This document shows positions 1 through 38,564 of a stretch of 38,564 nucleotides of DNA, piece by piece (position 1 is the first letter of the stretch; each line of letters opens with the position of its first letter). Source of the DNA: a virus. Location of the stretch: the UHGV virus genome UHGV-1336581. The stretch is one strand, 5' to 3'. The position numbers were made by a program, and so were the translations under genes. Under the pieces are notes generated by a model. The model was not told where the DNA came from, ran no database searches, and saw only the letters and a list, made by a program, of their open reading frames with translations.

Positions 1-25
1 GCAAGCGCGCTGCATCGGGTGAAGA

Positions 26-385
26 GTGGTATCTGTCAGGGAATTACGTGGGGGCGTAATGACGACGTTAACTCAATGCCAGCAGCAGGTGCTGGGTATG
101 CTGATTTCTTATCAGAAAGAGCGTGGCTTTCCGCCAACCAATCAGGAGGTGGCAACCATGCTGGGATACCGTTCGGTGAATGCAGCGGTGGAGCATCTTC
201 GCGCACTGGAGAAAAAAGGCCTCATCACGATAAAGCGTGGCGTGGCACGGGGGATAACGCTTCATACCGCTGTGAAGGACGACGACAGCGAGGCGGTCGG
301 GATTATCCGCGCACTGCTTGCCGGTGAGGAAAACGCCAGGCTGCGTGCAGCCCACTGGTTACATGAGAGGGGCCTGAAAGTATGA
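26..385 (+). CDS. LexA-like DNA-binding domain protein (winged-HTH only, no peptidase domain)
   Basis: Translation TQCQQQVLGMLISYQKERGFPPTNQEVATMLGYRSVNAAVEHLRALEKKGLITIKRGVARGITL resembles the LexA N-terminal DNA-binding domain; only 119 aa, so no S24 peptidase domain. True start may be the internal Met (MTTLTQ, about 59). Confidence 0.5.
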   Translation: MVSVRELRGGVMTTLTQCQQQVLGMLISYQKERGFPPTNQEVATMLGYRSVNAAVEHLRALEKKGLITIKRGVARGITLHTAVKDDDSEAVGIIRALLAGEENARLRAAHWLHERGLKV

Positions 386-771
386 AGCTGATTCTGCCTT
401 TTCCGCCCAGCGTGAACACGTACTGGCGACACCCCAACAAAGGGGCGTTTGCTGGTAAGAGCCTGATAAGCGCGGCGGGGCGCAAATTCCAGAGCGCGGC
501 GTGTGCAGCAATAGTTGAGCAGTTACGTCGTCTGCCAAAACCAACGTCGGCACCTGCTTCAGTGGAGATCGTGTTGTTTCCACCGGATAACCGGATCCGC
601 GATCTGGACAACTATAACAAGGCGCTGTTTGACGCCCTGACCCACGCGGGTGTGTGGGAGGACGACAGTCAGGTGAAAAGAATGCTGGTGGAGTGGGGGC
701 CGGTTATCCCGGAAGGGAAGGTCGAGATCACTATCAGTAAGTACGAGAAAACGGCGGGTGCAGCCGCCTGA
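382..771 (+). CDS. rusA: RusA-family Holliday junction resolvase
   Basis: N-terminal LPFPPSVNTYWRH and the RDLDNYNKALFDALTHAGVWEDDSQV acidic motif are typical of RusA; start overlaps the upstream stop; lambdoid ninR context. Confidence 0.85.
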   Translation: MKLILPFPPSVNTYWRHPNKGAFAGKSLISAAGRKFQSAACAAIVEQLRRLPKPTSAPASVEIVLFPPDNRIRDLDNYNKALFDALTHAGVWEDDSQVKRMLVEWGPVIPEGKVEITISKYEKTAGAAA

Positions 772-790
772 TTAAGAGGAGAAACGAAGT

Positions 791-1588
791 ATGAATAATC
801 TGATGGTCATTGATGGTATTGAAGTTCGTCGTGATGCTTATGGGCGTTACAGCCTGAACGATCTGCACAGGGCTGCCGGTTCTCAGGATAAGCATAAGCC
901 TGCATTTTGGCTCCGCAATGAGCAAACCGAACGTTTAATAAGCGAGTTGCAGATTTGCAACTCGGTCAATATAGAGCCAGTTAACGTTAGTCGTGGCGGA
1001 AATAACCAGGGGACGTATGTCTGCAAAGAACTGGTGTATGCCTATGCAATGTGGATCAGCCCGTCATTCCATCTGAAGGTGATCCGTACTTTCGATATGG
1101 TAACCAGCGCACCGGAAAAATTATCCGGGCAGGCTGCTGACAAGATGCAGGCTGGTGTGATTCTGCTGGACTTTATGCGTCGGGAGTTAAACCTGTCTAA
1201 CTCATCTGTGCTTGGTGCCTGTCAGAAACTCCAGGAGGCTGTTGGCTTACCGAATCTGGCACCGCGCTATGCCATTGATGCTCCTGCTGACGCGCCTGAT
1301 GGCTCAAGTCGCCCCACGCTGTCGCTGAGTGCACTGCTGAAACAGTATGGTATCCGCCTTACGGCTAATCAGGCATATCACCAGATGGTGAAGCTGGGGA
1401 TCGTCGAGCAGCGCGAACGATACAGCCGTACCTCGATTAACAACATCAAAAAATTCTGGTCGCTGACAGCGAAAGGCTGCATGTTCGGCAAGAACATCAC
1501 CAGTCCCGCAAATCCGCGCGAGACGCAGCCGCATTTCTTCGAATCCCGATTCCCTGAGCTGTTAAAGCTGCTCGATACCGTTCATTGA
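791..1588 (+). CDS. KilA-N domain protein
   Basis: N-terminal region (IDGIEVRRDAYGRYSLNDLHRAAG...AFWLRNEQTERLI...GTYVCKELVYAYAMWISPSFHLKVI) matches the KilA-N DNA-binding fold; RBS AGGAG upstream. Confidence 0.6.
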   Translation: MNNLMVIDGIEVRRDAYGRYSLNDLHRAAGSQDKHKPAFWLRNEQTERLISELQICNSVNIEPVNVSRGGNNQGTYVCKELVYAYAMWISPSFHLKVIRTFDMVTSAPEKLSGQAADKMQAGVILLDFMRRELNLSNSSVLGACQKLQEAVGLPNLAPRYAIDAPADAPDGSSRPTLSLSALLKQYGIRLTANQAYHQMVKLGIVEQRERYSRTSINNIKKFWSLTAKGCMFGKNITSPANPRETQPHFFESRFPELLKLLDTVH

Positions 1589-1589
1589 G

Positions 1590-2585
1590 GTGACTGTGAG
1601 AGCACTACTGACCCCTGAAATTGCCCCGCGTATGGGGATCGTATTGTTCAGACCAGGTTCAGAGCTGATGCCCCTGTTTATGCAGGGGCGTGTCCTGCTG
1701 GAGCCTGAGCCGGAACGTTATTCATCTTTCGCCAGTGGTGCCGTTCCGGCGGCATCACAACCGCTGGCGGATGATCCTGCCGTTCGGGCCGTGTTCCGCA
1801 ATGAGGCAGTGATCCGTCGTGCTGGTGGCGTGGAATGTCTTGAAAGCTGGTTACTTCGTGAAAAAAGCTGTCAGTGGCCTCATTCCGACTGGCATAGCGA
1901 GAACATGACAACAATGCGACACGCGCCGGGCGCAATCCGTCTGTGCTGGCACTGTGATAATCAGCTGCGCGATCAGTTCACGGAACGGCTGGAATCAATG
2001 GCAACGGATAACTGTGCCCGCTGGGTGTTGTCTGTTGTGCGTCGGGATCTCGGTTTTGATGATAGTCACGTTGTGACAATGCCGGAACTGTGCTGGTGGC
2101 TGATTCGTAATGACCTGGCGGATGCCTTACCGGAAAGTGCAGCCCGTAAGGCACTGAGATTACCGAAGCCTGTTGTGCCGTCTGTTACCCGGGAAGGTGA
2201 CCTTGTGCCTTCGGTTCCTGCCACCAGCATCATCCAGGATAAAGCGAAAAAGGTGCTGGCGCTGAAAGTGGATCCGGAGTCGCCGGAGTCTTTTATGTTA
2301 CGCCCTAAACGTCGCCGCTGGGTTAACGAAAAGTACACGCGCTGGGTTAAGACGCAGCCGTGTGCATGTTGTGGAAAGCCTGCTGATGATCCCCACCACC
2401 TGATAGGTCACGGTCAGGGTGGAATGGGTACAAAAGCGCATGACCTCTTTGTGTTGCCTTTGTGCAGAAAGCATCACGACGAGCTGCATGCGGATACCGT
2501 GGCATTTGAAGAGAAGTATGGCTCCCAGCTGGAGCTGATATTTCGTTTTATCGATCGTGCGCTGGCAACTGGCGTGCTGGCCTGA
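1590..2585 (+). CDS. DUF968-family prophage protein (YdfU-like)
   Basis: C-terminal Cys/His-rich block [43 protein letters not shown] typical of DUF968 proteins found between rusA and Q in lambdoid prophages. Confidence 0.55.
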
Positions 2586-2587
2586 TT

Positions 2588-2974
2588 TTGTGGAGAAAGT
2601 TGATGCGTGATATTCAAATGGTTCTTGAACGTTGGGGTGCATGGGTGGCAAATAATCACGAGGATGTCACTTGGTCGTCTATTGCTGCAGGATTTAAAGG
2701 ACTAATCCCTTCAAAAGTAAAATCCCGCCCGCAATGTTGTGACGATGACGCGATGATCATTTGTGGGTGTATGGCTCGCCTGAAAAAGAACAACAGCGAT
2801 TTGCACGATTTATTAGTGGATTACTATGTAGGAGGTATGACATTTATGGCGCTTGCCCGTAAACATGGGCGTTCTGATTGCTGGGTTGGGCGTTTATTGC
2901 AAAAAGCGGAAGGAGTAGTTGATGGTATGTTGATAATGCTAGATATTGAATTGGAAATGGAACGTAAAATTTAG
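2588..2974 (+). CDS. Late-gene antitermination protein Q (phage 21/82 type)
   Basis: Size, position (after rusA, before lysis genes) and sequence ([14 protein letters not shown]...[34 protein letters not shown]) consistent with QuuD-like Q, recalled from memory; real start probably the internal Met near 2603. Confidence 0.65.
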
Positions 2975-3203
2975 TTATGTTATGAATAAATAAATGCTAA
3001 TGATTTTTGTAAGATAGCTCATTTTATGTCCATAGGTGATGTATGCATTAATATGATTAATTTGTCTCCTTATAAAAATAAGATTATGTAAATAATAACA
3101 AAGGGTGACATTATTAAGTGTTGCTTTTTCTTAGTAAGTTGTTATCCTACTTAAGGTTGAATGATATTGTATCGAATAAAGTTGCTTATATAGAATTATT
3201 TTT

Positions 3204-3731
3204 ATGTTATGGCTTATTGAGTTAGTTAATAGGATGATTGAATCAATGCTTTCAAATGTAATTTTAAGTGGAGCTATGTCCACGTTATTGGCTGCATTTC
3301 TAATTTTTGTGTTTAAGGAGTATATAAAAAGGCCACCTAATTTTTCAGGGGTGTTTGAGATCGAGTGTAAAACGCTAAAATCATCATATAATTCATATGT
3401 AAACCTAACTACATTCTATACATTAGTGTTGATTTGTGATAATAACACTATAGAAGGACATATTGAAAAAATAAAAGATATCGAAAATGATGGGAATGAA
3501 AGAAAATATATTGGCGTGCATCGCAATATTGGCGATGTCAATGGTGTAATTAAAAGAAATTACTTAAGACCTAACCATGCTTCGTTGAATATAAAAATGC
3601 ATGGTGATAAGAGGGATTATACTATTATGCTATATTTTAAGAAGGTGAATACGAAAAATATGAAAGGAACTTTTTTATCTACTGCTGCAGATTCTTCTGG
3701 AGATGTTAAGTGGCAGCGAAAAAATTTTTAA
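3204..3731 (+). CDS. Hypothetical membrane-anchored protein (AT-rich moron, gene 1)
   Basis: Uninterrupted 175-codon ORF in a strongly AT-rich block; predicted N-terminal transmembrane helix (LSNVILSGAMSTLLAAFLIFVF); no recognisable family. Confidence 0.5.
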   Translation: MLWLIELVNRMIESMLSNVILSGAMSTLLAAFLIFVFKEYIKRPPNFSGVFEIECKTLKSSYNSYVNLTTFYTLVLICDNNTIEGHIEKIKDIENDGNERKYIGVHRNIGDVNGVIKRNYLRPNHASLNIKMHGDKRDYTIMLYFKKVNTKNMKGTFLSTAADSSGDVKWQRKNF

Positions 3732-4354
3732 TTTATTTACTGTCGTTGCCATATTTAATAATGGCTTCGATTATCATAAAGCTTAAAGTTAAAAGTATAA
3801 TTGATGATTATGAGAAATGTACTACTTATATTTACTGTAACTCGAAGAAATATAATAACATTTCTCCTGTTATGATTGATATATTAAGGTTAGCAGAGGA
3901 TCATCGACAATTATTGCATAGAGGGATTGACCCCATTGCAATCATTAGAACTTTTTATCTGAGGATATTTAAAAATATACACCAAGGAGCGAGCACTATA
4001 GAACAGCAGTTTGTGAGAACTATAACTAAAAGATACGAAAAAACAATACGTAGAAAGATAAGAGAGCAGATATTGGCTATATTGATTAGAAATGTATCAA
4101 CTCCAGATGATATATGTAAGTGTTATCTTTCTTGTTGTTACTATGGCTATGGAACTTATGGGATAGATAATCTTTTAAAAAAGAAACAAAATATCAGTGA
4201 TTTTGATATTGTTGCAATGATTAAATATCCATTCAGGGGAGAAGTTGTTTCAGTTACAGAGGAACGATTTAAACATAGGTCGCTCTATCTTTCCACTTTA
4301 TATAAATTAAATGCACAAAGGGATATGATTTTTTTGCGAAAATATAGTGGGTGA
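3710..4354 (+). CDS. Peptidoglycan glycosyltransferase (GT51 / MtgA-like transglycosylase domain) protein (moron gene 2)
   Basis: Four GT51 motifs in canonical order: AEDHRQLLHRGIDP (EDxxFxxHxG), GASTIEQQFVR (GxSTxTQQ), RRKIREQILAILI (RKxxE) and DDICKCYLSCCYYGYG (ILELYLNxVYxG-like); N-terminal hydrophobic anchor as in MtgA. Overlaps gene 1 by about 20 nt. Confidence 0.6.
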   Translation: MAAKKFLIYLLSLPYLIMASIIIKLKVKSIIDDYEKCTTYIYCNSKKYNNISPVMIDILRLAEDHRQLLHRGIDPIAIIRTFYLRIFKNIHQGASTIEQQFVRTITKRYEKTIRRKIREQILAILIRNVSTPDDICKCYLSCCYYGYGTYGIDNLLKKKQNISDFDIVAMIKYPFRGEVVSVTEERFKHRSLYLSTLYKLNAQRDMIFLRKYSG

Positions 4355-4552
4355 TTATGTTAAGTGTATTTTATTATGTGTCAAAAAGTTTAGTCATCTC
4401 TGCTTAATGTATAATCGTGAATGTTTTTATTCAGATTTTATGCATGTCAAGTTGATGAGTGCCGTCGACATAAGATATGGGGATAATGAATAGTTTACAA
4501 TCGTAAATAATAGAATATCCTGTTAAAAGTGGTTACTTCTCCACGCAGCTTA

Positions 4553-4580
4553 AACCCGCCGTCGAGCGGGTTTTGTCGTT
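4553..4580 (+). terminator. Rho-independent terminator-like hairpin (possible tR' or moron terminator)
   Basis: Perfect 7-bp stem AACCCGC/GCGGGTT with 6-nt loop followed by TTGTCGTTT; located between the moron and the holin gene. Confidence 0.4.
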
Positions 4581-4725
4581 TCTGGGTCTGGGGATTCCTT
4601 GGTCCTAGCCTATCCCGCAGTTATCCATTAACTCGGCTTCTTTGACGTTTCCGCTTCTGATTTGCGGTACATGATGTTTCCTCAATTTGCACCTGCTGTA
4701 TCAGCGAGGTGAGAGATAACTACAA

Positions 4726-5052
4726 ATGCCTCATAACCCAAATACCTGGCTGGAGTTGGTCCAGAGCTGGTGGCGTGGAGACACACCGCTGGGCGCAGTG
4801 ATTATGTCGATCGTTATGGCTGGTTTACGTATTGCCTATTTTGGCGGCGGTGGCGGCTGGAAACGAAAAACACTCGAAATTTTGCTCTGTGGCGCTCTGA
4901 CGCTGACATTTGCATCCGCTCTTGAGTATGTCGGATGGCCTAAATCACTTTCTGTTGCCATTGGTGGTGGTGTTGGGCTGATCGGTGTCGATGCTATTCG
5001 TGGGGCAGCAATGCGAGTAATCGGTAACAAATTTGGTAGCTCGAAGGAGTAA
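4726..5052 (+). CDS. Holin (lysis module)
   Basis: Small protein with several hydrophobic helices and a charged C-terminus, immediately upstream of the endolysin with a 3-nt gap; start may be further in. Confidence 0.55.
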   Translation: MPHNPNTWLELVQSWWRGDTPLGAVIMSIVMAGLRIAYFGGGGGWKRKTLEILLCGALTLTFASALEYVGWPKSLSVAIGGGVGLIGVDAIRGAAMRVIGNKFGSSKE

Positions 5053-5055
5053 TTT

Positions 5056-5532
5056 ATGCAGGCACTAAATTCCCAGCGTAAAGCTTTCCTTGATATGGTG
5101 GCATGGTCAGAAGGAACGGATAACGGGCGACAACCGACACGTAACCACGGTTATGACGTTATTGTTGGTGGTGAACTGTTTACTGATTACTCCGATCACC
5201 CTCGTAAACTTGTCACGCTAAACCCAAAACTCAAATCAACAGCAGCCGGGCGCTACCAGCTTCTTTCCCGTTGGTGGGATTCCTATCGTAAGCAGCTTGG
5301 CCTGAAAGACTTCTCTCCGAAAAGCCAGGACGCTGTGGCATTGCAGCAGATTAAAGAGCGTGGCGCTTTACCGATGATTGATCGCGGTGATATTCGTCAG
5401 GCAATTGACCGTTGCAGCAATATCTGGGCTTCACTGCCGGGCGCTGGTTATGGTCAGTTCGAGCATAAGGCTGACAGCCTGATTGCAAAATTCAAAGAAG
5501 CAGGCGGAACGGTCAGAGAGATTGAGGTATGA
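5056..5532 (+). CDS. R: Endolysin, lambda R-type lytic transglycosylase
   Basis: Near-identity over the whole length to lambda R as I recall it (NSQRKAFLDMVAWSEGTDNGRQPTRNHGYDVIVGGELFTDYSDHPRKLVTLNPKLKS...). Confidence 0.9.
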   Translation: MQALNSQRKAFLDMVAWSEGTDNGRQPTRNHGYDVIVGGELFTDYSDHPRKLVTLNPKLKSTAAGRYQLLSRWWDSYRKQLGLKDFSPKSQDAVALQQIKERGALPMIDRGDIRQAIDRCSNIWASLPGAGYGQFEHKADSLIAKFKEAGGTVREIEV

Positions 5533-6790
5533 GCAGAGTAACCGCGATTATTTCCGCTCTGGTTACCCGAACCGCGACAAACCCTATACCGAAGACCTGG
5601 GGAAAATCACTTTCCGCCCGTCCATCACAGCTTATGTGGTGGGAGATGACTGCTTTGACCAGCGCGATCGCCTGATTGACGCGCTGAATAAACCCGGTCC
5701 CGGCACGCTTGTCCATCCGACTTACGGTGAGCTGAAAGTCTGTGTTGACGGGGAAGTTCGGGTCAGCACATCGAAGAGTGAAGGGCGTATTGTCCGCTTT
5801 GACCTGAAGTTTGTCGAAGCGGGAGAACTCTCTTACCCCACTTCAGGTGCGGCGACGGCGCAGACGCTGATGTCATCCTGTTCTGCACTGGATGACTGCA
5901 TCAGTGACAGCTTCAGTGGTTTCAGTATCGATGGCGTGGCAGATTTTGTGCAGAACGACGTCGTCGGTAATGCCAGCACAATGCTTGGGTATGTTTCTGA
6001 TGCGATGAAAGTGGTGGATTCTGCCGTATCGGATGCCGCCAGACTGTTGCAGGGGGATATCTCGGTACTTCTGCCGCCGCCATCGTCAGGCAAAAATTTC
6101 GTTGAGCAGGTGCAGAAAATGTGGCGTACCGGGAAACGCCTTTATGGTAACGCCAGCGACCTGGTCACCATGATCAAAACGCTTTCCGGTGTCAGCCTCG
6201 GCAGCGATCTGCAACCGCGCGGCGTCTGGAAAACGGACAGTAAAACCACCGCCACGGCGACGCAGCAGCGTAACGTGGTTGCCAGCACCCTTCGTACGAC
6301 CGCAATCAGCGAAGCGGCGTATGCCGTCACCCGATTGCCTGCGCCAACAACTTCCGCGGTGATGCAGAATGCCGCAGTGGGGCAGGCAACAACACCCGCG
6401 CAGAGCACTGGCTGGCCTTCCGTCACGCATCCGGCACTGAACAATGCACCGGCGGTGAAAAGCACGGTTGACCTGCCGACGTGGGAAGAACTGACTGACA
6501 TTCGCGACACACTGAATACGGCAATTGATAAGGAGTTGTCCCGAACAACCAGTGATGCGCTGTTTCTGGCGCTGCGCCGGGTGAAAGCAGATCTGAATGC
6601 GGATATCAACACGCGCCTTGAACAGTCTGCACGGATCATTCAGCGCACGCCGGATGAGGTTTTACCCGCGCTGGTGCTGGCGGCGACCTGGTTTGATAAC
6701 GCGGCGCGTGACGCGGACATTATCCGGCGTAATGCCATTACGCATCCCGGCTTTGTGCCGGTGATCCCTCTGAAGGTGCCAGTGCAATGA
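5483..6790 (+). CDS. Mu gpN-like tail DNA circulation protein, 5'-truncated at a deletion junction
   Basis: Tail-protein-like sequence begins about 5564 (YPNRDKPYTEDLGKITF...GPGTLVHPTYGEL) in a different frame from the Rz remnant; the ORF's first ~25 codons overlap R and Rz and are unlikely to be native. Followed by the tightly coupled baseplate genes. Confidence 0.5.
   Translation: MQNSKKQAERSERLRYEQSNRDYFRSGYPNRDKPYTEDLGKITFRPSITAYVVGDDCFDQRDRLIDALNKPGPGTLVHPTYGELKVCVDGEVRVSTSKSEGRIVRFDLKFVEAGELSYPTSGAATAQTLMSSCSALDDCISDSFSGFSIDGVADFVQNDVVGNASTMLGYVSDAMKVVDSAVSDAARLLQGDISVLLPPPSSGKNFVEQVQKMWRTGKRLYGNASDLVTMIKTLSGVSLGSDLQPRGVWKTDSKTTATATQQRNVVASTLRTTAISEAAYAVTRLPAPTTSAVMQNAAVGQATTPAQSTGWPSVTHPALNNAPAVKSTVDLPTWEELTDIRDTLNTAIDKELSRTTSDALFLALRRVKADLNADINTRLEQSARIIQRTPDEVLPALVLAATWFDNAARDADIIRRNAITHPGFVPVIPLKVPVQ
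5529..5566 (+). pseudogene. Rz spanin 5' remnant (first ~12 codons only)
   Basis: ATGAGCAGAGTAACCGCGATTATTTCCGCTCTGGTTA encodes MSRVTAIISALV, the start of lambda Rz (ATGA overlap with R stop); similarity ends abruptly near 5566. From memory of lambda Rz, not aligned. Confidence 0.5.
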
Positions 6791-7866
6791 ACGATAACGT
6801 CACGCTACGGGTAAATGGCCGGGAGTGGAATGGCTGGACATCGGTGCGCATCGGTGCCGGTGTTGAACGGCTGGCGCGGGATTTCAGTGTGGAGATCACC
6901 CGCCAGTGGCCGGGAGATGAGGGTATTACCACGCTTCAGTCGCGCATTAAAAACGGTTCAAAAGTGGAGGTGCTGATTGGTGATGAGCTGGTGATCACCG
7001 GCTGGGTGGAGGCGACGCCCGTTCGTTACGATGCCCGTTCGGTCAGCACCGGTATTGCCGGACGTAGTCTGACCGCTGACCTGATTGACTGTGCAGCCGA
7101 ACCGACACAGTTTAACGGACGATCGCTGGTACAGATTGCGCAGGCGCTTGCTGCGCCTTTCGGCATTGAGGTGGTGAACAGCGGTGCGCCGTCGGGTGTT
7201 ATTCCTGATGTCCAGTCTGATCACGGTGAAACGGTGATTGAGGTGATCAACAAAATACTCGGTCAGCAGCAGGCGCTGGCTTACGACGACCCGCACGGCA
7301 GGCTGGTGATTGGTGGTATTGGCTCAACGCGGGCACATACCGCGCTGGTACTTGGGGAAAACATCCTTTCCTGCGATACGGAGAAGAGTATCCGGGAGCG
7401 GTTTTCTGTTTACCAGGTGGCGGGGCAGCGTGCCGGAAACGACGATGATTTCGGTGAGGCCACCACCACCGCGCTGCGGGCCCGCACAGAGGACGCATTT
7501 ATTGCCCGTTACCGTCCGATGTATATCAGGCAGACAGGGCAGGCCACGGGGGCTGGCTGTATTGCGCGTGCTGACTTTGAAGCCCGGCAACGGGCGGCGC
7601 GGACGGATGAAACCACCTATGTGATGCAGGGCTGGCGACAGGGTAACGGTACGCTGTGGCAGCCCAACCAGCGGGTGATTGTCTTCGATCCGGTCTGTGG
7701 TTTCGACAATACCGAACTGCTTGTTTCGGAAGTCACGTTTACTCAGGACCAGAACGGCACCCTGACGGAAATCCGTGTCGGCCCACCTGATGCTTATCTG
7801 CCTGAACCCGAAGCCCCCGGCGCGCGGAAAAAGAAAAAAGCCAGAGTACAGGAGGACCCGTTCTGA
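6787..7866 (+). CDS. Baseplate/tail protein (Mu gp44 P-like)
   Basis: Position and size in a Mu/e14-type baseplate cluster; ATGA start/stop overlap with the upstream gene. Confidence 0.65.
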   Translation: MNDNVTLRVNGREWNGWTSVRIGAGVERLARDFSVEITRQWPGDEGITTLQSRIKNGSKVEVLIGDELVITGWVEATPVRYDARSVSTGIAGRSLTADLIDCAAEPTQFNGRSLVQIAQALAAPFGIEVVNSGAPSGVIPDVQSDHGETVIEVINKILGQQQALAYDDPHGRLVIGGIGSTRAHTALVLGENILSCDTEKSIRERFSVYQVAGQRAGNDDDFGEATTTALRARTEDAFIARYRPMYIRQTGQATGAGCIARADFEARQRAARTDETTYVMQGWRQGNGTLWQPNQRVIVFDPVCGFDNTELLVSEVTFTQDQNGTLTEIRVGPPDAYLPEPEAPGARKKKKARVQEDPF

Positions 7867-8414
7867 TGAGGACGATTGAAGCCATGCAGCGACAACTCCT
7901 CGGCCTGATTGGGCGGGCCGTGGTGAAAAGCATCAGTGCCGCCACGAAATGTCAGACCGTGGATGTGTCTCTGATTGCCGGTGAACCCAAAGCTGGGGTT
8001 GAACATCTTGAACCCTACGGTTTTACCGCAAGGGCAAACAGCGGTGCGGAAGCGGTGGTGTTGTTTCCGGATGGCGACCGTTCTCATGCGGTGGTTGTTA
8101 CGGTGTCGGACCGACGCTACCGCCTAAAAGGGCTGCAGACGGGTGAGGTGGCTGTCTATGACGATCAGGGGCAGTCTGTGACGCTGACCCGGGAGGGGAT
8201 CGTGGTGGACGGTGCAGGTAAAACGATCACGTTTCGCAATGCGCCCAGAGCACGTTTTGAAATGGACCTGGAAGTGACCGGACAGGTGAAAGACCTGTGC
8301 GACTCCGGCGGCACCACCATGTCAGCGATGCGGCTTGCCTATAACGGGCATCGTCACAGAGAGAACGGTCAGGGCAGTAACACCGACAAACCTGATAAAG
8401 CGATGGAGGCATGA
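7866..8414 (+). CDS. Baseplate assembly protein V-like spike (Mu gp45-like)
   Basis: 182-aa protein in the gpV position of the cluster; overlapping stop/start with neighbours. Confidence 0.65.
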   Translation: MRTIEAMQRQLLGLIGRAVVKSISAATKCQTVDVSLIAGEPKAGVEHLEPYGFTARANSGAEAVVLFPDGDRSHAVVVTVSDRRYRLKGLQTGEVAVYDDQGQSVTLTREGIVVDGAGKTITFRNAPRARFEMDLEVTGQVKDLCDSGGTTMSAMRLAYNGHRHRENGQGSNTDKPDKAMEA

Positions 8415-8839
8415 TGGAACTGTGGCTGACGGTGAACGGTAAACGCACCTGCGCCAGCGCACCGCTGGATCCGCTGACCCGCGCCGTGGTGATTTCCCTG
8501 TTTACCTGGCGGCGGGCGGAGCCTGATGACAACGCCGACGTCCCGATGGGATGGTGGGGGGATACCTGGCCTGCGGTACAGAATGACCGTTACGGCTCCC
8601 GGCTGTGGCTGCTTCAGCGCAGCAAACTGACCAATCAACTGGTGCAGACGGTAAAGGGGTATATCCGCGAATGCCTGCAATGGATGATTGATGACGGCGT
8701 GGTGTCCCGTATTGATCTGGATATCCGCCGCACCGGGATTAATGAACTGGGTAACAGTATCACTCTCTGGCGTCGTGACGGACCGGTAATGATTTCTTTT
8801 GATGATCTGTGGAGTGCGATAACGCATGGCGGACAGTGA
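8411..8839 (+). CDS. GP46-family baseplate protein (gpW-like)
   Basis: 142-aa protein between the V-like and J-like genes, translationally coupled to both. Confidence 0.6.
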   Translation: MMELWLTVNGKRTCASAPLDPLTRAVVISLFTWRRAEPDDNADVPMGWWGDTWPAVQNDRYGSRLWLLQRSKLTNQLVQTVKGYIRECLQWMIDDGVVSRIDLDIRRTGINELGNSITLWRRDGPVMISFDDLWSAITHGGQ

Positions 8840-9884
8840 ATTTCAGCGCCCGACGCTGGCAGAAAATATCAGTATGCTCCGTAACGATTTATTCGCCAGG
8901 CTGGACGTCAGCGACACGCTCCGGCGCATGGATGAAGACGTGCGGGCAAAGGTGTATGCGGCGGTGCTGCATACGGTTTACGGTTACATCGATTATCTGG
9001 CAATGAACATGCTGCCTGACCTGTGCGATGAGTCCTGGCTGGCGCGACATGCTGCGATGAAACGGTGTCCGCGCAAGGGGGCCACGGCTGCCAGCGGGTA
9101 TATGCGCTGGGAAGGTGTCAGCGATGGCCTGAAGGTGACCGCCGGGAGTGTTATTCAGCGCGATGACCTGGTGCAGTACACGGCAACTGCCGATGCAACC
9201 AGCTCCGGTGGTGTCCTGCGCGTGCCGATCGCCTGCTCAAGTGCAGGCGCGGTCGGTAACGCTGACGACGGTACGTCATTAATCCTGGTCACGCCGGTCA
9301 ATGGTCTGCCGTCTTCCGGCGTGGCAGATACACTGACAGGCGGATTTGATACTGAAGAGCTGGAAACGTGGCGCGCCCGCGTCATTGAGCGGTATTACTG
9401 GACGCCGCAGGGCGGGGCTGACGGGGACTATGTCGTCTGGGCTAAAGAAGTGCCCGGCATTACCCGCGCATGGGCATACCGTCACTGGATGGGAACGGGG
9501 ACAGTCGGTGTGATGATTGCCAGCAGTGACCTGATTAATCCCATTCCGGAAGAATCAACGGAAACGGCGGCAAGACAACATATCTGGCCACTGGCCCCGG
9601 TGGCAGGCTCTGATTTGTATGTGTTCAGGCCGGTGGCACATACGGTGGATTTTCATATCCGCGTGACGCCGGACACACCAGAAATACGGGCTGCCATTAC
9701 CGCGGAGTTGCGTTCGTTCCTGCTGCGTGATGGTTATCCGCAGGGAGAACTGAAGGTATCGCGTATCAGTGAGGCGATTTCCGGTGCGAACGGGGAATAC
9801 AGCCATCAGTTGCTTGCACCGGTGGACAATATCTCCATTGCGAAAAACGAACTGGCGGTACTGGGGACGATTTCATGGACGTGA
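8826..9884 (+). CDS. Baseplate J-like protein (Mu gp47 / JayE-like)
   Basis: 352-aa protein with the size and position of baseplate J; followed by a YmfQ-like gene and tail fibre genes as in e14. Confidence 0.7.
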
Positions 9885-10459
9885 CAAACGATGATTACAT
9901 CCGCCTGTTATCGGCACTGTTGCCGCCCGGTCCGGCGTGGTCAGCCAGCGATCCGGCGATTGCCGGTGCGGCACCGTCATTAACCCGTGTTCATCAGCGT
10001 GCGGATGCCCTGATGCGGGAGCTGGATCCGCGCACCACCACTGAACTGATAAACCGCTGGGAGCGTCTGTGCGGTCTGCCGGATGAATGTATTCCGGCGG
10101 GAACGCAGACCCTTCGCCAGCGTCAGCAACGGCTGGATGCGAAGGTTAACCTGGCGGGCGGCATCAACGAGGATTTTTACCTTGCACAGCTTGCTGCCCT
10201 GGGGAGACCAGACGCCACCATCACGCGATACGACAAAAGCACGTTCACCTGCTCATCTGCATGTACTGACGCTGTGAACGCGCCGGAATGGCGGTATTAC
10301 TGGCAGGTCAACATGCCAGTCGCCACCAACACCACCTGGATGACATGTGGCGATCCCTGTGATTCCGCACTGCGTATCTGGGGCGACACAGTTGTCGAGT
10401 GTGTGCTTAACAAACTCTGCCCGTCGCATACCTACGTAATTTTTAAATATCCGGAGTAA
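9875..10459 (+). CDS. Tail protein, YmfQ / Mu gp48-like
   Basis: 194-aa protein directly upstream of the tail fibre gene, overlapping the J-like gene stop. Confidence 0.6.
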
Positions 10460-10462
10460 TCC

Positions 10463-11113
10463 ATGCATCGTATAGACACGAAAACCGCGCAGAAGGATAA
10501 GTTCGGCGCGGGTAAGAACGGTTTTACCCGTGGTAACCCCCAGACCGGCACGCCTGCCACCGTTCTGGATGATGACTACTTTGACATGTTGCAGGAAGAA
10601 CTTTGTAGCGTTGTTGAGGCATCCGGTGCCAGTCTGGAGAAGGCGCAGCACGACCAGCTGCTTACCGCGCTTCGTGCGCTGCTGTTAAGCCGCAAGAATC
10701 CGTTTGGCGATATCAAATCGGATGGCACCGTGAAAACGGCTCTCGAAAACCTTGGTTTGGGAGAAGCGGCGAAAAGGGATGTAGGCACAGGAGAAAATCA
10801 GATACCGGATATGTCAGCCTGGAAAAGAAATCCGAGTTCTAATCGCTGGAGAAAATTGCCTGATGGAACCATCATTCAAATGGGAATATCAGCATCAGGG
10901 CCATTAGGCTCACCTGTAAATATCACCCTGCCGATATCTTTCAGCAATACCAATTATTGTGTTGTTGCATCGTACGATAATGCACGGTCAGATGTGTCAA
11001 CAATGGTTAGTTTTGCAGCGTTACCTGTTTCACCATCGCAATTTTCCCTGATGTCATCTGTGACTGAGCAAGGAATAAATCCTTTTGCTTACTGGATTGC
11101 TTTTGGAGATTAA
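10463..11113 (+). CDS. Tail fibre protein: constant N-terminal part fused to variable C-terminal segment (current orientation of the invertible region)
   Basis: The ORF crosses the left recombination site near 10741-10766 (...[10 protein letters not shown]...); the part downstream lies inside the invertible segment. Confidence 0.7.
10741..10766. repeat. Invertase crossover site, left (gix/pix-like, inside tail fibre gene)
   Basis: TCTCGAAAACCTTGGTTTGGGAGAA is an imperfect inverted copy of the site at 12636-12661; 14 contiguous bases identical (TTGGTTTGGGAGAA). Confidence 0.65.
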
Positions 11114-11116
11114 TAA

Positions 11117-11536
11117 ATGGACAGATACTTCTATTCACAAAAAGAAAATGGTTTTTTTACCGATTTAAATAAAGCACCTTCAGATGTTGTTGAGATAACC
11201 ACGGATGAATGGCTGTTACTACTGGATGGTCAGGATAATGGCATGAAAATAGTCAGCAATCAGGAGGGATATCCGGTTTTGACAGAGCAACCACCTTTAT
11301 CAAAAGAAAACCTTATTGCATTGGCGGATTTGAAAAAAAGAAAACTTATTAATGAAGCCAACGAGCACATGAACAGCAGACAATGGCCTGGTAAAGCGGC
11401 TATTGGTCGTCTGAAAAGTGAGGAACTGGCGCAATATAATTTGTGGCTGGATTATCTGGACGCACTGGAACTGGTTGATACCTCCAGTGCTCCAGATATT
11501 GAATGGCCTACGCCTCCGGCAGTTCAGGCCAGATGA
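11117..11536 (+). CDS. Tail fibre assembly protein (Tfa, active-orientation copy)
   Basis: C-terminal ...VDTSSAPDIEWPTPP motif typical of Tfa chaperones; directly follows the fibre gene. Confidence 0.7.
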   Translation: MDRYFYSQKENGFFTDLNKAPSDVVEITTDEWLLLLDGQDNGMKIVSNQEGYPVLTEQPPLSKENLIALADLKKRKLINEANEHMNSRQWPGKAAIGRLKSEELAQYNLWLDYLDALELVDTSSAPDIEWPTPPAVQAR

Positions 11537-12113
11537 CATCCGGCGCGGTGCTGGTATCTGTTGCCGTCACCGCGTCAATGTAATCCAGCACAGCGTTAAG
11601 TCTGGTTGTTTCTGCCTGCGTCAGTTTACGTCCGGCCTGTAATTTCAGCTGAATCAGACTAATGGAAGCCATTGCTGCATCAATCAGTGACTGGCGCTGT
11701 GCTTCTGCCGCGTCTACTGCGGCATTATGCTGTGCCTCAGTATCTGTCACCCATTTCTCACCATCCCATTTATCGTATGGCGTTAACGGGACGATAGTTG
11801 TTGTATTTTCAGGGTAATCACCCGGAGTTGTGATTTCTTTTGATTCTCCCGTTTCGGTGTTATAGACAACTTCACCGCGATGGTCTGGCACATATTCCCA
11901 TGAGTTTAAATCTGCCGAACGGCAGATTGCATAACCAGCCTTATGTGTTCCAGGAGCATCTAAACAGGAATATGCAGGGATACCGACACCCACAGCAAGA
12001 TATTCAGTTGATGCAGAAATATACTCCCGTATCTCACTGTCATAGTTATAAACGGTAATCTCTCCTGCCTTTGTGGCAATAAATTTACTATTTAAGATGG
12101 CGTTATACATCAT
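11508..12113 (-). CDS. Tail fibre assembly protein (alternate Tfa inside the invertible segment)
   Basis: C-terminal ...TDTSTAPDVIWPELPEA; 3' end overlaps the plus-strand tfa convergently, as in Gin/Pin/Cin invertible regions. Confidence 0.7.
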   Translation of the reverse strand: MMYNAILNSKFIATKAGEITVYNYDSEIREYISASTEYLAVGVGIPAYSCLDAPGTHKAGYAICRSADLNSWEYVPDHRGEVVYNTETGESKEITTPGDYPENTTTIVPLTPYDKWDGEKWVTDTEAQHNAAVDAAEAQRQSLIDAAMASISLIQLKLQAGRKLTQAETTRLNAVLDYIDAVTATDTSTAPDVIWPELPEA

Positions 12114-12688
12114 GCAGCCCTCACAATGTAATTAAATGAAATATTACGTGGGCGTGTCTCTGCTGCACCGACAATACTGGTACTCAACCCCGTCGCTGTT
12201 CGTTTGTTATTTTTATTTCCTTCAATCAGACAGTTGTAATCATCATTACCAATTAACGAATTAGTGGCATCAATACCGTCCGGGGACAAGGCATTAGTTG
12301 TAGAACTTAAAGTCAGCATCTCGTCTGAACTTGGAAGATTTTTTAATGGTGTTTCATTGCGAGAAATACCCGCGTAAAAAAAGGACTCATGCCTGTGCGC
12401 TTCAAAAGAGTCATCCTGAAGACTTAGCAAGGTACGTCCCGCATCCACTCCACGCCCGTCATCCCAGCCACGAATAAACTCACCACGTAAATCAGGCAAT
12501 TTATTTGTCGGATAAGCCTTTGCCAGTTCCGGGTATTCTTCAGCAGAAAAAGCGGCACCGTTGCATTTCAGCCAGCCTGTTGGCGGAGTGGCGGAAGGCC
12601 ACGGAACAGGCACGCCAACGGGTAATGCCGAACCTTCTCCCAAACCAACGTTTATGAAAATGCAGAAATAACGAGCAAATGGCATCAT
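12110..12688 (-). CDS. Alternate tail fibre C-terminal segment (silent in this orientation)
   Basis: Minus-strand ORF whose 5' end abuts the right recombination site; the GLGEG junction mirrors GLGEA of the expressed fibre. Codons upstream of the crossover site are not a real N-terminus. Confidence 0.6.
   Translation of the reverse strand: MMPFARYFCIFINVGLGEGSALPVGVPVPWPSATPPTGWLKCNGAAFSAEEYPELAKAYPTNKLPDLRGEFIRGWDDGRGVDAGRTLLSLQDDSFEAHRHESFFYAGISRNETPLKNLPSSDEMLTLSSTTNALSPDGIDATNSLIGNDDYNCLIEGNKNNKRTATGLSTSIVGAAETRPRNISFNYIVRAA
12636..12661. repeat. Invertase crossover site, right (gix/pix-like, just upstream of pin)
   Basis: TTCTCCCAAACCAACGTTTATGAAAA; its reverse complement matches the left site; lies immediately 5' of the invertase gene. 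Confidence 0.65.
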
Positions 12689-13269
12689 TCCTGCTTTTGT
12701 CAGGGATATCTACCATGCTTATTGGCTATGTACGTGTGTCAACAAATTACCAGAACACAGATCTACAACGTAATGCGCTGAACTGTGCAGGATGCGAGCT
12801 GATTTTTGAAGACAAGATAAGCGGTACAAAGTCCGAAAGGCCGGGACTGAAAAAACTGCTCAGGACATTATCGGCAGGTGACACGCTGGTGGTCTGGAAA
12901 CTGGACCGACTGGGGCGCAGTATGCGGCATCTTGTCGTGCTGGTGGAGGAGTTGCGCGAACGAGGCATCAACTTTCGTAGTCTGACGGATTCAATTGATA
13001 CCAGTACCCCAATGGGGCGCTTTTTCTTTCATGTGATGGGGGCCCTGGCTGAAATGGAACGAGAACTGATTGTTGAACGAACAAAAGCTGGACTGGAAGC
13101 TGCTCGCGCACAGGGACGAATTGGTGGACGTCGTCCCAAACTTACACCAGAACAATGGGCGCAGGCCGGACGATTAATTGCAGCAGGAATTCCTCGCCAG
13201 AAGGTGGCGATCATCTATGATGTTGGTGTATCGACACTGTATAAGAAGTTTCCGGTCGGAGATAAATGA
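12679..13269 (+). CDS. pin: Serine recombinase, DNA invertase Pin/Gin/Hin family
   Basis: MLIGYVRVSTNYQNTDLQRNAL...GDTLVVWKLDRLGRSM...HTH C-terminus; near-identical to e14 Pin as I recall it. Real start probably the MLIGY Met about 12 codons in. Confidence 0.9.
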   Translation: MASFLLLSGISTMLIGYVRVSTNYQNTDLQRNALNCAGCELIFEDKISGTKSERPGLKKLLRTLSAGDTLVVWKLDRLGRSMRHLVVLVEELRERGINFRSLTDSIDTSTPMGRFFFHVMGALAEMERELIVERTKAGLEAARAQGRIGGRRPKLTPEQWAQAGRLIAAGIPRQKVAIIYDVGVSTLYKKFPVGDK

Positions 13270-13450
13270 AACCGTAGCATGTCGTATGCAAGATCGTGCG
13301 CGGTTGGCTGGTGAATGTTCGATAGTTCGAGCAATTAATAATTTCCAACCGTTATTGATTTTACGTGTTTTTGTATGAGAGGATTTGCACCTTCTGTAAC
13401 CGACCTTCCATGGCGGCACACTACTGTCTCTAGCACTACTATGTGCAAAA
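13267..13450 (+). repeat. Cassette-boundary repeat, copy A (about 180 bp, starts at the pin stop codon)
   Basis: GAAACCGTAGCATGTCGTATGCAAGATCGTGC...GGCTGGTGAA...GATAG...TTCCAACCGTTAT...GATTTT...TGAGAGGATTT...CCATGGC...GTCTCT...CTATGTGC; aligns along its length with copy C. Confidence 0.7.
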
Positions 13451-13519
13451 AGCTGACGTTTCTATTTTTTTGATTAATGCTCAAGTTTATTTTTCAACGT
13501 TAGCAGGAGCTATCTTAAA

Positions 13520-15856
13520 TTAATCAAAAAGGTCATCCTCCCTCAATCCAAGCCACTTTTCGAGATGCATAAGCAGTATTTTCAGGGCTTCTTCATACTC
13601 TGGGAATTCGTTTAGGTTAATCGAGTCAATTCTAGCTTTGGCAACATCTATGCCAATAAAATCGGCAATTGTTTCTTTGTTGAAACTGTTGTGAGGGGTG
13701 GATACCCTGTCACCATATGTGTAGCTGGTACCTCGGTGCATCAAGCGAGAGATCACGGCTGCGAAACCTTGGTTGGTTTGAATTACTTTCATCACCCACT
13801 CACGCGGTTCATCTATTGAATTCGTATAATCTTTCCAGCGATAAAGCTGATATATGAGATTAGGCTCGGTGAGCAGTGTGTTACCGTCTGCTGCGCGGCC
13901 CCTAATCAATCGCAACCATTCAGCCTTCATTTCCGTAATGGTGTTTAGATCTAACGCTGGCTCGAAGACACCGCTATCCCTATTTTCTCGATCGTCTGGA
14001 TCGCTCAGGTGAATAAGGAGCGAGGAGACAGATAACGCTTTAGTTTTACGGAGAGCGTCGAGAGCCAAATCATTTCGAACATCCTCAGGAAGCCGCTTCA
14101 GGAATTTATTTGTCGCTCGCCATGCTGCCACATATGACGGGTCAAAAGCACCATTTTTCGAGCTTGCAAGTTTTTCAGCAAGTATGAACATCCCCGGTAG
14201 CAAAATAGATGCGTTCTCAGTTGGTAATCGATCGACGGATTCGTCGAGCCTGGCTACGAGCGAGTTCAGTAGGCCATCAGCTTCGACGGTAGTGATTTCC
14301 TCATAGAGTTCTCTCTCTGTTGCTGTTGCATCGAGAAAATCAACAAAGCGACGCTCAGACATTTCTCCGATTGTCGTCTGAAGTTCGAAGTAACGAGGAA
14401 AGTAACGTGATGTGCATACTCGTTTCTCCGCCAGCCACTGGAGATGGAAGCCGTCTGCATAATGTGTTCCTCCATATGCCCATTCGAGAGGAGGAAATAA
14501 GTCTTTGAGCGTGTCACGAACGATATCGCGGCGTTTCTCCGGCACGATCTCAAGAAGCTTCTTAGCTGCTTCTTGGTCTAACTTCTGCCGGTTATTAAAT
14601 GAGTAATGTCTTTCTTGGAGAACCAATTCCCGCTCACGGAACAGTGTAGCGTGGAGATCTGGCTCAAAGACCCGGAGTGTCTCAAGAAGTAAGAAATCAA
14701 CAATGTTTACCTCGAATACATTGCCAATAACATGTAGTGGCATATTTATAGCAATAGACGAGATGAGGCGACGTGCATCGCGCATGTTTTTAAGCCAAGG
14801 CTGGATGCAACCAATGTAAGCGTTACCCCAGCGTGTCTGAGAGAACCCGTTTGCCTCGATTGCGTAAGGGTCTGCAATTTTAGCGAGTTCCTCCTCAAAC
14901 ATACGATGCACGAGCGATGCCGGGACTGCAGGAAGATCAAAACTAGCTTGCACGATTTTCTCAAGGAAGGCTCGACCATCACCGTCAGCAACTGGATCGA
15001 GTGCCCTCTCTACGATACTGGTCTGGAACAGTAGCACAAAAACAATGTTTGGCAGATTAGCATTCGCTTTTACTTGACGAAGTAGCATCCTGATCTGCTC
15101 TGGCTCGAGTCGGTCAATGTCGTCGACGAAGACGACCAGCGGACGCTCAAGTTCTCGAAGACGAGCCTCCAGCGATCTGCGTACCTTGTCGAGTGGCTCG
15201 CCACTATGGTCACGCCCGAGATATGTGAGTATGCGTCCAACAAGAGGAATTCCGACTGAGAGTAGTGAAAGAACAGCCGCAACCCCTGCGGCTGTGGGAA
15301 GGTCAAAGCCAATAGCTGACGCGATCGCTACAACGGAAGCATTAGTTAGCACTGTAGAGACTAGGAAGCTTGAACTACCGACCTCTTTAAGAGGTTTGCC
15401 GACCCCTATGAGGATTGCTCCGTAGCGTCGTAGTGCTTCGGCACGGTCAAGCTCAGCCTTCGAATGTTCACCTCTTAGGGAATTTGCTATCTGACCAAAT
15501 AGCGCGCCAGTGATGGCATCACCGTCTCCCCATTGCCATGGATTGAAATCGAGCCAGTTCGCCCCGTTGTTCTTGGCATCGAGCTGTTCGGTAATGAGAT
15601 TTTTTAGTGATGATTTGCCAAAGCCCCATCCTCCTCGGATAGCAAACACTCGGCCTTCGCGCAAACTAAGCTCTGAAAGCACATCAGCTATGCGAGCTGC
15701 AAATTCGGTCCTTCTAAGGCGATCTTCGGATGCTCGCCGAATTGGGGCCTCCGCCCCGATCCCCTCGTCCGGTCGCTCGTTCTTTATCACGTCAGCATTA
15801 GGCTTCGCGCGACGATGAGCGCGCCATGCCGTCAAGCGGAACAATAGCTTATTCAT
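13520..15856 (-). CDS. KAP-family P-loop NTPase with membrane insertion (Tmn-like candidate defence protein)
   Basis: Walker A GGWGFGKSS about 80 aa from the N-terminus, followed by hydrophobic helices inserted in the NTPase domain (VLTNASVVAIASAIGF...VLSLLSVGIPLVGRIL), a KAP hallmark; 778 aa. Confidence 0.7.
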   Translation of the reverse strand: MNKLLFRLTAWRAHRRAKPNADVIKNERPDEGIGAEAPIRRASEDRLRRTEFAARIADVLSELSLREGRVFAIRGGWGFGKSSLKNLITEQLDAKNNGANWLDFNPWQWGDGDAITGALFGQIANSLRGEHSKAELDRAEALRRYGAILIGVGKPLKEVGSSSFLVSTVLTNASVVAIASAIGFDLPTAAGVAAVLSLLSVGIPLVGRILTYLGRDHSGEPLDKVRRSLEARLRELERPLVVFVDDIDRLEPEQIRMLLRQVKANANLPNIVFVLLFQTSIVERALDPVADGDGRAFLEKIVQASFDLPAVPASLVHRMFEEELAKIADPYAIEANGFSQTRWGNAYIGCIQPWLKNMRDARRLISSIAINMPLHVIGNVFEVNIVDFLLLETLRVFEPDLHATLFRERELVLQERHYSFNNRQKLDQEAAKKLLEIVPEKRRDIVRDTLKDLFPPLEWAYGGTHYADGFHLQWLAEKRVCTSRYFPRYFELQTTIGEMSERRFVDFLDATATERELYEEITTVEADGLLNSLVARLDESVDRLPTENASILLPGMFILAEKLASSKNGAFDPSYVAAWRATNKFLKRLPEDVRNDLALDALRKTKALSVSSLLIHLSDPDDRENRDSGVFEPALDLNTITEMKAEWLRLIRGRAADGNTLLTEPNLIYQLYRWKDYTNSIDEPREWVMKVIQTNQGFAAVISRLMHRGTSYTYGDRVSTPHNSFNKETIADFIGIDVAKARIDSINLNEFPEYEEALKILLMHLEKWLGLREDDLFD

Positions 15857-16427
15857 CCCACAACATCTCCAAAAGTATATGTTTCAAGCGTTCTATTGTT
15901 AGAAGCCTCACCGATTGGACTTTGTCTACGACAGCTAACTGAAAACAGCTCGTTGCTGAAATTGCAGGCCAGTATAGCGGTTCTGCCTACTCAACGTGAA
16001 ATGGCTCGTGGGCAACTACATCAACTGAGCGAGAATACTAAGGTGAAACTGGGTGTGTGAATTGGTGCAAGAGAAATGCTTCCCATAATTCAAGATATCC
16101 CAATATAAGTACATTCCGAATGTCTGCTTCATACCTTGAGATATTCGACAAACTTTTTATGGAAGAAAGGCATTTGTGTCTTGTTGGTATATGGATGCTG
16201 TGAAAGAGCAGAATGCCACTTGTTGAGGGAGATAGATGATGCACAGCAAATTAAGCTGATGAAAAAAACAAAAAGCTACATCTTCTGTGGACTTTCATGT
16301 CACCAAGAGTAGCAACTCCCTAGCGTCTCATCACCGTCTGGTTGGTGTCCTGCTGAGACTGCTAACTTCCTGTTTTTTGATGTTGTATTTACACTGTCCA
16401 ATCATGATTGGCGGGCTGGCGGGAGTT

Positions 16428-16465
16428 GAAACCGTAGCACGTCGTATGCAAGATCGTGCTGCGGT
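16428..16465 (+). repeat. Cassette-boundary repeat, copy B (truncated, about 38 bp core)
   Basis: GAAACCGTAGCACGTCGTATGCAAGATCGTGCTGCGG matches the first ~35 bp of copies A and C, then diverges; lies just 3' of the minus-strand GIY-YIG gene. Confidence 0.6.
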
Positions 16466-16486
16466 TTATGTTTATCACTTGAAGAT

Positions 16487-17356
<870 letters not shown>

Positions 17357-17446
17357 CTAACCCTTTGAATTTACATAGCGCAAAAAGATACCTTTCCTCA
17401 TAATGTGAGCTAATTTTATGTTTCGTTTGATGATCGGGTCGGTCTC

Positions 17447-17630
17447 GAAACCCGTAGCCACGTCGTATGCAAGAACGTGCTACGACTGGCTGGTGAACTT
17501 CCGATAGTGCGAGTATTGAATGATTTCCAACTGTTATCGATTTTGCGTATTTTTTGCATGAGAGGATTTTTACCTCCTCCCACCGATCCTCCATGGCTTT
17601 ACGCCAGTGTCTCTGGTCTGCTATGTGCCA
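17447..17630 (+). repeat. Cassette-boundary repeat, copy C (about 180 bp)
   Basis: GAAACCCGTAGCCACGTCGTATGCAAGAACGTGCTACG...GGCTGGTGAAC...GATAG...TTCCAACTGTTAT...TGAGAGGATTT...CCATGGC...GTCTCT...CTATGTGCC; same orientation as copy A. Confidence 0.7.
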
Positions 17631-17676
17631 AGAGCGGACTTTGCAAAATGGGGGTTATTTCAATCAAAACGTAACG

Positions 17677-18621
17677 TCACAACCAGCCGACGCTCTCTCG
17701 CCATTTATAATTAGTAACTTTATCATTTTCGCTTATTTTTTTAGATATAGAGCGCGGCTCTCTTCCTAGATACTCAGATATTTCTGTCGGGGACAAATCA
17801 AAATCGACAAGCATGACTCTAAGTTTTTCCATTTCCTTTAAAGTCCAAGGCTTGCCATAATTTTCATAAAGAGATACCTTATGCTCCCTAATAGTTCGCT
17901 TTCTCTGAGTTTCACTTTCCCTCTGAAAAATCTCGCTTTTAAATTGTGAACGGAACTCTTTACAGAAGTTGTTATCAGTTTTTTTGTTATATAGATTGCT
18001 AAAAATAAGCTGGGATGCCGGGTCTAAATCAGGTGTGTTAATAATGAAAACTTTGACCTTTTCCATATAGGGATATTCAATTTTACCCAATATGCTTAAT
18101 TGCTTTATATTAAAAAAACCTCTCAAATCAAAAGATTTAATGAGCTTTGATTGGATTACACTTTCAATCCTGCTTGCATTTGAATAACAGTACTTTGCCA
18201 TTGGAAGGGCCCATACTACCAGTTGAGGAATATATTTTTCTAATGCAATGCTCTGCCAATCAGTATCAAAGGTTTGGCTTTTTGCTAGCATGTTTTTCGG
18301 CAAATCAGAATACATTGTGGTAGATGCCCATATCTTATAATCATTCGCCAAGGCTTGATAGTATTTTGTGTGGTTATGAATTTTATAAGCTGACATGAAG
18401 CGATAAACGTCTTCGTCGTGACCAGCGTCGTAAATTGTTCGATTTCCTCTAAGATAACCGTCGTAATGTTCGGTTATCCTTCTACCTACATTACAACTTA
18501 CCCCAACGTAAACCACACGACTGAAAAGTCCTTTATGGACAATAAGATAAACTCCGCTACAGCCAGATTTCCTGGCCTCTGATAGAGAACCTAAAAATCT
18601 CCATTCCATAATTAAATCCAT
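17677..18621 (-). CDS. GIY-YIG nuclease domain protein with C-terminal HTH-like region (AT-rich)
   Basis: GVYLIVHKGLFSRVVYVGVSCNVGRRITEH (GIY-YIG-like with R and E); C-terminal WTLKEMEKLRVMLVDFDLSPTEISEYLGREPRSISKKI looks like a helix-turn-helix; visibly AT-rich. Confidence 0.55.
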   Translation of the reverse strand: MDLIMEWRFLGSLSEARKSGCSGVYLIVHKGLFSRVVYVGVSCNVGRRITEHYDGYLRGNRTIYDAGHDEDVYRFMSAYKIHNHTKYYQALANDYKIWASTTMYSDLPKNMLAKSQTFDTDWQSIALEKYIPQLVVWALPMAKYCYSNASRIESVIQSKLIKSFDLRGFFNIKQLSILGKIEYPYMEKVKVFIINTPDLDPASQLIFSNLYNKKTDNNFCKEFRSQFKSEIFQRESETQRKRTIREHKVSLYENYGKPWTLKEMEKLRVMLVDFDLSPTEISEYLGREPRSISKKISENDKVTNYKWRESVGWL

Positions 18622-19061
18622 TATTATTGCTACTTTTTTTGTTTATCATTATTTTCGTGAAACTTCAACAATTTTATCCAAAAGCTAAGGGCAAAGACTT
18701 ATATAATTATACTTGTCATCGTTAGCGATTATATAGAGTAGTGGCGCTGACCTGCTCCCTAGTGATTCACACAGAATGCTGTTAGTAATGTCCGTTCCTC
18801 GCTCATAACAGACATAAACTTCAGTTATGGCATAAAGGTATGCATGCTGGGTGGGGAAAGTATGAAGGAAAAGAAGACTGCTGCGCCGTTTGTCGTCACG
18901 TTTATCTTCATTGGCTATGCAAGTCGTAATACAGGGTGGGACAAAACTGAGACACATAAGGCCTCGCAATGGCTTGCAAGGCTTTACATGTTTTGATGTG
19001 GTGGGACGTGTGAGCGCAGTGTTGATGGGATAATACTTTGAATTAGAAGCGGATTCTTATA

Positions 19062-19107
19062 ATTCGTAATGCGAAGGTCGTAGGTTCGACTCCTATTATC
19101 GGCACCA
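19062..19107 (+). other. 3' fragment of a tRNA-Thr gene (about 46 nt, ends ...GGTTCGACTCCTATTATCGGCACCA); attachment-site core
   Basis: T-arm GTAGG/TTCGACT/CCTAT, acceptor 3' strand and CCA present, anticodon-loop CGTAATG partly present, but no 5' acceptor strand (GCCGATA) upstream, so not an intact tRNA. Match to thrW is from memory. Confidence 0.6.
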
Positions 19108-19220
19108 TTCTAACGTCTCCCCAAGTCTACTCAAGTATTTAAAAACCTCTTATAATCCGCATGTTAGCGCCCCTTTTAGTCTTTTGACGTCTACTTAAGT
19201 ACCCCAAAATCTACAGTCAA

Positions 19221-19242
19221 TTGGGGGTACTTTTGGGGGTAT
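19221..19242 (+). repeat. TTGGGGGTACTTTTGGGGGTAT tandem motif (candidate integrase arm-type site)
   Basis: Identical 22-mer recurs at 38399-38420; inverted copies of TGGGGGTAC near 19197 and 19263 flank it; lies directly upstream of int. Confidence 0.5.
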
Positions 19243-19273
19243 TTGCTGTTCGGTTTAGTGGAGGTACCCCCAA

Positions 19274-20488
19274 GTGAAACTCAATGCCCGTCAAATAGAC
19301 ACTGCCAAGCCAAAAGAGAAGGCTTACAAGCTGGCTGATGGTGGTGGTCTGTATCTCCTGGTAAAACCTAGTGGAGGAAAATACTGGCGCTTTAAATATC
19401 GTGTAGCTGGTAAAGAGAAGCTGTTAGCACTAGGTGTGTATCCTGAAGTTACCTTGGCTGATGCTCGTGCAAAACGTGAAGAAGCTAAAAGGGGTATCGC
19501 TGGGGGTATCGATCCGATGGAAGCGAAACGAGAGGAAAAGATTGCCCGGGAAACGCAGTTAAACAATACCTTCAAAGATATTGCCCTTGAGTGGCACAGC
19601 AGCAAATTAAAAAAATGGTCTGCTGGTTATGCTTCAGATATCCTCGAAGCCTTCAACAAAGATGTGTTCCCTTACATTGGCAAAAAACCAATTGCCGAAA
19701 TCAAACCACTTGAACTTCTGAATGTGCTGCGACGCATCGAGGGGCGCGGTGCTACAGAAAAAGCCAAAAAAGTGAGGCAGCGGTGCGGGGAAGTTTTCCG
19801 CTATGCAATAGTCACTGGTCGCGCAGAGTATAACCCTGCCCCAGATCTTACTAGCGCGATGCAAGGCCATGAATCTAATCATTATCCTTTCCTCACAGCC
19901 AAAGAATTGCCTGATTTTTTCAAGGCATTGTCCAGTTACTCAGGAAGTGCATTGGTTGTTATGGCGGCTCGTCTACTGATTATCACTGGTTTGCGAACTG
20001 GCGAACTGCGCGGTGCATTATGGGATGAAATCGATCTCAACAAGGCTATCTGGGAGATACCTGCTTCACGGATGAAAATGCGTCGCCCTCATGTGGTGCC
20101 TTTGTCTAAGCAGGCTCTTTCTCTTATTGGGCAGATTAAAGAATTAACTGGTAATTATCCGCTTATGTTTCCCGGCCGTAATGATCCAAGGAAAACAATG
20201 AGCGAGGCTAGCATAAACCAAGTATTTAAACGCATCGGCTATAACGGAAAGGTTACTGGTCATGGATTCCGGCACACCATGAGCACGATTTTACATGAGC
20301 AGGGCTATAACACCGCGTGGATAGAAACGCAGCTTGCACACGTTGATAAGAACTCAATTCGTGGCACGTACAATCATGCGCAATATCTGGACGGGCGGCG
20401 CGAGATGCTCCAGTGGTACGCCGACTATATGGATTCGCTCGAACATGGCGGTAACGTGGTGCATGGCAAGTTCGGAAAATGTGGATGA
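19274..20488 (+). CDS. int: Tyrosine integrase, P4-type (N-terminal arm-binding domain)
   Basis: LNARQIDTAKPKEKAYKLADGGGLYLLVKPSGGKYWRFKYRVAGKEKLLALGVYPEVTLADARAKREEAK is the P4-integrase N-terminal signature; C-terminal HxxR...Y catalytic region (GHGFRHTMSTIL...HV...RGTYNH); GTG start, adjacent to the tRNA fragment. Confidence 0.9.
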   Translation: MKLNARQIDTAKPKEKAYKLADGGGLYLLVKPSGGKYWRFKYRVAGKEKLLALGVYPEVTLADARAKREEAKRGIAGGIDPMEAKREEKIARETQLNNTFKDIALEWHSSKLKKWSAGYASDILEAFNKDVFPYIGKKPIAEIKPLELLNVLRRIEGRGATEKAKKVRQRCGEVFRYAIVTGRAEYNPAPDLTSAMQGHESNHYPFLTAKELPDFFKALSSYSGSALVVMAARLLIITGLRTGELRGALWDEIDLNKAIWEIPASRMKMRRPHVVPLSKQALSLIGQIKELTGNYPLMFPGRNDPRKTMSEASINQVFKRIGYNGKVTGHGFRHTMSTILHEQGYNTAWIETQLAHVDKNSIRGTYNHAQYLDGRREMLQWYADYMDSLEHGGNVVHGKFGKCG

Positions 20489-20610
20489 CTGGTTGCGTAT
20501 ACAGTAGTAGACTTTGAGCGACGAAAGAAAAGGCTGTGTCTAGGGTCGCTCCCGAAAATCCGTACACCTCGACGGACTGGTACAGCCACTACAGTAGAGG
20601 ACGCTGAGGT

Positions 20611-21414
20611 GTGCGTATGATTGATATTCATGCCGAATTAAACGAATACAAAAAAGATTTTATTTCTTTACGTGAATTTCTTGAGGTCGTGCTTAAGGTC
20701 GCTGGTGATGATTATGATGTTTCAGATGTCATAACTTGGATACTCAGGAGAATAAGCGGAGAACATATCCGCCTGTACACAGTAAATGAATTTAAGCTGT
20801 TGGAATCTTTTTGTAACCCGTATCGGGATGAATTTGATTATGATGTTCTTTATAGAAATCTGAATGCGGTTCGGAAACGTGGTTGTTTACCTGGTGAGAG
20901 GGATGAAAATGGTTTTCTGGTGTCCGGTTATTGGGAAGATCCCGAATTTGAGAACATTGGATTTATAAGGGGTGAAATTTTCGCAATTTTTCCCGATGTC
21001 CTTGACGCGTTAACGAAGCTGGAAGGCGCTAACTCTTCTGAAAATGACGAGGCACAAGGACGCGATATTGAAAAGAAAGAGTTGCGTACAGAGGATGATT
21101 TATTATCCCAAATCGCAATGCTGGAAAAAGAAAACGCAGAGTTAAGGGCAAGGATAGAGCAGTTAGAGCAAGAGCGCCCGATACACTTATATAAATACTG
21201 GGATAAAGACCCATTAGCTAAGGCTATTGAGATTAGAAACAGAGAGTGGGCCAATTACGATCCAGAAAATGATTTTGCCACCAGGGGAAATCAAGAAGCG
21301 ATAACCAGGGAGCTTAAGCAGTGGGGGGCAAGTAATGCACTTGCAACGCTCATAGAGAGGACTGCCTGCCCTATTAACCGAGACAACAGCCAAAAGAACG
21401 CAAAGCCGGATTAA
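20611..21414 (+). CDS. Hypothetical protein (coiled-coil segment)
   Basis: 267-codon ORF between int and alpA with a heptad-like stretch (LSQIAMLEKENAELRARIEQLEQE); no family recognised. Confidence 0.5.
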   Translation: MRMIDIHAELNEYKKDFISLREFLEVVLKVAGDDYDVSDVITWILRRISGEHIRLYTVNEFKLLESFCNPYRDEFDYDVLYRNLNAVRKRGCLPGERDENGFLVSGYWEDPEFENIGFIRGEIFAIFPDVLDALTKLEGANSSENDEAQGRDIEKKELRTEDDLLSQIAMLEKENAELRARIEQLEQERPIHLYKYWDKDPLAKAIEIRNREWANYDPENDFATRGNQEAITRELKQWGASNALATLIERTACPINRDNSQKNAKPD

Positions 21415-21428
21415 CGCACCATACCGCA

Positions 21429-21572
21429 TACCCTGAGGGTGATTTACTGTTACCCTGAGGGTATTTTTTTATCTTCCCCGTCAATTTTACCATCACCCTT
21501 AGGGTAGATTTCCTCCCGATTACCATCACCCTTAGGGTTAATTTCCTTCCGGTAACCATTAGGCCTGAGGGT
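21429..21572. promoter_or_regulatory. Five copies of interrupted palindrome (A)CCCT(G/T)AGGG(T) upstream of alpA; candidate operator array
   Basis: TACCCTGAGGGT at about 21429 and 21451, CACCCTTAGGGT at about 21494 and 21527, GCCTGAGGGT at about 21562. Confidence 0.45.
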
Positions 21573-21641
21573 ATGAAAATATTCGTTATTTCTGTGCCAT
21601 GATTACCTCGTCAAATTGAGTAGACGTTATGAGGTAAATAT

Positions 21642-21839
21642 ATGTCAAATACGCTTATTCGTTTAACAGAAGTTCAGCGTAGAACTGGATATAGCAAGGC
21701 ATGGATTTATCACCTTATGGGGCAAGGTAAATTTCCTGCATCAGTTAAAATTGGCTCGCGAGCTATTGCTTTCGTTGAGAGTGAAATTGACGAGTGGATT
21801 AATCAGCGTATTGCGGAATCACGCGGAACAGCTACCTGA
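21642..21839 (+). CDS. alpA: AlpA-family transcriptional regulator
   Basis: 65-aa HTH protein, LIRLTEVQRRTGYSKAWIYHLMGQGKFPASVKIGSRAIAFVESEIDEWI matches the AlpA/prophage CP4-57 regulator family. Confidence 0.85.
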   Translation: MSNTLIRLTEVQRRTGYSKAWIYHLMGQGKFPASVKIGSRAIAFVESEIDEWINQRIAESRGTAT

Positions 21840-21916
21840 TTAAATGGCTACGGGGCTATTGCCCCCAGCTATCCACCAGCAAATAAAAGTAACTTAATTC
21901 GATAGCAGGAGTTTTT

Positions 21917-22717
21917 ATGAAATTTCCAAAAACGCCCGTACAGGGGCGGGGCTTCGTTCGGCCTGAAAACCAGAATCTGCAAAATTTCGGCGAAATTATC
22001 CCGATTATTTCCGGCGTTATTGGCGGGAGTGAAACCACTATTGTTAGCGCCAGAGCGTTACATAAGGCGTTAGGTGTAGGGCGCGTTTTCCGTTCGTGGA
22101 TCAAGGGGCGCATTGAAGAATACGGGTTCACGGAAGGCGTGGATTATGAGGTTGTTGAATATTTGAGCCGACCCGATCCGGTGAGCGCAAAATCTCGCCA
22201 GCAAACCGCTCTTGAGTACATCATCACAGTGAACATGGCGAAAGAACTGGCGATGGTCGAACGTACCGAACAGGGCCGCGCCGTTCGCCAGTACTTTATC
22301 AAATGCGAGGAGGAGCTACACAAGGTTGCGCCTGTTCGTTCCGCAGCGTTACGCCGGGAACTGAAAGCCCGTATCACAGTTGCCAGCTACTTTAAGCCAA
22401 TGTGTGCCGCGCTGGAGGCGTACCGGGCTGAACTGGGTAAAAACACACTCCAGCACCACTACACCACGGAAGCGAGCATGCTGGCGCGTATCGTGCTGGG
22501 TGGCATGACTGCAAAACAGTGGGCACTGGCGAACGGCATTACAGGCGAACCACGCGACCACATGAGCACGTTGCAGCTTGAGCACCTTTCTTACCTTGAG
22601 CAGAGCAATATCACGCTGATTGAGTTAGGCCAGGACTACCACCAGCGGAAGGCTGAATTAATTCGTCTTTCGCAGCGTTGGTTAGCCCGTCGCATGGAGG
22701 AAAACAGCCATGTGTAA
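21917..22717 (+). CDS. Phage antirepressor-like DNA-binding protein (Ant/Rha/KilA-N-type N-terminal domain)
   Basis: N-terminal TIVSARALHKALGVGRVFRSWIKGRIEEYGFTEGVDYEV resembles antirepressor-type DNA-binding domains; domain assignment is tentative. Confidence 0.45.
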   Translation: MKFPKTPVQGRGFVRPENQNLQNFGEIIPIISGVIGGSETTIVSARALHKALGVGRVFRSWIKGRIEEYGFTEGVDYEVVEYLSRPDPVSAKSRQQTALEYIITVNMAKELAMVERTEQGRAVRQYFIKCEEELHKVAPVRSAALRRELKARITVASYFKPMCAALEAYRAELGKNTLQHHYTTEASMLARIVLGGMTAKQWALANGITGEPRDHMSTLQLEHLSYLEQSNITLIELGQDYHQRKAELIRLSQRWLARRMEENSHV

Positions 22718-23430
22718 CGCTCTGACCGTTACAAAAAGAGAAAGCGCCCCGTTGCCGGAGCGCCTTTGTGAACGAATAGCCTACTGCGCCATATTGCTTA
22801 CTGTCTACGAGGCAGATTATAGCGTTGTGGTCGCACAGAGTGAAGGCGCTGATCACCGTTACTACAGCACGCCAGAAATGCAGAATATTTTGCTGCAAAA
22901 TGTCGTTGATCACACTGTCCGAAAAGCAAAAAATTTTGCTGGTGGCGCGACTGATGCGATTTTGTCAGGTCGCCAGGTGCTGATCAATCTGATGTCTGAT
23001 TTCGTTCTGGATAAAACAAAGGCGACCGCAGAGGGCCGCCAGTGGGAAAGCTACATACTTGAACGCATCGCCAACAATGCCAGATTTGCGGCTGGTGGGC
23101 AATGTGTCAGCTTTGCACCAATGACTCTATGTTTAACTGAGGGTCATTATGGTGAATATGCTGGCTTGCTGGTGGGCTATTCCTGCTCTTTAACATCGCC
23201 ATGCCGCGATGTTTTCCAGGTATGCGATCCCATTTTTGTGCGCCTGTACTCTTTAAGGAATTTCTCAAGGATAAACGCACAGGGCGCGAATCTGTTTGAC
23301 TCATGCTCGTACGCTATCTTTCTGCGCTGTCTTTTCCGTGCCGGTGATGGTGTATTGGTTGATTCTTTGTTGGTCATGGCGCTGCCCTGTAAAACGATGC
23401 ACCGTAGTCCCTCACACCACGGCGCTGGTG
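22710..23430 (+). CDS. Hypothetical protein, probably disrupted (5' part of a 485-codon open frame)
   Basis: First ~150 codons look protein-like; downstream the same frame becomes Cys/Ser/Arg-rich and runs through a convergent minus-strand gene and a divergent promoter region without a stop. End coordinate is arbitrary. Confidence 0.3.
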
Positions 23431-23434
23431 ATGG

Positions 23435-23614
23435 TTACTCCTGTTCTTTGGCCTTGCGGCGCTGGCGGCGTTTGATCTCGCCTTTTGCAGCAGTAACTAA
23501 AAAACCAGCGGTACTTTCGCCAGGTTCTTTAAGTTGCTCAATATCATCCATTACTTCATGTGGGATTCTGACAGTTGTCATTTGTGATTTTGCGTTCTTT
23601 GCACCAGTTGCCAT
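23435..23614 (-). CDS. Small ribbon-helix-helix-like DNA-binding protein
   Basis: MATGAKNAKSQMTTVRIPHEVMDDIEQLKEPGESTAGFLVTAAKGEIKRRQRRKAKEQE has a beta-strand/helix pattern like CopG/Arc; divergent from the gene starting at 23802. Confidence 0.4.
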   Translation of the reverse strand: MATGAKNAKSQMTTVRIPHEVMDDIEQLKEPGESTAGFLVTAAKGEIKRRQRRKAKEQE

Positions 23615-23801
23615 TTCTGGATCTCCTAAAAATTGGTGTATGTCAGTATACGCAAAAAAAATGATAAAAAAAGGCTTGAAGTGTATTTCACCAGTAAGTA
23701 AATTAAAAAGCAAAGGTGAAATACACCTAAAAGAGCAACGCCCCGCAGTGCTCGCAACACATGCAGGGCGTCTAACCAAACCGTTAAATGAGGTAACGAT
23801 T

Positions 23802-24167
23802 ATGGCTGGAACACAGCATACTCAAACTCACCCTAAATTTATATACACCTTCCTGGCGGTGCACCGTGATTGCATGGCTGACGGTAAAAACACTGTACAC
23901 GTAGCCGCCGATACGCTGGTTGATGCCTGCAAGATGCTCAATGACATGGGCTATATCTCGGCAACATGGAAAGGGCGCGAAGAAAACACGCTGTTTATTC
24001 AGAAATGCGAAAACAATTTTATATGGCGTTTTATCGCCCTGAGTACGGCACAACCGCGCGTGATTCACATCGAGGCCACCAGCGAACAGGAAGCACGCCA
24101 GCAATCTCCTGATGGCTGCGTGATGGTATTCACTGCCCGTATTCGCCAGGAGGTGGAGCATGTGTAA
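23802..24167 (+). CDS. Hypothetical protein
   Basis: Internal ATG of the long open frame, preceded by GAGGTAACGATT (RBS-like) and a divergent AT-rich promoter region; 122 codons; stop overlaps next start. Confidence 0.5.
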   Translation: MAGTQHTQTHPKFIYTFLAVHRDCMADGKNTVHVAADTLVDACKMLNDMGYISATWKGREENTLFIQKCENNFIWRFIALSTAQPRVIHIEATSEQEARQQSPDGCVMVFTARIRQEVEHV

Positions 24168-24384
24168 TGCAACATGGCCTGATGCAGCGGTAGACACTAT
24201 CAAAACGCTGATGGATTCACTTATTGAGATTTCTGCTATCGCTGGTGTGGCGCATAAACACGCAGCCAGAGAATCAGAATGCATCTTCCATTATTTAGCA
24301 TTTGTGCAGCTAAAAGCCGATCAGGCACTGGATAAGGCCGGAAAAATTATCATGGCTGATGTGCAGGAGGTGCACTATGCATAA
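24160..24384 (+). CDS. Hypothetical small protein
   Basis: 74 codons, start overlaps upstream stop, stop overlaps downstream start. Confidence 0.45.
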   Translation: MCNATWPDAAVDTIKTLMDSLIEISAIAGVAHKHAARESECIFHYLAFVQLKADQALDKAGKIIMADVQEVHYA

Positions 24385-24742
24385 CCTGTCAATTTCTGAC
24401 CTTAACAGCATTCAGTTTGACGAGAAATTTACCGGGCAGTTGCTGGTCAATGTGGAGAACGGGCGCATAGTGCGTAATTATCACCTGCCGGATGGTGCAA
24501 TTGCCGGAAGCGTTGAAGCATTGCTGGAACTGGCGGAACGTGCGCGACTGATTAAGCCGTCAACGAGTCATCACGATGATGATCTGCATTTTACCGGACG
24601 TATGGTGAGTCACTACGAAAACGGCGTCGAGGTATCCTGCGAACGGCTGCGTGATGATTGCTGTTTCGGCACACTGCCGGAATTTATCGAGTTGCTGACC
24701 AGTTGCGGTTATCAGGTCATTCAGGGGGGTAAACATGCGTGA
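24377..24742 (+). CDS. Hypothetical protein (paralogue of the 24961 gene)
   Basis: ATG preceded by AGGAGG; N-terminus MHNLSISDLNSIQFDEKFTGQLLVNVENGRIV resembles the 24961 protein. Confidence 0.5.
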   Translation: MHNLSISDLNSIQFDEKFTGQLLVNVENGRIVRNYHLPDGAIAGSVEALLELAERARLIKPSTSHHDDDLHFTGRMVSHYENGVEVSCERLRDDCCFGTLPEFIELLTSCGYQVIQGGKHA

Positions 24743-24968
24743 TGATCGTTTTAATTCCCTGAAACGGGAATTTGATGGCGCACAGGAAGATGCAGCGGGC
24801 GCATTGTTGAGCGTTGCTGACATGATGAAAGCTGCATATTTTCTTATCAATACCAGTGGCTACAAGTCAGAGGGTGAAATGATTCTTAGTATTGCGTCAG
24901 ACTATGCGGAATATGTGGCAGAGACGCGTTACAGAAGAAAATTCACGGAGGATGTAAGCCATGCATAA
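24735..24968 (+). CDS. Hypothetical small protein
   Basis: 77 codons, overlapping stops and starts in the operon. Confidence 0.45.
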   Translation: MRDDRFNSLKREFDGAQEDAAGALLSVADMMKAAYFLINTSGYKSEGEMILSIASDYAEYVAETRYRRKFTEDVSHA

Positions 24969-25161
24969 TCATGAAGCGCATGTACCCGTAGTGCTTAATG
25001 TGCCAGATGATTTCACCGGACGCGTACTGGTTTACCTAGATAAAGGGAAAGTGAAATCACAATGCCGACTGAAAAGTAATGAGATTGTTGGTTCTCCTGA
25101 ATTTTTTTCTGAACTTTGTATTCGTGCGGAAATAAAACCGGAACTGCTGACAGGAAAATAA
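24961..25161 (+). CDS. Hypothetical small protein (paralogue of the 24377 gene N-terminus)
   Basis: MHNHEAHVPVVLNVPDDFTGRVLVYLDKGKV shows the same MHN...DxFTGxxLVxxxxGxV pattern as the 24377 protein. Confidence 0.45.
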   Translation: MHNHEAHVPVVLNVPDDFTGRVLVYLDKGKVKSQCRLKSNEIVGSPEFFSELCIRAEIKPELLTGK

Positions 25162-25165
25162 AACC

Positions 25166-25456
25166 ATGAAAAAGAAAAATTCTGGCTTTACTGCCAGCGG
25201 TCTCTCTCGGCCTGAAATCAGACACGGAGATATTTACCGCGACACCAGACGTGGGGGACGAGTGGTTATTCGTCACGTTACGCCAGGCAATATCACCTAC
25301 CGCCGTGAGGCTTACGAATATGACTGCGTAATGCCGCGCCGTCAGTTTGAGCGTGATTTTATTCTGGTTGAAAACAAACAACAGGCGGTGGCGAGACGTG
25401 CAGCCACGAATATTAAAAAAATCCGGGCAATGTTGGTTGCGGGAGGTAAGAAGTGA
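25166..25456 (+). CDS. Hypothetical small basic protein
   Basis: 96 codons; stop overlaps the start of the helicase-like gene. Confidence 0.45.
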   Translation: MKKKNSGFTASGLSRPEIRHGDIYRDTRRGGRVVIRHVTPGNITYRREAYEYDCVMPRRQFERDFILVENKQQAVARRAATNIKKIRAMLVAGGKK

Positions 25457-26865
25457 AAAACGCACCGAATTTAAAATATCAGCCGAAGGATAAATTCACC
25501 GAGGTAATCATTTTTGCCGGGACGGATGCTTACGCCCATGCTCAACACTGGATTGAAAGCGAAGGACGAAAACACGGCGATAACGTACCACCTGTTTACC
25601 TGGGGCCAAAGCAACTGGCAGACCTGGCGAATATCCGCATTGTCGACGATGAACGCCGCTTTGCGCGTGTCTATCTCGCGGGGGAGATCGAACCAATCCA
25701 GATCAATGCTATCGCTGAAAAGCTGGCGCTGGCTGGCGTACAGGAGGCGAAATTATACAAAGGTATCACCGACGGGGAGCCGGAGAACTGGCACGACTAC
25801 CTGCAACGGATCCGCGAACAGGCTGAGCGCGGGGAAATACTTACTGACGAGCAATACAGCCAGCGAAAAACCACGCTACCAATGAGCATTGGATCGGAAG
25901 GATATGATTCACAGCTTAGCTATGTAGTTAAGGGCGTGATTCCGGCTAATTCGCTATGTAGCACATACGGTGCGAGCGGTTCTTATAAGTCGTTCCTTGC
26001 GTGTTCGTGGGCGTGTCATGTTGCTACCGGTATCCCGTGGGGAGGTCGCAGGGTTGTACATGGTGCGGTGATGTATGTCGTTGGTGAGGGCGGGATCGGT
26101 GTTCCTCGTCGTATCAAGGCATGGGAACTGGTGAACAGTGAGCAGGTGAAAAATCTATACCTGGTAAATCGTCCAATTTTTCCGGCCGCACCGGGTGATG
26201 TTGATGAAATGGTTATTGCTGCCCGACAGGTTGAGCAGGAAACGGGTAAACCTGTACGCATGATTATTCTGGATACTCTGGCGCGTTGCTTTGGTGGCAG
26301 CGATGAAAATGATGCGCGGGATATGGGGGCATTTGTCCATGGATGTGACGAACTGAAACGACGTACAGGCGCTACAGTGCTGGTAATTCACCATTCCGGC
26401 AAGGATGAAACAAAGGGTGCGCGCGGTTCCAGTGCGTTTCGTGCAGCACTGGATGCAGAATACCGGATACGCCGTGAAGGTGCAGGCAGTGAAGCCCTGG
26501 TTATCGCATGTACCAAGATGAAGGATGCGGAGGAACTGAAAGAAATGGCTTGCGATTTGCGCGAGGTTGAGCTTTTCAAGGATGAGGGCGGGGAGTTAAT
26601 CACGTCGCTGGTGCTGGAGGATAAGCCCCGTCCGCCGGTTGAACTGGAGCGCATCGAGGAAGCTGGGAACAAGACGGAGAATCACGCCGCACTATGGGGT
26701 TGTATTCGTTCACGCACGCAACGCGGAGATAAATGTACTATTCCGTTGTTGCGCGATGACATGAAAAAGCTGGGGTATGAGATGAAAAACTTCCGGCGCT
26801 GGCTGTACAAGCTGGAAGGTGACGGCGTAATCGCTATTGACGGTGATGATGTGCGCCCACTGTAA
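25453..26865 (+). CDS. RecA-fold AAA ATPase, replicative helicase-like (RepA/DnaB-type)
   Basis: Walker A GASGSYKS, Walker B-like MIILDTLARCFGG, and VIHHSGKDETKGARGSSA typical of RepA/AAA_25-type helicase-ATPases of integrative elements. Confidence 0.7.
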   Translation: MKNAPNLKYQPKDKFTEVIIFAGTDAYAHAQHWIESEGRKHGDNVPPVYLGPKQLADLANIRIVDDERRFARVYLAGEIEPIQINAIAEKLALAGVQEAKLYKGITDGEPENWHDYLQRIREQAERGEILTDEQYSQRKTTLPMSIGSEGYDSQLSYVVKGVIPANSLCSTYGASGSYKSFLACSWACHVATGIPWGGRRVVHGAVMYVVGEGGIGVPRRIKAWELVNSEQVKNLYLVNRPIFPAAPGDVDEMVIAARQVEQETGKPVRMIILDTLARCFGGSDENDARDMGAFVHGCDELKRRTGATVLVIHHSGKDETKGARGSSAFRAALDAEYRIRREGAGSEALVIACTKMKDAEELKEMACDLREVELFKDEGGELITSLVLEDKPRPPVELERIEEAGNKTENHAALWGCIRSRTQRGDKCTIPLLRDDMKKLGYEMKNFRRWLYKLEGDGVIAIDGDDVRPL

Positions 26866-27266
26866 AAAGTGAAGCGTAAAAGTGAGGGGGGAAGGGAATA
26901 TTTAAAAATCATCCCTGTTTTCCTCACTTTCTCACCTGTATATAGATCAAAAAATGAGGAATTAAAAAAACATTGCAAAACAACATATTACAACAATAAA
27001 GAAAACGACTGAGGAGCAGAACAAGAATAACAAAAAGTGAGGAACAAAAGTGAGGAATGGTGAGTTAATAGAAATGAGGTAATAAAAATAACAGGTAGGT
27101 TAAAAAACATACCATGCAAGATATTAACTAAAACTTAACTATTTACCTCACTTTTGCGTATATATAAGGATTAAAAAGTGAGTGCTTAAAAATATATTTA
27201 AAATCATATTGTTATTAACTTCATAAATTCTCACTGCGCAGCAGGTGAGGAATTAAAAAATCAGGA
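26866..27266. repeat. AT-rich iteron region (many copies of AGTGAGG / TGAGGAA in both orientations); candidate replication origin
   Basis: Repeated AAAGTGAGG(G/A/T), GGTGAGGAATT, AATGAGGAATT, and inverted CCTCACTTT within about 400 bp directly downstream of the helicase-like gene. Confidence 0.4.
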
Positions 27267-27917
27267 ATGTTAAAAATGAAAACAGAACGTTACATACCTC
27301 AGGGTATGACTTACATAGAGCGTGAAGAGCTGAAAAGTTTTGCGACATCATGTGGACTATGCGGCGATATTCACCGCTTTACCAGAACTCTGATCATGAT
27401 TGCGCACTGGATGCGACAGGGACAGAGCGTAAGTTTTACAGAATATGCCGGGCGGTGGTTGTGGCCACGAATAATACGCCGATGATTTTTACCGAACACG
27501 CCGGAAGCGTTGCCCGTCGCCGTGTTATTTTCCAGTTTAACTGTCGCGTCAGTGAGGAAGATAAGGACCCCGGAAAAAGAGCGGGCGCTGCTGCTGAGGA
27601 AACGGAACAGCAAAGAGGCACTGGAGGTAAAGCTGTACGCCTTCTGTGACCACCTGAAGCGGCTAGCTGATTGCGTGGGAATGCTGGTGGATTATGCCGG
27701 TAAGGTTGCTGCGCCAAATACTCAGATGGATGCTTTATTCTGCGGCATGGTCGGCGAACTGACTAACCTACGCGTCATGGCGCAGCGGGCAGAAGTAGAG
27801 GCAGAATTGCTTGACGTTATCCGCAACGATCCGGATTTTAACGAACAGGCAAAAAACCGCAGAGCGGGTGGAATCTGGACACGCTTAAATCCTTTACTCG
27901 TGGTGTGTCTGCCGTAA
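27267..27917 (+). pseudogene. Decayed P4-alpha/D5-type primase-helicase C-terminal remnant (fragments in three frames)
   Basis: Three overlapping partial ORFs in different frames; one carries VVVATNNTPMIFTEHAGSVARRRVIFQFN, resembling the conserved C-terminal motif of D5/P4-alpha helicases. Tentative. Confidence 0.35.
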
Positions 27918-28304
27918 GCAAGCAGACTGCAAACATTCTCGATTATCTGATGAACAGATTCTCACCGGTTAAACCACTGGCATCTGATGATGTTCAGGCA
28001 TTCGGTAGGTTCGAGCGCAGCAGTCAGGAAAATGCTGCTGTCGATGTACAGCGGAAAGTAGCAGGAACTGTCTGATGCATTACTACGGGCTCCTGGACTC
28101 GATATGGAGCAGCTGAAACGTCTCGCATTTTCACGAATCATGTCTGAGAACGGGCAGGTTATTAGTGCAGTTGCCGCTCTTAAAACATGACTTAGCTTGA
28201 GAACGAATCAACAAGTTAGAGAAAAATCACCCCTAACAGCTTAAAATTTACATAAAAAGACTTTGACTTCTTATAATTGCTGCTATTATCAGCATAAGAA
28301 AAAT

Positions 28305-28334
28305 AAAACCTCGCCAGACAGCGGGGTTTTTCTG
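28305..28334 (+). terminator. Rho-independent terminator
   Basis: AAAACCTCGC-CAGACA-GCGGGGTTTT hairpin (10-bp stem, one mismatch) followed by a T run. Confidence 0.5.
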
Positions 28335-28408
28335 TCTAAAAAGAACTATAAAAACAACATGTAGTGTCGAAGCATTGACGCAAGCACTACATTTAGCGGA
28401 GTACTAAC

Positions 28409-28633
28409 ATGGCTGAAATCAATTACGAAAAAATTCTCTTGGAAACGGGACTTGTGGCATCAAATACTTCAGGTATCCAGTTCCCACAACAATTTGGCGC
28501 AATGAGCCATGAGTTCGGCGGCTTAAGCGGTGTTGCAAGTTTTTCTCATCAACATGAGATGACTAAGCTTAAGTGTTCTACCAGAACAACTGGCTACTCA
28601 ACTTTGCATGTAAGCACCACTACAAAAGCTTAA
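28409..28633 (+). CDS. Hypothetical small protein (upstream partner of the protease gene)
   Basis: 74 codons, 18-nt gap before the protease gene; no family recognised. Confidence 0.4.
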   Translation: MAEINYEKILLETGLVASNTSGIQFPQQFGAMSHEFGGLSGVASFSHQHEMTKLKCSTRTTGYSTLHVSTTTKA

Positions 28634-28651
28634 CAAGGACGTTACCATCCC

Positions 28652-29548
28652 ATGCCCAATCTGGCCCAAGTCTTGGAGGAAATCCAAAGCCTCCAAGACG
28701 ATTCTCGCTTTGATATTGTCCGCCGTAAATACATAAAAGCTTTGAGCGACAGTACTGATAGAAACGTAATATGTTACTACACAGACTTTTTACATAACGG
28801 TAATCATCAGCATGTCAGCATCAATGATGATGACAAAAATGGTTTCATGGCTGTTGTTAACGGAATGGATAGAACGAAAGGCTTAGACCTTTTCTTGCAT
28901 ACCCCTGGTGGTTCTATAACTGCGGCTGAGTCTCTGGTTTACTACCTTAAAAAGCTTTTTAATGGTGATATTCGGGCCATTGTTCCTCAAATGAGCATGT
29001 CTGCAGGAACAATGATTGCGTGTGCCTGCAAAGAAATTGTAATGGGGCATCATTCAAGTATCGGACCTTTTGATCCTCATATCTTTGGTGGTCTTTCAGC
29101 TTATGGTATTTTGGAAGAGTTAAAAAATGCTATTGATAGCATTCAAAAAGAACCTTCCAGCCTCCCGATTTGGCAAACAATCATCTCGCGCTACCCACCT
29201 ACCATTTTTGATACAGCTAGCAAAGCTATTCAGCTTGCCGATGATTTGGTTACTGAATGGTTAAAAAATGGAATGCTTAAAGATTTACCTGAACCTCGGC
29301 GTAGCGAACTCGCCACTGCGATTGTCAAAAGCTTAAACAATCGTACGGATACGAAGGATCATTCTCGGCATATCCACGCAGAGAGAGCCATTGAATTAGG
29401 TTTGCGGATCACTCAGCTTGAAGACCATCCCCAGTTTCAGGACGCAGTTCTTACAGTACATCACTGTTGTACACAAACCCTTTTCAACACTCCTACAGTT
29501 AAGCTTATTGAAGGCTCTAATAACCAATCCTTTATTCGGCATATCTAA
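28652..29548 (+). CDS. SDH-family / ClpP-SppA-like Clp-fold serine protease
   Basis: [20 protein letters not shown] and [19 protein letters not shown] resemble the catalytic-serine region of ClpP/S49-type peptidases. Confidence 0.6.
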
Positions 29549-29866
29549 AAGTTTGGGGGTACTTAAGCGCCCCCTTCTCGATTATGCGTAAAATAATATT
29601 AATAATTAATCACTTACATAGTGCAAGCCATGTCATGTATGAATCGAAAAACTGAAACTCATTGTTAACTTAGATTATCATCGGTACTTTCGATAAAGTT
29701 ATCCGGGGTCATCATAACTCTTTATGTGAAGTATCCCCAATATAACCTCATAATTTAACTTATTGTAGTGTATGTATTTTTATTATTTAAATATCAATTG
29801 TTTTGTTGAGATGCAAGCGGCTCGCCAAAACCGTTTTGATATTTATTGCCCGGTTAGATCGGCTTT

Positions 29867-30180
29867 CTAGGACAACAGATCACGTACCCGGTTTGCCGTC
29901 CAGTCCGGGATATGCTCAATGACGTAACGCAACCATTTTTCTGGCTCCTCCTTGTTCAGACGGCACGTGCCGATCAGCAAGTACAGCACCGCAGTATGTT
30001 CGCCACCGCTGTTGGAACCTGCGAACAACCAGTTTTTCCGGCCCACTGCCACACCACGTTAGGCGTTTTCGGCGATGTTTTTGTCGATTTCCACCCAGCC
30101 ATTATTGCAGTATACGTTCAGCGCATCTATATGAATGCATCCCGTTTCGTAGTTTTGACGTTGATGGTAGATGAAAGTAC
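29867..30180 (-). mobile_element. IS66-family transposase 3' remnant (frameshifted C-terminal ~100 codons only)
   Basis: Minus-strand translation gives ...ALNVYCNNGWVEIDKNIAENA and, after a frameshift, VGRKNWLFAGSNSGGEHTAVLYLLIGTCRLNKEEPEKWLRYV, matching the conserved IS66 TnpC C-terminus; no N-terminal transposase sequence. Confidence 0.6.
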
Positions 30181-30749
30181 CGGGCATGAAACAATCAGTA
30201 AAAACGATGGGGCAAAGCATGACTAAGCTGACCATTAACAGAAAACCGAAAGGCATTTACGGCACGCCGCAGAAAACGACGCAGGCGGCACAGGAGCAGG
30301 ATAAAACCCCATCGGCGCATAAAGTGATGCTCGGTAACCAGAAAGCGCAGCAGAAGCTCACAGGGGCGACATCGTGGCGGCATATGACCAAACGCCAGCG
30401 CAAAAATCGCAGGCGCGTTAACCGCCTTACTGAGTTGTGGCCTGAATTATTCAACCGGGAAGCACCGAAGCCGCTTAAGGTGGGAATATTTGACGACCTG
30501 ATGCAGAATCTCGCCGTCAGGGGGCTGGCATTCGGGCCAGGGGCATTACGTGCGACGCTGGCATCTTATGCGCAGTGTCCGCGCTATTACCGCGCCTTAA
30601 TGGCTGGTGGGGTACGCTACGACCTGAAAGGCCAGCCGTGCGGCGAGGTGACACCACAGGAACAACAGGACGCAGAAACGCGGCTGGTGGCGCTGAATGA
30701 GAAGCGCAAACGTCAGCGCCGGGCAGCAAAGGAGAAAACAGGCGCATGA
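30171..30749 (+). CDS. FinO/ProQ-family RNA chaperone-like protein
   Basis: WPELFNREAPKPLKVGIFDDLMQ and ALRATLASYAQCPRYYRALMAGGVRYDLKGQPCGEV match the ProQ/FinO domain; real start probably an internal Met, since the 5' end overlaps the IS66 remnant. Confidence 0.65.
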   Translation: MKVPGMKQSVKTMGQSMTKLTINRKPKGIYGTPQKTTQAAQEQDKTPSAHKVMLGNQKAQQKLTGATSWRHMTKRQRKNRRRVNRLTELWPELFNREAPKPLKVGIFDDLMQNLAVRGLAFGPGALRATLASYAQCPRYYRALMAGGVRYDLKGQPCGEVTPQEQQDAETRLVALNEKRKRQRRAAKEKTGA

Positions 30750-31033
30750 TTCACGACAGCAAAGCGGAAGCACTGGAAGCGCGTGGTCTGTACCGGAGAG
30801 CGGCGGCTCGGTGGGCTGAGGTCATCATGCTGGCGAATGATGACAAGGCACGGGAACAGGCGGCAAAACGTCGCGCGGAATGTATCCACAAGGCAGCACG
30901 CCCACCAGCAAGGCAGGATAATTTCGGGGAGATGCGCAAAACCATCAGCCGGGCACATGTCGGGATGGGATTACATCAGCCCAATGGTGAGGCATTCAGG
31001 AAATACCAAAAAAAGAACAATTGTAGTCAGTAA
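30746..31033 (+). CDS. PerC-like transcriptional activator family protein
   Basis: DSKAEALEARGLYRRAAARWAEVIM resembles the PerC N-terminal signature; ATGA overlap with the upstream gene. Confidence 0.5.
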   Translation: MIHDSKAEALEARGLYRRAAARWAEVIMLANDDKAREQAAKRRAECIHKAARPPARQDNFGEMRKTISRAHVGMGLHQPNGEAFRKYQKKNNCSQ

Positions 31034-31167
31034 CAGAGGATGGGATTCTCTTGGTTTTTTGTTGATGCTTTCTGAGGAAATCTACTACGTTGCTGAGCAG
31101 ATGAATATTCAATTGCATCTGGGTTCCTGATACGATTAATCTGAATATTTTCATTTGGAATAGGGAT

Positions 31168-32310
31168 ATGAATAAAACTTTAATTGCAACATTAGTCGGT
31201 ATAGTAATGTTAACCGGATGTGGGCCAGAAGAGTTAACTCCAGAACAGAAACAGGAAGTAGCGGCTCTTAAAGCTGAACTGTCGCAAACGGAAGGTGAAA
31301 TATCAGCAGCTAAGGAAGTTGACCAGCAGTTTTCTGGTGGGTTGATAAAAAATCTGACAACAGCAAGACTGGAAATATTAGGAACTAATAAAGCGCTTTT
31401 GGAACAGCGTATTAATGCTATTGAATCAGGCGCCAAAATTGATGTTGTTGTATCTGGAGTAAAACCTGATCCTGAGCTTGCGGCTTCAATTAAAACTGAA
31501 ATTGACAGCTTAGATGCAAAAATCAACGAAGCCAAAGCTGATGCTCGTCAGTATAGTGGTGGTCTGATAAAGGTACTAAAATTATCTACTGTTGCCACTG
31601 AAGAGCAGACCATGGCAATGTTGCAGCAAAAGTACCTCACAGCCAAGTATGGCCTCGCTGAAGTTAAGCTGGCATCAGTACAAGATAATGACGCAAAAAA
31701 CAGTACTGAAACGGAAGTAACAGCCAAAAATTCCCAAGAGCAACTTCCTTTACTCCCGCCAGCGGATGGTCCGTTTGGCTTAGAAGCCGGTCTTACACAG
31801 AAAAACATCGAAGATATGATCGGTGCTAAGCTCAAGCCACTACCAGACAGTGTGAATCTGTATACTTCTGATAAATTACCGAAGCAAAACGCAGATTTTG
31901 AAATGTATGGTTTGTTGATCTCCCCGAAAGCTGGTTTATGTCAAATACGGGCTTTAGGAAAAAATATTGATACTGATAGCTATGGATTGGCTCTTAAATC
32001 CAAGTTTGAAGAATTGAGTAATTCTTTAAGTTCTCTGTATGGAAAGGCTGATACTACAGACTTTTTGCTGGCTGGTTCAATTTGGAAAGATCCTCAGGAC
32101 TGGATGAGGGGGCTAAACAAAAAAGAACGCTTCTTATCTGCCACATGGAAGGGAACAAAAGAAATACCATTAAAAAACAATATTGATACTATATATATTG
32201 AGGCCAGAGCGAACAATTCCACTCAGGGATATGTCTATTTGCAGTACTCATTTGCAAATGACGAAATTTGTCAGGCAGAAATTGAAGGGGCGAAAAAAAG
32301 TTCCCTTTAA
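31168..32310 (+). CDS. Lipoprotein of unknown function
   Basis: Signal peptide with lipobox (LVGIVMLTGCG); 380 aa with internally repeated segments (QQFSGGLIKNL / RQYSGGLIKVL). Confidence 0.6.
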   Translation: MNKTLIATLVGIVMLTGCGPEELTPEQKQEVAALKAELSQTEGEISAAKEVDQQFSGGLIKNLTTARLEILGTNKALLEQRINAIESGAKIDVVVSGVKPDPELAASIKTEIDSLDAKINEAKADARQYSGGLIKVLKLSTVATEEQTMAMLQQKYLTAKYGLAEVKLASVQDNDAKNSTETEVTAKNSQEQLPLLPPADGPFGLEAGLTQKNIEDMIGAKLKPLPDSVNLYTSDKLPKQNADFEMYGLLISPKAGLCQIRALGKNIDTDSYGLALKSKFEELSNSLSSLYGKADTTDFLLAGSIWKDPQDWMRGLNKKERFLSATWKGTKEIPLKNNIDTIYIEARANNSTQGYVYLQYSFANDEICQAEIEGAKKSSL

Positions 32311-32321
32311 ACAATCCGTGC

Positions 32322-32348
32322 AAAGCCCCTTAGTAAGGGGCTTTTATA
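32322..32348 (+). terminator. Rho-independent terminator
   Basis: AAGCCCCTT-AGTA-AGGGGCTT hairpin followed by TTATATAT, just after the lipoprotein stop. Confidence 0.5.
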
Positions 32349-32374
32349 TATTAATGTTCAACGGGGGGGATTAG

Positions 32375-32698
32375 ATGAAAGATAATCTAGAAAAACTAAT
32401 TGAAAATACTTTAAAAGATATTCTATTAGCTAATGCTGCTCTAACATTCATTTTTGCAATACCAATGGCTATTATCAGTAGGTATGGGATGGGCATCACA
32501 ATCTGGTTTATAACTGTGCTCATTGCACCTGCTCTGTGTGCAGTAGGTGCATGGCTTGTATCTCGAACATCCGGCCATGCTGAGGAGTTCTTTCATCGTC
32601 GGTGGGCTAAGCGAATTTATGTTTTTTATACTCTTGCGGCTGCCGAGTTTTTGCTTGTGTACTCAATCGCGCAAATAATGAAAAATCTGATGAAATAA
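32375..32698 (+). CDS. Small inner-membrane protein
   Basis: 107 aa with two or three hydrophobic helices; GGGGG-type RBS upstream. Confidence 0.5.
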   Translation: MKDNLEKLIENTLKDILLANAALTFIFAIPMAIISRYGMGITIWFITVLIAPALCAVGAWLVSRTSGHAEEFFHRRWAKRIYVFYTLAAAEFLLVYSIAQIMKNLMK

Positions 32699-32985
32699 TT
32701 AACAAGTTATTATCATGGAGCTTGTGGCTGTTAACCTGCAGTGAGGCGACAATCGTGTATTTATAAAAACTTCCCCTTTTCACTCCCCGCTGTTTCTTCT
32801 GCTATTGCCTTTATGTTTGCATGCACCAACATCTGCCATACCTTTGCAGAAAAATCAGAGCATTCAGTGCCGAAGGTTGGTTTATTGATGCTTTTCGTTT
32901 CATTTATTGCAATTGTCTCTGGTATCATTTCAATTTGTGCAATAATTGCAATAATTGCAATTATTGTCATTCAGAAGGGATCATC

Positions 32986-33153
32986 ATGAAAAATCACGGA
33001 GTAAAGCCAGTTTTACTTTCCCGGAGGCAGATCGAAGCCCTGCAACGCATCCAGGACGAAGAGCGTCAGAAATCTGTGCTTGGTGTGGCACCGTCGATTC
33101 ATGTTATCGCTCGGCAACTGATGGATAAGGCACTTAAAGAGGTGAGACTGTGA
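32986..33153 (+). CDS. Hypothetical small protein (55 aa)
   Basis: ATG preceded by GAAGGGA; stop overlaps the next gene's start (ATGA). The longer track ORF from 32821 runs through a tandem repeat and is probably not coding upstream. Confidence 0.4.
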   Translation: MKNHGVKPVLLSRRQIEALQRIQDEERQKSVLGVAPSIHVIARQLMDKALKEVRL

Positions 33154-33422
33154 AATTAAATATCAGAGTGGATAAACGCCAGCTATGGCAGAAAAAAGAG
33201 AACAGCGAGGCATTCAGGGCGTTGCTGGTGGAAAATCTTCAGCACCGGTTCAGTGGAGAGTTGCCTGATGCTCTAGGGAAGAAACTGGAATCCCTGACGG
33301 TGGAAATTGGCGATTATGGCTTTGTTGATGTTGAAAGCACGACTGCCAACACAGAAATCGTAAAACAGGTCGTCAATGATGTAATGAAAACCACGCTTAG
33401 CCAGCCATCCTGGCGCAACTGA
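33150..33422 (+). CDS. Hypothetical protein (90 aa)
   Basis: Translationally coupled to the preceding small gene; followed by a terminator hairpin. Confidence 0.5.
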   Translation: MKLNIRVDKRQLWQKKENSEAFRALLVENLQHRFSGELPDALGKKLESLTVEIGDYGFVDVESTTANTEIVKQVVNDVMKTTLSQPSWRN

Positions 33423-33427
33423 ATCAG

Positions 33428-33452
33428 TAAGGGGCGGTTATTGCCCCTTTCC
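33428..33452 (+). terminator. Rho-independent terminator
   Basis: AAGGGGC-GGTTATT-GCCCCTTT hairpin immediately after the stop codon. Confidence 0.5.
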
Positions 33453-33504
33453 TCCATACCCACAACGCATTCCCTTTCCGCATGAAATTATTTTTTTATC
33501 GTAT

Positions 33505-34050
33505 ATGCATGAGGTGAGCTACATGTTGATGAGTAAAGCCGAATACGCCAAATACAAAGGCGTAAGCCGCCAGACAGTTTACGACTGGATCGAGAAAGGC
33601 GAAGTGATCATGTCTGGCAAAAAAATTGATGTGGATGCGACAGATCAGCGGAACAGCCCACCAGCACAGGGGAAAGACACCGTTTCTGAAATGTGGCCAG
33701 AGAGAACGCTGGAAATGACGTGGGGCGAGTTCTGGAAAGCAGTTAAGGCCAGAGACGGTAAAATCCCTGCGCCAGTAACGGACGATGACATACGGCAGCG
33801 TGTGCTGAATGCAGCCGGGGAATTAGGCTGGGAAGTGCACTTTCTTGATGATGGTGCTATCTGCCTTGAGGATGATGAAGGACAGCATTACTTTGAACAA
33901 TACAATTTGCGGGGTAATGCCTGGCTGGCAATTCATATGCTGCGTTGTGAACTATGCTATGTTGCCAGCGATTGTCCCGATGAACAGGACACATGGAGTG
34001 AGGCAGGACTAAACGCCCTGGCTGAATGGGAAAAATCAGGCCATCAATGA
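33505..34050 (+). CDS. HTH DNA-binding protein (N-terminal MerR/terminase-small-subunit-like helix-turn-helix)
   Basis: SKAEYAKYKGVSRQTVYDWIEKGEV is a classic HTH; the rest is acidic and unassigned. Confidence 0.5.
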   Translation: MHEVSYMLMSKAEYAKYKGVSRQTVYDWIEKGEVIMSGKKIDVDATDQRNSPPAQGKDTVSEMWPERTLEMTWGEFWKAVKARDGKIPAPVTDDDIRQRVLNAAGELGWEVHFLDDGAICLEDDEGQHYFEQYNLRGNAWLAIHMLRCELCYVASDCPDEQDTWSEAGLNALAEWEKSGHQ

Positions 34051-34054
34051 CCTC

Positions 34055-34330
34055 AAAAAGTGTCAAGTTGAGCAGCTTGCCAGGTTGACACTTTACACTC
34101 TGAACGCGAAAAAGTGTCAACCTTGCTGGAAGCCGCGCCATTACTGGCCTTGTACCATATTCACCACGTCAAAAAACCGAAAAAATCGCGAAAAGTGTCA
34201 AGTTGCCATGCTTAGAAATGCCAGGGATGGTTAAGTTTTGTTAAGGTTTTTCCCGAAAAAGTGTCAAGTGTGTCAATCTGCGATATTAAGATTTATTAAG
34301 GTCTTAAGCCGGAAAGTGTCAACCAGCCCC
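34055..34330. repeat. Array of at least six AAAGTGTCAA(G/C) repeats interleaved with TTAAG-type motifs (candidate binding-site array)
   Basis: Copies near 34055, 34108, 34190, 34255, 34312, plus an inverted copy (TTGACACTTT) near 34084; each later copy is followed by TTAAG(T/A)TTT...TAAGGT. Confidence 0.5.
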
Positions 34331-34443
34331 CTAAGATTTCCTAAGGTGTGATTGAACGTGCTGTAACCTTCTTGTCGCAATGTGGATGAATGACTATAGT
34401 GCTGGTAACTTTGACAGCAGAATCAGATTACTGAAGGAAATGT

Positions 34444-35028
34444 GTGATGAGTTTTTTTAATCTTTATGGGAAAGAACTATTTTCTTTTTTTATAGCGATT
34501 TTAACATGGATACTGAATAACAGATTTAAAAGCAAGGCAAAGTTATCCTATGGTTATCAGCATGGATTTACTTTTCTTCTCAATGAACCCTTACGGAATG
34601 CTAATGGTGAGGTAATATCTAATTCACAGTTGGTGTATACACGATCTATTATTCTTGTTAATGAAGGGCGAGAAAGTGCTACTAATATATCATTGGTTTT
34701 TAACTATAAGCCAATGCATATTAATTTTTGGCCTGTCCACCATTTTGAAGAAAATATTGAACAGGATGGTCGCTATATTATCAAGTTTGAAAGCCTTGCA
34801 CCTAGTGAGTCTATTCAATGTGAAATATTATCAATAAATAGAGAAGTTCCAAGTATTCTATCGATAAGATCTAAAGAGTGTGTGGCTGAGCCAGTGAATA
34901 TCGTGATGCAAAAATCGATTAGTAATATTGCCCTACGTTGCTATCAATTATTAATACTTCTTGGAACTGGCACATTAACATATTTAATTATCGTTATTCT
35001 GCAATGGTTAGTCACTAAAACGGGATAA
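34444..35028 (+). CDS. Hypothetical membrane protein (AT-rich cargo)
   Basis: 194 aa; hydrophobic helices at both ends (FFIAILTWIL; LLILLGTGTLTYLIIVILQWLV); visibly AT-rich. Confidence 0.5.
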   Translation: MMSFFNLYGKELFSFFIAILTWILNNRFKSKAKLSYGYQHGFTFLLNEPLRNANGEVISNSQLVYTRSIILVNEGRESATNISLVFNYKPMHINFWPVHHFEENIEQDGRYIIKFESLAPSESIQCEILSINREVPSILSIRSKECVAEPVNIVMQKSISNIALRCYQLLILLGTGTLTYLIIVILQWLVTKTG

Positions 35029-35294
35029 TCCATTGTATTGAACTTATTAATTGGATATGAGTGCTGATAGGAAACCTATGACCATCACCGAAGCCGATAT
35101 GCTGGAGATGATCCGCAGCATTGCCGGAATCAAACAACCAGCAAGCAAAATTAACAGGTGTTCAGCGCCTGTTTCCGTTGTGCTGCAACAGGAACGCCAC
35201 CAGCGGCGGGAAAACGAAAAGGCGTACCAATGGACGAAGCCAAACAAGTTACGGCGTTAATTAGGGATGCGGGCTGGGATAGCCCGCATTTTGC

Positions 35295-35552
35295 TCACAG
35301 CTTGTTATAAATTTTTCCAGCGAAGTCATGAACCGCCTGAGGAATATCCGACGGCGTACCTAGCATTGTCGGCGCATCGGAAACAAAGAACATGATCGCT
35401 TCTTTGATTTCTTCGAAAGATGGGGTAGGGGTAATGCGCTTGAGATTTGAAACAGCCCGTCGGAACTCCGCCGTATCCATTGGATGCCTGCTAAACCACG
35501 TTGGACTAGAAGCCCAACATTTTACTGCTTCTTTCACCTTAGTGTTCATCAT
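35295..35552 (-). CDS. Hypothetical small protein
   Basis: 85-codon minus-strand ORF with ordinary composition; no family recognised. Confidence 0.3.
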   Translation of the reverse strand: MMNTKVKEAVKCWASSPTWFSRHPMDTAEFRRAVSNLKRITPTPSFEEIKEAIMFFVSDAPTMLGTPSDIPQAVHDFAGKIYNKL

Positions 35553-36108
35553 TTTTCCTTTTGCTTATTACCATACAAAGCATGTGGAAAGAGAAGATTA
35601 ACATGGAAAATATGGGGTTGGTGAGCAAATGGTACTGGTAGCCCGTCGACATCTATCAGCATGATGATGTGAGGCCGTATAGTAAGCCAACAGCCAAGCC
35701 AAACATTAAGCCTAAGGGTAGGGCTTTTTTGTGGCTGGTGGCGTAATGCCAACATTGTTACATGATGTTTTGAGGTATTATCTGCATGTTCGTGGTGAGG
35801 AACCACCAGAACTGATGAGCTTTTGTTTATGCATGTACTGCATGAAAACTGTCCTATAAAGTGGGGGTAGGTGTGCTGAGGAGAACATTGTGAGCTACGC
35901 CAAATTAAATTGTGTCGGGGGTGAACAAGTTTCTTGATAGGTATCAGTAGGCACCTATAGTTATAGGCTTCTTCAATTTTGTGTGCACAATATTTTGTAT
36001 TGATTGGGGATAGGGTTGCACGCAAAATTAAAAAATGTATATTTATTAACGTGTATTTGATAATTTTTAAATAAAATATTTCTCTATGTTTATCATAAAA
36101 GGTTTTTT

Positions 36109-37707
36109 ATGAGCGTGGCAATAAAAACAATGACACCAGTGTCATATTCTATAAAAGTTGATGCGATTAAGAAAAGATTATCATATTTTAGTGATGTTTC
36201 TTTTTTGAGAAATTTTTATGAACACTTCCAAAAAGTAAGGGATGTCGAGGTGGGTATTGTTTCCAATTTCCCTTGGTGTTGCTATCTGGCAATGAAATGG
36301 AAGTTTTGCATGAAGGAAAAAAAGCCTGCAAAAGAAATGAGTAAAAATGATTTTATTGATATTATCAACTTAATCTATAACTTGCAACTAGAAGCATCTA
36401 ATTTAATCGTTGATGATAAAGTTATGCTAAGCCTTAGACGAATGGTGATAAATCAGTTGCTTTATCAATCAACTGATAAATTTAATGCCAATTCATTAAC
36501 AAGACAGTATATTTGGTATTGCTTGAATGATGAATCATATTATAAAGATAAGTTTTTAGAATGTACTGGTTTACATTTGGAAAGCTATTACAAAATGGCA
36601 TGTTATTTTACCGCTATTTCATGTATTAATCCTGATATAGAATCAGAGGTTATTCCATTTAAACACTTGATAATAAACTTGGTTCCGATATTTGGTCCGG
36701 AACAAGTGAAAAGATTTTTGGAATTAACATGCTTAAAAATTGATGGTGTGAGAGATTTTATTGCCCCATATAAATTGGATAAAAACATTACCGCTGAGTA
36801 TTATGAAGATACACCATTCCTCAGTAAACCAATGTTTTTAGATGGCGATGGTGTAGTGATATTATGCAAAAGAATCATGAAGTCAGGGTTTGTCAACCTA
36901 GTTCCAGAATTGTTCAAGCAGGTCTATAAGGAATCTTATAAAGAAAAATTTGGTAAGACGATGGAACTTTATATTTCTCGCTTTCTTGATAAGTACAATT
37001 ATAACTTTAAGACTGAAAGTGAGGTTAAGAAGATTTATAGTGATAATGCAATAAAAAATTGCAAGTCCGTAGATTTTGTTATTTCAGAGGGAGATTCAAT
37101 AGTTTATATTGACTCGAAGGCAATAGAGCCTGCAAAGTTCGTTAAAACATCTAATAATGCTCAGTTGCTAAAGGAAAGGTTGAATAAGAGTTTTATTAAA
37201 GGGATTTATCAAGGTCAGGAATGTGCTTTTAACTTAAATAAAATAGAGATGAGAAAACCATCTTCGAAAGATTCAATGTTAATTGTGGTGCATCGGGATC
37301 ATCATATATCAAATGCAATGCTTGTGCAGGATTTTATTAACCCTGATTTATCAACTGAGTTATCTGAAAAATATCATAGTATCCCCATTGATCTAAAAAG
37401 AATTTACTATATAACAATTGATGAGTTCGAATTATTACTTATGATGTGTAAACAGAAAGAACTATCTATTAATGAGTTTATTGATATGTGTGTGGAAAAA
37501 GATTCATTCCCTCATACTCAGAAGTCTAATCTAAGCATGCACATATATGAATTTGCACCAGAGGGTATTGATGATGATCAATTGATTGTAAAAGGAAGAG
37601 ACTTACTGATTGATGATGTTATTGAAAATATGAAAGAGAGTGCATCAAAATGGTCTGGGAAAGTTGATATGTATCTTAAAATAAAAGATTATATTTTTAA
37701 TTGGTAA
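36109..37707 (+). CDS. Large hypothetical protein (AT-rich cargo); possible PD-(D/E)xK nuclease core
   Basis: 532-codon ORF in a very AT-rich block with an AT-rich upstream region; central SVDFVISEGDSIVYIDSKAIE fits an hhhD...(D/E)xK pattern. The nuclease assignment is an inference only. Confidence 0.55.
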   Translation: MSVAIKTMTPVSYSIKVDAIKKRLSYFSDVSFLRNFYEHFQKVRDVEVGIVSNFPWCCYLAMKWKFCMKEKKPAKEMSKNDFIDIINLIYNLQLEASNLIVDDKVMLSLRRMVINQLLYQSTDKFNANSLTRQYIWYCLNDESYYKDKFLECTGLHLESYYKMACYFTAISCINPDIESEVIPFKHLIINLVPIFGPEQVKRFLELTCLKIDGVRDFIAPYKLDKNITAEYYEDTPFLSKPMFLDGDGVVILCKRIMKSGFVNLVPELFKQVYKESYKEKFGKTMELYISRFLDKYNYNFKTESEVKKIYSDNAIKNCKSVDFVISEGDSIVYIDSKAIEPAKFVKTSNNAQLLKERLNKSFIKGIYQGQECAFNLNKIEMRKPSSKDSMLIVVHRDHHISNAMLVQDFINPDLSTELSEKYHSIPIDLKRIYYITIDEFELLLMMCKQKELSINEFIDMCVEKDSFPHTQKSNLSMHIYEFAPEGIDDDQLIVKGRDLLIDDVIENMKESASKWSGKVDMYLKIKDYIFNW

Positions 37708-38398
37708 TTAAGCAAGGGTGTTATTATCAACACCCTTGCTCATAGTCTTACAATATTAAATGTTGTGTTTTTTATTTATATATTTTATTGCCCATCAAGC
37801 TATTAATTCATCTCGTTGTTTGAGATAGGTTGAGCATTTGTATTTTTTTATCAATTTTATCTGTATGAGCTTAAGCAGCTTCAATAATATCTGCGTTAAA
37901 TTACGCTTCATTCAGAGACGTGCTTGCTATTGACATGTAATCCATGTGCAACAAGATTCCTGCCATAACTTATGCGTTTCAGAGCCGAATCATGGACTGC
38001 TTTAAGTCATTTTTGTAGGGAAAACATGTTCACATGTCAGCACTGATTTGTTTCATCATATCCACTATCTCGAATTTCTGTGTCGATAGATGAATGCAGA
38101 CGGAAATATGTGAATTTTGTGCACGCTCTGCTATTAAGCGAAAACGAGCGTGGGTATATCAACTAATAATTGCCCTCATTAACATAGGTGGTGGCGGGTA
38201 TAATCTCTGTAACCCAGTTGTTCGTGACTACCTACCTCGTCAAATTTTCACACCCGCGAAATAAAAAATACTTCACGCTAGTGGTTATCCTTGGGCATCC
38301 ACCAGCCCTTCATCATTGCCAGCCTGTGAGGCTGAGGCTCGAAGAAAAAGAGTGCTAGATAGTCGATTTTTGCCTGGTTTGGGATAAGGGAAAATTTA

Positions 38399-38420
38399 TT
38401 GGGGGTACTTTTGGGGGTAT
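38399..38420 (+). repeat. TTGGGGGTACTTTTGGGGGTAT, second copy (candidate integrase arm-type site at the distal island end)
   Basis: Exact 22-mer also at 19221-19242. Confidence 0.5.
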
Positions 38421-38480
38421 CTATAAAAATGAAATATGAAAATGTCATTAAATATCAATGTATTTGTTGTTTATGTTTTG

Positions 38481-38500
38481 TTCCTATTATCGCACCATTT
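38481..38500 (+). other. Degenerate copy of the tRNA 3' att core (TCCTATTATCG-CACCATT)
   Basis: Matches TCCTATTATCGGCACCATT at 19091-19109 with one missing G; no tRNA body upstream. Confidence 0.5.
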
Positions 38501-38564
38501 AAATCAAGTAGTTACCCCATATTTAAATACACCACGTTTCCTCCTGTGCCGTATTTGTGCCATT

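Follow-up and report, generated by a model that had tools for sequence, protein, structure and literature searches.

A 9-bp tandem repeat in a PICI-type satellite island is probably a duplicated half-site within a conserved two-site promoter region

The analysed stretch of DNA (38,564 nt, referred to as the window) harbours a segment that matches chromosomal islands at 97–99% identity; such islands were found in 132 of the 5,426 complete E. coli genomes searched. A megablast search with positions 32300–33500 found no match in phage genomes. The island has an integrase at one end and its own replication module, and it carries no full set of virion or lysis genes; none of the structural-gene families was found among the island ORFs scanned. 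Judged by this gene content, the island is a PICI-type phage satellite of Gram-negative layout. PerC-like genes, one of which is present here, are common in Gram-negative PICIs (PMC11773190, PMC6092414). The genes are arranged as follows:

19274–20488, integrase, first in the island gene order
21917–22717, AntA-like gene, second in the island gene order
25453–26865, RepA-like AAA_25 helicase, after the AntA-like gene
between the RepA-like helicase and ProQ/FinO, SDH protease
30171–30749, ProQ/FinO
30746–31033, PerC
between perC and the promoter, 380-aa and 107-aa ORFs, cargo
32986–33153, plus strand, 55-aa gene, predicted ribbon-helix-helix (RHH) protein, first gene of the operon
33150–33422, plus strand, 90-aa gene, sharing 4 nt (33150–33153) with the 55-aa gene, a partner of the E. 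coli type only
after the 90-aa gene, 181-aa HTH protein with weak small-terminase similarity (PHROG terS, E = 6e-7)

A search of the 181-aa HTH protein against PDB chains gave no match at E ≤ 1. A stem-loop, AAGGGGCGGTTATTGCCCCTT, is located at 33426–33446, about 60–100 nt before the candidate start codons of this HTH/TerS-like gene, and could be the terminator of the 90-aa gene or a cos-like element. It has a GGGCGG in common with lambda cosN, and the cos site of cos-type PICIs is found about 100 bp upstream of rpp (PMC9026076). Short A+T-rich tandem repeats with periods of 11–16 are clustered at 27033–27277, just past the RepA-like helicase gene, and are a candidate for the replication origin of the island. 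The strongest tandem repeat of the window by TRF score (111) is a 33-bp unit present in 2.2 copies at 21487–21559, upstream of the AntA-like gene. Strains differ in the region downstream of the operon, which carries an AAA ATPase and DUF4435 in E. coli 55989 (L002 5357–7191) and DUF4747 with a partner in others (L001 8504–9996; window 34444–35028), and looks like a hotspot for cargo or defence genes. On the minus strand at 13520–15856, a 778-aa KAP-family P-loop NTPase is encoded between apparent phage tail genes, as judged by ORF size, and the integrase.

The following features are found around the start of the operon:

32741–32989, plus strand, 82-aa hydrophobic ORF reading AIIAIIAII, with a GTG start at 32741 and a 33-aa version from the ATG at 32888; spurious
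32761–32970, minus strand, 69-aa ORF, a RefSeq hypothetical protein whose exact sequence is listed as WP_244462333.1; spurious
32821–33153, plus strand, 110-aa ORF reading NCNNCN, an N-terminal extension of the 55-aa gene
32897–32913, plus strand, distal 17-bp site GTTTCA-TTTAT-TGCAAT, 1 mismatch to the consensus in a pattern search
32927–32943, plus strand, proximal 17-bp site ATTTCA-ATTTG-TGCAAT, 0 mismatches, 30 bp downstream of the distal site
32938–32966, no strand, tandem repeat TGCAATAAT TGCAATAAT TGCAATTAT TG, 3.2 units (2.2 units in most relatives)
32940–32966, no strand, 27-bp palindrome with 13-nt arms that are 100% complementary and 1 nt between them (repeat-pair search)
32941–32967, plus strand, candidate −10-like hexamers AATAAT (32941–32946 and 32950–32955) and TATTGT (32962–32967), aligned to TATAAT/CATAAT of the relatives
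32945–32961, plus strand, extra perfect site ATTGCA-ATAAT-TGCAAT, 0 mismatches, formed by two adjacent repeat units
32975–32980, plus strand, Shine-Dalgarno AAGGGA, 5 nt before the 55-aa ATG, aligning with CAGGAGG of the relatives

Tandem Repeats Finder detected the TGCAATAAT array at 32938–32966 with a period of 9, 3.2 copies, 95% matches and a score of 51. Arrays scoring at least 51 were found in 9 of 100 dinucleotide-preserving shuffles of the window, and arrays with a period of at least 6 and at least 3 copies in none of the 100. The ATG of the 55-aa gene (32986) is located 19 nt past the array end. A sequence-only reading of this DNA had reported a repeat of 3–4 units at 32741–32990; the repeat was indeed found, but the coordinates turned out to be the span of the 82-aa plus-strand ORF. 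The sequence ATTGCAAT is identical to its own reverse complement, so that each pair of adjacent 9-bp units rebuilds a full ATTGCA-N5-TGCAAT and the array is a single long palindrome. DNA folding of the single-stranded array predicts a hairpin with a 12–14-bp stem (z = −3.2), and we infer that the 27-bp palindrome may be a hairpin- or cruciform-prone substrate for slippage. In our own reading, the unit TGCAATAAT also resembles an extended −10 element (TGnTATAAT) at 8 of 9 positions.

An alignment of 21 loci revealed the same succession of elements upstream of every 55-aa homologue: a distal site (exemplified by CATTTCATAAATCGGCAT), a proximal site (CATTTCAnTTTnTGCAAT) about 30 bp downstream, a −10, ACTGTAT, CAGGAGG and the ATG. 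The sites share the consensus ATTKCA-N5-TGMAAT, a 17-bp pseudo-palindrome. The equivalent of the distal site is located at −79/−80 from the ATG in the E. coli relatives with two units and at the aligned position in other genera, and the proximal site of the relatives starts at −49/−50 and abuts the −10 hexamer; in the window it is displaced to −59. The −10 is TATAAT in most genera; in 15 of the 21 aligned loci TATAAT, CATAAT or TACAAT comes right after TGCAAT, and wherever the distance to the ATG was counted it is 32 nt. The −10 is thus found at a fixed distance from the start codon across relatives, as expected of a sigma-70 promoter. Weaker hexamers take the place of the canonical TATAAT in the window lineage. 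A scan that requires a −35 found no plus-strand sigma-70 promoter in the window, and no −35 is conserved in the promoters of the 55-aa type.

At no more than one mismatch, the site pattern has three matches in the 38.5 kb, at 32897, 32927 and 32945, a count that is circular if taken alone since the pattern was derived from these same sequences. In about 100 kb of related loci the pattern is found almost exclusively at −49/−50 and −79/−80 from the start codon, and on sequence comparison this positional register is independent evidence for the sites. Both orientations occur (ATTGCA-N5-TGAAAT in L014 versus ATTTCA-N5-TGCAAT in most others), which fits a dimeric DNA-binding protein. The two conserved 17-bp sites, together with the extra site of the window, form repeated (pseudo)palindromic subsites overlapping the presumed core promoter. 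The earlier suggestion that the repeat lies in the leader of the 55-aa/90-aa gene pair is supported in that it is located immediately before the 55-aa gene, where the conserved features are of the promoter/operator type. In L010, L012, L015, L018 and L019, the sequence TTCGATCAAAACGATCAAAT, common to the non-E. coli loci, is located about 25–45 nt upstream of the distal site, with two GATC 10 bp apart. A LexA box between the −10 and the Shine-Dalgarno was considered and rejected as a general feature, since CTGT-N8-ACAG is exact only in L013, L015, L033 and L073 and 1 bp short elsewhere.

In the window lineage, the right half of the proximal site and its A/T-rich neighbour (TGCAAT+AAT) are multiplied in tandem. 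Probably, the repeat does not code for protein and is a half-site that has been duplicated inside a conserved promoter/operator. The earlier notion of repeat debris finds no support, since the half-site copied by the unit is conserved across genera. The two-unit allele lacks the perfect extra site, having TGTGCA-ATAAT-TGCAAT with 2 mismatches instead, and it retains the ancestral register of −50/−80. With the extra unit of the window the ancestral sites are pushed to −59/−89, a shift of 9 bp or about 0.86 helical turn, and a new perfect site is created at −41, where it would cover the presumed −10 region.

The same site pair, 30 bp apart, was found in the archetypal and experimentally studied PICI EcCICFT073, in the interval from perC to the capsid/packaging genes; the rest of that island contains no such pair. 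The proximal site there is ATTGCT-CAAAA-TGCAAT, the left half of which is a −35-like TTGC(A/T) located 16 bp from TATAAT, and the 68-aa product of the first gene has an N-terminal pattern like that of RHH proteins. A scan of IMG/VR using the two sites alone as a query, with neither gene nor −10, revealed at least 123 loci, 11 of those listed being chance matches in unrelated contigs. All 112 genuine loci among the matches listed have a small gene within 250 nt downstream; among these matches, 72 are of the CFT073 68-aa type and 40 of the 55-aa type, and PerC is encoded upstream in 76 of the genuine loci listed. The leaders of the CFT073 type (L027 15400–15445; the 72 listed IMG/VR loci, e.g. 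L085 and L091) contain a hairpin, AACTGGATG-AA-CATCCAGTT, with a T-run, which resembles an intrinsic terminator or an attenuator ahead of the first gene.

These comparisons suggest that, across Enterobacterales, the two-site module stands at the start of the post-replication operon of PICI-type satellites. A keyword search of the PICI literature found no description of this promoter, its sites or the control of the operon, and this conserved control region of the PICI late operon is apparently new to the literature. As a by-product, the analysis of the repeat thus provides a sharply defined and widely conserved two-site promoter before the late operon of Gram-negative PICI satellites, the motif of which is a concrete target for footprinting and reporter work.

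Comparison of strains demonstrated that the copy number is not identical everywhere; alleles of two and of three units exist, and variation is rare. A search with 100 nt spanning the array identified 112 E. coli carriers. Of these, about 106 have 91 nt, corresponding to two units; 2, among them strain QML220601, have the full 100 nt with three units; and in 4, 48 bp are deleted between two copies of ATTGCAATT. This deletion, found in L005 (E. coli N921, 2700–2920) and 3 other genomes, takes out the proximal site; the 55-aa gene of L005 has a premature stop and is not annotated in RefSeq. QML220601 (L020) has a homogenised three-unit form in which the first unit is altered too (TTTCAATAATTGCAAT...), and no complete genome in the collection searched is identical to the window. 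Among clonal O104:H4 isolates the array does not vary. With the minus-strand ORF as a proxy, a collection of 15 billion proteins holds 66-aa forms (two units) on more than 2,400 contigs and 69-aa forms (three units) on 2, 22 and 2 contigs (26) representing three sequence backgrounds, which implies recurrent expansion. More than three units were found in none of the 15 members of the minus-strand ORF cluster with sequence read, and the three-unit allele in none of the 14 window-type loci among the IMG/VR matches listed. Since copy number differs between strains, slippage has occurred, and in this respect the earlier idea of a slipped-strand mispairing tract was supported; the switch that it implied is at odds with about 106 of 112 carriers having two units and 2 having three, and with the uniformity of O104:H4. 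On the genomes compared, array length is a rare polymorphism, neither hypervariable nor a programmed switch.

The frames reading AIIAIIAII and NCNNCN had been assigned to different strands, but both are plus-strand frames, and a third ORF is located on the minus strand and reads MTIIAIIAIIA (MTIIAIIAIIAQ...). The suspicion that the ORFs are spurious was supported, as they are conserved in relatives in no frame and a natural 10-bp deletion frameshifts them. The search for related loci was built on an 11-sequence alignment; the E. coli relatives used for the frame check are 68–88% identical, and 13 loci came from the other genera Rouxiella, Serratia, Pantoea, Erwinia, Lonsdalea, Leclercia, Rahnella, Chimaeribacter and Symbiopectobacterium. 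L004 and L023 (E. coli, about 88% identical) lack both cargo genes; in them the perC terminator directly adjoins the conserved segment, and their hydrophobic frame has no start codon and runs beyond the 55-aa gene ATG. L003, L024 and L025 (about 68–84% identical) and the 13 loci from other genera have stops in all frames ahead of the 55-aa gene, none of which is open. The minus-strand ORF is missing from the relatives without upstream cargo. In L021 (strain K56-43-un), a 10-bp deletion at 32820–32829 frameshifts both long ORFs, and RefSeq annotates no gene there.

The conservation of frame, start and stop expected of a gene encoding a small hydrophobic membrane protein or a type I toxin was thus not found. 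Pfam and PHROG gave no match for the 82-aa, 69-aa, 55-aa or 90-aa products, Rfam at E ≤ 1 returned just sub-threshold eukaryotic families, and the exact 82-aa sequence is absent from the 15-billion-protein collection. The codon positions of the 33-aa ORF have just 4 substitutions (1 synonymous, 3 conservative), too few to be informative. RefSeq calls the minus-strand ORF a “hypothetical protein”; its cluster comprises 53 different sequences and is spread over thousands of contigs. Because it is frameshifted in one strain and missing from close relatives, this ORF is probably an annotation artefact, and the RefSeq “hypothetical protein” entries at the array probably should not exist.

Several other explanations of the repeat deserve consideration. 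There might be a real small hydrophobic protein of 33 aa or 82 aa, coupled to the 55-aa gene via an ATGA overlap, or the minus-strand 69-aa protein of RefSeq might be real. GAAGG is located 11 nt before the ATG at 32888, the stop of the hydrophobic ORF overlaps the 55-aa ATG (32986–32989), the 9-bp and 48-bp indels keep the frame, and the minus-strand ORF is annotated across many genomes. However, a 9-bp unit is in frame by necessity, the hydrophobicity is a consequence of ATT/GCA-rich DNA, the products match no family and the 55-aa gene has its own Shine-Dalgarno. Together with the missing start and the run past the ATG in L004 and L023, the stops in L003, L024, L025 and all other genera, and the deletion in L021 that ruins both long ORFs, this makes a coding role very improbable. 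The repeats could also be iterons of the island replication origin or belong to a cos/pac packaging site; origins and packaging sites are each found in satellite islands and each consist of repeats. Against this, a separate A+T-rich repeat cluster follows the helicase at 27033–27277, cos would be expected near 33430 and not 32940 (PMC9026076), and the strict −50/−80 register, the −10 and the Shine-Dalgarno are features of a promoter. We give the origin or packaging explanation almost no credence.

A contingency locus, where a hypermutable repeat toggles the operon through promoter spacing, would agree with the location of the tract within a conserved promoter region, 19 nt upstream of the ATG, with strain differences in copy number and with the ability of the array to form a hairpin. 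However, hypervariable copy number among close strains was not observed in the 112 E. coli carriers: just 2–3 units of 9 bp occur, with no wider range seen, about 95% of the carriers are in one state and the clonal O104:H4 genomes are identical. Such a locus is highly unlikely here. The third unit may, on the other hand, be a neutral or slightly harmful product of slippage without regulatory consequence, the ancestral sites alone being of importance, a possibility that we find doubtful. The rarity of the three-unit allele (2 of 112 complete genomes, none of the 14 listed window-type IMG/VR loci, 26 versus more than 2,400 contigs) suggests that it may be neutral or mildly deleterious, and no allele of four or more units was seen. 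Yet the addition of a perfect site over the presumed −10/start region combined with a 9-bp shift is hard to square with no effect, and the allele recurs on three backgrounds.

The 55-aa protein models as a ribbon-helix-helix fold. A PDB search with the 55-aa profile gave nothing meaningful and no sequence match to any solved RHH, and hhalign detected no homology between the CFT073 68-aa protein and the 55-aa family (probability 0.3%). The 55-aa and 90-aa genes had been regarded as a small coupled pair, but as a conserved unit the pair does not exist: the 55-aa gene alone is conserved and is followed in other lineages by unrelated genes of 108, 191 or 364 aa. A toxin-antitoxin reading was rejected, as this replacement of the partner makes it unlikely.

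RHH proteins commonly autoregulate via repeated subsites. The leading candidate for the protein binding the sites is the operon's own small predicted RHH protein, acting as an autoregulator, which we consider somewhat short of an even chance; this is favoured by the first gene being the only invariant neighbour, by the repressor-like position of the site and by the typical autoregulation of RHH proteins. Identical half-sites before two non-homologous first genes argue for a shared binder other than these proteins. A non-RHH factor could be the PerC-family regulator encoded just upstream, a different regulator of the island or the helper phage, or a protein of the host, and we regard this as possible but rather unlikely. 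On this view the promoter would depend on an activator; promoters of the 55-aa type have no conserved −35; perC is located immediately upstream in relatives of the window, in EcCICFT073 and in many other genera; and identical half-sites serve two first-gene families without detectable homology. For PerC itself, however, no upstream homologue was found even at E < 1 in 32 of 108 loci among the matches listed, each of which had at least 1.5 kb of upstream sequence and the PerC-less ones mostly 4–7 kb; two of these 32 have a PerC homologue about 3.7 kb downstream. Furthermore, 6 of 14 other-genus loci have no PerC within 3 kb. The absence from about 30% of the listed loci weakens PerC as the binder. 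The proximal site covers the spacer/−35 region (−29 to −13; −35 to −19 in the CFT073 type), which, going by the sequence, is the position of a repressor or MerR-like factor and not of a classical activator. AlpA, which acts as an activator at its own promoter (PMC6092414), is weakened as a candidate because the HTH-regulator gene at the AlpA position of EcCICFT073 has no site. RgdR, known from the PerC/LEE1 literature (PMC3378721), was rejected, being a different 99-aa island gene for which no DNA motif is given.

Under the preferred explanation, a duplicated half-site within a promoter/operator, the ancestral layout, as comparison shows, had two ATTKCA-N5-TGMAAT sites at a distance of 30 bp, with the −10 directly adjoining the proximal site and the Shine-Dalgarno and the ATG about 32 nt further on. 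The extra unit may have arisen from replication slippage or from hairpin misalignment in the palindromic array. It would add a high-quality putative binding site over the −10/start region, would move both ancestral sites 9 bp further from the start codon, and may thereby alter the strength of control by the cognate regulator over the operon, most likely towards tighter repression. A more far-reaching speculation, which we consider improbable, is that the ATTGCAAT array is an expandable met-box-like operator by which the RHH protein gates a packaging/interference operon, that slippage from two to three units tunes the silencing, and that the two-site promoter is the control point. If true, the two-site promoter of EcCICFT073 and its Enterobacterales relatives would be a so far undescribed control point of the operon. 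Overall, what is seen at the locus is an ordinary cis-regulatory length polymorphism accompanied by annotation artefacts, and the repeat itself, a rare promoter length variant, matters little.

RHH repressors with tandem operator subsites include MetJ with its met-boxes, Arc/Mnt, CopG and omega of pSM19035, and the met-box is the 8-bp AGACGTCT, present in arrays of 2–5. The window resembles these systems in having a predicted small RHH-fold protein encoded directly downstream of short (pseudo)palindromic subsites that recur in phase across the core promoter. With its 9-bp period, the 8-bp palindrome ATTGCAAT is reminiscent of the 8-bp met-box AGACGTCT, and the centres of the half-sites are separated by 11 bp, which is also the spacing in the Arc operator. 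In contrast to the RHH operators, the 55-aa protein of the window matches no solved RHH and no Pfam family, the operator of the window is a putative one, the same sites precede a non-homologous first gene in other islands, and the array of the window is polymorphic in copy number within one species. Phase-variable promoter repeats, as known from contingency loci, are similar in that the repeat is located inside the promoter and differs in length between strains, whereas the unit of the window is long (9 bp) and present in just 2–3 copies, with nearly all strains in one state.

A further close comparison is with EcCICFT073 and other Gram-negative PICIs (Fillol-Salom 2018, PMC6092414; 2019, PMC6739421), which also have the integrase first, followed by a replication module, perC and a packaging or HTH/TerS-like operon. 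The window differs from EcCICFT073 in having a RepA-like helicase and an AntA-like gene instead of the CFT073 primase layout, a first gene of 55 aa instead of 68 aa, an operon without capsid genes, and the 380-aa and 107-aa cargo between perC and the promoter. Common to both islands is an identical two-site promoter between perC and the operon.

Follow-up and report, generated by a model that had tools for sequence, protein, structure and literature searches.

A conserved repeat array beside a winged-helix protein gene in a PICI-type phage satellite: a possible packaging-recognition site

Introduction

Directly downstream of a gene for a small helix-turn-helix (HTH) protein, the DNA of UHGV-1336581 carries a cluster of short repeats. 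Such a locus raises two questions, namely which protein reads the repeats and which step in the life of the element they serve; a first-pass annotation had suggested an origin, a partition site or a packaging or mobilisation site. We here describe the array, its neighbouring gene, which encodes a 175-aa protein that we call HTH175, and the element around them, in the window (the whole stretch of DNA analysed, 38,564 nucleotides) and in related islands.

The repeat array

The array begins 6 bp past the stop codon of the HTH gene, and the initial count of at least six copies, one of them inverted, in about 270 bp is borne out. Six exact copies of AAAGTGTCAA lie within 34057–34322, five forward (at 34057, 34111, 34192, 34258 and 34313) and one inverted (at 34085), and a seventh is present as GTGTCAA. 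Exact 10-mers of this sequence are expected 0.07 times per whole window and about 0.0005 times per 270 bp. Allowing up to one mismatch, no further copy was found in the whole 38.5 kb, and seven of the window's 10 GTGTCAA heptamers fall inside it. In extended form the consensus of the repeat reads AAAAGTGTCAA and continues with GTT or CCT. Units of 66 and 55 bp start at the last three copies and each carry a TAAG-N6-TAAGG element; these elements account for the TTAAG-rich spacers of roughly 60-bp period that had been noticed earlier. The features of the array are as follows:

34055–34349, plus strand: the whole conserved array; homology among related islands stops at about 34349, the border to the variable cargo
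34057–34066, plus strand: repeat R1, AAAGTGTCAA, invariant in 11 distinct Escherichia arrays
34085–34094, minus strand: repeat R2, the inverted copy, paired in inverted orientation with both R1 and R3, with spacers of 18 and 16 bp, respectively
34111–34120, plus strand: repeat R3, an exact copy
34126–34149, plus strand: GC-rich motif CTGGAAGCCGCGCCATTACTGGCC, between R3 and R4
34171–34194, plus strand: three A-tracts (34171, 34180 and 34191), 9–11 bp apart, read from the sequence, between R3 and R4
34192–34201, plus strand: repeat R4, an exact copy, which opens the first 55–66-bp unit
34232–34247, plus strand: TAAG-N6-TAAGG element 1, a second type of repeated motif, with 10-bp phasing
34258–34276, plus strand: repeat R5 (34258–34267) and the abutting partial copy R5′ (GTGTCAA, 34270–34276)
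34287–34302, plus strand: TAAG-N6-TAAGG element 2
34313–34322, plus strand: repeat R6, whose unit is degenerate or missing in some islands (L002, L004 and L006)
34332–34347, plus strand: TAAG-N6-TAAGG element 3

The array is real by tandem-repeat and motif analysis. Since TRF sees no strict tandem repeat in it and returns only a 10-bp doublet, its repeats are best regarded as dispersed, binding-site-like copies. The A-tract stretch is nearly invariant across the Escherichia arrays, and from its phasing it is expected to bend the DNA intrinsically. In other islands (L003, L005 and L007: ...cctaaggtgtaaatcATG) the last TAAGG of element 3 is also the ribosome-binding site of a conserved 59-aa ORF. 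A cluster of promoters was considered, TTGACA being contained in every repeat, yet no −10 partner and no sigma-70-like promoter was predicted in the array; likewise, an Rfam search for structured RNA yielded nothing credible there. A literature search for the repeat and motif sequences found no relevant paper, nor one describing the HTH175 protein.

Conservation in related islands, which was to be expected of a functional site, is indeed found. Across the 11 distinct Escherichia arrays, variation is seen at 58 of 164 positions outside the repeats and at none of the 57 inside them (Fisher p = 1.4e-9); purifying selection on the AAAGTGTCAA repeats is strong. HTH gene and array occur as a module in 167–170 of 5,426 complete E. 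coli genomes (about 3%), and homology between islands typically ends at its far side, different cargo following directly past the array. In other genera, clusters of AAAGTGTCAA lie 3′ of HTH175 homologues of 35–62% identity, namely in Pantoea, Raoultella, Rouxiella, Serratia, Erwinia, Buttiauxella and Scandinavium. The majority of the related arrays that we examined show the R(+)/R(−) inverted pair, after which come direct copies accompanied by elements of TAAG type. In Raoultella, Pantoea, Erwinia and Scandinavium the R copies are followed by elements related to TAAG-N6-TAAGG, and the two Scandinavium loci L020 and L021 are without the inverted pair. Gene and array have been separated by an IS in Erwinia (L016) and by inserted cargo in two Serratia islands (L012 and L018), and in L018 there is cargo on both sides of the array. 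The array travels with the HTH175 gene across genera.

The host island and its Rep-adjacent origin

The window DNA from 33000 to 35200 is 100% identical to E. coli strain UTAK-5, and the region is E. coli chromosomal. The annotation had spoken of an island, and the element at 19220–38420 can be identified, by its gene content and order, as a Gram-negative PICI-type phage satellite with the backbone of EcCICFT073. The marks by which Gram-negative PICIs are recognised, including the organisation of the origin (PMC6092414), are found in it: an integrase at the left end, flanking att direct repeats, a size within about 10–20 kb, alpA, a rightward unidirectional gene order, and rep followed by an origin in which two iteron sets flank AT-rich DNA. 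Its main landmarks are:

19220–19242, plus strand: left 23-bp direct repeat, putative attL, ATTGGGGGTACTTTTGGGGGTAT
19274–20488: integrase gene (Arm-DNA-bind_3, Phage_int_M and Phage_integrase domains)
21642–21839: AlpA gene
25453–26865: RepA (AAA_25) gene
26864–27260: canonical Rep-adjacent origin-like region, with AAAGTGAGG iterons in both orientations around 75–90% AT DNA
33523–34050, plus strand: HTH175 gene, encoding the 175-aa winged-helix protein, the candidate binder of the array
38398–38420, plus strand: right copy of the 23-bp direct repeat, putative attR

From the 23-bp repeats the island measures 19.2 kb, with the array about 4 kb away from its right border; the distance between array and island end exceeds 1 kb in the other Escherichia islands examined. 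The left part is ordered integrase, AlpA, AntA-like, Icd-like, several small ORFs, DUF4222 and RepA-type helicase, and is followed by SDH protease, ProQ/FinO-like, PerC, a 380-aa lipoprotein-like gene, small ORFs, the HTH gene, the array and the variable cargo, which includes a GapS1 defence gene. This order is collinear with that of EcCICFT073 (int, alpA, Icd-like, DUF4222, pri-rep, ori, SSB, PerC, capsid genes, rppA), and the array sits at the junction between the conserved core and the variable defence cargo. Just 5′ of HTH175 in the window are small ORFs of no assigned family and the lipoprotein-like gene, and not capsid genes; in islands L005 and L007 the HTH175 gene comes directly after capsid-type genes (a DUF2213 protease/scaffold and a 345-aa protein). 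A minimal island, from Scandinavium, has kept only int, alpA, a P4-alpha-like primase-helicase and cargo, and its right end is occupied by the HTH gene with its repeats. Neither a terL gene nor partition genes of ParA/ParB type were found in the window island.

The array is a second, separate repeat cluster, some 7 kb to the right of the Rep-adjacent origin. HTH175 islands differ in Rep and iterons: the window island combines AAAGTGAGG with the RepA helicase, the ABU 83972 island (L023) combines GGTGAACAGT iterons with a primase, and the E. ruysiae island (L008) combines GGTAGACAGTT iterons with another primase, and in both of the latter the array is the same as in the window. Since the same array accompanies different Reps and iterons, it co-varies with the HTH gene and not with Rep, and it is independent of the Rep/origin module of the island.

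The HTH175 protein

The conserved start of HTH175 is the ATG at 33523 (MLMSK...), which corrects the start at 33505 given in the first-pass annotation. The protein combines an N-terminal winged HTH (wHTH) of MerR/excisionase/TerS type, a disordered linker and, over residues 58–175, a C-terminal alpha/beta domain of no recognised type, and these three parts are seen in a confident AlphaFold model (pLDDT 88). The family, followed down to 35% identity, ranges over Citrobacter, Pantoea, Rouxiella, Raoultella, Serratia, Rahnella, Yersinia, Enterobacter, Cedecea and Scandinavium, and its N-terminal MLMSKAEYAxxxGVSRQTVYDW, with VSRQTVYDW as the recognition-helix region, is almost invariant. Paralogues in Lelliottia (L019) share the N-terminal HTH alone and are uninformative.

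By fold, HTH175 falls into the Xis/TerS/Nu1/RppC/BldC/Cox class of wHTH proteins, whose members bind cooperatively to arrays of short repeats. The top structural matches include Xis and RdfS, with pSK1 Par weaker, and the nearest curated domain is the excisionase-family HTH (TIGR01764). The best PHROG match is TerS (phrog_57, Nu1-like), over residues 5–48 only, and the sole phage match is the N-terminus of the TerS of phage phiNP; the likeness to TerS and Rpp is limited to a wHTH of about 45 residues that is equally typical of excisionases and regulators. BLASTP against RppA (c1503) gave E = 0.057 over 35 residues, and a phmmer search of the PDB, which includes the RppC entry 6hn7, gave no match. 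For the C-terminal domain, a remote search over 1.8 billion proteins returned 18 hits at E ≤ 0.001, including proteins found by the full-length query, and no relatives outside the family were detectable. Foldseek against viral structures yielded small HTH or excisionase proteins only, none of them significant. HTH175 was not found on plasmids by tblastn, it bears no resemblance to known Rep, O or other initiator families, and one of its homologues carries the UniRef name 'Repressor'.

That the adjacent HTH protein is the obvious candidate binder had been proposed from the start. Because the array co-varies with the HTH175 gene and not with the island Rep, HTH175 is the best candidate, and we strongly infer that it is the cognate binder of the AAAGTGTCAA 10-mers.

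Packaging

As to the step that is served, we tentatively propose, as the leading reading, plausible though somewhat short of probable, that the array is the cognate cis site of HTH175 in this PICI-type satellite and functions as a packaging-recognition site resembling pac or cosB. Upon induction by a helper phage, HTH175 would bind the AAAGTGTCAA sites in two clusters, R1–R3, which contains the inverted pair, and R4–R6, in which direct copies are each paired with TAAG-N6-TAAGG, the clusters being separated by a spacer of about 70 bp with the phased A-tracts. Binding may wrap or bend the DNA into a specific nucleoprotein complex, from which the C-terminal domain of HTH175 could recruit the helper terminase, or re-target it, to concatemers of the island.

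Several observations favour this proposal, beginning with the selection on the repeats, their inheritance together with the HTH175 gene and their independence of the Rep type. The rppA gene, identified as c1503 of EcCICFT073 (PMC6739421), lies at 15660–16094 of L033, with an exact lambda cosN 90 bp upstream and 200 bp downstream, and the HTH175 gene occupies this rppA/cos position of the EcCICFT073 backbone; in L005 and L007 it moreover follows capsid-type genes, as rppA does in EcCICFT073. Since other genes cover integration and replication in the minimal Scandinavium island, its HTH gene and repeats are a plausible packaging module. The TerS-like N-terminus of HTH175 (PHROG, phiNP TerS and fold class) argues in the same direction. 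Variable accessory genes are reported directly downstream of SaPI pac sites, which has been attributed to lateral transduction (PMC12829572), and the start of variable defence cargo right after the array is a comparable arrangement. Finally, we found no other cos or pac candidate in the island.

There are also points that count against a role in packaging. A search of the window for cosN of lambda, P2 and Chi found none in the island, and comparison of the array and of 27400–35300 with phage genomes revealed no similarity to packaging or cos regions, only the short GC-rich motif and an IS66 remnant; no helper cosN of these types lies in or near the array. The likeness to TerS and Rpp is confined to the wHTH, the C-terminal domain as modelled is unlike both the helical dimerisation domain of Rpp and the oligomerisation domain of TerS, the other occurrences of the GC-rich motif of the array are mostly inside replication origins, and the genes just 5′ of HTH175 in the window are not capsid genes. 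The original suggestion of a packaging or mobilisation site thus stands in part: rppA/cos synteny and a weakly TerS-like N-terminus speak for it, and a helper cos sequence was not found.

The closest known counterpart is RppA/RppC with cos1 of EcCICFT073 (Fillol-Salom et al. 2019, PMC6739421), which shares the satellite backbone, the gene position (behind PerC and the capsid-type genes and directly ahead of the accessory genes), a small protein with an N-terminal MerR-like wHTH and a cis site next to the gene. However, HTH175 shows no significant sequence similarity to Rpp (E = 0.057; no PDB sequence match), its C-terminus is modelled as alpha/beta whereas that of Rpp is a helical coiled coil serving dimerisation, and no lambda-type cosN or cosQ lies beside its array, so that neither the sequence homology nor the adjacent helper cosN/cosQ that define the Rpp group is present. 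In addition, no repeated R elements are defined in the cosB of Rpp-dependent cos1, whereas the HTH175 site is an array of seven 10-mers.

A second set of counterparts is formed by lambda gpNu1/cosB, SPP1 G1P/pacL-pacR and P1 pac, with a wHTH computed to be of the same fold class. The TerS protein gpNu1 of lambda binds R3-I1-R2-R1 of cosB, G1P of SPP1 binds at pacL and pacR, and P1 pac consists of hexamer clusters. Like the array, these sites comprise several short elements, one of them inverted, in two clusters around a bent spacer, with the gene adjacent. Unlike these systems, HTH175 has no terL partner and no recognisable TerS oligomerisation or TerL-binding domain, and the array is downstream of the gene and not upstream of it or inside it. 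With a match to Nu1-like TerS (phrog_57) that is N-terminal only and no neighbouring terL, HTH175 does not qualify as a TerS.

Replication and the GC-rich motif

The main rival explanation, which we regard as possible but doubtful, is that the array is a replication-associated site, i.e. an iteron-type auxiliary origin or a cis-required region like P4 crr, bound by HTH175, and that the embedded GC-rich motif supplies an origin-core function missing from the Rep-adjacent origin of these islands. It draws mainly on the segment CTGGAAGCCGCGCCATTACTGGCCTTGTACCATATT (34126–34161), the non-repeat part of the array, which has short matches in phage genomes; the 24-bp consensus common to array and origins is CTGrAAGCCGCGCCAyyACTGGC. 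In EcCICFT073 the motif lies about 190 bp 3′ of pri-rep, flanked by GGTAGAYA iterons, in the origin region for which replication function has been tested and experimentally supported (PMC6092414). P1-like phage-plasmids have it in oriR, between the DnaA box/GATC repeats and the 19-bp iterons 5′ of repA, and P22-like phages within gene O, among GCACATGA iterons and adjoining an AT-rich region. Chivirus phages match CTGGAAGCCGCGCCATTACTGGCCTTGTACCATATT at 31 of 36 bases in a non-coding stretch between the cos end and HTH/helicase/primase genes, where the site is flanked by TTGTAACC repeats and AT-rich DNA. In a pattern scan of the viral contigs of IMG/VR the motif was found between at least 10 different iteron families, several of these sites adjoining Prim-Pol, DnaT-domain or O-like plus DnaB genes; the EcCICFT073-type origin is among these families. 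The islands examined have at most one copy each, located in the array of most HTH175 islands and in the Rep-adjacent origin region of EcCICFT073. An HTH protein that adjoins the motif in phage 37 proved not to be related to HTH175.

The layout of the array, with conserved repeats in multiple (seven) copies and in both orientations around the motif, mirrors the origins of EcCICFT073, P1-like and lambdoid elements, including P1-type oriR and the lambdoid ori in gene O, and P4 crr, too, is a cluster of repeats that lies several kb away from the main origin. Nevertheless, the window island already possesses a canonical Rep-adjacent origin at 26864–27260, and the array reaches no more than 70% AT per 40 nt, versus 80–90% at that origin, and thus is without a strongly AT-rich unwinding region. 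It also lacks GATC clusters and any convincing DnaA box, the sole DnaA-box-like 9-mer (one mismatch, seen by eye) lying outside the conserved array. Whereas P4 crr shares its iterons with ori, the array has other repeats than the Rep-adjacent origin; its candidate binder belongs to no Rep or initiator family and is absent from all plasmids searched; and a replication gene would not typically lie behind capsid genes, at the place of rppA. The earlier idea of an origin gains partial support from the shared origin-type motif, but loses weight through the canonical origin beside repA and the missing unwinding region.

Nor is the motif constant or exclusive to origins. Rouxiella, Buttiauxella and one Pantoea island have arrays without it, and it is not origin-specific, since it is also found near cos, as a longer palindrome: in several P2-like phages it lies about 46 nt from cosN, and in P4, with two mismatches, near the cos end; P2 itself does not have it. 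These palindromes are possibly terminators, and the cos-proximal occurrences neither prove nor exclude a link with packaging. A G4-type primase single-strand initiation signal was also considered; GAAAGCCGC...TACTG is common to the motif and the annotated G4 primer site, but the island segment forms no stable hairpins. Compared with shuffled sequences, the folding of the island segment gives z = +0.76 and that of G4 z = −3.9, and in the alpha3 origin it is the hairpin rather than the sequence that is conserved.

The HTH175 module, then, belongs neither to Rpp, nor to TerS, nor to complete iteron origins, and although it may work like one of these it should not be filed there. It could also be, although we consider this rather unlikely, that HTH175 and its array represent a class of satellite DNA-recognition module which has so far gone unrecognised in Enterobacterales PICIs, does not depend on Rpp and may couple replication and packaging or switch between them. 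A wHTH protein encoded by the island itself and equipped with a new C-terminal domain would then assemble on a composite site with an origin-core motif borrowed from the EcCICFT073, P1-like and lambdoid type, for example recruiting a replication or terminase factor of helper or host to one locus. As a corollary, origins of enterobacterial phages, plasmids and satellites would widely share the 24-bp motif as a cis element not described before, to which one common host factor binds.

Transcription, excision and partition

Less probable still is a transcriptional operator or insulator, in which HTH175, as a BldC/Cox-like regulator coating the array, would control the read-through of the rightward operon into accessory and defence genes or the expression of the 59-aa ORF. 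BldC and P2 Cox, transcription regulators that act by binding repeat arrays, are among the closest folds, the array is exactly at the junction of conserved operon and variable cargo, in many islands the last TAAGG is at the same time the Shine-Dalgarno sequence for the 59-aa ORF, and the name 'Repressor' on one homologue would fit. However, the TTGACA in each repeat is not part of any predicted sigma-70-like promoter, cargo flanks the array on both sides in L018, and typical operators are much smaller than this 300-bp composite of at least seven sites, A-tracts and a motif of origin type, which is conserved across genera. HTH175 further differs from the P2 Cox, lambda Xis and BldC proteins that form filaments on direct repeats in its extra C-terminal domain of about 115 residues, and the array is at neither an att site nor a known promoter.

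Very improbable is that the array provides excisionase (recombination-directionality) sites or a single-protein partition centromere of pSK1 Par type: the excisionase-family domain, the structural matches to Xis, RdfS and, more weakly, pSK1 Par, and the near-terminal array of the minimal Scandinavium island would agree with it, but the array is remote from the right att repeat and from the ends of the other Escherichia islands examined, AlpA is already present near int, and the partition site suggested at first finds no support, there being no ParA/ParB or Par partner and no partition ATPase in the island and no plasmid homologues of HTH175. To our knowledge, plasmid-like maintenance is not known for satellites of this kind.

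Implications

Packaging redirection as characterised for E. coli PICIs consists of Rpp plus a lambda-type cos (PMC6739421), and the HTH175 islands, unlike these, have neither. Related islands are found in at least seven further enterobacterial genera, and directly behind the array they carry genes for anti-phage defence. The pair of HTH175 and array would give a direct handle on the helper phages of these islands, on a pac-like signal of their own and on the build-up of defence genes next to the array, and the GC-rich motif, common to several unrelated origins, is a separate lead on a shared host requirement.

Repeated elements at the array, the origin and cos

A GC-rich motif of about 24 bp, CTGrAAGCCGCGCCAyyACTGGC, was found repeatedly between iterons in several settings and is also present in many IMG/VR iteron clusters; one copy lies within the array of conserved 10-mer repeats. 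In a literature search, no paper containing this sequence was found. The copies are located as follows:

Window 34126-34149, copy in the array
L033 (E. coli CFT073) 12183-12206, EcCICFT073 origin region
L034 2003-2026, P1-like oriR
L035 1001-1024, P22-like O-gene origin
L024 2501-2535, Chivirus non-coding region

Directly after repA lies a PICI-type origin of classical layout (window 26864-27260), in which AAAGTGAGG(AA) iterons, occurring in both orientations, form two sets flanking DNA of 75-90% AT, and the first six bases of these iterons (AAAGTG) are common to the array repeat. By eye, at least two and possibly three copies of a further motif, CCGGACAT, could be recognized on the cosB side of EcCICFT073 cos2 (16100-16300 of the E. 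coli CFT073 locus), which suggests that repeated elements occur next to PICI cos sites too. In the Serratia and Erwinia islands, the array is accompanied by a conserved element, ATATACAGTTTTATACA (at about 12060-12090 in L012 and 14385-14410 in L018, both Serratia, and at about 11960-11985 in L016, Erwinia), which is absent from the Escherichia arrays.

Cargo and flanking DNA

The variable cargo 3′ of the array consists of low-GC DNA (30-37%). The cargo at this position differs between islands; others have a methyltransferase/DUF262/HEPN set, an AAA ATPase together with DUF4435, SieB, or a large protein with an RNA-binding domain. The DNA to the island's left belongs to another mobile region. 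No tRNA genes were found by ARAGORN anywhere in the window, and a tRNA-Thr adjoins the same island in E. coli UTAK-5.

34350-38397, variable cargo, including a 194-aa protein without assigned function
35051-35260, conserved small ORF
36109-37707, GapS1 family gene
1-18600, left-hand region, including KilA-N and DUF968 genes, a Mu-type baseplate and tail-fibre module, and a GIY-YIG protein
12679-13269, Pin-like invertase
13520-15856, KAP NTPase

Candidate regulatory elements and the Rep N-terminus

Just 5′ of alpA (21642), at 21429-21552, TACCCTGAGGGTGATTT occurs twice at a distance of 22 bp, and a 33-bp tandem, TTACCATCACCCTTAGGGTAGATTTCC, is also present; these repeats are probably a regulatory region controlling island induction. 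In the non-coding stretch 5′ of the SDH-protease operon (28255-28340), inspection by eye revealed a near-consensus promoter (TTGACT, 17 nt, TATTAT) followed after about 20 nt by a terminator-like hairpin, cctcgccagacagcggggttttt, and the two could constitute a small RNA. Finally, an N-terminal region of about 130 residues (window 25453-25840, and the Rep genes of L008, L012, L013, L018, L023 and L033) is common, at 47-93% identity, to otherwise different Rep proteins, of both the AAA_25 helicase type and the primase type, and looks like a shared docking or regulatory domain.

Follow-up and report, generated by a model that had tools for sequence, protein, structure and literature searches.

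GAPS1 was named from the GMT island VPaI-6 of Vibrio parahaemolyticus, where the founder WP_005477165.1 was described as a one-protein system; a PD-(D/E)xK phosphodiesterase domain was predicted near its C-terminal end (Mahata et al., bioRxiv 10.1101/2023.03.28.534373). With GAPS1, the plating efficiency of several coliphages was cut by orders of magnitude, and the exchanges D313A and K328A in the Vibrio protein abolished defence against T7 (bioRxiv 10.1101/2023.03.28.534373). Each of the four T7 phages that escaped defence was mutated in the capsid gene 10, and when two of these mutations were rebuilt in naive T7, the phage evaded GAPS1 (bioRxiv 10.1101/2023.03.28.534373). Co-expression of GAPS1 and Gp10 led to dormancy, not death; cells tolerate the expression of family members alone and arrest growth only upon co-expression of the capsid protein (bioRxiv 10.1101/2023.03.28.534373). 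Also, the three E. coli homologs EGQ2075554.1, EJP5250929.1, and WP_152927281.1, which show 24–29% identity to Vibrio GAPS1, protect against coliphages when cloned, and in E. coli ZH142-A the native homolog is needed for resistance to phage BASEL21; at high MOI, growth is arrested (bioRxiv 10.1101/2023.03.28.534373).

Another relevant protein is Upx (PDB 9wuf), a system from Gao et al. 2020 of ~1200 aa with an N-terminal atypical and a C-terminal canonical PD-(D/E)xK domain, which senses phage terminase (PMC13099982, PMC13601566). The Upx structure paper makes no mention of GAPS. In CapRel(SJ46), a major-capsid-protein sensor and a toxic effector arresting the infected cell are combined in one chain, as in the GAPS1 model; the CapRel effector, however, is a tRNA pyrophosphokinase and not a PD-(D/E)xK nuclease, and it has no homology to GAPS1.

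In this study, we analyzed a stretch of 38,564 nucleotides of the virus genome UHGV-1336581, in the following called the window, with a focus on a single large gene near the right-hand end of an island. With a probability of about 90%, this gene encodes a GapS1-family stand-alone anti-phage protein with sensor and effector in one chain. The coordinates of all features are given in Table 1.

Table 1. Features of the gapS1 region and of the surrounding island, in window coordinates.
Feature	Position	Strand	Basis
Partial copy of tRNA-Thr (thrW), 3′ 46 nt, left by the upstream prophage; marks the chromosomal site	19062..19107	+	UTAK-5 identity
attL-side 23-nt direct repeat	19220..19242	+	perfect repeat pair
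Tyrosine integrase, 404 aa, P4/CP4-type with arm-binding domain	19274..20488	+	Pfam Arm-DNA-bind_3, Phage_int_M, Phage_integrase; NCBIfam PRK09692
Variable cargo slot, 2.2–2.7 kb, at the attR end: gapS1 and 85-aa ORF	35242..37964	.	blastn vs N921
Small divergent 85-aa ORF in the slot	35295-35552	-	
gapS1 CDS, GapS1-family single-protein anti-phage defence gene (probable)	36109..37707	+	ORF, NCBIfam NF047931, RefSeq identity
All-helical N-terminal region (~residues 9–273), presumed sensor/regulatory part	36133..36927	+	AlphaFold model
Predicted PD-(D/E)xK phosphodiesterase core (~residues 275–440)	36931..37428	+	predicted structure
Predicted catalytic signature E286...D322...D335-S-K337	36964..37119	+	conservation, alignment to Vibrio GAPS1
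Predicted catalytic codons E286; D322; D335; K337	36964-36966; 37072-37074; 37111-37113; 37117-37119	+	
attR-side 23-nt direct repeat	38398..38420	+	perfect repeat pair

The gapS1 open reading frame is uninterrupted from ATG to stop (532 aa plus stop). Its GC content of 0.306 (GC3 0.287) is far below that of the rest of the island (0.455) and of the whole window (0.461). The intergenic region upstream (35553-36108) has a GC content of 0.379, and its final ~90 nt are nearly pure A/T. Because of the position of the right-hand (distal) 23-nt att repeat, the 3′ end of gapS1 lies 690 bp short of it. These values agree with the first-pass annotation, which had described a single large AT-rich gene with its own AT-rich upstream region, located within about 800 bp of the distal att-side repeats. 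A promoter/terminator scan of positions 35500-38564 yielded 15 matches compared to 14.9 expected from shuffles, i.e. no excess.

The assignment to the family is based on the NCBIfam model NF047931.1 ('antiphage_GapS1'), which matched the 532-aa protein with an E-value of 3.2e-132 and 441.6 bits at a curated cutoff of 320; residues 20–478 of the protein spanned positions 1–455 of the 455 profile positions. The protein is identical in 532 of 532 residues to the RefSeq entry WP_054626965.1 ('GapS1 family protein') of strain UTAK-5, and exactly this sequence is present on 109 contigs. By megablast against complete E. coli genomes, the 3.5 kb region was detected in six with 99.1–99.9% identity, four of which label the gene as 'gapS1: GapS1 family protein'. 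Among 5426 complete E. coli genomes, just six carry at least 80% of the gapS1 region. In a collection of 5.8 billion proteins, 45 homolog clusters with 25–99% identity were found, many of them named GapS1 by their source. Their genera include Escherichia, Salmonella, Klebsiella, Pantoea, Cronobacter, Pectobacterium, Serratia, and Rahnella (Enterobacterales), and the name GapS1 is given by NCBI/UniRef to homologs with identities as low as 25%. The GapS1 system is already known, as there are a published family, a curated HMM, and a RefSeq gene name.

Other resources returned little. The profile scan with PADLOC-DB v2.0 (2023), a check proposed by the first-pass annotation, found no family at E ≤ 10, as would be expected for a novel gene; given the NCBIfam GapS1 match, novelty does not follow from this. 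The blank result is most simply explained by the 2023 library predating the GapS1 family, for which NCBIfam 2026 has a model. The Pfam scan gave only sub-threshold matches to TPD, DUF4143, DLH, and CDI around residues 252–349, and in the PHROGs scan the protein matched only to a family of 'unknown function'. With no model in either PADLOC 2023 or Pfam, the gene appears unknown to older resources. Two of the sub-threshold Pfam matches, TPD and DUF4143, are nuclease-like.

For the analysis of the active site, 29 family members were aligned, comprising homologs 25–56% identical to the query. E286, D322, K337, A338, and P341 were invariant, and residue 335 was D in 25 and E in four of the members. 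The segment VDFVISEGDSIVYIDSK, occupying residues 321–337 of the window protein, includes three of these positions of the putative catalytic site. Translated, the primers published for the mutagenesis of Vibrio GAPS1 read DNKIQGKVV-[D313]-FLHQRNGTSIFIDA-[K328]-GVEPNQKI, and Vibrio KVV-D313-FLHQRNGTSIFIDA-K328-GVEP aligns gap-free with KSV-D322-FVISEGDSIVYIDS-K337-AIEP of the window protein. Thereby, D322 is the counterpart of Vibrio GAPS1 D313 and K337 that of K328, with a D-to-K spacing of 15 residues in both proteins; the flanking VDF and EP are also common to both motifs, and Vibrio D313...D326-A-K328 corresponds to D322...D335-S-K337. From these sequence comparisons, the full active-site signature of the window GapS1 is predicted to be E286...D322...(D/E)335-x-K337. 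It had been proposed before that the central segment fits an hhhD-(x)n-(D/E)xK nuclease pattern. Because of the alignment to Vibrio D313/K328 and the invariance in 29 members, this pattern can be regarded as the true active site, and it is identical with the catalytic motif of the GapS1 family.

A structural model was predicted by AlphaFold2 with the 29-sequence alignment (mean pLDDT 88.8, pTM 0.89). It shows a restriction-endonuclease-like core toward the C-terminus, so that the structure check suggested along with the pattern indeed returned a nuclease-like fold, at the level of a predicted model. The core of the model consists of a helix (275–295, with E286), a short strand, a strand (323–327) starting just after D322, a further strand (330–337, with D335 and K337), helices, and the strands 389–394 and 432–436. 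The predicted catalytic residues are placed on the expected helix and two successive strands, and the C-terminal tail is helical. In a Foldseek search, Upx (9wuf) was the top match with an E-value of 1.4e-5, followed by Nt.BspD6I, Can2, Cdn1, Hjc, and McrBC; N.BspD6I and the defence protein Upx are the best structural neighbours of the model. A sequence-profile search of the PDB with the 29-sequence alignment gave no match at E ≤ 1, and by sequence no GAPS1 structure was found there.

For the N-terminal helical region itself, neither a family nor a fold was assigned. Its conserved residues are P55, W56, K63, R110, Q116, and Y119. This half of the protein (residues ~9–273) is presumably the sensor, because GAPS1 as a single protein must hold both sensor and effector (Mahata et al.).

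One of the E. coli homologs tested in the published work appears to be the allele found in the window. The first 380 nt of the cloned EGQ2075554.1 insert, which is the part given in the supplementary table and covered by our comparison, agree with window positions 36109-36488 in 379 of 380 nt, with one synonymous difference. Over the comparable N-terminal part, 126 of 126 aa are identical. Over these 380 nt, the window gene thus appears to be an allele already shown to defend. EGQ2075554.1 is not among the four accessions listed for the cluster of the window protein. The other two tested homologs, EJP5250929.1 and WP_152927281.1, were rejected as candidates for the same allele; they represent other subclades, since their N-termini are only about 17–24% identical to the window protein.

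In comparison to the GAPS1 founder, the window gene shares the full-length HMM match above the cutoff, the single-protein organization, the PD-(D/E)xK domain in the C-terminal half, the D-x12-(D/E)-x-K spacing, and the nature of an AT-rich cargo of mobile elements. The genomic setting, in contrast, is different, as the founder is located in a Gamma-Mobile-Trio island and the window gene in a thrW tyrosine-integrase island with 23-nt repeats. This island covers positions 19220-38420 (19.2 kb). The repeat bracketing it has the sequence ATTGGGGGTACTTTTGGGGGTAT, which was matched in 0 of 100 shuffles even with three mismatches allowed. In strain UTAK-5, the 23-nt pair likewise brackets the island, which has an extra 777 bp there (an IS1). 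The UTAK-5 island begins ~110 bp past tRNA-Thr (thrW, beside proBA) and ends ahead of a LysR-gene remnant and paoDCBA. Flanking 23-nt direct repeats and a tRNA-side location are as expected for a classical integrase island. ARAGORN detected no complete tRNA in the window because thrW is represented there by its 3′ 46 nt alone.

The island genes are ordered as follows: P4/CP4-type integrase, HTH regulator, AntA/AntB-type antirepressor, Icd-like protein, RepA/AAA_25 helicase, SDH-type Clp-fold protease, ProQ/FinO, PerC, several unknowns, and gapS1 as the last gene. Two other identities of the island were considered. For a GMT-island carrier there was no support in the Pfam/NCBIfam scans or the RefSeq annotation: by name, which was the only basis of this comparison, nothing called Gmt (GmtY/GmtZ/GmtX) was found among the nine large island ORFs in Pfam/NCBIfam or in the RefSeq annotation. 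A P4-like satellite was discarded; neither the RefSeq annotation of the identical island nor the Pfam/NCBIfam scans showed psu, delta, sid, or an alpha-type primase, and the replication gene is the RepA/AAA_25 helicase.

Comparison by blastn with strain N921 revealed that gapS1 is located in a slot of variable content. The backbone of both islands is 95.5% identical up to position 35241 and homologous again from 37965, and within the slot only a 61-nt piece (35682-35742) is common to the islands with other cargo (N921). The slot of N921 contains a DUF4747 gene and a gene for a 199-aa hydrophobic (membrane) protein. Both lambda RexAB and CarolAnn, which are exclusion systems, contain DUF4747 as their RexA-type domain. 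Such a RexAB-like pair, which fills the identical slot in other E. coli, is likewise a mobile-element abortive/exclusion defence; the proteins, however, are unrelated to GapS1, being encoded by two genes, one of them for a membrane partner, and lacking a nuclease motif.

The homologs in other genera are found in different surroundings. The Salmonella homolog is located at the end of a P4-type satellite, after Toprim/DUF927 primase and Ogr/Delta, and the Pantoea homolog in a P2-like prophage, flanked by gpA/DinI and the portal gene. Klebsiella homologs lie beside Phage_ASH/SymE genes, and Klebsiella prophage genomes carry others close to their ends. No neighbouring gene is common to these three contexts and the E. 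coli thrW island. Also, the divergent 85-aa ORF was rejected as a partner gene, as it is absent beside the homologs in other genera. Since neighbours are never shared and the 85-aa ORF is absent elsewhere, gapS1 is a self-sufficient single-gene cassette, AT-rich and located in a swappable slot of the thrW island. The earlier suggestion of a horizontally acquired defence gene in a typical island-end position is in line with this cargo context and with the GapS1 family match.

For the working of GapS1 we propose the following sequence of events. In the uninfected cell, GapS1 would be inactive. Upon infection, a phage structural protein would be recognized, presumably through the N-terminal helical half; in the case of the founder, this trigger is the T7 major capsid protein Gp10. 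Recognition would then switch on the C-terminal PD-(D/E)xK phosphodiesterase with the putative metal-binding/catalytic residues E286, D322, D335, and K337, and the activated nuclease would cut a nucleic-acid target. As a result, cell growth would stop, with dormancy rather than lysis, the phage cycle would remain incomplete, and the population would be protected. The elements of this scheme contributed by our analysis are the family membership, the catalytic residues, the predicted nuclease fold, the single-gene layout, and the cassette/hotspot context; the anti-phage activity, the D313/K328 dependence, the capsid trigger, and the dormancy are taken from the literature on the family. By this literature, anti-phage protection by the window allele would depend on the nuclease residues. 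From the Vibrio protein, which is 24–29% identical to the E. coli homologs, we infer a capsid protein as trigger also of the window allele; the trigger of the E. coli GapS1 clade may differ from the Vibrio capsid trigger.

Other modes of action were weighed against this scheme. The fold similarity, taken alone, points to Upx, and a GapS1 working like Upx would sense a non-capsid protein, such as the large terminase, and degrade ssDNA or replication intermediates. We regard this as distinctly improbable. The likeness is at the fold level only, over most of the GAPS1 length and with low TM-scores (0.34/0.19), and no sequence relation was detected (0 families at E ≤ 10 in PADLOC, nothing at E ≤ 1 in the PDB profile search). 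Upx has 1212 aa, two nuclease-like domains, and terminase sensing, compared to 532 aa and one such domain in the window protein, and the sole GAPS1 member with a mapped trigger gave capsid mutations in all four escape phages. A solitary restriction-type endonuclease or nickase, cutting phage DNA constitutively with neither trigger nor dormancy, would likewise be conceivable from the structure. N.BspD6I, the small subunit of R.BspD6I, Bse634I, HindIII, Cfr10I, PspGI, and FokI share with the model the restriction-endonuclease-like fold and the acidic/lysine signature. Likeness within the PD-(D/E)xK superfamily, however, says nothing on specificity. Unlike these Type II/IIS enzymes, the window GapS1 comes with neither a partner methyltransferase nor a known sequence-specific DNA recognition, it has an extra helical N-terminal region of ~270 residues, and the phenotype of the family is trigger-dependent and of the dormancy type. 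As no methyltransferase is encoded in the cassette or beside the homologs in the four contexts, an enzyme cutting DNA constitutively would be toxic to its own cell; family members, in contrast, are tolerated alone and arrest growth only together with the capsid protein. Constitutive cutting is therefore very unlikely.

The location inside a mobile island with its own integrase, an Icd-like gene, and a RepA-type helicase would also suit a nuclease serving the island itself, by excision, replication, packaging interference, or addiction, and not the defence of the host. Islands with a 95% identical backbone, however, do without gapS1 and carry the RexAB-like pair instead, and the gene is found at this locus in only 6 of the 5426 complete E. 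coli genomes. Moreover, homologs occur in unrelated elements (P2-like prophage, P4-type satellite, Klebsiella prophages), and cloned homologs defend without any island, so that a function for the island is extremely unlikely. Finally, the first-pass annotation had called the protein an orphan of no known defence family and thus a candidate novel single-gene system. PADLOC 2023 and Pfam, both without a model, would be compatible with a previously undescribed system, but the curated family model, the 45 homolog clusters, the RefSeq name, and the published characterization, including experiments with apparently the same allele, leave next to no room for it and are at odds with an orphan. Neither a housekeeping homolog nor the lack of a nuclease fold was found for the protein. 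Because of this, the functional guess of the annotation stands, and only the novelty falls.

Assignment to GapS1 carries small discovery value: the family, the catalytic residues, the trigger of the founder, and the phenotype are published, and pipelines already name the gene. The GAPS1 study of Mahata et al. has reportedly also appeared later in Nature Microbiology. What is documented here is a GapS1 allele riding in a swappable slot of the thrW island. As a speculative and rather doubtful extension, GAPS1 and Upx might be distant relatives sharing the sensor-plus-PD-(D/E)xK design, with the E. coli clade sensing a non-capsid protein, and the thrW slot might be an uncatalogued defence hotspot. 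The likeness of GAPS1 to Upx and the alternation of GapS1 and the RexAB-like pair in the thrW slot were not found in the literature consulted. If true, this slot of the thrW island could be mined for more cargo. As the present case confirms, the combination of a solitary large AT-rich ORF, an adjoining att repeat, and an hhhD...(D/E)xK motif is a heuristic which finds real defence genes from raw sequence.

A further observation concerns the region upstream of the island. Window positions 19062-19400 are 100% identical to UTAK-5 L001 3295-3633, where tRNA-Thr is annotated at 3265-3340, and positions 1-19061 represent the end of a myovirus-type prophage inserted into thrW. Because the identity to UTAK-5 starts inside the tRNA and the preceding positions belong to the prophage, prophage and island are arranged in tandem. 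The upstream prophage carries PifA-like and PD-T4-3 genes, and with these in tandem with the gapS1 island, the thrW region of the strain is therefore a compound defence locus.

The tRNA-Thr gene thrW is the insertion site of the upstream myovirus-type prophage, and the integrase-bearing island that carries gapS1, the GapS1-family anti-phage gene, follows it in tandem. Prophage and island combine into one compound locus of mobile elements and defence genes, the latter being a PifA-like gene, PD-T4-3 and GapS1. The coordinates of the features discussed are collected in the table.

Features of the prophage end and the island (window coordinates)
Feature	Position	Strand	Remark
AT-rich patch, two ORFs	3204-4354	+	GC 0.29
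Genes for tail fibre (Collar domain) and tail-fibre assembly	11508-12688	-	prophage tail module
Gin/Cin-type serine invertase	12679-13269	+	prophage tail module
KAP-family P-loop NTPase, 778 aa	13520-15856	-	upstream prophage end
LEM-3-like GIY-YIG nuclease, 274 aa	16487-17311	-	full-length PD-T4-3 match, E 7e-140
ORF, 314 aa	17677-18621	-	final prophage gene ahead of partial tRNA
tRNA-Thr (thrW)	19062-19107		3' 46 nt only
Two 17-nt repeats	21429-21467
Two tandem 33-nt repeats	21487-21552		88% identical
Backbone ORF, 194 aa	34444-35028	+	AT-rich, region GC 0.37

In the prophage, the KAP-family NTPase was matched almost over its full length by the PADLOC PifA model (E 7e-79) and more weakly by the QatA and PDC-S20 models, and it is probably a PifA-like exclusion gene. 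Between this gene and the thrW remnant lies the nuclease gene that matches the known defence system PD-T4-3. The 314-aa ORF, which is adjoined by two defence genes and gave no match in Pfam, NCBIfam or PADLOC, is a candidate cargo gene.

The island contributes a variable slot near its attR end (35242-37964), which holds gapS1 here. In E. coli N921, which has the same backbone, this slot is filled by a pair of genes with a GC content of 0.35 (L002 6591-8083), encoding a DUF4747 protein and a 199-aa hydrophobic, membrane-like protein; the same pair occupies the slot in many other E. coli. DUF4747 is a RexA-type domain and the pair is RexAB/CarolAnn-like; it is not recognised by PADLOC 2023. Immediately upstream of the slot, the 194-aa backbone ORF is kept in islands with either cargo. 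Both its N- and C-terminal segments are hydrophobic, and it had no family matches.

Further features were noted in both elements. The tail-fibre and assembly genes of the prophage are adjoined by the invertase gene in opposite orientation, and this segment looks like an invertible switch of host range. The strongly AT-rich patch lies in the GC-rich structural region of the prophage (GC 0.55-0.59 in the surroundings) and may be an acquired moron; one of its ORFs (214 aa) carries a transglycosylase domain, and the other (175 aa) had no matches. In the island, the 33-nt and 17-nt repeats share the core ACCCT(T/G)AGGGT, are intergenic and are located upstream of the small HTH gene and the AntA-type gene; they could be operator or iteron sites. 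In E. coli UTAK-5 the island contains an inserted IS1 (777 bp extra) that adjoins an IS66 remnant (L001 14173-15137, corresponding to a point at about 29.9 kb in the window), and this IS1 is absent from the window.
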